The notes under the pieces: generated by a model
What the model was told of the DNA's origin: nothing
The model's input: only the letters and a program-made list of their open reading frames with translations
The model's database searches: none
Part shown: positions 1 to 47,741 of the stretch, piece by piece
Layout of the letters: each line of letters begins with the position of its first letter
How positions within the stretch are numbered: position 1 is the stretch's first letter
Source: an uncultured Bacteroidales bacterium
GTDB lineage: Bacteria; Bacteroidota; Bacteroidia; Bacteroidales; UBA10428
DNA: 47,741 nucleotides
Reading direction: 5' to 3'
Assembly (NCBI GenBank): GCA_964416375.1
Contig: CAYQDZ010000003.1
Coordinates: 1-47,741, forward strand
Program-made: the position numbers and the translations under genes

Positions 1-60
1 ATATAATTAAAAATCAATAGTATACAACATTTACATTATATCGAACTCACGTTAAAATAT

Positions 61-606
61 ATGGAAAAACTTACGATGAAGGATGGGCTAATACAGGTTG
101 GATTGTATTTTTTATCGGATACCTTGGTTATACCAGCCGGTAAAGCTGTAGCTCTCGATATGAATGCGGTGGATGTAATACATAGCATATACATTCCTGC
201 ATTCAGACTGAAAAAAGACATTGTGCCCGGAACACCATGAACTGCATGGTTTGTCGATACAACATCAGTTTTTGCTGATGCAGGAGCAAATGAGAAAAAA
301 GCATCTTCTTCATCAAGAGGCAGGCAAATTGTTCAGCAGCTGGGCTGCAATGCATGTCATTCGACCGATGGAACAAAAATTGTCGGCCCCTCATACCTGG
401 GGTTATTTGCTAAAACAGAAACCGTAATAGCAGATGGAAAGGAAAAAGAGATCACGATCGATGAAGAATATCTTCGAAGATCAATTCTGGAGCCGAACAG
501 CGAAGTGGTGAAAGGATATAACAAAGGATTAATGCTAAGTTACAAAGATCAGCTTACCGATGAAGAAATTGATCTGATAATTGAATACATAAAAACGGTT
601 AAATAA
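61..606 (+). pseudogene. CoxII-type cupredoxin segment fused to a mono-haem cytochrome c domain, interrupted by an in-frame TGA at 238-240
   Basis: Frame 1 reads ...[42 protein letters not shown]..., the cytochrome oxidase subunit II-like DVIHS..P.F..K.D.VPG block. It continues ...QQLGCNACHSTDGTKIVGPSYLGLF...KGLMLSY...IKTVK with CxxCH at 346-360 and stop TAA at 604-606. There is no CuA ligand block, the first ATG is at 61 with no signal peptide, and the same frame has TAA at 4-6. Confidence 0.45.
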
Positions 607-747
607 GCTGTTATTTTTGAGGTGAAACTTTAGATTTCATACAACATAATCGCTTTCTGTTCATGTTCTTTAATTCCTTATTTGGAGTGTGTTTGAGGTA
701 ATAAAAAAATATTTATCAGTAGTGTCACAATTATTTTTCGCTATGTA

Positions 748-777
748 TTGCTTTTAAGAAAAAAACATCTACCTTTG
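748..777 (+). promoter_or_regulatory. Candidate Bacteroidota-type promoter for the rpsL operon (-33 TTG, -7 TACCTTTG)
   Basis: TTG at 748-750, a 19-nt spacer, then TACCTTTG at 770-777, an exact TAnnTTTG match. It lies 41 nt upstream of the rpsL ATG. Confidence 0.45.
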
Positions 778-817
778 CAAGCCAAATTTTATAAAGTTTT
801 GTATTAAAAACGTTTGT

Positions 818-1192
818 ATGCCAACTATACAGCAATTAGTTAGAAAAGGAAGAAATAAAATGGCAGACAAGAGTAAAGCTCCTGCGCTGGATGCTTGTCC
901 TCAACGTCGTGGAATATGTGTTCGTGTGTATACAACCACTCCAAAAAAGCCTAATTCTGCCATGAGAAAAGTAGCCAGGGTAAGGTTAACAAATCAAAAA
1001 GAAGTGAATGCATACATACCCGGTGAAGGACATAATCTTCAGGAACACTCTGTGGTATTGATTCGTGGAGGCAGGGTAAAAGATCTTCCGGGAGTCAGGT
1101 ATCACCTTATTCGTGGTGCTCTAGATACTGCAGGTGTAGATGGCAGAACACAACGGCGTTCGAAATACGGAACCAAAAGACCTAGGAAATAA
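818..1192 (+). CDS. rpsL: 30S ribosomal protein S12
   Basis: 124 aa, [12 protein letters not shown]...[16 protein letters not shown]...; first gene of the str block. Confidence 0.98.
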
Positions 1193-1213
1193 TTTATTAA
1201 GCCTATTTGATTC

Positions 1214-1690
1214 ATGAGAAAAGCAAAGCCTAAAAAGAGAATATTATTACCGGATCCCAGATACAATGATCCCCTGGTCACAAGGTTTGTTAATAATATG
1301 ATGCTGAACGGTAAAAAAAGTGTTGCCTACAAGATTTTCTATGATGCACTTGATATTGTTGAGAAAAACGGAAAAGATATAGAAGGTTCTGCTTTGGATA
1401 TATGGAAGAAATCATTGGAAAACATTACTCCAATGGTTGAGGTCAAGAGTCGGAGGGTTGGTGGTGCAACTTTTCAAGTTCCTACTGAAATCCGGCCTGA
1501 CAGAAAGGTATCTATTAGCATGAAAAATTTGATTCTCTTTGCCGGCAAGCGGGGAGGTCAATCCATGAGCGAAAAACTTGCGGCAGAAATTCTGGCTGCA
1601 TTCAAGGAAGAAGGGGGAGCCTTTAAAAAGAGAGAAGATACTCACAGAATGGCTGAGGCGAACAAAGCTTTTGCGCATTTCAGATTTTAG
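1214..1690 (+). CDS. rpsG: 30S ribosomal protein S7
   Basis: 158 aa, ...[23 protein letters not shown]...[13 protein letters not shown]; follows rpsL. Confidence 0.98.
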
Positions 1691-1749
1691 TGAGGTTTTT
1701 TGACATGACGGATATTAAATATAGTTACTAGCTGATAATTAGTGTTTAA

Positions 1750-3858
1750 ATGAGTTCGAGCCTGGAATATACAAGGAATATAGGTATAATGGCACACATC
1801 GATGCCGGTAAGACCACTGCTACCGAGAGAATCCTGTTCTACACAGGAATTACGCATCGTATTGGAGAGGTGCATGATGGAGCCGCTACGATGGACTGGA
1901 TGGTTCAGGAACAGGAAAGAGGAATTACGATCACTTCAGCTGCTACCACTTGTTTTTGGAATTACCACGATCAGGAATACAAAATCAATATTATTGATAC
2001 CCCGGGGCATGTTGACTTCACTGTTGAAGTGGAGCGCTCGTTGCGTGTACTGGATGGAGCTATTGCTGTATTCTGCGCGGTGGGCGGTGTTGAACCACAA
2101 TCCGAAACGGTATGGAGACAAGCTGACAAGTATGGTGTTCCCAGGTTGGCTTTCGTTAATAAAATGGACAGGGTGGGTGCTGATTTTTATGGTGTTGTAT
2201 CTCAGATGCAGGAAAGGCTTGGTGCAAATCCGATCCCTATGCAATTGCCCATTGGTTCCGAAGAGAATTTTAAAGGGGTAGTTGATCTTATCGAAAGACG
2301 TGCTATTGTTTGGAAAGAAGATGAAACTCTGGGTGTAAAATATGAATATTCAGAGATTCCCGATGATATGGTTGATACGGTCGAGGAATGGAGAGAAAAA
2401 TTGGTTGAAGCTGTATGTGAAACTGACGATGATTTGCTTGAACGTTTTTTTGAAGACCGTGATTCGATTACTGTAGAAGAATTTATGGCAGTTACACGAA
2501 AAGCAGTGATCAATCGTACGATTGTTCCTGTTATGTGTGGTTCTGCCTTCAAGAATAAGGGAATTCAACGTTTGCTTGATGCCATTACAGCGCTTCTTCC
2601 CAGTCCTATAGATATTGGAGCAGTAAATGGTATCAACCCAAAGAATGATGAAAAGATAAGCCGTGATCCTGACCCCTCTCAACCTTTAGCAGCTTTAGCG
2701 TTTAAAATTGCCACCGATCCATTTGTCGGAAGGCTTGTATTTATACGGATTTATTCTGGTACACTGAATGCCGGAGATGTTGTTTATAATCCCCGTACAC
2801 ACAAAAAGGAGAGGATTAACCGCTTGTATCAAATGCATGCCAATAAACAAAATCCAAAAGAAAAAATTGAAGCTGGTGATATCTGTGCCGGTGTCGGGTT
2901 CAAAGATTTAATTACGGGCGATACATTGTGTAACATTAAATTCCAGATTTCACTGGAATCAATGACATTCCCTGAACCTGTTATTGGTATTGCAATAGAG
3001 CCAAAAACTCAGGTCGATATTGATAAACTTTCAACGGCATTACAAAAACTGGCTGAAGAAGATCCGACATTTATAGTAAGTACTGATAATGATTCCGGAC
3101 AGACTGTAATTTCAGGAATGGGGGAACTCCATCTTGAAGTACTTATCGACAGAATGAAAAGAGAATTTAAGGTAGATTGCAATGTTGGCGCACCACAGGT
3201 AGCTTATAAAGAAGCTATCACCAACGTTGTGGAACATCGTGAAGTGTTTAAAAAACAAACTGGCGGAAAAGGTAAATTTGCAGATATATCTGTTGTTTTG
3301 TCACCGGTAGATGAGGGTGAAACAGAATTACAGTTTGTTGATGAAATAAAAGGGGGAAGGATTCCAAAAGAATACATTCCATCTGTTCAGAAGGGATTTA
3401 GAGAATCTATGCGAAACGGTGTTCTTGCCGGATACCCTATTGATAGTTTGAAAGTTGTGTTAAAAGATGGTTCTTATCATCCCGTTGATTCAGATGCTTT
3501 ATCCTTTGAAATTTGTGCCAAGCAGGCATTAAGGAATGGACTGAAGAAAGCCAAGTCAGTTTTGCTTGAACCTATTATGTCAGCTGAGGTCGTTACACCT
3601 GAAGAATATATGGGGGATGTTATTGCTGATTTTAATAGAAGAAGAGGTCAGATTGAGGGAATGGAAACAAAAGCAGGTGCCAGGGTAATTAAGGCAAAAG
3701 TACCTCTTGCTGAGAAATTCGGATATGTAACAGTACTTAGAACATTAACCTCGGGGCGCGCTACATCAACTATGGAATTTTCGCACTATGAAGAGGTACC
3801 TGAAAATATAGCATCAGGAATCATTGAACAAATTAAAGGATCTAAAACGGTTGTATAA
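1750..3858 (+). CDS. fusA: Elongation factor G
   Basis: 702 aa with GTPase motifs [17 protein letters not shown] and NKMD; position after rpsG. Confidence 0.98.
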
Positions 3859-3875
3859 TATTTAGAAGTATATAT

Positions 3876-4181
3876 ATGAGTCAGAAAATTAGAATCAAGC
3901 TGAAATCTTACGATCATAATCTGGTTGACAAATCAGCAGAGAAGATCGTAAAAACAGTTAAATCAACGGGTGCTGTTGTAAGTGGTCCAATACCTCTGCC
4001 AACTCATAAAAGAGTATTTACCGTACTTCGATCACCTTTTGTAAACAAAAAATCAAGGGAGCAATTTCAACTATCTTCATTCAAACGGTTGCTTGATATT
4101 TATAGTTCTACACCAAAAACTATCGATGCATTAATGAAGCTTGAATTGCCGAGTGGAGTTGAAGTTGAAATCAAAGTATAA
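3876..4181 (+). CDS. rpsJ: 30S ribosomal protein S10
   Basis: 101 aa, [14 protein letters not shown]...[12 protein letters not shown]; head of the S10 block. Confidence 0.97.
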
Positions 4182-4201
4182 AAGCTTAAAATAACAATGT
4201 A

Positions 4202-4819
4202 ATGCCAGGACTAATCGGAAAAAAAGTAGGAATGACCTCCGTATTTGATGAAAACGGTAACAATATACCATGCACAGTTTTGGAGGTGGGACCTTGTGTT
4301 GTAACACAAATCAAACGGGAAGAAACGGATGGTTATAATGCAGTGCAGTTAGCCTATGACGAAAAGAAGGAAATAAAAACTTCGAAAGCCATGATAGGGC
4401 ATTTTAAGAAAGCGAATACCACACCAAAGAAGAAGGTTATCGAATTAAAAGGCTTTGTGAAAGACTGGAAACCTGGTGATGTAATAACGGTTGATTATTT
4501 CCATGATGATATATGGCTTGATGTCAAAGCTGATTCAAAAGGTAAAGGTTTTCAGGGTGTTGTAAAACGGTATGGATTCAAGGGGGTAAATGATGCTACA
4601 CATGGCCAGCATAATCGTATGAGAGCACCAGGTTCATTGGGCGCATCTTCTTACCCATCAAAAGTTTTTAAAGGAATGAGAATGGCTGGACGTATGGGAG
4701 GAAAAACGGTTAAGACACTCAATCTGAAAGTGGTTAAAATTGTATCTGAGCAAAATATATTAATGCTTAAAGGATCTGTCCCGGGATCAAATGGTTCTTA
4801 TGTAATAATTGAGAAATAA
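4202..4819 (+). CDS. rplC: 50S ribosomal protein L3
   Basis: 205 aa, [13 protein letters not shown]...[18 protein letters not shown]. Confidence 0.97.
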
Positions 4820-5445
4820 TGGAATTAGCTGTATTAAACATAGCAGGTGAGGATACCGGCAAAAAGATAAAACTTAAGAAATCGATTTTTGACGTGGAAC
4901 CAAGCGATCATGCGATTTATCTTGATGTAAAACGGTTCATGGCAAATAACAGGCAGGGAACTCATAAAGCAAAGGAAAGAAGTGATATACATGGCAGTAC
5001 ACGAAAAATAAAAAGACAAAAGGGAACAGGTACTGCCCGTGCCGGAAGCATTAAATCACCAATTTTCAGAGGAGGTGGAAGAGCTTTTGGTCCGCGTCCC
5101 CGTGATTATAGTTTTAAGCTGAATAAGAAAGTAAAAGAGCTTGCACGTAAATCTGCTCTTACTTATAAAGTGAAATCAAATGCTATTGTTGTAGTGGAAG
5201 ATTTTAGTCTTGAGGCACCAAAAACAAAAGATTATCTCAATATGCTTAATTCTTTGAAAATAAGCGATAAAAAATCATTGGTGGTGCTTAATGAACCAAA
5301 TAAAAATATTTATTTGTCATCTCGAAATTTACAAGGCTCTAAAGTTGTAGCAGTATCAGAGTTAAATACTTACGAGATAATGAATGCAGTCAATCTTGTA
5401 TTTGTTGAAAGCTCTCTGAATTCATTGCAGAAGGATGATAATTAG
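4819..5445 (+). CDS. rplD: 50S ribosomal protein L4
   Basis: 208 aa, ...[32 protein letters not shown]...; its ATG overlaps the rplC stop (TAATG). Confidence 0.97.
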
Positions 5446-5461
5446 AAATGAATAAAAGTCT

Positions 5462-5752
5462 ATGAATATTTTATTAAAACCCATAGTAACGGAGAAAATG
5501 ACAGCCCAGGGAGAAGATATGAATCGCTTTGGATTTGTTGTAGATAAAAAAGCCAATAAGATTCAGATCAAGAAGGCAGTTGAAGAGATGTATGGTGTCA
5601 ATGTAGTATCAGTAAATACTATGACTTACGCTGGGAAAAGTAAATCACGCTTTACGCGTACCGGAATAATTAAGGGGAGTAGTAAATCTTTTAAGAAAGC
5701 GATTGTAACATTAGCTGAAGGCGATACAATTGATTTTTATAGCAATATCTAA
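5462..5752 (+). CDS. rplW: 50S ribosomal protein L23
   Basis: 96 aa, [10 protein letters not shown]...[16 protein letters not shown]; operon position. Confidence 0.96.
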
Positions 5753-5757
5753 TCAAT

Positions 5758-6588
5758 ATGGCAGTTAGAAAATTAAAACCTGTTACTCCAGGTCAGAGAC
5801 ATAAGATAGTTAGCAACTTTGATGAAATAACCAAATCATCACCTGAGAAATCCTTATTAAAACCACTGAAAAAGTCAGGAGGTCGTAATAGTTCAGGTAA
5901 AATGACAATGCGTTATATTGGAGGTGGGCATAAGAAGCGATACAGAGTTATTGATTTCATCAGAGATAAAGATGGTGTTGAAGCGCTTGTTCATTCTATC
6001 GAATACGATCCTAATCGTACGGCAAGAATAGCTTTACTCATTTATGCTGATGGTGAGAAGAGGTATATATTAGCTCCGAATGGATTAAAGGTTGGTCAAA
6101 AATTGAAATCCGGTAAAGGGATTGCACCTGAGGTTGGAAATTCCCTGACGCTTGGGGAGATACCTCTTGGAACAGTGATACACAATATTGAATTGCACCC
6201 GGGTCAGGGAGGCGTAATGGCACGTAGTGCCGGATCATTTGCCCAGCTTACTTCCAGGGATGGCAAATATGCTATTGTTAAACTTCCATCGGGAGAGTCA
6301 AGAATGGTACTTACTACATGTAAGGCTACTGTTGGAGCAGTCTCAAACTCAGATCACCAGATTATGCGATCGGGCAAGGCAGGAAGAAAAAGGTGGCTGG
6401 GTAGACGACCAAGAGTACGCGGAGTTGCAATGAATCCGGTAGATCACCCGATGGGTGGTGGTGAAGGTCGTGCCTCGGGTGGACATCCACGCTCAAGAAA
6501 TGGTATTCCCGCAAAAGGTTTTAAAACCCGCTCTAAGAATAAGGCATCAAATAAATATATAGTTGAAAAAAGAAAAATAAATAAATAA
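5758..6588 (+). CDS. rplB: 50S ribosomal protein L2
   Basis: 276 aa, ...[13 protein letters not shown]...[14 protein letters not shown].... Confidence 0.98.
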
Positions 6589-6594
6589 GAATCT

Positions 6595-6861
6595 ATGAGT
6601 CGCTCGCTAAAAAAAGGACCCTTTATCGACTATAAGCTGGAGAAAAGAGTTACTGACATGAACCAGGCAAATAAGAAACAGGTGATAAAAACCTGGTCAC
6701 GCCGATCGATGATTTCTCCTGATTTTGTGGGACATACCATTGCAGTTCATAACGGCAATAAATTCATACCAGTGTACATTACGGAGAACATGGTAGGACA
6801 TAAATTGGGTGAATTTGCACCGACAAGAATTTTCAGGGGTCATGGTGGTAGGCAAAAATAA
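6595..6861 (+). CDS. rpsS: 30S ribosomal protein S19
   Basis: 88 aa, [14 protein letters not shown]...[16 protein letters not shown]. Confidence 0.97.
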
Positions 6862-6897
6862 TCTTACTTAACCAATAGCATTAAAGAGATTTTAAAA

Positions 6898-7344
6898 ATG
6901 GGAGCAAGGAAAAGAAAAAGAGCCGAACAACTTAAAGAACTGAAAAAGAATACTTTTTCGGCTGAATTAAAAAATTGTCCGACATCTCCACGCAAAATGA
7001 GGCTTGTTGCTGATATGATTCGTGGTAATGAAGTAAATAGTGCACTTGACAAATTAAAATACAATTCAAAAGAAGCATCAAAAAGGCTCGAAAAGTTGGT
7101 GCTTTCAGCAATAGCCAACTGGCAGGTAAAGAATGAAAATGTTCGACTTGAAGATAGCAAACTGATTATAAAAGAGATATTTGTTAATCAGGCAAGAACT
7201 TTAAAAAGAATCCGACCGGCACCGCAAGGAAGGGCATTCCGAATAAGAAAAAGATCGAATCATGTTACGGTTGTTCTTGGCAATATGAATGATAAGGTTG
7301 AAGAAAAAATAGAGAAAAAAGATAACGATACTCAAACAAAATAA
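6898..7344 (+). CDS. rplV: 50S ribosomal protein L22
   Basis: 148 aa, ...[14 protein letters not shown]...[20 protein letters not shown], with a short charged C-terminal tail. Confidence 0.95.
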
Positions 7345-7349
7345 TTTTA

Positions 7350-8054
7350 ATGGGACAAAAAGTAAATCCGATAAGCAATAGATTAGGTATCATCAAAGGT
7401 TGGGATTCCAATTGGTATGGAGGCAGGAACTATGCTGATAAAATTGTGGAAGACGACCGTATCCGTAATTACCTGAATGCTCGCCTGGCAAAGGCTAGTA
7501 TTTCAAAAATAATCATTGAAAGAACCCTTAAGCTTATTACAGTTACTGTAAATACTGCCAGACCAGGTATTATTATCGGAAAAGGCGGACAAGAAGTTGA
7601 CAAGCTGAAGGAAGAGCTAAAGAAAATTACCAATAAAGAAGTTCAGATCAATATATTTGAAGTCAAAAGGCCTGAGCTTGATGCTACTATTGTTGCAAAC
7701 AATATAGCTCGCCAGGTTGAAGGACGTATTTCTTATCGTCGTGCAATAAAAATGTCCATTGCTTCAACTATGAGAATGGGAGCAGATGGCATTAAGGTAT
7801 TAATTTCCGGAAGATTAGGGGGCGCGGAAATGGCACGATCAGAAATGTATAAAGAAGGAAGAACTCCACTGCATACTTTGCGATCTAACATTGATTATGC
7901 CCTTACTGAAGCCAGTACCAAGGTAGGCGTTATCGGCATCAAAGTGTGGATTTGTAAAGGTGAAGTATACGGGAAAGTTGACCTTTCGCCGAATATTGGA
8001 GCTTCAAAGGGATATGCAAAGGGGAAAGGGAATTTTAAAAAGAGAAGAAAATAA
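7350..8054 (+). CDS. rpsC: 30S ribosomal protein S3
   Basis: 234 aa, [14 protein letters not shown]...[15 protein letters not shown]... (KH domain). Confidence 0.98.
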
Positions 8055-8083
8055 AATTTTTCTATCAGATAATTTGTTGAAAG

Positions 8084-8512
8084 ATGTTACAACCAAAGAA
8101 AACTAAATACAGGAGAAGGCAAAAAGGGAGAATGAAAGGCAATGCTCAAAGAGGAAATCAATTGTCTTTTGGATCTTTTGGAATGAAATCGATACAGACT
8201 GCCTGGATTACGGGACGCCAGATTGAAGCCGCACGACAGGCAGTAACAAGGCATATGAAAAGAGAGGGTCAGATATGGATAAGAATTTTCCCTGATAAAC
8301 CCATCACAAAAAAGCCCGCTGAAGTTAGGATGGGTAAAGGAAAAGGTGCTCCCGAAGGTTTTGTTGCCCCGGTAACCCCCGGTCGTATTATAATGGAACT
8401 TGAAGGTATACCTCTGGAGATAGCCAAGGAAGCTTTACGCCTTGGAGCCCAGAAACTTCCTGTTACAACAAAATTTATTGTACGACGTGATTACGTTGAA
8501 AATTTAAACTGA
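8084..8512 (+). CDS. rplP: 50S ribosomal protein L16
   Basis: 142 aa, [19 protein letters not shown]...[11 protein letters not shown].... The only CDS here ending in TGA (8510-8512), and it is followed at once by TAA (8513-8515). Confidence 0.97.
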
Positions 8513-8518
8513 TAAGAA

Positions 8519-8725
8519 ATGAAGGCAACAGAATTACGTGAATTATCTGTAACGGAACTTGAAGAACGAATAGAGAATGAAAAAAATATTCTGGTAAAAC
8601 AGAAGCTGAATCATGCAATCTCACCTCTCGACAATCCACAGAAGGTAAAAGTGACGAGAAGGAATATTGCAAGAATGATAACAGTTTTGCATCAGAAGCA
8701 AATAACAGAAAAAAGTAACGATTAA
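8519..8725 (+). CDS. rpmC: 50S ribosomal protein L29
   Basis: 68 aa, MKATELRELSVTELEERI...; operon position. Confidence 0.95.
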   Translation: MKATELRELSVTELEERIENEKNILVKQKLNHAISPLDNPQKVKVTRRNIARMITVLHQKQITEKSND

Positions 8726-8734
8726 TACGAATCA

Positions 8735-8992
8735 ATGGAAACCAGGAATCTTAGAAAAGAGCGTACAGGTGTTGTTGTAAGCAACAAAATGGAAAAGTCC
8801 ATTGTCATTGCTGTAAAAAGAAAGGTGAAACATCCAATCTATGGCAAGTTTGTGAACAAAACTTCAAAACTGATGGCTCAGGATGAAAAGAATGAGTGCA
8901 ATGAAGGTGATGTAGTTAGAATCATGGAAACTCGTCCGCTCAGTAAGAATAAATGTTGGAGATTAGTTGAAATTATTGAAAGAGCTAAATAG
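8735..8992 (+). CDS. rpsQ: 30S ribosomal protein S17
   Basis: 85 aa, ...[21 protein letters not shown]...HPIYGKF...[14 protein letters not shown]. Confidence 0.96.
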
Positions 8993-8994
8993 TT

Positions 8995-9360
8995 ATGATA
9001 CAACAAGAATCCAGAATGGCAGTTGCCGATAATAGCGGAGCCAAAGAAGTGCTCTGCATTCGAGTTCTTGGAGGAACACGAAAAAGATATGCTACAGTTG
9101 GTGATAAGGTGGTTGTTACAGTAAAAAGTGCAATACCTTCAGGAGAAGTGAAGAAAGGAACAGTTAGCAAGGCAGTTGTAGTACGTACAAAAAAGGAAAT
9201 CCGTCGGAAAGATGGATCTTACATACGGTTTGATGACAATGCTGTTGTTCTTCTTAATAATGCAGATGAGATTAGAGGTACCAGAATTTTCGGTCCCGTA
9301 GCCAGAGAGTTACGCGATAAATACATGAAAATTGTTTCACTGGCACCCGAAGTATTATAA
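8995..9360 (+). CDS. rplN: 50S ribosomal protein L14
   Basis: 121 aa, [27 protein letters not shown].... Confidence 0.98.
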
Positions 9361-9374
9361 TAACACAAGTTGCG

Positions 9375-9698
9375 ATGCAAAAGAAACTTCATATAAAAAA
9401 AAGCGATACTGTATTTGTAAATTCAGGTGAATACAAAGGTCAGAAAGGCAGAGTTCTGGAGGTAATCCGTTCCACCAACAGGGCAATTGTAGAAGGTATA
9501 AACATGATTTCAAAACATACTAAACCCAATGCTCAAAATCCTGATGGAGGGATTGTTAAAAAGGAAGCTCCTATTCATATATCAAACCTTATGTTGATTG
9601 ATCCCACAACGGGTGAACCAACACGAATTGGGAAAAAACTAAACGACAAAGGGAAATTAGTAAGGTATTCTAAAAAATCAGGAGAGGAGATTAAATAA
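9375..9698 (+). CDS. rplX: 50S ribosomal protein L24
   Basis: 107 aa with a KOW-type block, [23 protein letters not shown]. Confidence 0.96.
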
Positions 9699-10255
9699 TG
9701 GCTTTAGTACCTAATTTAATGAAAAAATATGCAGAGGAAATTGTTCCTGCTTTGAAAAAGGGATTCAATTACAAATCTGTTATGCAAGTACCCAGGCTTA
9801 CCAAGATTATTATTAATCAAGGAGTCGGACAGGCAGTTGCTGATAAAAAAATGGCTGATACAGTTCAGGAAGAGCTTACTATAATTACCGGTCAGAAGGC
9901 AATTCAAACCCTTTCGAAGAAAGACGTATCAAATTTCAAGCTGCGTAAAAAGATGCCCATTGGCGTGAAAGTTACTCTGAGGCGAGAAAAAATGTTCGAA
10001 TTTCTAGAAAGATTGATTTGTGTGGCAATTCCTAGAATCAGGGATTTTAGAGGGATTCCTTCAAAACTGGACGGACGGGGAAATTATACAATGGGTATTA
10101 CGGAACAGATAATTTTTCCTGAAATTGATATTGATAAAATAAGTAAGATTCTTGGAATGGAAATAACAATTGTTACTACAGCAAATACAGACGAGGAAGC
10201 ATTAGCACTGCTTAAAGAATTCGGTTTACCATTTAAAAACGTGAAAAACAATTAG
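9698..10255 (+). CDS. rplE: 50S ribosomal protein L5
   Basis: 185 aa, ...[13 protein letters not shown]...RDFRGI...[18 protein letters not shown]; its ATG overlaps the rplX stop. Confidence 0.97.
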
Positions 10256-10259
10256 CAGT

Positions 10260-10529
10260 ATGGCAAAAGAATCAATGAAAGCACGCGAAGTAAAACGCGC
10301 CAGACTGGTTGCTAGATACGCAGAAAAACGAGCAAAGCTGAAAGCCGAAGGTGACTACCAGGCTTTGAGTCGTTTACCGAGGAATTCGAATCCGATACGT
10401 ATGCATAACAGATGCAAAATAACAGGCAGACCAAAAGGATATATGAGACAGTTTGGTATTAGCAGAATTACATTCCGTGAAATGGCCTCATCCGGTCTTA
10501 TTCCGGGAGTAAAAAAAGCCAGCTGGTAA
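10260..10529 (+). CDS. rpsN: 30S ribosomal protein S14 (long, non-zinc form)
   Basis: 89 aa, [13 protein letters not shown]...[25 protein letters not shown]...; a single Cys, so no zinc-binding CxxC pairs. Confidence 0.96.
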
Positions 10530-10562
10530 AGAAAAGTAAAGAAAAGATAATTAATATAGAAT

Positions 10563-10958
10563 ATGACTGATCCAATAGCTGATTATTTAACAAGATTGCG
10601 TAATGGCATCATGGCAAAACACCGTATTGTTGAGGTGCCGGCTTCGAATATGAAAAGAGATATGACCCGCATATTATTTGAAAAGGGGTATATCCTGAAC
10701 TACAAATTTGAAGATAAAGGTCCGCAGGGAAATATAAAGATAGCTCTGAAATATCATCCGGAAACAAAACATTCTGCCATTAAAAGTCTTAAAAGAATAA
10801 GCAAACCTGGATTGCGAAAATATACTGACAAAGATGAATTGCCTCGTGTATTGAATGGTCTTGGCATTGCTATAATATCAACGTCTCAGGGTGTTATGAC
10901 AGATAAAGAAGCCCGGCAGAAAAATATCGGTGGTGAGGTATTGTGTTATATTTATTAA
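10563..10958 (+). CDS. rpsH: 30S ribosomal protein S8
   Basis: 131 aa, [15 protein letters not shown]...GGEVLCYIY. Confidence 0.97.
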
Positions 10959-10973
10959 TGAAAGAGTAAAAAC

Positions 10974-11531
10974 ATGTCACGAATTGGAAAATTACCTATT
11001 GAATTGCCGGAAGGTGTAACTGTGGAAGTTGCTGGTGATAATACTCTTACGGTTAAAGGTCCTTTGGGCGAGCTGACCCAAAGGATGGATCCTGACATTA
11101 CCCTGGATATAAAAGAAAGTATTGTGTCATTGACAAGAGCAACGGAACAAAAAAGACACAAAGCGCTTCATGGTTTATACAGATCTCTTTTGAATAATAT
11201 GATAATAGGTGTCTCAACAGGATATACCATCCAACAAGAACTTGTGGGAGTAGGATATAAAGCAGAAGCAAAAGGACAAATATTGGAGATGAGTCTTGGT
11301 TTTTCTCACGATATTTATCTCAGGCTTCCCCAGGAGGTTAAGGTGGAAACAAAGACGGAAAGAAGAAGTAATCCTGTTATCACATTAACCAGCATAGATA
11401 AGCAATTGATTGGACAGGTTGCTGCAAAAATCAGATCTCTTCGTCCGCCAGAACCATATAAAGGAAAAGGCATTAAGTTTGTTGGTGAACAAATACGTAA
11501 AAAAGCAGGTAAAACTGCCAGTGTACAATAG
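10974..11531 (+). CDS. rplF: 50S ribosomal protein L6
   Basis: 185 aa, MSRIGKLPIELPEGVTVEV...PEPYKGKGIKFVGE. Confidence 0.97.
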   Translation: MSRIGKLPIELPEGVTVEVAGDNTLTVKGPLGELTQRMDPDITLDIKESIVSLTRATEQKRHKALHGLYRSLLNNMIIGVSTGYTIQQELVGVGYKAEAKGQILEMSLGFSHDIYLRLPQEVKVETKTERRSNPVITLTSIDKQLIGQVAAKIRSLRPPEPYKGKGIKFVGEQIRKKAGKTASVQ

Positions 11532-11547
11532 ATAAATTCAATTAACA

Positions 11548-11907
11548 ATGGCTTTAAGTAAGCGAGATCGCAGAATAAGAATTAAACATAGAATTAGAAA
11601 GAGATTGAGTGGGAATCAGAATAGACCACGATTTACTGTCTTTCGAAGCAATAAGCAGATCTATGTACAGCTTATCGATGACGTACAGAAAAAAACACTA
11701 GTTTCTGCTTCATCTATGACAAAAGAAATTCTTGATAAAAAAAATATCAACAAAACAGAGCAGGCAAAGTTGGTTGGAAAACTGGCTGCTGAGAAATCCA
11801 AAGATGCAGGCATTACACAAGTTGTATTTGATAGAAACGGATACTTATATCATGGAAGAATAAAAGCACTTGCTGAAGCCGCAAGAGAAGCAGGATTAAA
11901 ATTTTAA
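11548..11907 (+). CDS. rplR: 50S ribosomal protein L18
   Basis: 119 aa, ...[20 protein letters not shown]...[26 protein letters not shown]. Confidence 0.97.
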
Positions 11908-11913
11908 AGCATT

Positions 11914-12429
11914 ATGGCTACAACAATAAGAAGAGTTAAGACAACCGACCTGGAGCTAAAGGACAGACTGGTGAGTATTCAAAGAGTTACCAAGGTAACT
12001 AAAGGAGGGCGTACATTTAGTTTCTCAGCAATTGTAATTGTTGGTAATGAAAATGGAATTGTGGGGTATGGACTTGGCAAAGCCAATGAAGTTACCACGG
12101 CAATAGCAAAAGGTGTGGAAGATGCAAAAAAGAGTTTGGTAAAGGTACCTGTATATAAAGGGACTATACCCCATGAACAGATCTCGAAGTATGGTGGTGC
12201 TACGGTATTTCTTAAACCGGCATCAAGTGGAACAGGAGTAAAAGCAGGAGGAGCTATGAGGGCTGTACTTGAGAGTGTTGGTATTACCGATGTACTGGCA
12301 AAATCAAAAGGATCATCAAATCCTCATAACCTGGTGAAAGCAACCTTTGCAGCACTGCTTGAATTACGGGATGCTTTTACTGTAGCTCAACATCGGAATA
12401 TTTCGGTTGAAAAGGTTTTTAATGGCTAA
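11914..12429 (+). CDS. rpsE: 30S ribosomal protein S5
   Basis: 171 aa, ...[32 protein letters not shown].... Confidence 0.97.
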
Positions 12430-12446
12430 ACATAAGTACAAATAGA

Positions 12447-12626
12447 ATGGCTAAAGTAAAGATTACTCAGACGAAAAGCAGAATTGGAAGTAACAAGCGA
12501 CAAAAAGCTACTTTGGATGCTCTTGGATTGAGAAAATTAAACAGGACTGTCAAACAGGAGATGTCCCCTCAGATTGAGGGAATGATTAGAAAAGTAAGGC
12601 ATCTAGTAAAAGTTGAAGAATTATAA
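12447..12626 (+). CDS. rpmD: 50S ribosomal protein L30
   Basis: Not in the ORF track (59 aa). ATG at 12447 and TAA at 12624-12626. Hand translation: MAKVKITQTKSRIGSNKRQKATLDALGLRKLNRTVKQEMSPQIEGMIRKVRHLVKVEEL. It sits in the expected slot between rpsE and rplO. Confidence 0.93.
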   Translation: MAKVKITQTKSRIGSNKRQKATLDALGLRKLNRTVKQEMSPQIEGMIRKVRHLVKVEEL

Positions 12627-12646
12627 AAAGCATTAATTTACCAGAT

Positions 12647-13093
12647 ATGGAATTGAATAACTTAAAGCCGGCAAAAGGTTCTGTCAAGAAAAATAAAAGA
12701 CTTGGAAGAGGCCAGGGATCAGGAAGAGGAGGTACTTCTACAAAAGGACATAAAGGACAGAAATCTCGCTCAGGGTACTCAAGAACAATAGGGTTTGAAG
12801 GTGGCCAAATGCCTCTTCAACGCAGGGTTCCAAAATATGGTTTTAAAAATATTAACCGCAAGGAGTATAAAGGGATAAACATATCTACTTTACAGGCTCT
12901 TGCTGAAAAAAATAAACTTACATCTATTGATATAAAGACATTAATTGATGCAGGTCTGGTTTCAAAGAATCATAATGTGAAAATTCTTGGGATGGGAGAG
13001 TTGAAAACAAAGCTTACGGTTAAGGCACATGCATTTTCTAAATCTGCTGTGGAAGCAATCGAATCACTAAAGGGTACTGTTGAAAAAATATAA
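12647..13093 (+). CDS. rplO: 50S ribosomal protein L15
   Basis: 148 aa, ...GRGQGSGRGGTSTKGHKGQKSRSG...GGQMPLQRRVPK.GF. Confidence 0.97.
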   Translation: MELNNLKPAKGSVKKNKRLGRGQGSGRGGTSTKGHKGQKSRSGYSRTIGFEGGQMPLQRRVPKYGFKNINRKEYKGINISTLQALAEKNKLTSIDIKTLIDAGLVSKNHNVKILGMGELKTKLTVKAHAFSKSAVEAIESLKGTVEKI

Positions 13094-13096
13094 ACA

Positions 13097-14422
13097 ATGA
13101 AGAAGTTTTTTGAGACCATAAAGAATATTTATAAGATTGAAGATCTAAGGGCCCGGATATTATATACCCTTGGAATACTTCTTATTTATCGTCTTGGCTC
13201 GAAAGTTGTTTTGCCAGGAGTCAATCCTAATATGCTTTCCGAGCTAAAAGAAAAAACTTCTTCCGGTGTATTGGGGATATTAGACATGTTTTCAGGTGGG
13301 GCGTTTTCCTCAGCATCTATTTTTGCTCTTGGCATTATGCCTTATATCTCCGCTTCCATTGTTATTCAGCTACTTACCATTGCTGTTCCGTATTTTCAGA
13401 GAATGCAGCGTGAAGGGGAAAGTGGAAGGAGAAAAATGAACCAGATTACGAGATACCTCACGGTTATCATCCTGGTCATTCAGGCACCAACATATTTAAC
13501 ACAAATTCCTGAAGCTGCCCGCGTATTACCAGGTATCTTATTCACATTTTCATCCATTCTCATCTTAACAACCGGAACGATATTTGTCATGTGGCTTGGA
13601 GAACGAATTACAGACAAAGGAATTGGCAATGGTATCTCATTGATCATTATGATTGGTATTATTGCCCGCCTTCCTTTTTCTACTATGGGTGAGTTTTATG
13701 CAAGAATGGAAAAATCTGGTGGTGGACTCATAGCATTCCTTGTAGAACTGGTATTTTTGTTTCTTGTATTTGTTGTCAGCATTTTGCTTGTTCAGGGTAC
13801 AAGACGTATTCCGGTTCAATATGCCAAAAGAATTGTTGGGAATAAACAGTATGGCGGGGTCAGACAGTATATTCCCTTAAAAGTGAATGCTGCTGGTGTT
13901 ATGCCTATTATCTTTGCTCAGGCAATCATGTTTTTGCCACTTTCATTTGCCCGCTACGGGGGTGAGGGAGTGACTGGAATAATAGGTGTTTTTGCAAATT
14001 TCACCGGCTTCTGGTACAACTTTATTTTTGCACTTATGATTATTGCATTTACATATTTTTATACGGCAATTACTATTAATCCCCAGCGAATGGCTGAGGA
14101 TATAAGAAAAAATGGCGGATTTATTCCTGGGGTAAAACCCGGAAAGAAAACCATGGAATTTTTCGATAATATATTGTCGCGGATCACTCTTCCCGGATCA
14201 GTGTTCCTTGCCATTGTGGCAATCCTTCCGGCATTTGCAAGGATGGCAGGAATTACTCAGGGTTTTGCTCAATTTTATGGTGGCACATCTCTTTTAATAC
14301 TTGTTGGTGTTGTATTGGATACCTTACAACAAATAGAGAGTCATCTGTTAATGAGACATTATGACGGACTGATGAAGTCCGGACGTGTAAAAGGAAAAGC
14401 AGGAAGCGCTGCTTCAATGTAG
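13097..14422 (+). CDS. secY: Preprotein translocase subunit SecY
   Basis: 441 aa, polytopic with about 10 hydrophobic segments, ...GIMPYISASIVIQLL...GERITDKGIGNGISLII...; operon position after rplO. Confidence 0.97.
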   Translation: MKKFFETIKNIYKIEDLRARILYTLGILLIYRLGSKVVLPGVNPNMLSELKEKTSSGVLGILDMFSGGAFSSASIFALGIMPYISASIVIQLLTIAVPYFQRMQREGESGRRKMNQITRYLTVIILVIQAPTYLTQIPEAARVLPGILFTFSSILILTTGTIFVMWLGERITDKGIGNGISLIIMIGIIARLPFSTMGEFYARMEKSGGGLIAFLVELVFLFLVFVVSILLVQGTRRIPVQYAKRIVGNKQYGGVRQYIPLKVNAAGVMPIIFAQAIMFLPLSFARYGGEGVTGIIGVFANFTGFWYNFIFALMIIAFTYFYTAITINPQRMAEDIRKNGGFIPGVKPGKKTMEFFDNILSRITLPGSVFLAIVAILPAFARMAGITQGFAQFYGGTSLLILVGVVLDTLQQIESHLLMRHYDGLMKSGRVKGKAGSAASM

Positions 14423-14431
14423 AAGTATAAA

Positions 14432-15214
14432 ATGAATGAAGGTTCTTTGATGAATTTTATTAGAACTACTGAAGAGATAGAATTACTTCGAGAAAGCAAT
14501 TTGCTGGTTTCAACTACTCTTGCAGAGCTTGCACAGTGGATAAAACCAGGCGTCAGTACCGCAAAACTGGATGCTCTTGCTGAAGAGTATATAAGAGATC
14601 ATGATGCGGAACCGGGTTTTCTGGGTTATAACGGATACCCAAAGACCTTGTGTACTTCAATTAATAATCAGGTAGTTCATGGCATTCCTTCAGAGGTTGA
14701 ACTGAAAGAAGGAGATATTGTGTCTGTTGATTGCGGGGTATTAAAGAATGGTTATTATGGCGACACTGCTTATACATTTCCTGTTGGAGAAGTTGCAGAT
14801 GAAACCATGAAACTTCTAAAGATTACTAAGGAGTCACTTTACAAAGGTATTGAAGCGGCGGTAGAAGGCAAAAGAATAGGAGACATAGGGTATGCCATAC
14901 AAAGCTATTGTGAGAATAATGGTTACTCAGTGGTTCGGGAATTAGTTGGGCATGGGATTGGAAAAAATCTGCATGAATCGCCGGAAGTACCCAATTACGG
15001 AAGAATGGGAAAAGGCTCAAAACTGAAAAAAGGCATGGTAATATGCATTGAGCCTATGGTTAACATGGGAAGAAAAGAAATAGTGCAGGAAAATGATGGT
15101 TGGACAATAAGAACCGCAGATAAAAAACCTTCAGCTCATTATGAGCTGGCAATTGCTGTTCAGAAAAAAGAGGCAGATAGATTATCAACCTTCAAATACA
15201 TTGAGAAGGTATAA
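14432..15214 (+). CDS. map: Type I methionine aminopeptidase
   Basis: 260 aa, ...NNQVVHGIP...VSVDCG...YYGDTAYTF...VGHGIG...ICIEPM.... An alternative start is Met7 at 14450. Confidence 0.93.
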
Positions 15215-15231
15215 ATAAATTGAAATTGCAT

Positions 15232-15450
15232 ATGGCAAAACAAGCTTCCATTGAACAGGATGGCTTAATAAAAGAAGCATTATCCAATGCGATGTTCCGG
15301 GTTGAACTGGAAAACGGACACATTATTACTGCTCATATCTCTGGAAAGATGAGAATGCATTATATAAAAATTCTTCCGGGAGATAAAGTAAAAGTTGAAA
15401 TGTCTCCATATGATTTAACAAAAGGAAGAATTACTTACAGATATAAATAG
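15232..15450 (+). CDS. infA: Translation initiation factor IF-1
   Basis: 72 aa from the ATG at 15232: [30 protein letters not shown]...RITYRYK. The ORF-track start at 15220 is a TTG that adds 4 non-conserved residues. Confidence 0.95.
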
Positions 15451-15457
15451 AACAAAA

Positions 15458-15574
15458 ATGAAGGTTAGAGCATCTATTAAAAAACGTTCATCTGAAGATA
15501 AGATTGTCAAAAGAAAAGGACGTTTGTACGTAATTAATAAGAAAAATCCTAAGCATAAACAACGACAGGGATAA
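15458..15574 (+). CDS. rpmJ: 50S ribosomal protein L36
   Basis: Not in the ORF track (38 aa). Hand translation: [38 protein letters not shown], stop TAA at 15572-15574. It sits in the expected slot between infA and rpsM. Confidence 0.93.
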
Positions 15575-15602
15575 TAGTAAGAAATTATAAAATAAATTAT
15601 AT

Positions 15603-15980
15603 ATGGCTAGAATTGTTGGTGTCGACTTACCAAAAAATAAACGTGGCGAAATAGGTCTTACATATATTTACGGAATAGGTCGTAGTACTGCCCAGAAAAT
15701 ACTTTTGGAAGCTGGTATTGATTGTAATATTAAAGTGAATGACTGGACTGATGATCAGATTTCCAAAATCAGGGAAATCATCAATGAAAGAATTAAAGTG
15801 GAAGGGGAATTACGATCAGCTGCGCAGCTTAATATCAAAAGACTTTTGGATATTGGTTGTTATCGGGGTATTCGCCATCGTATTGGACTTCCTGTAAGGG
15901 GGCAGAGCACTAAAAATAATGCAAGGACAAGAAAAGGTCGTAAAAAGACAGTTGCTAACAAAAAGAAAGCTACAAAATAA
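15603..15980 (+). CDS. rpsM: 30S ribosomal protein S13
   Basis: 125 aa, [14 protein letters not shown]...[26 protein letters not shown]. Confidence 0.97.
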
Positions 15981-15987
15981 TTAAGAT

Positions 15988-16377
15988 ATGGCTAAGAAAA
16001 CAGGTTCTTCAAAGAAGAAAGTAGTAAAAGTTGATCCGGTAGGGCAAGCACATATACATGCCTCATTCAACAACATCATAATATCTCTTACAAATGTTCA
16101 GGGACAAACAATTTCTTGGGCATCGGCTGGAAAAATGGGATTCAGAGGTTCAAAAAAGAATACTCCTTATGCAGCTCAAACAGCCGCACAGGATTGTGCG
16201 AAGATTGCTTATGATGCGGGACTTAGAAAAGTCAAAGTCTTTGTGAAAGGACCGGGTGCAGGAAGAGAATCTGCTATTCGAACAATTCATACCAACGGTA
16301 TTGAGGTTACTGAGATTGTCGACGTTACTCCTCTTCCTCATAACGGCTGTCGTCCACCAAAAAGGAGAAGAGTATAA
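15988..16377 (+). CDS. rpsK: 30S ribosomal protein S11
   Basis: 129 aa, ...[14 protein letters not shown]...[14 protein letters not shown]...[13 protein letters not shown]. Confidence 0.97.
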
Positions 16378-16408
16378 ATAAAAATTTGAATTTAATTCTT
16401 AACAAATA

Positions 16409-17014
16409 ATGGCTAGATATACAGGACCACGAACCAAGATAGCACGAAAATTTGGAGATGCTATTTTTGGCGCTGATAAGTATTTTGAACGTAAGAACTA
16501 TCCTCCGGGATTTCATGGAGCAAACAAAAAAAGAAGGAAAACTTCAGAATATGGTTTGCAGCTGAAAGAGAAGCAAAAAGCGAAATACACTTATGGCGTA
16601 CTGGAAAAACAATTTTTGAATTTATTTACCAAAGCTTCAAGGAGTAAGGGTGTAACAGGTGAGGTATTACTTCAGTTACTTGAATCCCGGCTTGACAATG
16701 TTGTATATCGACTGGGAATTTCTCCTTCACGATCAGGTGCACGCCAATTGGTATCCCACAGGCATATTACCGTGAATGATCAAGTAGTCAATATACCTTC
16801 GTACTCACTTCGTCCTGGAGACATAGTTGGTATTCGTGAAAAATCTAAAACATTAGAAGCTATTTCTGATTCTCTTGCTAGCCGAAGGGCTTCTGCTTCA
16901 TGGCTTGAATGGGATGATGCGCAATTGACAGGGAAATTCATGAACAGACCTGAAAGGGAAGAGATTCCTGAAAATATTAAGGAACAACTTATAGTTGAAC
17001 TATACTCGAAATAA
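16409..17014 (+). CDS. rpsD: 30S ribosomal protein S4
   Basis: 201 aa, [16 protein letters not shown]...[13 protein letters not shown]...S4 RNA-binding domain. Confidence 0.97.
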
Positions 17015-17041
17015 TAAAAAATATATCTTAATCTTTATTTT

Positions 17042-18034
17042 ATGGCCATACTAGCATTCCAGAAACCGGACAAAGTAATAATGATAGAGTCGGACGACTA
17101 TTTCGGTAAATTTGAATTTCGTCCTCTTGAACCGGGTTATGGTATTACTGTAGGTAATGCACTTAGAAGAATATTGCTATCATCACTCGAAGGTTACGCA
17201 ATTACTACCATTAAAATTGAAGGAGTTGAACATGAATTCTCATCCATTACAGGGGTAATTGAAGATGTTACTGATATCATTCTGAATTTAAAACAAATTC
17301 GATTTAAAAAACTTATTGAAGATGTTGATCATGAGAAAATCATGGTTACCATTTCAGGACAAGAAGAGTTTCTGGCAGGGGATTTAAACAGGTATCTGAG
17401 TGGATTTGAGGTATTGAATCCAGAGCTAAAAATCTGCCACATGGAGCCTTCTGTTGAGCTTCAGATGGAAATCAATATTAATAAGGGCCGTGGGTACGTG
17501 CCGGGAGATGAAAATAAACCCCTTGATGCTGAATTTGGTTTGGTCCCGATAGATTCAATATTTACACCCATTAAGAATGTAAAATATACTATCGAGAACT
17601 ATCGTGTTGAACAAAAGACCGATTATGAAAAATTGCTTTTCGAAATTCAGACTGACGGGTCTATCCATCCAAAAGAAGCCTTGAAAGAAGCGGCTAAAAT
17701 ACTTATCTATCACTTTATGCTATTTTCGGATGAGAAAATTACACTCAACACAGATAAGCAATTGGCAAATGAAGAATTTGATGAAGAAGTATTGCATATG
17801 CGACAGCAATTGAAGCAAAAACTTGTTGATCTTGATTTATCAGTACGCGCTTTAAATTGTCTGAAAGCAGCTGAAGTTGAAACACTGGGGGACCTTGTGA
17901 AATTCAATAAAAACGATCTTTTAAAATTCAGGAATTTTGGTAAGAAATCTTTAACTGAACTTGATGAACTTCTTGAAAATCTGAATTTGAGTTTTGGAAT
18001 GGATACTTCAAAATATAAACTTGATAAAGAATAA
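17042..18034 (+). CDS. rpoA: DNA-directed RNA polymerase subunit alpha
   Basis: 330 aa, ...[28 protein letters not shown]...; C-terminal domain [23 protein letters not shown]. Confidence 0.97.
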
Positions 18035-18072
18035 TTCTTGGGTAAAAAAACCCTGAATAAATTGATACTAGA

Positions 18073-18888
18073 ATGCGACACAGAAAGAGTTTTAATCACC
18101 TGAGCAGAACAACCAGTCATAGAAAGGCAATGCTTTCCAACATGGCAGCCTCGTTGATATTACATAAAAGAATTAAAACAACCACAGCAAAAGCAAAAGC
18201 CTTACGGATTTATGTTGAACCGCTCATTACAAAATCCAAGGATGATTCAACACATTCGCGCAGGGTAGTTTTTGGATATCTTCAGAACAAAGATGCTGTG
18301 ACTGAATTATTCCGGGAAGTTTCCCCAAAGATTATAGATCGTCCCGGAGGATATACACGGATATTGAAAATGGGTAACAGGATGGGAGATAATGCAGACA
18401 TGTGTATAATTGAACTGGTTGATTATAATGAAAATCTGCTTAAAGCAAGCGAAGATGCACAGGCAAAATCCGGACGTCGCAGAAGAAGAGGAGGAAAGAA
18501 AAAAACGGATGAGGCACAAACACAAGGAGCTATAGAGCAGACTGATGTTGTGATCCGGGAAGATGAGACCAAAGAAGAAGTTCAGACACCCAGGGAAGAT
18601 TCAGAGATAAAAGCAAGTTCATCAGAAACCACGGAATCTCCTGCTATGGAAGAGAAAACGGAAGAACCTCCTGGAGCAGAGAAAGCAGATTCCGATGTTG
18701 ATACTCCTATCGGGGAATCATCACCTGAAACAAAGTCCGAATCGGAAGATTCAGATACCAAAACAGAAGAAGCAGTAGAAGATAAGGCAGAAGACAAGGT
18801 GGAAGCGAAGAAAGATGATGCAAAAGTCGAGGATAAGAAGGAAGACACGGACAAAGATGATGAATCGGAGGAAACCAAGAAAGAATAA
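18073..18888 (+). CDS. rplQ: 50S ribosomal protein L17 with a long acidic C-terminal extension
   Basis: 271 aa. The N-terminal ~120 aa is L17-like ([21 protein letters not shown]...[26 protein letters not shown]). Roughly the last 145 aa are an E/D/K/S/T-rich low-complexity tail. Confidence 0.94.
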
Positions 18889-18914
18889 TATCTTATAGAT
18901 TAATATTTTAATAA

Positions 18915-20282
<1,368 letters not shown>

Positions 20283-20301
20283 TGGGTAATCATGGATAAA
20301 T

Positions 20302-20334
20302 AAAAAAGGGCAACAGTTTTGTTGCCCTTTTTTA
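20302..20334 (+). terminator. Rho-independent terminator after eno
   Basis: AAAAAAGGGCAAC-agtttt-GTTGCCCTTTTTT. GGGCAAC/GTTGCCC is a 7-bp GC-rich stem (20308-20314 / 20321-20327) with a 6-nt loop and a T-run. An upstream A-run makes it potentially bidirectional. Confidence 0.85.
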
Positions 20335-20362
20335 TTTATGAGTAATAATTACAACTTCTTAG

Positions 20363-20576
20363 CCTGCATTATTCATAAAAATGAATGAATTTTAATTATT
20401 TATTTGTGATACAGTATTTTATGATAGAACATAGATAAAAAAAAATTCATCCATTTTTACAAAGTACACCAATTTTAGGGCATCTGCTTCGTTGCGAAAG
20501 CCTCGCAGTAAGCTACTACAGCTTCAGCTTCCGACGCCTCGCATCTGCCCCAAACTTGACGCATGAATAATGCAGG
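20363..20576. repeat. 214-bp intergenic segment bounded by perfect 14-bp inverted repeats, with an internal GC-rich, structure-prone core
   Basis: CCTGCATTATTCAT at 20363-20376 and its exact reverse complement ATGAATAATGCAGG at 20563-20576. The core at about 20474-20554 is visibly more GC-rich than its surroundings and contains direct repeats GCCTCGCA x2, GCATCTGC x2 and AGCTTC x2, plus nested hairpins. Confidence 0.6.
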
Positions 20577-20638
20577 TTAGATTGTTTCTTACCAATTAGT
20601 TAACTAATTTTAGTATATATATCTCGGTAACACAACTC

Positions 20639-23600
20639 ATGAGAAGCATATACTCATTATTATTTTTACTGGTTATTTCTCAATTTATTTGGGCCCAAAA
20701 ATACGATCCCACAGACAGGTTTACAATTCAGCATGGTTTATCTCATAATGGAATTACCTGCCTTTATTCCGGTAAAAGCGGGTTTTTATGGGTCGGAACC
20801 ACAGATGGACTGAATCGCTATGATGGTTATACCTTTACAAAGTATAATACTGAATTTAATAATTCTCGCTCCATACCAAATGATCATATTTATAAAATTG
20901 AGGAAGATTATAACAATAATCTCTGGTGTGCTACAGAAGAGGGGATATTTAAACTGAACCTGTTGAATAATACTTTTACTTCCTTCTCTCAATTTATTGA
21001 TACACTTGAATTACCTGATTATATGCCGGTATATGATTTTGTACTGGATACAGTGGGAACCCGTATATTTTTTCTGAGCAGGCATTATTATGGCAAACTG
21101 GACCTTGTGTCAGGCTTAATAGAAAGATATCCCATAAACAACGACGATTATTACGGAACCTTTACAAATAACTTTTGCATTGCTGCCAATATTCAGAATA
21201 AAAAGGTATTGATTGCGAACAGTGAAGGGATTTACAGCCATGACATGGTAAAGGATTCCTTATTCTCCCTATTCGATTCTCACTTTAACCTGTTTCAAAG
21301 AGAGGGTGGAGTCAGGGGAATAAAATATGGTTTACATGATGAAATATGGATTCATACCTCAAAAAGTATCTGGCTCTATGGTAAGCATCGGGAACTCTCA
21401 AAGATATCCTCTTTGAGAATGATTCTTGGCAATGAAAAAAATATCATTTCACTTGAGCAGAGAAGTGATACAACTATTGAAATTTTTACCTCCCGCGGAA
21501 TTCTATTATTCGATTATAAAAATCGTTCATTGCTCTTGTCTACTCAGTTTAATATGCCTCCGGAATCAACACAAAAAACAAGTTCTTGTATTCGAGATAA
21601 ATCAGGTATTTACTGGATTGGCACAAGCAATGGATTATTTAAATTCAATCCTCATAATAATGTTTTCAAACATTACTTTTTGCCAGAGACACTTGACAGA
21701 TCAATTGCTGAAGGTATCTCTTGTGCCACTTTCGATGCCAATGGTAAATTATGGGTGGGTATGAATTCCGGAAATTTATTCATTATAGACGCTCAAGAGA
21801 AAAATTTTACCAAAGCTATTCTGATAAACTATAGAAACAATTCCAGAATTCATTCATTGAAGGAGAGTAGCAAAGGAAGCATACTGGTTTGTTCAAATGA
21901 AGGATTAACAGAATATACCATCCCTAAAAATAATGTATATTCAACGGGTTCAATAAAATCAAAGGCTTTTCCCATAGACGATATTGTTTATAGTATGGAA
22001 GAGGATGGCCCTGATGTGAAATGGATATCTACTGATAAAGAGGTATTGTACCTAAACAATAGCGAGGTTGAAAATTCTTACAATGATCTGTCATCAGAAT
22101 TGGTGCTTTTTGAACCAAGCTTTGAGATTATTACCACTTCCGAAAATGTGTATTTCTTACAACTGCATTCTATACTGGAATTTCAACGTAAAGACGGACA
22201 AATTCAAGTAGTTTCTTTTTCTGACTCCAGTTGGAATAGACAGGCATTATTCAATACCATGTTAGCTCTCGATGAAGAATTTATATTGGTTGGTACCTCT
22301 AACGGCCTTTTTGGATACAATACAGTAAGCCATGATTTCTTACCATATGTAATTGACTCAGTGTGGATTAAAAACTGTATTAATTCCATTATAGCCGATA
22401 ATAAAGGAAATATCTGGATGACCACCAGTGTAGGTATAGCTTCTATCGATAAAGAAAGGAAAAGCATCAGCTTTTTTACTACTCAGGAAGGACTGAATAT
22501 CCCGGGATTTACTGTAAGAGGAGCAACCAAGGCTCGTGATGGCAAACTGTTGTTTTTTGGGAAAAATGAATTTGTTACTTTCTACCCCGATTCATTGGTT
22601 AAAAATGATAAAATTCCGGATGTTGTATTAACCACTGCAATCCTTTCAGGCAAAGAAAAACACAAAACCAGATACTTAATTGGAACGGATACAATAATTG
22701 TTGAACCGGAGTATCGCAATCTCAGGATTAATTTTGCGGCATTAAACTTTTGGAATCCTGAAAGGAATCAGTACAAATACTCCTTAGAACCGATAAATAA
22801 AACAGAGAGGTGGCAATATCTTGGAAATAAGCCTTACATTGAATTGATTGGACTCAAAGCCGGACTCTATTCTTTCAAACTTATGGGATCGAATAGTAAT
22901 GCTATTTGGAATCCAAGTCCGCGTGAATTGATAATTCAGATCAAAGCACCAATCTGGCAATCCAGAATTGCAATTGTGATTTACTCGATCGCTCTGATTA
23001 TCTTGTTTTATTTTACGGTATATATTAGAACCAGACAGTTACGAAAATTAAACAGGGGATATAGAGAAAGAGAACATATTGGCAAAAAGATAGAACTTCA
23101 AAAAGAGGAATTATCAGTAAAGAACAAAAATATTACCGATAGCATCAATTATGCTAAGCGAATACAAATGGCTTTAATGCCATCACAGAAACTATTCAGC
23201 AAATTATTTCCTGATTCTTTCATACTGCATATTCCAAAAGATATTGTCAGTGGAGACTTTTATTGGATCAATGAAGTAGGCGGCAGAATTTACTTTGCAG
23301 CTGTAGACTGTACAGGACATGGAGTCCCGGGTGCTTTTATGTCAGTTATAGGTTTTGAATTGTTTCGGCGTATTACAGAAACAGAAAAGAAAAAACAACC
23401 TGCTGAGATTTTAAATACCTTAAGCAAAGGATTTGAAGAAGTATTCAGTGATGTTGATGATGTAATTCTCCGGGACGGTATGGATGTGGCATTTTGTGCA
23501 ATTGATCATGACATGAAAGTTCTTGAATTTTCCGGGGCTTTTAATCCTCTTTATCTTATTCGTGACAATACAATTACAGAAATAAAGGGAGATCGGTTTT

Positions 23601-23908
23601 CTGTCGGATTGAACGAAGATGGAGCAAATGGTAAGCATTTTAATAACCATGTCATTCCCCTTTCAGAGGGCGATGTCCTCTACATCTTTACCGATGGTTT
23701 TGCTGATCAGTTTGGCGGTCCCGAAGGCAAAAAATACAAATACAGGAGGTTCCGGCATTTGCTTCTTGCACTTCATCAGTTACCTATGGAACGTCAGGGT
23801 GAATTTCTTAAAAGGAGTATCCTGGATTGGAAAGGATCTCTTGATCAGGTTGATGATATCCTGGTCGTAGGAATTAAGGTTGGAAAATCATTCGCTTTAA
23901 AGTCTTAG
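20639..23908 (+). CDS. Periplasmic beta-propeller / Y_Y_Y sensor fused through one TM helix to a cytoplasmic PP2C (SpoIIE-family) Ser/Thr phosphatase
   Basis: 1089 aa. Signal peptide MRSIYSLLFLLVISQFIWAQ. Repeated two-component-regulator propeller blades (GLSHNGITCLY..SGFLWVGTTDGLNRYDGY, ..GIYWIGTSNGLFKFN, ..GNIWMTTSVGIASID). Y_Y_Y-like block NQYKYSLEP...WQYLG...GLYSFKLMG. TM helix IAIVIYSIALIILFYFTVYI. PP2C block SGDFYW...AAVDCTGHGVPGAFMS...DGMDVAF...FTDGFADQ...DDILVVGIKV. Confidence 0.85.
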   Translation: MRSIYSLLFLLVISQFIWAQKYDPTDRFTIQHGLSHNGITCLYSGKSGFLWVGTTDGLNRYDGYTFTKYNTEFNNSRSIPNDHIYKIEEDYNNNLWCATEEGIFKLNLLNNTFTSFSQFIDTLELPDYMPVYDFVLDTVGTRIFFLSRHYYGKLDLVSGLIERYPINNDDYYGTFTNNFCIAANIQNKKVLIANSEGIYSHDMVKDSLFSLFDSHFNLFQREGGVRGIKYGLHDEIWIHTSKSIWLYGKHRELSKISSLRMILGNEKNIISLEQRSDTTIEIFTSRGILLFDYKNRSLLLSTQFNMPPESTQKTSSCIRDKSGIYWIGTSNGLFKFNPHNNVFKHYFLPETLDRSIAEGISCATFDANGKLWVGMNSGNLFIIDAQEKNFTKAILINYRNNSRIHSLKESSKGSILVCSNEGLTEYTIPKNNVYSTGSIKSKAFPIDDIVYSMEEDGPDVKWISTDKEVLYLNNSEVENSYNDLSSELVLFEPSFEIITTSENVYFLQLHSILEFQRKDGQIQVVSFSDSSWNRQALFNTMLALDEEFILVGTSNGLFGYNTVSHDFLPYVIDSVWIKNCINSIIADNKGNIWMTTSVGIASIDKERKSISFFTTQEGLNIPGFTVRGATKARDGKLLFFGKNEFVTFYPDSLVKNDKIPDVVLTTAILSGKEKHKTRYLIGTDTIIVEPEYRNLRINFAALNFWNPERNQYKYSLEPINKTERWQYLGNKPYIELIGLKAGLYSFKLMGSNSNAIWNPSPRELIIQIKAPIWQSRIAIVIYSIALIILFYFTVYIRTRQLRKLNRGYREREHIGKKIELQKEELSVKNKNITDSINYAKRIQMALMPSQKLFSKLFPDSFILHIPKDIVSGDFYWINEVGGRIYFAAVDCTGHGVPGAFMSVIGFELFRRITETEKKKQPAEILNTLSKGFEEVFSDVDDVILRDGMDVAFCAIDHDMKVLEFSGAFNPLYLIRDNTITEIKGDRFSVGLNEDGANGKHFNNHVIPLSEGDVLYIFTDGFADQFGGPEGKKYKYRRFRHLLLALHQLPMERQGEFLKRSILDWKGSLDQVDDILVVGIKVGKSFALKS

Positions 23909-23909
23909 T

Positions 23910-25649
23910 CTATTCTTTGGATTCAATAGATAAGAGATTACGCATCTTCTGTAATAGAATTTCAACTTCAAATGGTTTGGAAATGTACTCATTCATACCG
24001 GCGGCAAGACATGATTCCTTATCGCCCGATAGAGCATTGGCAGTAATAGCAATTATTGGTGTATGTGTATTTGTACTCGATTCCAGCTCACGAATTTTTT
24101 TCGTGGCGAGTATTCCATTCATTACAGGCATTTGGATGTCCATAAGAATCAGGTCATATTTTGTTGTTCCAAACTTATTTAATGCTTCTTTTCCGTTGTT
24201 GGCAACTTCAATATTCTTGACTTTATTTTTCAGGCTGAGCAGTACAATTTTCTGGTTGATGGAATTGTCTTCAACAAGAAGGATATTAGAATCTTCAAGT
24301 TTCTGACTGACAGCAGGGTGGATGAGATGACTGGGCTTTGATTCTGTCGATTCTTTCAGTGTATTATCATTATTCAGAAGAAAAGTAAGAGTGATCTTTG
24401 TAGAATCGTTTTTTGACTGAACTTCAAAATTACCATGGTAATGCTGTACTATTTTTCTCGCAATGCTGAAATTAAGATAATTTTTTTGAAAATCACTTTT
24501 CGTTTGTATCGGTCCGACAGGTGAAATGAAGTAATTGTCCTTTTCGTCTTTTTTTAATTTTAACATTGGACAAATCACTTCAAATTCTAATTTACTATAT
24601 TCAATATTTTCGGCAGATACATTTACATGAATTTGAATTTTTGGCCTATCCTTAAAATCAACTTTAAGTAAATTCTCAAAAAGATTTAAAATTAATTGCT
24701 TGATTCTTATTGGGTTACCAATATAATGTGTTTTTGGGGAGTTTATTTTTGATTGGATTTCCAGTTTATCCTTATGCTGATTTTTGAACAGAGAAATTGT
24801 ATTGTCAATGGTTGATTCAATATTAAAACTCACCTGATTCTTATTATCATCATCGATATTAATAGTTGATATCTGTACAATATTATTAACCACATCAACA
24901 AGGTTATTTGTAGAGGCAATGATAGTATCAAAAAGATCTTCCTGGTCTGCAGGCAATTTACTTCGATCAACCAGATTGGCAATGAGTGTTATATTATTCA
25001 AAGGGGTTCTTATCTGGTGGGACAGTTTTGATAAAAAATCGTCTTTGCGTTTGCTTTCATTTCTGCTCTCAGCAATCCATTTTTGCATTGTTTTCTGATT
25101 TTGGATCTGAAGAAATTCATAGGTATAAATTATGGCATGGATCGAAACATAAGCACCAATAATTCTCAGACTGAAGCTCAACTCATAATCCGGAAGTGCA
25201 GGCAGGAACAGATTAAGGTAGCAAATTAAGGTAATACATATCAGAAATACCAAAGATACTCTGGTCCCATTATCAAGACCCTTAAGTGCAACAGCCAGAA
25301 TAGGAAAAGGAAAAATCCACAGAAAACCTGTTCCAAACGCTCCGCCGGTAGCCAGACAATACAACAACACAAATGCAGTGATTATCAGAATAAAAGTTGA
25401 GAATAAATTTGTTTTTGATGATCTGAAAAGAAAGTAATACACCAAATACGTAAGTGCTGATGCTGTGCCCAATACCAGAGCCAGAAGATAGTTTTCGTTG
25501 ATTATGGCGATAATACAAAAAGCAAGATAGAAAATCAGTGAAATAACGGATGCATAGCTGATTATAATTATCTTCTTAGTAATCTCCAGATCAAAGTTGT
25601 CATCAACTTTCTGTAAGAAATAATTTGTCAAATTGTGAAGTAATCCCAT
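23910..25649 (-). CDS. Hybrid sensor histidine kinase / response regulator with a polytopic N-terminus and a degenerate ATP-binding domain
   Basis: 579 aa with about 6 N-terminal TM helices. H-box FLSKLSHQIRTPLNNI. N-box-like NLFENLLKV. I could not find a DxGxG (G1) or GxGxG (G2) motif where expected (..EFEVICPMLKLKKDE.. and ..QKNYLNFSIARKIV..). C-terminal receiver domain ILLVEDNSINQ...DLILMDIQMPVMNG...ITANAL...KPF. Confidence 0.85.
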   Translation of the reverse strand: MGLLHNLTNYFLQKVDDNFDLEITKKIIIISYASVISLIFYLAFCIIAIINENYLLALVLGTASALTYLVYYFLFRSSKTNLFSTFILIITAFVLLYCLATGGAFGTGFLWIFPFPILAVALKGLDNGTRVSLVFLICITLICYLNLFLPALPDYELSFSLRIIGAYVSIHAIIYTYEFLQIQNQKTMQKWIAESRNESKRKDDFLSKLSHQIRTPLNNITLIANLVDRSKLPADQEDLFDTIIASTNNLVDVVNNIVQISTINIDDDNKNQVSFNIESTIDNTISLFKNQHKDKLEIQSKINSPKTHYIGNPIRIKQLILNLFENLLKVDFKDRPKIQIHVNVSAENIEYSKLEFEVICPMLKLKKDEKDNYFISPVGPIQTKSDFQKNYLNFSIARKIVQHYHGNFEVQSKNDSTKITLTFLLNNDNTLKESTESKPSHLIHPAVSQKLEDSNILLVEDNSINQKIVLLSLKNKVKNIEVANNGKEALNKFGTTKYDLILMDIQMPVMNGILATKKIRELESSTNTHTPIIAITANALSGDKESCLAAGMNEYISKPFEVEILLQKMRNLLSIESKE

Positions 25650-25804
25650 AGTTGGGCAATAGTTTATTACTTATTAAATTTAATTAATAATTGGCATAAA
25701 TAGTAATTTTATTCGTTATTAAAATTACAATGGCATAAGTAATTATTAACCGGGAAGCATTTACAAAATCTGTTTTATTGTTTCTCACTTTGATTTAGAA
25801 AAGG

Positions 25805-25812
25805 TAAATTTG
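25805..25812 (+). promoter_or_regulatory. Candidate -7 box (TAAATTTG) for the 25825-26508 gene
   Basis: Exact TAnnTTTG match. It overlaps the TTG the ORF track used as start, so the real start is downstream. No well-spaced -33 TTG was seen. Confidence 0.35.
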
Positions 25813-25824
25813 TTTAAGAAGGAT

Positions 25825-26508
25825 ATGTATACTATGAGATATTTCAACGGATTTATTTTTTTCATTCTGATCAATCCATGTATTTTTTCTCAGGTTGATT
25901 CTGTGAATTTGATTGAATATAGTAATGATTTTCAGTTTAATGAAGGACTGTACATTAATTTTAGCGGTGTTAAAACCAATTCACCTCTGCCAAAATCAAG
26001 AATAATATCGGAATATGATTACAATGATCCGGATTTTTTTGATAAGGTATTAGCAAAATCTAAAGTCTATTATTACGATAACATTGGGAACAGAAATGAA
26101 TTAAATCCGGATAAAATATGGGGATATTCGCGAAACGGATTTATCTATATAAACATTGATAATGATTTTTTCAGAATAACTTTAATAGGTTCTGTCTGTC
26201 ATTTTATTGCCAGTCATACCACGTATTCAGATTATTACAATTCACCCTATTATTACAATTCATTTTATGACCCATATCGTATGCCACCTGCTTCTTATCC
26301 GACAACAGAAATGAGGCAATATTTGCTGGATTTCAATTCGGGCAGCGTTTTTGACTATACTTATCAAACCATTGAAGCCCTCCTGATGCAGGATCCGGAA
26401 TTGCACGATGAATTTGTTGCATTGAGCAAGAAGAAGAAGAAACAACTCAAATTTGTATACATCCGTAAATACAATGAAAAAAATCCTCTGTACTTTCCAA
26501 AAAACTAA
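25825..26508 (+). CDS. Secreted hypothetical protein with a Tyr/Pro-rich segment
   Basis: In-frame ATG at 25825 (or 25834) downstream of the -7 box. Signal-like MRYFNGFIFFILINPCIFSQ. Aromatic-rich stretch SDYYNSPYYYNSFYDPYRMPPASYP. No family recognised. Confidence 0.6.
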   Translation: MYTMRYFNGFIFFILINPCIFSQVDSVNLIEYSNDFQFNEGLYINFSGVKTNSPLPKSRIISEYDYNDPDFFDKVLAKSKVYYYDNIGNRNELNPDKIWGYSRNGFIYINIDNDFFRITLIGSVCHFIASHTTYSDYYNSPYYYNSFYDPYRMPPASYPTTEMRQYLLDFNSGSVFDYTYQTIEALLMQDPELHDEFVALSKKKKKQLKFVYIRKYNEKNPLYFPKN

Positions 26509-26520
26509 AAAGATTACATT

Positions 26521-27369
26521 ATGAAAAAGACAATAATCGGTTTGATTTTCAGTGCCTTATCGGCAATTATTATTGCACAAAGCTATGTACCCAGCAAAGA
26601 TGATATTAATGCATTCTTTAATACAAAGACTATGGTGGTTCTGCTTGACAATCCATTGTTGGAATTTAACATTGTTATTAAGGAAGTAATGGAACAGGAA
26701 TGGGATATTACGGAATTTGAATTTATTACAATAAAAGAATTCGAAGAGCTACGATTTGATCCGCAATATTCATTTTTGTATATGTCAAAAGTTACTTTTG
26801 ATAATGACAAAACAGATGCAATATATAGATTTCTTCATTTATCGCTTGGGGGAAATTATTTCAGAAAAAATCAAATGCCCGATATAGCTTCAGTACCGCT
26901 TGCATACTATAATGTTGAAGAAGATAATTACATTTATAAACTAGCAATACTTGTACGATTTATTCAGAACCATGCAAAACTGCTCAAAGAGCATCCGGAG
27001 ATAGTATCTGCAAATGTGCTTCAGCATTACAATGATAACATGAAGAACATACAGGGAAAGACACTCTATTTGCTTGAAGAAGAACTTTCTGATGATGTCA
27101 ATTCAACAGCAAGGATCAAAAAGGTTTACTCATCTGATTTCAGAATTGTAACCAAGGAAAAAATTACAGAAGCCATTTCAAACAGAGACAACAAAGTAGT
27201 TTTTCTTCATAAAGTCGGACCTGAAGGCACAAAAATTAATGCAAGGTGCTACAAGATCATCATAGGCGCTGCCGATGCCAATTTTTATTACTTTGATTAT
27301 CATAAAATATCAGGTAAGAATTCTGATGGCTTCTTAAGTAAGGATTTTAAAAAGATGGAAAGGAAATAA
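26521..27369 (+). CDS. Secreted hypothetical protein
   Basis: 282 aa, signal peptide MKKTIIGLIFSALSAIIIAQS, 12-nt gap from the upstream gene. No family recognised. Confidence 0.6.
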   Translation: MKKTIIGLIFSALSAIIIAQSYVPSKDDINAFFNTKTMVVLLDNPLLEFNIVIKEVMEQEWDITEFEFITIKEFEELRFDPQYSFLYMSKVTFDNDKTDAIYRFLHLSLGGNYFRKNQMPDIASVPLAYYNVEEDNYIYKLAILVRFIQNHAKLLKEHPEIVSANVLQHYNDNMKNIQGKTLYLLEEELSDDVNSTARIKKVYSSDFRIVTKEKITEAISNRDNKVVFLHKVGPEGTKINARCYKIIIGAADANFYYFDYHKISGKNSDGFLSKDFKKMERK

Positions 27370-27510
27370 GCAAAACTATTAGAATCACTTCTTAATAACC
27401 AGTATTTTTGCATGGATACCAACTTGATGTATGGTGTTTATATATTGTTATTGTGTGAAGTTAAACTCAAATATCTTTTTACTATATTACATGCCAAATA
27501 GGATAGAACT

Positions 27511-28260
27511 ATGAGCTACAGATTTTTTTTTCCTTTGCTTCTTATAGTCTTTTCTAGTGCAGGCCTGTTTTCGCAACAAGAAGATTTTAAATCAACATTG
27601 TTACTTGCAGATAAGTTTTTAGCATCCGGTGATATTACAAGGGCTCTTACAACAATTGAAGATATTCTTGTTAAACAGCCAAACAATATTGATGCACAGG
27701 AAAAGAAAATCAGCATTCTTGTCGGGAATGATAGAAGTAAAGATGCTTATAGAGATGTGGAACAGTATATTATGATGTATTATGATCAACCTGAGTATTA
27801 TTATTTCAGGGCTCTTCTTCATCTTCAAAAGGAAAAATACGGTAAGGCAATTGAAGATTTTGATCATGCGATACAACTGGATATGCCAAAAAGCTCTGTG
27901 TATAAGGTATATCTGAACAGAGGGATGGCTCATTTTTATCTTCAGGATTTTGATTTGGCTGAGAAGGATTTTGATGAAGTATTGGCAATAAATTCAAAAT
28001 CTGCAACAGCGTATCATGGAAAAGGAATGGTAAAATATGAATTGCAGGAATACGATAATGCTGTATTGCAGTTTCAAAAAGCCTTAAAGCTTGAAAATGA
28101 AAATCCCATTACTCATTTCAACCTGGCCATGACCTTTTTCAGGCTTGAAGAAAAAGATAATGCCTGTTATCATTTCAATAGATCATGTTCATTGGGTTTA
28201 AGGAATGCTTGCAGGCTGCTCATGATGGAATGTGCTGAAGAAATAAATATTCCCAAATAA
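27511..28260 (+). CDS. Secreted tetratricopeptide-repeat protein
   Basis: 249 aa, signal peptide MSYRFFFPLLLIVFSSAGLFSQ. Successive 34-aa TPR-like units (..YYFRALLHLQKEKYGKAIEDFDHAIQLD.., ..YLNRGMAHFYLQDFDLAEKDFDEVLAIN.., ..YHGKGMVKYELQEYDNAVLQFQKALKLE..). Confidence 0.8.
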   Translation: MSYRFFFPLLLIVFSSAGLFSQQEDFKSTLLLADKFLASGDITRALTTIEDILVKQPNNIDAQEKKISILVGNDRSKDAYRDVEQYIMMYYDQPEYYYFRALLHLQKEKYGKAIEDFDHAIQLDMPKSSVYKVYLNRGMAHFYLQDFDLAEKDFDEVLAINSKSATAYHGKGMVKYELQEYDNAVLQFQKALKLENENPITHFNLAMTFFRLEEKDNACYHFNRSCSLGLRNACRLLMMECAEEINIPK

Positions 28261-28317
28261 GAATTTAGGTGAATTTCTTATTAATATTAGTGTAAATTTA
28301 TCCTCTTTTCATAGCCG

Positions 28318-30279
28318 ATGGATCTTTCGGTAATTATAGTAAATTATAATGTCAAGTATTTTCTTGAACAATGTCTTCACTCGGTTTATAAATCGATGGA
28401 GGGCATCAGGGGTGAAGTTATTGTAGTGGATAACAATTCTGTTGACGGTTCCTGTCAGATGGTCAAAGAGAAATTTCATGATGTAATACTCATTCGGAAC
28501 AAAAAAAATTGCGGATTTTCTAAAGCAAATAATCAGGGATTTGAAATTTCTAAAGGTAGATATGTTCTGATCCTTAATCCTGATACCATAGTTCAGGAAA
28601 ATACATTTTCCAAATGCATAGGTTTTATGGATGGTCATCCCGATGCGGGAAGCCTTGGAGTTAAAATGATTGATGGCAAAGGCAATTTTTTGCCTGAGTC
28701 GAAAAGATCATTACCAACACCATTGGTTTCTTTTTTCAAAATATTCGGATTATCAGTCCTTTTTCCCAAATCAAAATTATTTGGCAGATATCATCTGGGC
28801 TATCTTGATAATAATAAGATAAATAAAATCGAGATATTACCGGGAGCTTTCATGTTTATAAGAAAATCAGTACTTGAAAAAACCGGGTTTCTTGATGAAA
28901 CATTTTTTATGTATGGCGAGGACATTGATCTGTCCTATAGAATTATCCTTGCCGGCTATAACAATTACTACTTTCCCGAAACCACCATCATTCACTATAA
29001 AGGAGAGAGCACCAAGAAAGGAAGTATAAATTACGTGATGGTTTTTTACAAAGCCATGATCATATTTGCCAGAAAACATTTTTCTGCAAAAAACGCTTTT
29101 CTGTTTAGTTCTCTGATCAATCTTGCGATCTATTTAAGGGCATCATTTTCCATCTTAAGAAGATTTATTTTGAAAATCATTGTTCCGGTTTGTGATGCCA
29201 TTTTAATTTATATTGGTTATTATTTTCTTGAACCTTTTTGGGAAAACATTAAGTTTGGTCAGAAAAATTACTACCCTGAAGAATACCTCAGGTATATAGT
29301 ACCTGCCTATATCCTTGTGTGGTTTTTTTGTTTGTATATATCCGGAGCATATGAAAAACGGGCCCGGTTCATTGATTTGTTGAAAGGAATATCTTTGGGA
29401 ACAATTGTTCTGCTCTTGATTTATGCGCTACTTCCTGAAAGCTTAAGATATTCGAGGGCACTTATTTTATTGGGCACAGGATGGGTGACCATTTCTGTTT
29501 TTTTCACACGCCTTACAGTAGGGCCTCTGTTTAATACTGTAAAACTATCATTTCGCAAGCAAAAAAAGAGAATTGTTATTGTCGGATCACCTGAAGAGAG
29601 CAAAAGAGTATTCTCCATAATGAAAAAAGTGAATACTATTGTTCCATCTCTGGTTGGCTTAGTAGGAAGCGATGATAAACTGAAAGATAATCTCTATATG
29701 GGAGATCTTTCACAACTGAATGAGATTGTGAAGATAAACCGGATAGATGAAATTGTATTCTGTGCTAAGGATATACCTTCTCATAAAATAATTCAAACCA
29801 TGTTAAGTGTAAGTGATACATCTCTGGATTTTAAGATTGCTCCTCCCGAGAGCTTGTCAATTATAGGCAGCAGTTCCATTAATACGGCTGGCGAGTTGTA
29901 TGTTGTTCATTTCAACTCTTTGAGTCATAGTTTTGCCAGGAGAAAAAAACGCCTATTTGATTTCACGGTTTCCATTGTACTGATAATCTCTCTTCCGGTC
30001 ATTTTATTCTTAGTAAAAAATCCTTTGGGATTGATCAGGAATATTACCCTGGCAATCTTAGGATTAAGAACCTGGGTAGGATATTTTAAGACAAATGAGG
30101 ATCATGTGAATGCTCTTCCTCAGATTAAGCAAGGCATTCTTACTCCTATACCTGAATCAAGGAATAAAAACCTAAGCGATGAAACCATAAAGCGTATGAA
30201 TTTGTTGTATGCAAAAGATTACAAAATGAATACTGATTTATCCATACTATTTCGGGATATCAGATATATTGGAAGATAA
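28318..30279 (+). CDS. Family-2 glycosyltransferase fused to a WbaP-like polyprenyl-phosphate glycosylphosphotransferase scaffold with a truncated catalytic domain
   Basis: 653 aa. N-terminal GT2 (LSVIIVNYNVKYFLEQCL...VIVVDNNSVDGS...GFSKANNQG...ILNPDT...FMYGEDIDLSYR). Then about 4 TM helices. Then a CoA-binding-like Rossmann region (KKRIVIVGSPEESKRV...LVGLVGSDDK...YMGDLSQLNEIV...IDEIVFCA). Then KKRLFDFTVSIVLIISLPVILFL, a Bac_transf-type re-entrant helix, with only about 85 further residues to the stop. Confidence 0.75.
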   Translation: MDLSVIIVNYNVKYFLEQCLHSVYKSMEGIRGEVIVVDNNSVDGSCQMVKEKFHDVILIRNKKNCGFSKANNQGFEISKGRYVLILNPDTIVQENTFSKCIGFMDGHPDAGSLGVKMIDGKGNFLPESKRSLPTPLVSFFKIFGLSVLFPKSKLFGRYHLGYLDNNKINKIEILPGAFMFIRKSVLEKTGFLDETFFMYGEDIDLSYRIILAGYNNYYFPETTIIHYKGESTKKGSINYVMVFYKAMIIFARKHFSAKNAFLFSSLINLAIYLRASFSILRRFILKIIVPVCDAILIYIGYYFLEPFWENIKFGQKNYYPEEYLRYIVPAYILVWFFCLYISGAYEKRARFIDLLKGISLGTIVLLLIYALLPESLRYSRALILLGTGWVTISVFFTRLTVGPLFNTVKLSFRKQKKRIVIVGSPEESKRVFSIMKKVNTIVPSLVGLVGSDDKLKDNLYMGDLSQLNEIVKINRIDEIVFCAKDIPSHKIIQTMLSVSDTSLDFKIAPPESLSIIGSSSINTAGELYVVHFNSLSHSFARRKKRLFDFTVSIVLIISLPVILFLVKNPLGLIRNITLAILGLRTWVGYFKTNEDHVNALPQIKQGILTPIPESRNKNLSDETIKRMNLLYAKDYKMNTDLSILFRDIRYIGR

Positions 30280-30285
30280 TTCATA

Positions 30286-31617
30286 ATGAGTAAGATAGAG
30301 CTTATACTTCCCGCTATGGGAGAGGGCATAATTGAGGCAACCATTACAAGATGGCTTGTAAAAGTGGGTGACATGGTGCAGGAGGATGATTCTTTACTCG
30401 AAGTTGCAACAGATAAAGTTGATTCAGAAATACCATCTCCATCATCGGGAGTGGTTTCGCGCATTATTTATCGTGAAGGAGAAATACCAAAAGTAGGAGA
30501 GGTACTTGCAATCATTGAAAGTGAGTTTGAAAAAGAAGAAGAACTTTCTGAAAAATCGCGTGTACCGGGTGCATTAGTTCAAACAATTGATGATACAGAA
30601 AACAGATTAGAGGAAATTGCAGATAAACCACGACAAACAGAAAAACATAAGAAGAAAAAAGAAAAAATTATTGACAACAATCTGCTGATAACTCCTTATA
30701 TCAGGTTCTTTGCCAAGAATAGGGAAATTTCATTTGATGAACTAAGACAAATTAAAGGGACCGGACTTGACGGGCGAATTACGAAGGCAGATTTAAATTC
30801 TTACATCAAATCCGGAAGAAACTTTGAGAAAATTGAAAACAAACAGATTTCAGATGACCAGAATGTAAAAATTTCTCAAGAGGAGACCATGAAAAACGAT
30901 TATACTCTCCGGCCTGGTGAAGAGTTTATCGAAATGGACCGTACCCGAAAATTAATAGCTGATCATATGGTACGCTCCAAGCGTATTTCTCCACATGTCA
31001 CATCCACGGTTGAAATCGATGTAACCTCACTTGTGAATTGGAGAAACAGCAACAAGGATGGTTTTTTAAAAAAGCAGGGAATCAAACTGACCTTTACCCC
31101 GGTTGTAGTTTTAGCTGCCGTAAAAGCATTAAAAGATTTTCCGGGCATTAATATTTCTGTTGCCGGCAACTATATCATACAGAAAAAATACATCAATATT
31201 GGGGTAGCCGCAGCATTACCTGATGGCAACCTTATTGTTCCGGTAATTAAAGACGCTGATGCATGTAATTTTGTTAGTCTGTCTCATCAGGTAGCTGATT
31301 TAGCAAAACGAGCAAGGGAAAGCAAATTGAACCCAACCGATATAAAGGGAGGCACATTTACCATCACCAATATGGGGCGTTACAATAACATTTCAGGTAC
31401 TCCGATAATAAATCAACCTGAGGTAGCCATATTGGCTGTAGGTGCAATAAAGAGAAAACCGGCGGTTGTATCAATCCATGATATTGAGACGATTGGAATA
31501 AGGGATATTATGGTATTATCACTTACTTACGACCATAGAGTTGTTGATGGTTCACTAGGAGGTTCATTTGTACAAACTTTAGGAAAATATTTATCTGAAG
31601 AATTGCCTGATTTTTAG
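30286..31617 (+). CDS. 2-oxoacid dehydrogenase complex E2 component (dihydrolipoamide acyltransferase)
   Basis: 443 aa. Lipoyl domain (..LLEVATDKVDSEIPSPSSG..), E3-binding domain (..LITPYIRFFAKNREISFDELRQIKGTGLDGRITKADL..) and catalytic domain (..LSLTYDHRVVDGSLGGSF..). Substrate specificity cannot be assigned. Confidence 0.9.
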   Translation: MSKIELILPAMGEGIIEATITRWLVKVGDMVQEDDSLLEVATDKVDSEIPSPSSGVVSRIIYREGEIPKVGEVLAIIESEFEKEEELSEKSRVPGALVQTIDDTENRLEEIADKPRQTEKHKKKKEKIIDNNLLITPYIRFFAKNREISFDELRQIKGTGLDGRITKADLNSYIKSGRNFEKIENKQISDDQNVKISQEETMKNDYTLRPGEEFIEMDRTRKLIADHMVRSKRISPHVTSTVEIDVTSLVNWRNSNKDGFLKKQGIKLTFTPVVVLAAVKALKDFPGINISVAGNYIIQKKYINIGVAAALPDGNLIVPVIKDADACNFVSLSHQVADLAKRARESKLNPTDIKGGTFTITNMGRYNNISGTPIINQPEVAILAVGAIKRKPAVVSIHDIETIGIRDIMVLSLTYDHRVVDGSLGGSFVQTLGKYLSEELPDF

Positions 31618-31679
31618 TTTTTTTATCTATAAAAACAAGTATTTAGGGGATTAAGAAGGTACTCTCATGAAATAATAAG

Positions 31680-31708
31680 TTGTGCATAGCAAATTATTTT
31701 TAAATTTG
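31680..31708 (+). promoter_or_regulatory. Candidate Bacteroidota-type promoter for the first PorE-like gene
   Basis: TTG at 31680-31682, an 18-nt spacer, then TAAATTTG at 31701-31708, an exact TAnnTTTG match, 27 nt upstream of the ATG at 31735. Confidence 0.5.
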
Positions 31709-31734
31709 TTAAATACCAACCAATTCGATATAAA

Positions 31735-34700
31735 ATGAGAATTTATTATTGGTTCCTGTCTCTCCTTGTCATTCTGTCTTTAACGTATTTAAAATCAGCT
31801 GCTCAGGAAGAAATAGACGCGAAGAGATTGTTTGTTGAAGCAGAATCTTATTTTCTTTTTGAAGAATATAAGGATGCCTTGCCATTGTATCAGAAGATAG
31901 CACGTGTTGAACCTATGAATTACAATGTTCAGTATAAAATAGGGATTTGTTATCTTAATGATACCTACCTGTCGGACAAATCAATAAAATATTTTGAAAA
32001 ATCTTTAAAAAATGTAAACATACATTTCAAACAGAATAATTTTAAGGAAAAAGGAGCCCCTCTTGAAGCACATTATTATCTTGGCAAAGCATTTCATAAG
32101 AACAATATGTTGGACAAAGCCATCGAAAGCTTCCAACGTTTTAAAAACCTTGCGGATCCTAAAGATTTTGACATTAGTATAGTTGATGAAGATATTGCGG
32201 CTTGTCAACTGGCCAAAAAAATGCTCAGAGATCCTATTTTTTTTTCTCCTAAAAATAGTCAAAGCCCCATAAATTCCAGGTTTGAAGAAATCAATCCGGT
32301 TGTGTCCGGAGATGGCAAAACCTTGATTTTTACCAGAAGACTTCAGTTTTACGATGGAGTATTCATCAGCAAAAGAAATAGTGAGGGAACTTGGTCCGAA
32401 CCGGTTAACCTTACGCCTGATTTCGGATGGGATGGAAATTCATATACCTGTGGAATATCTTATTTCGGAGATGAAATATTTGTTTACCGTAGCGATAATT
32501 TTGATGGTAATATTTATTCCAGCAAACGTGAAGGTAATCGCTGGGGCCGTTTAAAAAAATTGGATGACAATATCAATACAAAATTCTGGGAATCACATGC
32601 TTCACCCTCCATTGATGGACAATATCTGTATTTTACATCAAATCGTGCCGGGGGATATGGAGGCCTTGATATTTATAAATCCAAACGCTTACCAAAAGGT
32701 GATTGGGGTCCCGCAGTAAACCTGGGGCCAGTTATTAATTCTCCTGGCAATGAAAACACTCCGTTTTTAAGCAATGAAGGATATGCTTTGTTTTTTAGTT
32801 CACAGGGACATCCAACAATGGGAGGCTATGATGTTTTTATAAGCAATTTAAAAAGTGATGGCACATGGAGCAAACCACAAAATATGGGTTCCCCTTTGAA
32901 TACAACAGCTGATGAATTATTTTATAACCCAATGGGAGTGAATTCTTTTGGCTTCTTTGCATTGTATGACGAGTCTACTACTCAGGGTTTGCTGGATATT
33001 TACGAAATTGAAGTTTATAATGAATTTATTCCCCGAACCTTCCAGGTTCAGGGACGATTAATAGTAAAGAATGCAGACTCCAGGTTCTATAAAAAGCTAA
33101 CAGCCAAAATTATAGATGCCAAATCAAAAGAAATAATTGCCGGGCAAAAAATTGGGGACGATGGGATAATTTCTCTTTCAGCTACTCAGGGAGAATATAT
33201 ATTGTTAATTGAAGGACCGGAAATTGAAACCTACCGGAAAAACCTGAACTTATCGGTAAATCAACCCGATGGCCTGGTAATTTTGCCTTCCATTTCATTA
33301 GATAAAGGTGCGGTTACAACTGTTCCTATTGCCATTACAACTCCATCAAAATCAAAGATCTTTGCTAAAAGTGATTTTTATGCAGTGAATGATTCCGGAG
33401 TTGTTTCTATTGATTTAATCGTACCTAAAGGATCTGATCTGGGGGTGGATATATCAATGGATGATAGTCTTATTTTTACGGAATCAATTGAATCTGTAAG
33501 AAAAAGGTTTACTTATTTCTATAAGCCAAGACCTGGCGAGAATATATTGAAATTCACGGCCACTGATCTGGATGGGGATACTTCCTCCACTGAAGTTATC
33601 GTCACCTATTATTTGCCTTTGCCAACTGAGACAGAAGTTGGATTGCAGAAAATAGAACCGGCAGTTTCCATCTATGTAAAATCATTTGATATGATTTCGG
33701 AAGGAGCATTGCAGACGTATTTGCATAAAATTGAAATGAATGATTTTGAAAATTTTTCCGATCTCTATCAGCACCTTATTGAAGTATCTGATCAGGAAGG
33801 TTTTACCAGAGAAGATGTCAACAAAATGTATTCTATCTATTTTTCTCAAAAGGACAAGCAGTTGTTCAATACAGATTTTATAAGCTATTATTCTGAACAG
33901 GATAGCGATTGGGATGCACTATTTGACAGTTCAACCATACCATTAATTTATATTCAAACTTTGTTAAAAGAAGAGCTGATTTCAAAGAAAGACATGCAAG
34001 CTACGCTGCTTTCCATGGTGTCTGATGATTTTGAAGATGGAAATGTCTTATACGCATTCTTATCAGGATTTCACAAGGATACAGCGAAAACCTATTGGGA
34101 TGATCTGGATATCTCCGGGTCGGTTCAGGCCTGGGAGGTGATGTCTGACAATTTGGGTGATACGGATGCAAATTCTTTGTTGCAACTTGCATCTACAACA
34201 GAGGAGTTACACTTTTTCTTTCAGAATTTGCTGGTTGCATCCTCCGGTAATTTGAATGAATACCTGGCAGGCATGCAATTTGAGACTCTTTCCATTGAAA
34301 ACTCAATTGATCTGCTTAGTCATTTGTTCGGAGCTGTACCAGAAGAAAACTTTAGCTATGAAGAACTTATTGAAGCGCTTGAAAAAGCTTCTCTGAACAG
34401 GAAATATTATCTGAACATCTTTAATGAAGTATTAACAAACAATGCAAGCGGCACATTAAAATCGCAACTTCTATTACTTAATCTTGATGAAAAGAATATT
34501 TATACTTACGAAAATTTGCTTAAATATCTTGTAGAACAGTCGCAATATAACAACTATTCAAGAGAGGAAATTTACAATTTGTTACTGGAGTTAATAGGGA
34601 TTACTGATGTCAATGAATTTTCAGAAAAAATTAAATCGTATAATATTAAATCTGTCAATAAAGCTCTTTCCGATACATCATTGAAACATTTCTCAAATCC

Positions 34701-34944
34701 TTATGAGCTTTTACAATATCTGCTTATTGCCACTCAGGATTATGATTTTACCGAATCAGATATTAATAACCTGCTCATAAGAATGATTTTAGAACGTGGT
34801 TTGTCAGATAGTTTAAGCAAAAGATATGACAGCAAAGAAAAAAGCATATGGAAGAATAAGAAGTTCCTGACAACCATAATTTTAGTAAATATTGTAATAT
34901 TGATATTTATTATTCTCATAACTCGAAGAAGAAAAAACAATTAA
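31735..34944 (+). CDS. PorE-like paralog 1: TPR + PD40 beta-propeller + CRD-like + Ig-like + long helical-repeat region + C-terminal membrane anchor
   Basis: 1069 aa. Signal peptide. Family blocks YKIGICYLND, APLEAHYYLGKAFHKNN, INTKFWESHASPSIDGQYLYFTSNRAGGYGGLDIYKS, GPVINSPGNENTPFLSNEGYALFFSSQGHPTMGGYDVF, NTTADELFYNP. CRD-like TFQVQGRLIVKNADS.... C-terminal FLTTIILVNIVILIFIILIT followed by RRRKNN. Confidence 0.8.
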   Translation: MRIYYWFLSLLVILSLTYLKSAAQEEIDAKRLFVEAESYFLFEEYKDALPLYQKIARVEPMNYNVQYKIGICYLNDTYLSDKSIKYFEKSLKNVNIHFKQNNFKEKGAPLEAHYYLGKAFHKNNMLDKAIESFQRFKNLADPKDFDISIVDEDIAACQLAKKMLRDPIFFSPKNSQSPINSRFEEINPVVSGDGKTLIFTRRLQFYDGVFISKRNSEGTWSEPVNLTPDFGWDGNSYTCGISYFGDEIFVYRSDNFDGNIYSSKREGNRWGRLKKLDDNINTKFWESHASPSIDGQYLYFTSNRAGGYGGLDIYKSKRLPKGDWGPAVNLGPVINSPGNENTPFLSNEGYALFFSSQGHPTMGGYDVFISNLKSDGTWSKPQNMGSPLNTTADELFYNPMGVNSFGFFALYDESTTQGLLDIYEIEVYNEFIPRTFQVQGRLIVKNADSRFYKKLTAKIIDAKSKEIIAGQKIGDDGIISLSATQGEYILLIEGPEIETYRKNLNLSVNQPDGLVILPSISLDKGAVTTVPIAITTPSKSKIFAKSDFYAVNDSGVVSIDLIVPKGSDLGVDISMDDSLIFTESIESVRKRFTYFYKPRPGENILKFTATDLDGDTSSTEVIVTYYLPLPTETEVGLQKIEPAVSIYVKSFDMISEGALQTYLHKIEMNDFENFSDLYQHLIEVSDQEGFTREDVNKMYSIYFSQKDKQLFNTDFISYYSEQDSDWDALFDSSTIPLIYIQTLLKEELISKKDMQATLLSMVSDDFEDGNVLYAFLSGFHKDTAKTYWDDLDISGSVQAWEVMSDNLGDTDANSLLQLASTTEELHFFFQNLLVASSGNLNEYLAGMQFETLSIENSIDLLSHLFGAVPEENFSYEELIEALEKASLNRKYYLNIFNEVLTNNASGTLKSQLLLLNLDEKNIYTYENLLKYLVEQSQYNNYSREEIYNLLLELIGITDVNEFSEKIKSYNIKSVNKALSDTSLKHFSNPYELLQYLLIATQDYDFTESDINNLLIRMILERGLSDSLSKRYDSKEKSIWKNKKFLTTIILVNIVILIFIILITRRRKNN

Positions 34945-34949
34945 CTTAT

Positions 34950-37013
34950 ATGAAATATTTCATACGATTTACCTTAATACTATTATGGGAGGTTTTATTT
35001 ATTACAAACCTTTTTAGCCAAATATGGCTCTCAAATAAGGATATTTTTGATGATGCAGAAGAATATCTCGATGCTGATGAATACGTGGAAGCTTTGCCTC
35101 TGTTTATTCTTCTTGAGAAAAAGGAAGTAATAAATGCCAATATATCTTATAAAATTGGTACGTGCTACCTGAATATCAGGGGAAAGAAGGATAAGTCAAT
35201 TCCGTATCTTGAAGATGCCTGTCAAAATATCACCTTTGATTACAAGAATTCAATTGAGGAGACAGCCGCTCCTGTGAAAGCTCTTTTATTGCTCGGAGTA
35301 GCGCACCGCATAAATAATGAGCCAAAGAAAGCAATGGAAATTTTCGAATTATTGAGGGACACGCTTGCAAACAGAGACATGGATGCAATTGTCGATATGC
35401 ATATCAAGCGATGCGAGCATGCGGTTCTGCTTGCTGCATTTCCGGGTGAACCCAGAACAGAGAAGCTGCCGGCTCATATAAACAATGAATTTTCAAATTA
35501 TAATCCCGTATTGGTTGATCATGATAAGGTATTGTATTATATGGAAGAACTTAAGTTCTATGATGCGATTATGCGTGTAGAAAATGAAGATGATGTATGG
35601 GGCAATCCTACGAATCTGACCCCAAAAATCGGAAGTGATGGAGATCATATTGTTGTTGGGGCTTCTTCTGATGGTAATGCACTGTTGTTGTATATCTATA
35701 AAGTATTAAAAGCTGGTGAAATATACACAACCAGATTAAATGATGATGGCTGGTCAAAGTTGGAACCACTGAATGAGAGCATTAATACAAAATATCATGA
35801 AACGCATGCCAGCTATTCATTTGATGGCAAGACACTGTATTTTACCAGCAATCGACCTGGTGGTTATGGAGGTTTGGATATTTACATGTCAAAGCTTGAT
35901 GAAAATGGAAAGTGGGGGCCTCCTGTAAACCTCGGTCCGGATATCAATACACCTTTCAATGAAGAAACTCCAATCATGAATGTTGATGATGAGATTCTTT
36001 ATTTTAGCTCGCAGGGGCATCTGAATATGGGTGGATATGATATTTTTCATGCTCAGCGTAAAGGAGAGAACGAATGGAGACAACCGATTAATATGGGTTC
36101 TCCTGTTTCTACAACAGATGATGACTTGTTTTATTTTCCTTTGGAAACAGGAATGTCAGGATTGATGTCTCGCTTGGAGGAACCCGTTACAGGAGCCTAC
36201 GACATTTACAGATACAACAGTATGGTGTTTGCAAATTCCCCCCGGTTTTCTGTCAGAGGAAAATCAAGTACAGCAGACAGTTCCAATTATAAAGATCATG
36301 ATGTGTTGGTTATAAATAACGAAACTTCAGATACTCTGATTATAAAAAATCCTAATCCTGATGGAAGTTATGAGTTCTTATTGCCGGCTGGAAATTTTGC
36401 TGTGGTTGTGGTTGATGATCAGGGAGTATCCAGTGAAGACAATGTGGTTTTTAAAGATGGAGATCCGGATAGGGAATTATTAACTTCTGCTCAGGTTGAG
36501 CCTGTCGATAGTTTGGCAGAAGAAAGTTTGGCAGAAGAAACAGTTGGAGAAGAGAGCTTGGCGCAAGAGACCGATGCAGAAGTGACTGTGCCTGCAGATA
36601 CCGTACAATTAAGACATCTGCTTTTTGGTTTTGATAGTTACAAATTACCATCAAATTGTCAGGCGTATCTTAATGTAATTAAAGCGATGATGGAGAAACA
36701 CGCCTCTCTGGTGATCGGGATTGTTGGATATACTGATGAAATAGGCAGCGAAAGTTACAATATCCATTTATCCAAACTTCGGGCCGAGATGGCTGCAAAG
36801 TACATTATATCTGATAAGATTGATAAAGAAAGAGTTAAAGTTATTGCAAGGGGAGAAGCCAATCCTGTTGCAATGAACAAAAATGCTGATGGAACTGATA
36901 ATCCCGATGGAAGACATTATAATCGCAGAGTTGAGCTGGTCCCTGAAAGCAAAATACCGGGAGTTATATTTACCTTTAAAATTGAAGTGCCTGAAGCTCT
37001 TTTGTATAAATAG
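34950..37013 (+). CDS. PorE-like paralog 2: TPR + PD40 beta-propeller + CRD-like + OmpA_C peptidoglycan-binding domain
   Basis: 687 aa. Family blocks YKIGTCYLNI, APVKALLLLGVAHRINN, INTKYHETHASYSFDGKTLYFTSNRPGGYGGLDIYMS, GPDINTPFNEETPIMNVDDEILYFSSQGHLNMGGYDIF, STTDDDLFYFP. OmpA_C at about 36610-36945: LLFGFDSYKL...IVGYTDEIGSESYNIHLSKLRAEMAAKYI...GEANPVA...NRRVELV. Confidence 0.85.
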   Translation: MKYFIRFTLILLWEVLFITNLFSQIWLSNKDIFDDAEEYLDADEYVEALPLFILLEKKEVINANISYKIGTCYLNIRGKKDKSIPYLEDACQNITFDYKNSIEETAAPVKALLLLGVAHRINNEPKKAMEIFELLRDTLANRDMDAIVDMHIKRCEHAVLLAAFPGEPRTEKLPAHINNEFSNYNPVLVDHDKVLYYMEELKFYDAIMRVENEDDVWGNPTNLTPKIGSDGDHIVVGASSDGNALLLYIYKVLKAGEIYTTRLNDDGWSKLEPLNESINTKYHETHASYSFDGKTLYFTSNRPGGYGGLDIYMSKLDENGKWGPPVNLGPDINTPFNEETPIMNVDDEILYFSSQGHLNMGGYDIFHAQRKGENEWRQPINMGSPVSTTDDDLFYFPLETGMSGLMSRLEEPVTGAYDIYRYNSMVFANSPRFSVRGKSSTADSSNYKDHDVLVINNETSDTLIIKNPNPDGSYEFLLPAGNFAVVVVDDQGVSSEDNVVFKDGDPDRELLTSAQVEPVDSLAEESLAEETVGEESLAQETDAEVTVPADTVQLRHLLFGFDSYKLPSNCQAYLNVIKAMMEKHASLVIGIVGYTDEIGSESYNIHLSKLRAEMAAKYIISDKIDKERVKVIARGEANPVAMNKNADGTDNPDGRHYNRRVELVPESKIPGVIFTFKIEVPEALLYK
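36510..36539 (+). repeat. Perfect 15-bp tandem duplication inside the acidic linker of paralog 2
   Basis: AGTTTGGCAGAAGAA at 36510-36524 repeats at 36525-36539 and encodes SLAEE-SLAEE. Degenerate further copies (TVGEE, SLAQE) run to about 36575. Confidence 0.9.
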
Positions 37014-37139
37014 GTACTGAATGTAACTAACCTTAGTGACGCAGCAGGCTGTATTCCATTTTTTTTTATTAATTTAATCATGTGTTTACACGGAACAAGA
37101 TTGTTGATAGTGTTATCTGTTTTTTTCGTGTTATTGACG

Positions 37140-37147
37140 TAATTTTG
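37140..37147 (+). promoter_or_regulatory. Candidate -7 box (TAATTTTG) for paralog 3
   Basis: Exact TAnnTTTG match, 18 nt upstream of the ATG at 37165. No good -33 TTG at the canonical spacing. Confidence 0.35.
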
Positions 37148-37164
37148 AAAAAAATGCCAACCTG

Positions 37165-39018
37165 ATGAAAAAGTTGATTTTTACTTTCACTTGTAATTTT
37201 CTGATTGTATTTTGTTCTTATGCTCAGCGGAGCGAAGCTGAAATAGCATTGAAAGAATATTTTTCTGATGCGGAGTATTTTTTGGCTCAGGAGTTTTATG
37301 TTGATGCTCTCAGTGATTATTATCAGGTATATAGAAGAGGGTATGAAGAAAATGCAAACATCAACTATAAAATTGGGATTTGTTATCTGAATATTTACAG
37401 TCAAAAACAGAAATCTATTGAATACCTTGAAAAAGCAAAAGCTTATGTTTCTCCTAAGTATCGCGAAAGCAGTCTTAAGGAAAAAAATGCTCCCATCGAT
37501 GTTTATCTTTATTTGGGGAATGCTTATCGTATAAATAACAGGGTGGAGGATGCAATTTCGTCCTATAATGAGTATAAAAAATTATTGCCCGAAGAAGAAA
37601 CGAATTTGCATAGATATGCTGATCAACAGATTGAGGCCTGTAATGTTGCCAACGAATTTATGAAGAATCCAATTGATCTTGTTTTTGAGAACCTGGGACC
37701 TGCTATTAATAAAAGCAATGAAAACTATAAAGCTGTTGTATCGGGAGATGGTTCAACTCTTGTTTATATGCATCGGCTTCCTTTTTATGATGCAGTTTAT
37801 TTTTCAAAAAATGAAAATGGCAATTGGACAGAACCTGAAAATATAACCTCACAAATTATGTCGGACGGGGACCAGTTTGTTACTTCTCTTTCATATTATG
37901 GCAAAGTACTATTTCTTACAAAAGAAGATGAGTTTAACAGCGATCTGTTTATAAGTCAGTATGTTGATAACAGGTGGACTAAATCGGAACCATTAGGTTC
38001 AGGCATTAATTCAAAGTATTGGGAATCTCATGCTTCAGTTTCCAAAGATGGGAAAACACTTTATTTCACATCCAATCGTAGAGGTGGCAATGGAGATATG
38101 GATATTTATGTATCTAAGCTTAACGAAGTCGGGGTGTGGGCGCCGGGCATTAATTTAGGATCGGATATAAACACAGAGCTCAATGAAGATACCCCCTTTA
38201 TTACAGAAAATGGACAAACACTATTCTTTAGTTCCCAGGGATTTACAAGCATGGGCGGTTATGATATTTTTAAATCTGAACTGAAAAATGACAGCACCTG
38301 GTCAATTCCTCAAAATCTGGGTTATCCAATCAGTACTACTGACGATGATTTATTTTATTTTCCCTGGAAAGATGGAGAAATAGCCTATATGGCAAGAATA
38401 GAGGAAGATGGTTATGGAGCTACAGATATATATAAAGTTACTTATCCTGTTATCATCGATGAGACTATCACAAAACAGGATCAGGATGAAACTATGAAAA
38501 AACAAGAAGTGGTTGAATCTCCTGTAGTACCATTGGCTGATGTTACCGACAGTGCAGAAGTTGATAAGGAAGTTGAATTAGTTGTTGTACCTGAAACAAA
38601 GGCAGTTGAAATATCGCCTGTCTTTTTTGGTTTTGATAAATCAGTAGTCACTGAGAAGAGTAAAGATAATTTGGATGTACTGATTAACTTACTTAATGAT
38701 TATAAGGATATCAGGATTGATTTGCTGGGTTATACTGATCCATTGGGCCCGACTGAGTATAACTTGAAATTGGCAATGAAAAGAGCTTCTGCTGCAATGA
38801 ACTACTTAATTGATCACGGAATAAATGCTGAACAGTTAAAATCAATAGGAAAAGGAGAAGTTGATTTTATAGCCATCAATACAAATCCGGATGGATCAGA
38901 CAATAGTGAAGGTCGAAAATACAACCGAAGGGTGGAGTTTGAGGTCATAGGGCTTGATAATAATGGTTTGATTATCAAACGAATTGACCCTGTTCCTGAG
39001 CATTTAAAAATGCCTTAA
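37165..39018 (+). CDS. PorE-like paralog 3: TPR + PD40 beta-propeller + linker + OmpA_C peptidoglycan-binding domain
   Basis: 617 aa. Family blocks YKIGICYLNI, APIDVYLYLGNAYRINN, INSKYWESHASVSKDGKTLYFTSNRRGGNGDMDIYVS, GSDINTELNEDTPFITENGQTLFFSSQGFTSMGGYDIF, STTDDDLFYFP. OmpA_C at about 38615-38945: VFFGFDKSVV...LLGYTDPLGPTEYNLKLAMKRASAAMNYL...NRRVEFEV. Confidence 0.85.
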   Translation: MKKLIFTFTCNFLIVFCSYAQRSEAEIALKEYFSDAEYFLAQEFYVDALSDYYQVYRRGYEENANINYKIGICYLNIYSQKQKSIEYLEKAKAYVSPKYRESSLKEKNAPIDVYLYLGNAYRINNRVEDAISSYNEYKKLLPEEETNLHRYADQQIEACNVANEFMKNPIDLVFENLGPAINKSNENYKAVVSGDGSTLVYMHRLPFYDAVYFSKNENGNWTEPENITSQIMSDGDQFVTSLSYYGKVLFLTKEDEFNSDLFISQYVDNRWTKSEPLGSGINSKYWESHASVSKDGKTLYFTSNRRGGNGDMDIYVSKLNEVGVWAPGINLGSDINTELNEDTPFITENGQTLFFSSQGFTSMGGYDIFKSELKNDSTWSIPQNLGYPISTTDDDLFYFPWKDGEIAYMARIEEDGYGATDIYKVTYPVIIDETITKQDQDETMKKQEVVESPVVPLADVTDSAEVDKEVELVVVPETKAVEISPVFFGFDKSVVTEKSKDNLDVLINLLNDYKDIRIDLLGYTDPLGPTEYNLKLAMKRASAAMNYLIDHGINAEQLKSIGKGEVDFIAINTNPDGSDNSEGRKYNRRVEFEVIGLDNNGLIIKRIDPVPEHLKMP

Positions 39019-39111
39019 GAATTTTATAGGATTAATTATACTATTACAGACAGGTTTGCATCTCAAATGAACTCTTAATAAATTGAGTTACATTTTAATA
39101 GCCTTTTTTTT

Positions 39112-39119
39112 TATTTTTG
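39112..39119 (+). promoter_or_regulatory. Candidate -7 box (TATTTTTG) for paralog 4
   Basis: Exact TAnnTTTG match. It contains the TTG (39117) the ORF track used as start, which argues for the ATG at 39141. Confidence 0.35.
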
Positions 39120-39140
39120 AACCAATCAAAATTGCACTCA

Positions 39141-40454
39141 ATGAAAAGGTTAATTTTTTGCCTGATAGGAATACTTTTATTTTGCTTTGATAATGCTATA
39201 GTATCTGGCCAGAATCAAAAAGCAGTTGACGAAAACTTCAAAGAAGGAGAATATTTTTTTTATCGGGGAGATTATACTGACGCAGTGGGTTTTTACTTAA
39301 AACTTGTTGCCATCGATTCTCTCAATGCAAATTATAATTTTAAGGTTGGTGAATGTTATCTGAATATTCCTTCAAAAGAACCTTTAGCGATCCCTTATTT
39401 TGAGAAAGCTTTAAAAAATATTGTACCGAAGAATAAATATAAGAAAAGATCACAGGATGAAGTAAATGCTCCTCTTCATACCTATTTCTACCTTGGGAAT
39501 GCATATCGAATTAATAATCAATTGGATAAGGCACTGGAAAATTATCTGAAATTTATGGATTCTCCTTTTTTCTATGGGTACTACAATGTCGATATTGTTG
39601 AGCGTGAAATTAAATCGTGTGAAAGAGCAAAAATAATTCAGGACGCACCCATGGCGTATGAAAAAATTAATCCTGGAGAGGCAATTAATACAAGTTATGT
39701 GGAAGAAAGGCCAGTAGTATCCGGCGATGGAAAAACACTAGTATTTATAAGGCGTTTGAAATTTTACGATGCAATATTTTATTCCGTTTGGGATCATGAC
39801 AAATGGCGTCTGGCCGTGAACATTAATCCTGAAATTTTATCTGATGGCGAATTTTACCCTACGGGCTTATCCTGCGATGGAAATCATTTACTCTTGGTAA
39901 AGAAAGAATCCGAAACCAGCACCATATATATTTCTCATCTGCAGGAAGGTACCTGGTCCAAAGCGGTGCCCATGGATAATAATTTAAATTCAGCCTCATC
40001 AGAGATTCATGCAAGTTACAATAAGGCCGGAGATGCAGTTTATATAACGAGTAACCGGGCAAAGAGCAAAGGAGGTTACGATATCTTTCGATCTAAATTA
40101 ACTTCCAAAGGAACCTGGAGCAAACCCAAAAACCTGGGAAAGACAATTAATACAAAATTCAACGAACAGGGTGCTTATAGTTTTGCCGTTCCAGGTGTGT
40201 TGTTTTTCTCTTCTGAGGGACATTATAATATGGGAGGGTATGATATATTTTATAGCAGGAAAGTGGGAAAAAAATGGGCCATACCAGTAAATATTGGCTA
40301 TCCCATTAATGATACACGTGACAATTTATTCTACTGTCCTGCGAATAATCTCAGAGAAGGATATTATGCTATTGAAGACAATGAAGGATATGGTCAAACT
40401 GATATTTTTCTGATCAGAATAAAGGAAGATACTATATTGAATTTTGAGGAATAA
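39141..40454 (+). CDS. PorE-like paralog 4: TPR + PD40 beta-propeller only, no wall-binding domain
   Basis: 437 aa from the ATG at 39141 (MKRLIFCLIGILLFCF...). Family blocks FKVGECYLNI, APLHTYFYLGNAYRINN, EIHASYNKAGDAVYITSNRAKSKGGYDIFRS, VLFFSSEGHYNMGGYDIF, NDTRDNLFYCP. The protein ends right after the propeller. It is the most divergent blade set of the five. Confidence 0.8.
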   Translation: MKRLIFCLIGILLFCFDNAIVSGQNQKAVDENFKEGEYFFYRGDYTDAVGFYLKLVAIDSLNANYNFKVGECYLNIPSKEPLAIPYFEKALKNIVPKNKYKKRSQDEVNAPLHTYFYLGNAYRINNQLDKALENYLKFMDSPFFYGYYNVDIVEREIKSCERAKIIQDAPMAYEKINPGEAINTSYVEERPVVSGDGKTLVFIRRLKFYDAIFYSVWDHDKWRLAVNINPEILSDGEFYPTGLSCDGNHLLLVKKESETSTIYISHLQEGTWSKAVPMDNNLNSASSEIHASYNKAGDAVYITSNRAKSKGGYDIFRSKLTSKGTWSKPKNLGKTINTKFNEQGAYSFAVPGVLFFSSEGHYNMGGYDIFYSRKVGKKWAIPVNIGYPINDTRDNLFYCPANNLREGYYAIEDNEGYGQTDIFLIRIKEDTILNFEE

Positions 40455-40457
40455 TTC

Positions 40458-42176
40458 ATGAAAATCGATGAGGCATTCATTGCAAAATTGAAAGCTTTTC
40501 AAAAATACCATAGATTTTGGTGTGTATTTCTAGCCTGTTTGCTATGGATGACAATCTCAAACGGACAGGCTACAAATGATCCTAAAGAAGATTTCCTTTA
40601 TGGTGAATATTATCTGGAACAATATAAGTACAATGAGGCTTTGAGCTTTTATCTGTCCTCTCTTAAACATCAACCTGAGAACAGCAATTTGAATTATCGT
40701 GTTGGACAGTGTTACCTGAAAATTGTGGGTGAACAGCACCAAGCTTTGCCATACCTGAAAAAAGCCATTCATGAGATCAATGAAAACTATGTGGCTGGTA
40801 AATACAAAAACAGCGGAGCTCCTATTGAAGCCTGGTTATTTCTGGGAGATGCTTATCACAGAGAAAACAAGCTGCTCGACGCTTCTTATGCATATCATAA
40901 ATACAAAGAATTAATTGGAGATACCGATAAAGAGAAGACTAAATTAATTCATGATCGGATTATAGCCCTGGGCATTTCAAATGAATATCAGAGAACCGAA
41001 GATACAGTTCGGATCATTAATCTGGGGCAAACTATAAACTCACGATTTTCCGATTACAATCCTGTTTTAAGTGGTGATCAGATGGTATTGGTCTATACAC
41101 AATATTGGGAATCATATGACAGAATCATGATATCCAGGAGGTCACCTGATGGCTGGACTGAACCCATTGAGATCAATGGCCAGATCGAATCTTCCGGGAA
41201 CTGCTACACTTCGGCGATTTCTTATTATGGGACTGAGCTATACCTTATAAAAAACGTTGAAAACAACTACGATATTTATGTATCTGAAATGAAAGACCGG
41301 AAGTGGGAGCCGATGAAACCACTGTTGAACAAAATAAATACCCGTTACCATGAATCAAGTGTATGCATAAGTTCCGATGGGTATTATTTATACTTTGCAA
41401 GCAATAGACCGGGAGGCGAAGGAGGATTTGACATTTATCGTGCCAATAAAGAGGAAGGCGAATGGAGCAATGTTGTGAACTTAGGACCAATTATTAATAC
41501 AGGACAAAATGAGGAAGCGCCTTATATAACAATGGATGGCTCGATATTGTATTTTAGTTCCAATGGACATGAAACGATTGGTAATATGGATATTATATAT
41601 TCGGAAATCAGTGAAACAGGAGGCTGGAAAGATCCTTATAATATAGGCGCCCCGATAAACACAACAGAAGATGATCTGTTCTACATATATTTTAATAACA
41701 CGAGTACCGGATATTTATCCCGTGATATGGCAGAAGGATATGGAAAGAATGACTTATACAGGGTTCAGACCGGCGAGGATCCGGTATTTGCATTTAATGA
41801 ACTGGACTTTTTAGAAACAAAATACGTTGATAAAGGCGAGATTGAAACTGACAATATAGCATCTTCTATCACCTATACCTCAAATGAAGGTTTGGCTGCT
41901 GAAACAGCAGACTACATTTTTGAACCGGATTCTATACCTACTTATACCATCCAGGTAATGGCCTTGAAAAAACCTATTGATATGGAGAAGTTAGATCTGT
42001 CTCACCTCATCGTATCATCCGGGAATGATGGTCTGAACAGGTATACTTATGGTCAGTATATCGGTTGGTCAAAAGCCTTGTTATCGTTGTATGACATCAG
42101 AGAATCCGGATTTCCTGATGCATTCATCAGGAATATAGATACGATTGAAAATTATGCGGGAGAAATAAGCAGATAA
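40458..42176 (+). CDS. PorE-like paralog 5: TPR + PD40 beta-propeller + linker + SPOR domain
   Basis: 572 aa. Family blocks YRVGQCYLKI, APIEAWLFLGDAYHRENK, INTRYHESSVCISSDGYYLYFASNRPGGEGGFDIYRA, GPIINTGQNEEAPYITMDGSILYFSSNGHETIGNMDI, NTTEDDLFYIY. C-terminal SPOR-like YTIQVMALKKPIDMEKLDLSHLIVSSGNDGLNRYTYGQYIGWSKALLSLYDIRESGFPDAFI at about 41935-42150. Starts 4 nt after the paralog 4 stop. Confidence 0.8.
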   Translation: MKIDEAFIAKLKAFQKYHRFWCVFLACLLWMTISNGQATNDPKEDFLYGEYYLEQYKYNEALSFYLSSLKHQPENSNLNYRVGQCYLKIVGEQHQALPYLKKAIHEINENYVAGKYKNSGAPIEAWLFLGDAYHRENKLLDASYAYHKYKELIGDTDKEKTKLIHDRIIALGISNEYQRTEDTVRIINLGQTINSRFSDYNPVLSGDQMVLVYTQYWESYDRIMISRRSPDGWTEPIEINGQIESSGNCYTSAISYYGTELYLIKNVENNYDIYVSEMKDRKWEPMKPLLNKINTRYHESSVCISSDGYYLYFASNRPGGEGGFDIYRANKEEGEWSNVVNLGPIINTGQNEEAPYITMDGSILYFSSNGHETIGNMDIIYSEISETGGWKDPYNIGAPINTTEDDLFYIYFNNTSTGYLSRDMAEGYGKNDLYRVQTGEDPVFAFNELDFLETKYVDKGEIETDNIASSITYTSNEGLAAETADYIFEPDSIPTYTIQVMALKKPIDMEKLDLSHLIVSSGNDGLNRYTYGQYIGWSKALLSLYDIRESGFPDAFIRNIDTIENYAGEISR

Positions 42177-42177
42177 T

Positions 42178-42714
42178 ATGATCAGCAAGAAGATGCAAAT
42201 AAAGCTTAGAGCTCTTGAGCCCGGAGATATTGATTTACTTTATACATGGGAGAATGATAAACAAGTTTGGCAGGTGAGCAACACGATAACGCCATTTTCA
42301 AAATTCATCTTACAAAAATACCTTAACAATTCGCATCTTGATATATACCAGGCAAAACAGCTTAGGTTGATGATTGATATTTCAGAAGGAAAAAACTGGC
42401 GGACTGTTGGAACAATTGATCTTTTCGATTTTGATCCCTTTCACCTTAGGGCAGGAGTTGGAATTCTCATAGGAGATGTTTCTGATAGAAATAAAGGAAT
42501 TGCTACATTGGCACTTAAGGAGTTGATTCACTATGCTTTTTCAATCTTAAACCTCCATCAATTGTACTGTAATATACAATCTAAAAATAGCGCAAGTCTG
42601 AATATTTTTAAAAAAGCCGGGTTTCACATCATCGGAACAAAAAAAGAATGGTTGAAAACCCATGAAGGTTTTATGGATGAAGTTATACTTCAACTCATCA
42701 ATTCAAACGATTAA
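42178..42714 (+). CDS. GNAT-family N-acetyltransferase
   Basis: 178 aa, ..IKLRALEPGDIDLLYTWEND...GVGILIGDVSDRNKGIATLALKELIHYAF..LNLHQLYCNIQSKNSASLNIFKKAGFH.. (acetyl-CoA binding R/Q-x-x-G-x-G/A-like region). Its ATG is 2 nt after the paralog 5 stop. Confidence 0.85.
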   Translation: MISKKMQIKLRALEPGDIDLLYTWENDKQVWQVSNTITPFSKFILQKYLNNSHLDIYQAKQLRLMIDISEGKNWRTVGTIDLFDFDPFHLRAGVGILIGDVSDRNKGIATLALKELIHYAFSILNLHQLYCNIQSKNSASLNIFKKAGFHIIGTKKEWLKTHEGFMDEVILQLINSND

Positions 42715-42841
42715 GTTTTATTCAAGTTATTAATAATTCTCAATAAATATTCATAACTTAATACTAACTAACCTCTTTTTTTAAGTTTCCAATATTGGCA
42801 TTTATGCCATTTGTTAGTGAAAATTTAACGTCATTTTTAAA

Positions 42842-44425
42842 ATGACATATAGATCAGAGAAGTATAAATATTTGTTTCTGACATTCATATGTCTCTGGTC
42901 TTTAAATTCTCATGGCCAGAGTCTTTTTGAATTACAAAAATACGTTGATGAAGCAGACATATTAGCAGTCGATAAAGCAATAATCGAAATACAAGAAGCC
43001 GATAAATTGATGCAGGTGGCAAATATTTATTTTAATGAAGCGATAGAGTTGCAATCAAATGATAAGCTTGACGAAAAAGCCATAAAGACTAAGATAACTA
43101 AAGCTAAGGACAAAGCACTCTCAATGCAAATACAGGCAGATAAAATGTATTCTATAGCATACCAAACATTGTATGAGATATGTCAGAGAAATCTACAAAC
43201 ATTAGACACGATTAAATCTGGAGATTTTGATGGTTACGTCAAAACAGCTGAGAATATGATTAATAATGCTTATGCAAATAGAAAAGAAGCTGCAGGTATA
43301 AATGATCCTTATGAAAAAGCAACATTGTTAAATGACGCGGCAGGGATGGAAAATGCAGCTATTGAAAATATGATTTTTGCATTTAAAGCTCAATCCGGTG
43401 AAACTACTATATTAAATAGATCAGATCAGGTTTCAGAAGAAGACTTTAAATATCAGTTGGAAGTTCCATATACACATAAAATTGTTCAGGTAAGTGAAAA
43501 TCTGGCGATTGATCAATCGATCGTTAAAAAATATGAGGATTATGTAACAAATGAATCTATCCCTAATCCTATAATGGTAACAAGAGAGGGGGTGGTAGGT
43601 CTATCTGAAGTAACTATTGATCAGGCAAGAACATTACTTCTTGAGAATCCAACGGGAAATATTTACGCAAACTATGGCGATTACGGAATTGCACAACCTG
43701 AATTGGCAGAGCCGAATTCAAAAATTTCTTCTGAAACCAAAGAATTTACAGAAAGTGACCAAAGAGGAGTTTCATATCAAGATGATAATAGAGAGCTTAT
43801 TTCTGCAATAGAAAAAAGCAATCAATCGAGAGAAGCTTTTGATATAAGCACTGTAACACAATATACGGGTATCAGATTTATGGTTCAATTGGCGGCAAGC
43901 AGAATTCCTCTTACGCGAAGTCAGGTATGGGCAATATATCCTGGAAATGCAACAATAGAAATTATATATGAGGATAGATGGTATAAATATCGGCTTACCG
44001 GATTCAGACTGTTTTCTGAAGCAGATCGTGTAGCAAATGAGTCGGGAGTTGAGGATGTCTGGGTGTTAGCCAAGTATAATGGAAGCTCAATAAGCGTTAC
44101 AGAAGCCAGGGAAAGAACGCGGGTGACGGAAGCTGATGTAAATCGACAAGGGAGACAAATTATTGAAAATGAAATCGACTATTATATACAGATCATGGCT
44201 TCACAAGTAAGATTATCAGAACGTGAAATGAAATCTTTACATGGTTATTCGGATAATTGCAGGGAGATTATTGAAGAGGGTTGGTTCAAGTATCAGGTGT
44301 ATGCTGGTACAGATTTTAAAATGGCCCTGTCATTAAGAATTGAGATCGCTGGAGAAGCATTTATTGTAGCTTACAAAGCCGGATCAAAGCGAAATATAAT
44401 TCAAGCACCAATCCAAAAAAAGTAA
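42842..44425 (+). CDS. Secreted coiled-coil protein with two C-terminal SPOR-like domains
   Basis: 527 aa. Signal peptide ..YLFLTFICLWSLNSHGQ. Helical Ala/Lys/Glu-rich N-terminal half. SPOR-like units GIRFMVQLAASRIPLTRSQ...WYKYRLTGFRLFSEADRV...VWVLAKYNG (about 43870-44085) and YYIQIMASQVRLSEREMKSL...WFKYQVYAGTDFKMALSLR...AFIVAYKAG (about 44180-44395). Confidence 0.7.
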   Translation: MTYRSEKYKYLFLTFICLWSLNSHGQSLFELQKYVDEADILAVDKAIIEIQEADKLMQVANIYFNEAIELQSNDKLDEKAIKTKITKAKDKALSMQIQADKMYSIAYQTLYEICQRNLQTLDTIKSGDFDGYVKTAENMINNAYANRKEAAGINDPYEKATLLNDAAGMENAAIENMIFAFKAQSGETTILNRSDQVSEEDFKYQLEVPYTHKIVQVSENLAIDQSIVKKYEDYVTNESIPNPIMVTREGVVGLSEVTIDQARTLLLENPTGNIYANYGDYGIAQPELAEPNSKISSETKEFTESDQRGVSYQDDNRELISAIEKSNQSREAFDISTVTQYTGIRFMVQLAASRIPLTRSQVWAIYPGNATIEIIYEDRWYKYRLTGFRLFSEADRVANESGVEDVWVLAKYNGSSISVTEARERTRVTEADVNRQGRQIIENEIDYYIQIMASQVRLSEREMKSLHGYSDNCREIIEEGWFKYQVYAGTDFKMALSLRIEIAGEAFIVAYKAGSKRNIIQAPIQKK

Positions 44426-44444
44426 TCACTTAAAACCTAATGGT

Positions 44445-45224
44445 ATGGAAAGTATTTATCACCGGATTAGTACACTCATTCTTGTTGTGTTAACTATAAT
44501 ACTATTGCTAACTTCCTGTGTTTCACAAAAAAATGTGAAATTGATACAAGAAAAGGTCAATAAAGAAATGACTTCTCAATTTACAAATCCACGGACAACT
44601 GCATACAGGATCCAAACGGGAGATCATATATACATTCGTGTGTACAGTGTCGATCCGAAAACCAGTAAGTTTTTTCAGTCTGATTTTCCTTACTTGATGA
44701 ATTCTACTTATCAGTATTTAAATACTTATGTTGTAGATGAGTTTGGATATATCACCTTTTCATTTATAGAGAAATTGTTTGTTAAAGGATTAACCATTCA
44801 GGAAGTTCAACAGTCTGTTCAGAATCAGCTAAATGAGTATTTTAAAGAAGCAACCGCCTATGTTAAATTGGTAAACTATCAGGTTGGTATACTTGGAGAG
44901 GTGAATTCTCCGGGTAATTTTACAATTGAACAAGATCAAATCAATGTATTCCAGGCGATTGGGTTGGCAGGTGGAATAACAGATTTTGGAAATTTTAGCG
45001 AGGTTAAATTGGTCAGACAAACCCAAAATGGTTCAGAGGTTTATTTGCTTGATTTAACGGATAATCGCATACTTGAGTCTCCCTATTATTACATGTTACC
45101 AAATGATGTTTTATATATTGAACCAAGAAGTACAAAGTCATGGGCTTATTCTCAGTTTCCATATCAGACATTATTCTATTTCTTTTCAGTAGCTATTTTG
45201 GCAGCAACATTGTTATTAAAATAA
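44445..45224 (+). CDS. Wza-like polysaccharide export outer-membrane lipoprotein
   Basis: 259 aa. Lipobox-like LLLTSC. Poly_export-type block YRIQTGDHIYIRVYS...DEFGYITF..I..LFVKGLTIQEVQ. SLBB-like GEVNSPGNFTIEQDQINVFQAIGLAGGIT. Hydrophobic C-terminal helix. Confidence 0.85.
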   Translation: MESIYHRISTLILVVLTIILLLTSCVSQKNVKLIQEKVNKEMTSQFTNPRTTAYRIQTGDHIYIRVYSVDPKTSKFFQSDFPYLMNSTYQYLNTYVVDEFGYITFSFIEKLFVKGLTIQEVQQSVQNQLNEYFKEATAYVKLVNYQVGILGEVNSPGNFTIEQDQINVFQAIGLAGGITDFGNFSEVKLVRQTQNGSEVYLLDLTDNRILESPYYYMLPNDVLYIEPRSTKSWAYSQFPYQTLFYFFSVAILAATLLLK

Positions 45225-45239
45225 ATAACCAATTACTTA

Positions 45240-47636
45240 ATGAAGGATGAGACTCTGATTGCAATAGAAGAGCAGAGTGTTGATATTAAGAAATGGTTTG
45301 GATTATTTATTCGAAACTGGTTTCTTTTTTTATGCAGCATTTTGCTGTCCTTTATATGTGCCGTTGTTTGGATTATGTTCTCCACAAATCAGTATCAACT
45401 TTCAACATATATACTGGTAAACAGAGAGCAAAATCCTCTCGATAAAGCAGAGTTATTTTCTACATTATATTCCGATCCCTATCTGCTGGAAAATGAGAAA
45501 GGCGTTTTACTTGCCAAATCCGTTACTTCCCGTGCACTAAAACAATTAGATTTTCGAACCAGTTACTATATTAATCAGAGGTTCAACAAGGCTGAATTGT
45601 ATACTAATGCTCCATTTACTGTTGAAATGGATACAACACATTTACAACCCATTGGAATTTATTTTTCTGTAGTTTTTATTAATGACTCATTAATAAAGTT
45701 GGAAGCAAAGGGAGAAGAGGTTATCCTATATGACTATTCAACTGATCAGGTTCAACAGATTATCCCTGAATTTAAATTTTCAGATACTGTAAAGTTTGGT
45801 CAAATTACTGGTAATTCATATTGCAGATTTTCAATTTTGCCGGGCTATTCTTATATTCTGAACAGGGAATTGGATAAGAGTTATTATTACAAATTTCATT
45901 CATTAGATGAACTTATTACAACATTCAGAAATTTTAAAATAGCAAACGATCGCGGGTCTTCAATTCTAAGCGTTTCTTTTTGCTACAGACACCCAAAAAA
46001 AGCTGCAGATTTTCTCAATAAATTAATTGAGGAATATTTAATGAGAGGAGTAAAACGAGATGATCTGATTGCTGAGGCAACTATACGATTCATTGATGCA
46101 CAGCTTATAGATCTTGTTGATTCACTCTATCTTTCAGGAGAACGTCTTCAAGATTTTCAATCATCAAAGCAGGTTTTAGATATTGGATTCCAGGCAGAAA
46201 AAGTATATATAAAACTTGAAGCTCTTGAAGCAGAGAAAGGAAAACTTCTGGTTAAGAAAAGGTATTTCAGCTATTTAATTCAAAATCTTCAGACGAAGTC
46301 TGATATAAATGATTTGATTGCTCCTACAACTCTTGAAATTAATGATCCTGTATTGAACAGATTAATTGTTGACTTGGCTGAACAGTATAGCGAAAGGACT
46401 GAAATATCATTTAATTCAATTAAAGACAATCCTTATCTGAGTTCACTTGAAGCAAAAATTAATGACACGAGACGGAAATTGGTTGAAGCTGCCAGTACAA
46501 TTCTGGAGGCTACGGAAATTACTCTTGAAGAAACTAATAGTCAGATTTATGGTGCAGAGCAAACCTTTAACCGGCTTCCTAAGCATCAACAACAACTAAT
46601 AAATATAGAGAGAAAATTCAAATTGAATGATGAACTATATACCTATTTGTTGACCCGGCGTTCAGAAATGGAGATTTTTAAAGCGTCCAATCTACCTGCA
46701 AATGAAATTCTTGATGTAGCAGATCCTGCTGATGCTTTAATTGTTTCACCAAACATTAAATTATCATTTATTATGGCAATGATGATAGGGCTTTTTTTAC
46801 CAGGAGCCTTTATTTATTTTCGTGAAACTTTAAACAATAAAATACGGACCAGGGAGGATATTCAGAAGCTTTCTCAATTGCCAATTGTAGGCCAGGTAAT
46901 TGATTCAAAATTCAATAGTTTTCCTGCAGTTCTTAGTGAGCCGAACTCCGTACTTACGGAATCTTATCGAACGCTCAGAACAAATCTTCAATTTGTTATA
47001 AATGAAAATGAATCCAATACTATTCTGGTGACATCAGCAATACAAGGTGAGGGTAAAAGTTTTACTGCTTTAAACCTGGCTTCTGTATATGCATTCTACG
47101 GCAGGAAAACGATATTGGTTGATTTTGATTTAAGAAAATCAAACTTAAAGGAATATTTAGATATAGATCAAGAGGTCGGATTAAGTAATTATTTAAGTAA
47201 AAATGCTAAATATCAGGAAATTATTTATTGTGACGATAAAATTAATTTTGATCTTATACTTGCAGGTCCCGTGCCTCCAAATCCCTCAGAATTGGTTGCA
47301 TCTGATCAAACAAAATTGCTTTTTGCTGAACTAAAGAAAAAATATGATATAGTGATTATTGATTCTCCTCCTATAGGTATAGTATCCGATGCATTACTAT
47401 TGCATTCAAATTCGGATATTTCTCTTCTGGTTGTCCGTTATAACTTCACTCCAGAGGAAGTATTAGTTAATATTATGGAAGATTTAAAAACTCATCGGAT
47501 TAAAAAAATTAACATTGTGCTTAATGATGTGATTGTTTCAAAATCAAAGTATGGATATAGGTATGGTTACGGATATATTAATAATGAAGGAAGTAAAAAA
47601 CAAATTTGGAAAAGAAAACGAAAAGAAGCTTTATAA
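45240..47636 (+). CDS. Wzc-like chain-length determinant / BY-type tyrosine autokinase
   Basis: 798 aa. N-terminal Wzz-like domain with two TM helices and a long coiled periplasmic region. C-terminal kinase with Walker A TSAIQGEGKSF, A-prime ILVDFDLRK, Walker B IVIIDSPP, and a Tyr cluster SKYGYRYGYGYINN. Confidence 0.9.
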   Translation: MKDETLIAIEEQSVDIKKWFGLFIRNWFLFLCSILLSFICAVVWIMFSTNQYQLSTYILVNREQNPLDKAELFSTLYSDPYLLENEKGVLLAKSVTSRALKQLDFRTSYYINQRFNKAELYTNAPFTVEMDTTHLQPIGIYFSVVFINDSLIKLEAKGEEVILYDYSTDQVQQIIPEFKFSDTVKFGQITGNSYCRFSILPGYSYILNRELDKSYYYKFHSLDELITTFRNFKIANDRGSSILSVSFCYRHPKKAADFLNKLIEEYLMRGVKRDDLIAEATIRFIDAQLIDLVDSLYLSGERLQDFQSSKQVLDIGFQAEKVYIKLEALEAEKGKLLVKKRYFSYLIQNLQTKSDINDLIAPTTLEINDPVLNRLIVDLAEQYSERTEISFNSIKDNPYLSSLEAKINDTRRKLVEAASTILEATEITLEETNSQIYGAEQTFNRLPKHQQQLINIERKFKLNDELYTYLLTRRSEMEIFKASNLPANEILDVADPADALIVSPNIKLSFIMAMMIGLFLPGAFIYFRETLNNKIRTREDIQKLSQLPIVGQVIDSKFNSFPAVLSEPNSVLTESYRTLRTNLQFVINENESNTILVTSAIQGEGKSFTALNLASVYAFYGRKTILVDFDLRKSNLKEYLDIDQEVGLSNYLSKNAKYQEIIYCDDKINFDLILAGPVPPNPSELVASDQTKLLFAELKKKYDIVIIDSPPIGIVSDALLLHSNSDISLLVVRYNFTPEEVLVNIMEDLKTHRIKKINIVLNDVIVSKSKYGYRYGYGYINNEGSKKQIWKRKRKEAL

Positions 47637-47741
47637 TTTACTATAGGTGGGAATCTCTTCCAGAAATTCAAAAGATTTTTTGGTCTCATTCAATTTGCAG
47701 CAATAATGTATCATCCCATTACTGAGCAACAAGTATCTGGC

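Follow-up and report, generated by a model that had tools for sequence, protein, structure and literature searches.

A tandem array of TPR and beta-propeller envelope proteins with different C-terminal modules, conserved in dozens of Bacteroidales species

Described relatives of the array

PorE is a lipoprotein (PMC7192894) of the outer membrane that works with PorP and in which TPR, propeller, CRD and OmpA_C domains follow one another. It cannot dispense with the OmpA_C domain or with the residues there that bind peptidoglycan, and its propeller is a probable contact site for PorP (PMC12773672). A survey from 2025, which found no pal genes in Bacteroidota, put PorE forward as a fused CpoB-TolB-Pal tether (PMC12204202). 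CHU_0125 of Cytophaga hutchinsonii, the 'OmpA-like outer membrane integrity protein' of NCBIfam, consists of TPR, PD40 and OmpA_C domains, and its deletion resulted in a weaker outer membrane and a sixfold rise in vesicle release (PMC5891637). In Flavobacterium johnsoniae, six porP-like genes adjoin porE-like genes (PMC9143113). The Tol-Pal system of the Proteobacteria (TolA, TolB, Pal and CpoB) accumulates at septa, and SPOR domains are found in FtsN, DamX, DedD, RlpA and CwlC, joined to either a membrane anchor or an enzyme.

The window analysed here, a stretch of 47,741 nt from an uncultured Bacteroidales bacterium, carries five paralogous genes on the + strand at positions 31735-42176, which we have named par1 to par5 in order. 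The preliminary description of this DNA had reported five consecutive same-strand genes, and the open reading frames were located exactly at these positions. It had also offered no characterised system of this composition, and none was found in our literature searches.

A kinship with PorE, TolB and Pal had likewise been proposed; this stood at the level of superfamily and fold, but not as identity with PorE. Against the PorE model NF052230 (cut-off 600 bits), par1 to par5 scored 141.8, 175.0, 204.6, 107.4 and 140.0 bits, and against the CHU_0125 model NF053607 (cut-off 620) they scored 140.6, 185.8, 198.8, 135.5 and 157.3 bits, hence profile scores place all five within a PorE/CHU_0125 (CpoB-TolB-Pal-like) superfamily and in neither family. 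Classification as PorE proteins was rejected given scores of a third or less of the cut-off, the lack of a lipobox and the lack of a porP-like neighbour. PorE and the array share a phylum, and par2 appears to repeat the complete PorE domain order, its CRD being recognised via orthologues only, whereas par3 has no CRD and par1, par4 and par5 carry a TM helix, nothing and a predicted SPOR domain, respectively, in place of OmpA_C. The same par2 protein aligns end to end with the CHU_0125 model (aa 24-662 on model positions 14-633). Work on CHU_0125 concerned one gene, whilst the array is a differentiated set, for which the leaky outer membrane and increased vesiculation of the CHU_0125 mutant suggest, by analogy, a function. 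As in F. johnsoniae, there are several PorE-family paralogs in one genome; the F. johnsoniae pairs, however, are dispersed, each beside genes for a PorP-like protein and a type-B-CTD cargo, whilst the present genes are in tandem, have neither partner and carry different anchors.

In Foldseek searches with the par3 model, TolB ranked first (E 1.7e-11), with the propeller alone superposing over about 250 columns and the TPR region standing in place of the alpha/beta domain that precedes the six-bladed propeller in TolB, followed by the C-terminal domain of PorE (6top; 31% identity) and then Pal/OmpA_C structures (TM-score up to 0.90). The TolB model TIGR02800, which calls for at least 343 bits, was matched by par2 alone, at 20.7 bits, and the Pal model TIGR02802 gave 54.8-56.0 bits against 125, again for proteins without a lipobox, whereas Pal is an OmpA_C lipoprotein whose gene adjoins tolB. 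The propeller fold is thus nearest to TolB, OmpA_C to Pal and the TPR region to CpoB, and par1 recalls TolA in its predicted inner-membrane anchor and long helical stalk, although par1 would be anchored C-terminally and TolA is anchored N-terminally. Unlike Tol-Pal, the array lacks TolQR motor genes, a TolB N-terminal domain and a lipidated Pal, and its modules are fused in single chains.

A common head and differing C-terminal modules

The N-terminal module common to par1-par5, as previously claimed, comprises approximately 430 aa with a signal peptide, a TPR region and a PD40 propeller; relative to par3 its identity is 36-41%, and 68 columns are invariant across the paralogs. Pfam PD40 (PF07676) matched all five proteins (E 4e-18 to 2e-5), with 65.3, 44.8, 55.4, 25.0 and 59.7 bits for par1 to par5 against a required >20.9, whilst TPR families matched weakly. 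The sequence motifs quoted for this module hold as a consensus but are not invariant, since par4 reads FKVGECYLN and its blade motif is degenerate, and par5 reads CYLK and FASNR. The module belongs to a very large family, with 40,134 matching cluster representatives, the best 149 of which span 426-1685 aa and have many different C-termini.

The signal peptides of par1-par5 are apparently cleaved by signal peptidase I, before Q. No lipobox, beta-barrel or evident outer-membrane anchor was found in the five window proteins, and only 11 of 288 module sequences (283 orthologues and the five window copies) contain lipobox-like strings. The five are consequently best described as Sec-exported, apparently non-lipidated periplasmic proteins.

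The C-terminal modules were said to differ throughout, and profile searches, structure models and Foldseek upheld every domain assignment, that of SPOR in par5 via orthologues only. The par1 gene (31735..34944, + strand) encodes 1069 aa, with Q24 following SAA at the signal peptide, then TPR (29-165), propeller (185-425), a CRD-like sandwich (435-522), an Ig-like sandwich (548-625), a helical region (648-1020) and a TM helix at approximately 1044-1063, ending in the tail RRRKNN. Both sandwiches, the helices and a terminal helix at 1042-1068 were present in a structure model of low confidence (pLDDT 66.5). Among 37 mid-regions (par1/par2 orthologues plus two window copies), CarboxypepD_reg matched 13 (best 4.4e-6) and Big_9 matched four. 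The 'helical repeat region' of the preliminary description is helical in this model, whilst its repetition is weakly supported (hhalign probabilities of 75-88% for three segment pairs), and the region matched nothing known. The C-terminal helix, FLTTIILVNIVILIFIILIT (34864..34923, + strand), is predicted from its sequence, the modelled helix and its conservation in orthologues to be an inner-membrane stop-transfer anchor. A TM helix with a basic K/R tail terminates 53 of 63 par1-class orthologues, which are between 583 and 1414 aa long; the foot is kept whilst the stalk varies.

Two members end in OmpA_C. The 687-aa par2 protein (34950..37013, + strand) has a signal peptide, TPR, propeller, a CRD-like domain, an acidic linker and OmpA_C (558-648, also the Pfam match limits). 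For the 617-aa par3 protein (37165..39018, + strand), an AF2 model (pLDDT 89.1) showed, after the signal peptide, TPR helices at 24-167, the propeller at 173-426, a disordered linker at 431-475 and OmpA_C at 479-606, the Pfam match being 487-578. Pfam scores were 55.9 (par2) and 60.5 bits (par3) against a gathering threshold of 27.2. Residues D525 and R540 of par3, 15 residues apart, are invariant in 89 aligned sequences (the window par3 and 88 homologues), a spacing that fits what we take to be the peptidoglycan (DAP)-binding Asp/Arg pair of OmpA-like domains. Both OmpA_C domains are predicted to bind peptidoglycan.

The 437-aa par4 protein (39141..40454, + strand; a TTG at 39117 is likewise an open start) consists of signal peptide, TPR and propeller, has the most degenerate PD40 motifs of the five and carries no C-terminal module; none of 70 orthologues has a TM, OmpA or SPOR end. 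The 572-aa par5 protein (40458..42176, + strand) continues from signal peptide, TPR and propeller through a linker to a predicted SPOR domain at aa ~492-572 (nt 41931-42173). The window C-terminus did not match Pfam SPOR (PF05036; gathering threshold 21 bits) at E<=10; among 15 par5 C-termini (14 orthologues and the non-matching window copy), nine matched, the best at 5.4e-11, and the CwlC SPOR domain (1x60) was the best PDB match of the C-terminal profile (E 0.014). A 527-aa secreted protein further downstream (42842..44425, + strand), with a helical N-terminal half, bears two SPOR-like repeats (aa ~342-417 and ~444-520); its description as a double-SPOR protein was supported in the same indirect way, the window copies being too divergent for the Pfam threshold. 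These three domains appear to belong to the family found in the SPOR division proteins, yet that of par5 is joined to a TPR-propeller head. It suggests septal targeting, which would parallel the accumulation of Tol-Pal at septa.

Conservation of the array, its promoters and its neighbours

Each paralog has its own orthologue group. For 282 of the 288 modules the nearest relative was of the same positional class in another genome, so sequence comparison indicates that the array is a set of old paralogs rather than a recent amplification, and the earlier view that it is not simple redundancy was borne out. About 50 species-level MAGs of Bacteroidales share the order par1-par2-par3-par4-(par5)-GNAT, with par3-par4-GNAT as the minimal form. 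By orthologue class, 31 of 53 uncut loci have 1-2-3-4 and 12 have 1-2-3-4-5; by anchor, 47 uncut loci include 21 with TM-OmpA-OmpA-none, seven with an added SPOR and six with TM-OmpA-none. Any of par5, par2 and par1 can be missing, and roughly one uncut locus in four has par5.

Promoter boxes of the Bacteroidota -7 type (all + strand) were located 27 nt before the par1 ATG (TAAATTTG, 31701..31708), 18 nt before the par3 ATG (TAATTTTG, 37140..37147) and 22 nt before the par4 ATG at 39141 (TATTTTTG, 39112..39119, overlapping the alternative TTG). Of 63 loci, 50 (79%) have a TAnnTTTG box in the 100 nt preceding par1, compared with 5% of background windows, and a -7 box precedes par3 in 71 of 84 loci (85%; background 5%) and par4 in 27 of 73. 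No such box was found upstream of par2 in 48 of 52 loci, where the median par1-par2 gap is 14 nt, and GNAT follows par5 at a median gap of 0 nt and par4 at one of 27 nt. The window gaps previously given (5 nt for par1/par2, 3 nt for par4/par5 and 1 nt for par5/GNAT) were correct. Because the box is conserved before par1 and par3, this pattern suggests the transcription units par1-par2, par3 and par4-(par5)-GNAT; the proposed co-expression of par1 with par2, and of par4 with par5 and GNAT, is in keeping with their conserved tight spacing and with boxes being retained before par1 and par3 and not at these junctions.

The most constant partner outside the paralogs (52 of 53 uncut loci) is a 178-aa SpeG/PseH/RimL-like GNAT acetyltransferase without a signal peptide (42178..42714, + strand). 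Upstream, 50 of 53 loci have a fusion of a GT2 glycosyltransferase with the N-terminal part (membrane and Rossmann-like) of a polyprenyl-glycosylphosphotransferase (28318..30279, + strand). A Wza lipoprotein (lipobox LLLTSC) and a Wzc tyrosine autokinase (44445..47636, + strand) are facultative, occurring in 22 of 53 loci, as is the double-SPOR protein (28 of 53); together they behave as an indel block between GNAT and the collinear housekeeping genes HSDR_N, holA and rhomboid. The association with Wza/Wzc and the double-SPOR protein seen earlier was weakened by this, and any link to polysaccharide export is weak, since Wza/Wzc occupies only a minority of loci and does so as part of an indel block. 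Synteny is itself a weak argument here because collinearity among these genomes extends over the entire neighbourhood, down to holA and rhomboid. Neither a PorP/SprF nor a CTD gene was found in the window flanks or among the recurrent neighbours of ~76 clustered related loci. In one related MAG, a Por_Secre_tail protein is encoded near the array.

A possible tether set and competing explanations

By analogy with Tol-Pal, we consider the array to be a motor-less, envelope-stabilising set of four to five paralogs with a common head and layer-specific anchors, a reading to which we assign a probability of about 0.5. The TPR-propeller head would serve as a protein-binding module in all five proteins. 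Behind its long helical and Ig-like stalk, par1 would stand in the inner membrane by its C-terminal TM helix; par2 and par3 would hold peptidoglycan stem peptides by their OmpA_C domains; par5, where present, would bind peptide-stripped glycan strands, as at division sites, through SPOR; and par4 would be a free head with no foot. The heads may all bind one partner in the outer membrane or periplasm, or each other's OmpA_C as TolB binds Pal, and would in this way link that partner with the inner membrane, sacculus and septum, in support of outer-membrane integrity and constriction. A tether of this kind needs an additional partner because the five proteins show no lipobox or beta-barrel. It is in this sense that we infer the 'multi-layer envelope-bridging assembly' of the preliminary description. 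Three separate conserved promoters, which allow independent regulation, speak against a tether set, which also has no role for the SpeG-like GNAT, a constant but cytoplasmic partner. A more specific version, in which the array is the motor-less Bacteroidales counterpart of Tol-Pal, with a TolA-like par1, Pal-like par2 and par3, a free TolB-like par4 mobilising them via OmpA_C and a septum-seeking par5, and couples outer-membrane constriction to division, is only tentatively put forward and appears unlikely as a whole.

The separate promoters before par1, par3 and often par4 could also point to independent envelope proteins, each with its own ligand or partner and no joint assembly, that remain adjacent solely through duplication history and genome collinearity. 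Paralog identities of merely 36-41%, the dispensability of par5, par2 and par1, and the huge module family with its many C-termini agree with this; yet order and composition are retained in about 50 species whilst the presence of E2 and Wza/Wzc varies, the par1-par2 and par4-par5-GNAT junctions are translationally tight, and complementary anchors are kept as a set, leaving independence a doubtful explanation. Less probable still is that the five are T9SS accessories, PorE paralogs that would each bind a PorP-like protein and attach type-B-CTD cargo to the wall, as has been suggested for porE-like genes in F. johnsoniae. Such a role would suit the matches of all five to the NCBIfam PorE model, the 31% identity of par3 OmpA_C to the solved PorE domain, the six porP-like genes beside porE-like genes in F. 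johnsoniae (PMC9143113) and the Por_Secre_tail protein of the related MAG, but the scores of 107-205 bits fall far below 600, the lipoprotein signal of PorE (PMC7192894) is lacking, PorP/SprF and CTD genes are missing from the flanks and recurrent neighbours surveyed, and three of the five paralogs have no OmpA_C, which is essential in PorE (PMC12773672).

Comparably improbable is a scaffold for polysaccharide export with the GT2 fusion and Wza/Wzc, in which the heads would act like the TPR proteins of synthase-dependent exopolysaccharide systems. Wza, as an outer-membrane lipoprotein, could be the missing outer-membrane partner, GT2 lies upstream in nearly all loci, and the window, like 22-28 of 53 loci, has Wza/Wzc and the SPOR protein downstream; against this, more than half of the loci are without the indel-like Wza/Wzc, minimal arrays (L043) are without GT2, par1 and par2, an unrelated E2 gene and a conserved promoter separate GT2 from par1, and collinearity in this neighbourhood is general and extends to housekeeping genes. 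Finally, the helix and basic tail of par1 might be a sorting signal cut by a sortase-, exosortase- or rhombosortase-like protease rather than a permanent anchor. The tripartite shape at the extreme C-terminus and a rhomboid protease gene a few genes downstream in 41 loci would suit such processing, which we nonetheless regard as very improbable, as orthologues have no conserved PEP, GlyGly or LPXTG before the helix, no sorting-signal family was matched in profile searches and the rhomboid gene belongs to the collinear housekeeping backbone.

If the array is such a tether set, it offers candidates for two missing links in the tethering and constriction of the outer membrane of Bacteroidota, those to the inner membrane and to the septum. 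The PorE-type head appears to be a general module, with about 40,000 cluster representatives and interchangeable anchors, and TPR-PD40-OmpA proteins should not all be annotated as T9SS components. One lineage keeps complementary anchors adjacent, apparently for the inner membrane, peptidoglycan peptide and septal glycan, together with a free head, and the array thus constitutes a defined gene set for deletion or localisation work.

Paralogs with a common head and different C-termini

The preliminary description had placed five consecutive genes on the forward strand of the window, and on checking the positions and strand of all five ORFs matched exactly: par1 (31735-34944), par2 (34950-37013), par3 (37165-39018), par4 (39141-40454, with an alternative TTG start at 39117) and par5 (40458-42176), with the intergenic gaps of 5, 3 and 1 nt also being correct. 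Over their first ~440 residues the paralogs share 36-41% identity with par3, and 68 columns were invariant in an alignment of the five. Pfam searches detected PD40 repeats in all five (E-values of 4e-18 to 2e-5); TPR matches were weak. The alignment and Pfam together upheld the proposal of a shared N-terminal module with PD40 repeats. The sequence blocks first listed for this module are valid as a consensus but are not invariant, with both par4 and par5 departing from them. The cysteine of the GxCYL motif (par3 C73, window 37381-37383) is invariant in the five paralogs and in an alignment of 89 par3 sequences, whilst a second, within IEACN (par3 C159, window 37639-37641), is shared by four paralogs and by at least 90% of the same 89 sequences; these two residues may form a periplasmic disulfide inside the TPR domain.

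An AlphaFold2 model of par3 (89 input sequences, pLDDT 89.1) predicted eight TPR-type helices (residues 24-167), a beta-propeller (173-426) of about five four-stranded blades as counted by eye from the strand pattern, a disordered linker (431-475) and an OmpA_C domain (479-606). Foldseek comparison of this model with the PDB returned TolB as the top match (E 1.7e-11, about 250 columns aligned), followed by the PorE C-terminal domain 6top (31% identity) and then by Pal and OmpA_C domains (TM up to 0.90); both PorE and TolB, the structures suggested for comparison in the preliminary description, were therefore matched. Pfam placed OmpA at residues 558-648 of par2 and 487-578 of par3. D525 and R540 of par3 are invariant in the 89 aligned sequences, and their 15-residue spacing is what we take to be that of the peptidoglycan-binding Asp/Arg pair in OmpA-like domain structures.

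The model of par1 was weaker (18 input sequences, pLDDT 66.5) and predicted the same head, two beta-sandwiches (435-522 and 548-625), a helical region (648-1020) and an end helix (1042-1068). When 37 mid-regions were scanned, those of the window's par1 and par2 among them and the rest from their orthologues, 13 matched CarboxypepD_reg (best 4.4e-6) and four a bacterial Ig family, hence the predicted beta-sandwich domains of par1 and par2 are supported through their orthologues. A helical repeat had been proposed for par1; the helical region was indeed modelled, but repeats within it are weakly supported (hhalign probabilities of 75-88% for three segment pairs). Foldseek of the par1 model hit only generic TPR, propeller and Ig structures, with no counterpart of the helical region, for which phmmer found 0 matches in the PDB, and a search with the par1 C-terminal region retrieved at least 19 homologues.

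Neither the par5 C-terminus nor the neighbouring 527-aa protein of the window matched Pfam, even at E<=10. The par5 C-terminus is nevertheless conserved among orthologues, and SPOR was matched by 9 of 15 par5-class C-termini (14 orthologues and the window copy, the latter without a match; best 5.4e-11). The best solved match to a profile of these C-termini was the CwlC SPOR domain (E 0.014). CwlC was likewise the top solved match for both repeats at the C-terminus of the 527-aa protein, which gave SPOR matches in 9 of 22 cases in a homologue scan (best 3.3e-5). The earlier assignment of SPOR to the par5 end and to both of these repeats is accordingly accepted as a prediction made through homologues.

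Export signals were read from the sequence by eye and not with a prediction tool. Each paralog starts with a hydrophobic signal sequence, after which come a small-residue site and Gln (AAQ, FSQ, YAQ, SGQ, NGQ), and a lipobox is absent from all five; of the 288 module sequences, made up of 283 orthologues and the five window copies, 11 contain lipobox-like strings. The C-terminal end of par1 is FLTTIILVNIVILIFIILIT-RRRKNN, and this helix, standing behind an N-terminal signal peptide, should serve as an inner-membrane stop-transfer anchor. The TM and basic ending is constant in the first gene of the array, even where the total length is 583 or 1414 aa.

Distribution and age of the array

More than 100 homologues of par3 were retrieved at 48-70% identity, and all those with a source name were from uncultured Bacteroidales; an exact-match query with par3 had no result among public assemblies. 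A search of one genome per GTDB species confirmed at least 575 relatives, and the best 80 loci were all from Bacteroidales or Bacteroidota MAGs. Every ORF of the related loci was compared with the window proteins, and composition was counted in the 53 loci uncut by contig ends: par1-par2-par3-par4 was found in 31, the same order plus par5 in 12, par1-par3-par4 in six and par3-par4 alone in three. A crude classification of C-termini agreed with these orthologue-based compositions (TM-OmpA-OmpA-none in 21 loci, with SPOR added in seven, and TM-OmpA-none in six). The minimal array, par3-par4-GNAT, is present on a 5.1-Mb contig without gaps (L043). An apparent three-gene array lacking GT2 or Wza in CP070654.1 (L003/L018) was rejected; this record is titled 'chromosome', but 100-N scaffold gaps (6895-6994, 14023-14122 and 21127-21226) directly border the array and render its neighbourhood unreliable.

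Relatedness of the paralogs was assessed with the N-terminal module alone, by distance clustering and a nearest-neighbour test. The modules grouped by positional class, and for 282 of 288 the nearest relative in another genome was of the same class, hence each paralog is old and has its own orthologue group. Within-locus nearest neighbours were confined to the two SPOR-ended copies of one related locus (L041), which argues against recent tandem amplification or gene conversion. In that locus (13208-17451) the two copies flank the GNAT gene, share 47% identity and are mutual closest relatives, constituting the sole lineage-specific duplication inside an array.

Searches of cluster representatives with the module profile gave 40,134 matches at E<=1e-3 and 11,785 at 1e-30. 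The best 149 of the 40,134 ranged from 426 to 1685 aa in total length, with ends comprising a TM helix (87), OmpA (17) or SPOR (15). In some representatives, such as P0140 (1685 aa), P0142 and P0228, the profile matched in 3 to 12 separate stretches per polypeptide; these may be paralog fusions or multi-propeller proteins.

Genomic neighbourhood and transcription units

The array is followed by a GNAT gene (42178-42714), encoding a SpeG/PseH-like cytoplasmic protein without a signal peptide, in 52 of 53 uncut loci, minimal arrays included, with translational coupling between it and the last paralog. Among solved structures, SpeG polyamine acetyltransferases come closest to the protein (E 1e-13). 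Upstream, in 50 of 53 loci, lies GT2 (28318-30279), a GT2 glycosyltransferase joined in one polypeptide to the N-terminal portion of a polyprenyl-glycosylphosphotransferase, with its membrane and Rossmann-like regions (model positions 2-280 of 445); the final ~90 residues of the fusion resemble what is left of a shortened catalytic domain. An ordinary, lone 2-oxoacid dehydrogenase subunit, E2 (30286-31617), separates GT2 from par1 and is found in 33 loci and absent from 20; 18 loci have a fused E1 gene at another place.

The adjacency of GNAT, the double-SPOR protein, Wza and Wzc in the window thus recurs for GNAT, but only in part for the 527-aa protein (28/53) and Wza (22/53). Together with Wzc, these two form a block (42842-47636) inserted or deleted whole where GNAT meets the HSDR_N_2/holA backbone. 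Genes recurring downstream of GNAT, or of Wzc if present, are housekeeping genes, including those for an HSDR_N_2 protein, DNA polymerase III delta, a rhomboid protease and an AlgH-like protein, which places the array in a collinear core-genome neighbourhood and rules out a mobile island. The rhomboid protease gene, two to three genes downstream of GNAT/Wzc, recurs in 41 related loci.

Further upstream, a secreted 282-aa protein (26521-27369) is the best conserved of the whole block (65-88% identity, compared with about 50% for par3) and had no match in Pfam, NCBIfam or solved structures; it and the preceding 232-aa protein (25810-26508) are syntenic in many loci. Just upstream of the envelope block (20639-25649), two convergent genes encode a 1089-aa sensor, with Reg_prop/Y_Y_Y propellers and a SpoIIE/SiaA-like phosphatase, and a hybrid histidine kinase with a MASE6 domain.

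Scans of the window for sigma-70 promoters and intrinsic terminators, uninformative for Bacteroidota, gave chance-level counts, as did the combined -33/-7 pattern (one match). The Bacteroidota -7 box, TAnnTTTG, was not enriched window-wide (53 found, 60 expected) and became informative only once positions were compared across loci. In the window it stands 18-27 nt upstream of the start codons of par1 (31701), par3 (37140) and par4 (39112). Across loci, a box occurred within 100 nt upstream of par1 in 79%, par3 in 85%, par4 in 37% and GT2 in 38%, relative to 5% of background windows, and was infrequent before par2 (8%), par5 (11%), GNAT (9%), E2 (0%) and Wza (0%). Median gaps were 14 nt for par1-par2, 18 nt for par4-par5, 0 nt for par5-GNAT and 27 nt for par4-GNAT. 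The box pattern and gaps support three putative units, par1-par2, par3 and par4-(par5)-GNAT, and the box position before par4 favours ATG 39141 over TTG 39117 as its probable start. For the co-expression of par1-par2 and par4-par5-GNAT proposed earlier, it is the tight junctions alone, within the context data, that argue.

Relation to PorE and CHU_0125

All five paralogs matched the NCBIfam models of PorE (107-205 bits, cut-off 600) and CHU_0125 (135-199 bits, cut-off 620), and such scores, falling below the cut-offs, indicate relatives of both families that are members of neither. PorE is an outer-membrane lipoprotein (PMC7192894) in which OmpA_C is essential and the propeller probably binds PorP (PMC12773672), and porE-like genes of F. 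johnsoniae adjoin porP-like genes (PMC9143113). A 2025 study reads PorE as a fused CpoB-TolB-Pal tether, with no pal genes detected in the phylum (PMC12204202), whilst CHU_0125 is required for outer-membrane integrity (PMC5891637).

That the array proteins are T9SS accessories is less likely, in that, unlike PorE, they have no lipobox, no porP-like gene adjoins them, and three of the five lack OmpA_C. A polysaccharide-export scaffold is also less likely, given that Wza accompanies the array in the minority of loci noted and that synteny is collinear with housekeeping genes; with Wza/Wzc carried on an indel, synteny alone does not tie the array to export. The strongest competing reading is one of independent proteins, adjacent through history. 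The comparisons show a conserved, differentiated set, with one putative interaction head on feet predicted to be specific to different envelope layers, and its members would act as a motor-less system that stabilises the envelope, akin to Tol-Pal or CHU_0125, with the heads binding either a shared partner or the OmpA_C domains of other paralogs. This envelope-stabilising reading is weakest at the outer membrane, to which none of the five paralogs has a visible attachment, and in its putative head contacts.

The overall interpretation of the preliminary description is thus partly supported, its underlying observation being real and well above chance. It had also allowed for a common, already characterised locus, and literature searches returned no paper describing such an array. 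The array belongs to the PorE/CHU_0125 superfamily and is common in uncultured Bacteroidales, yet uncharacterised.
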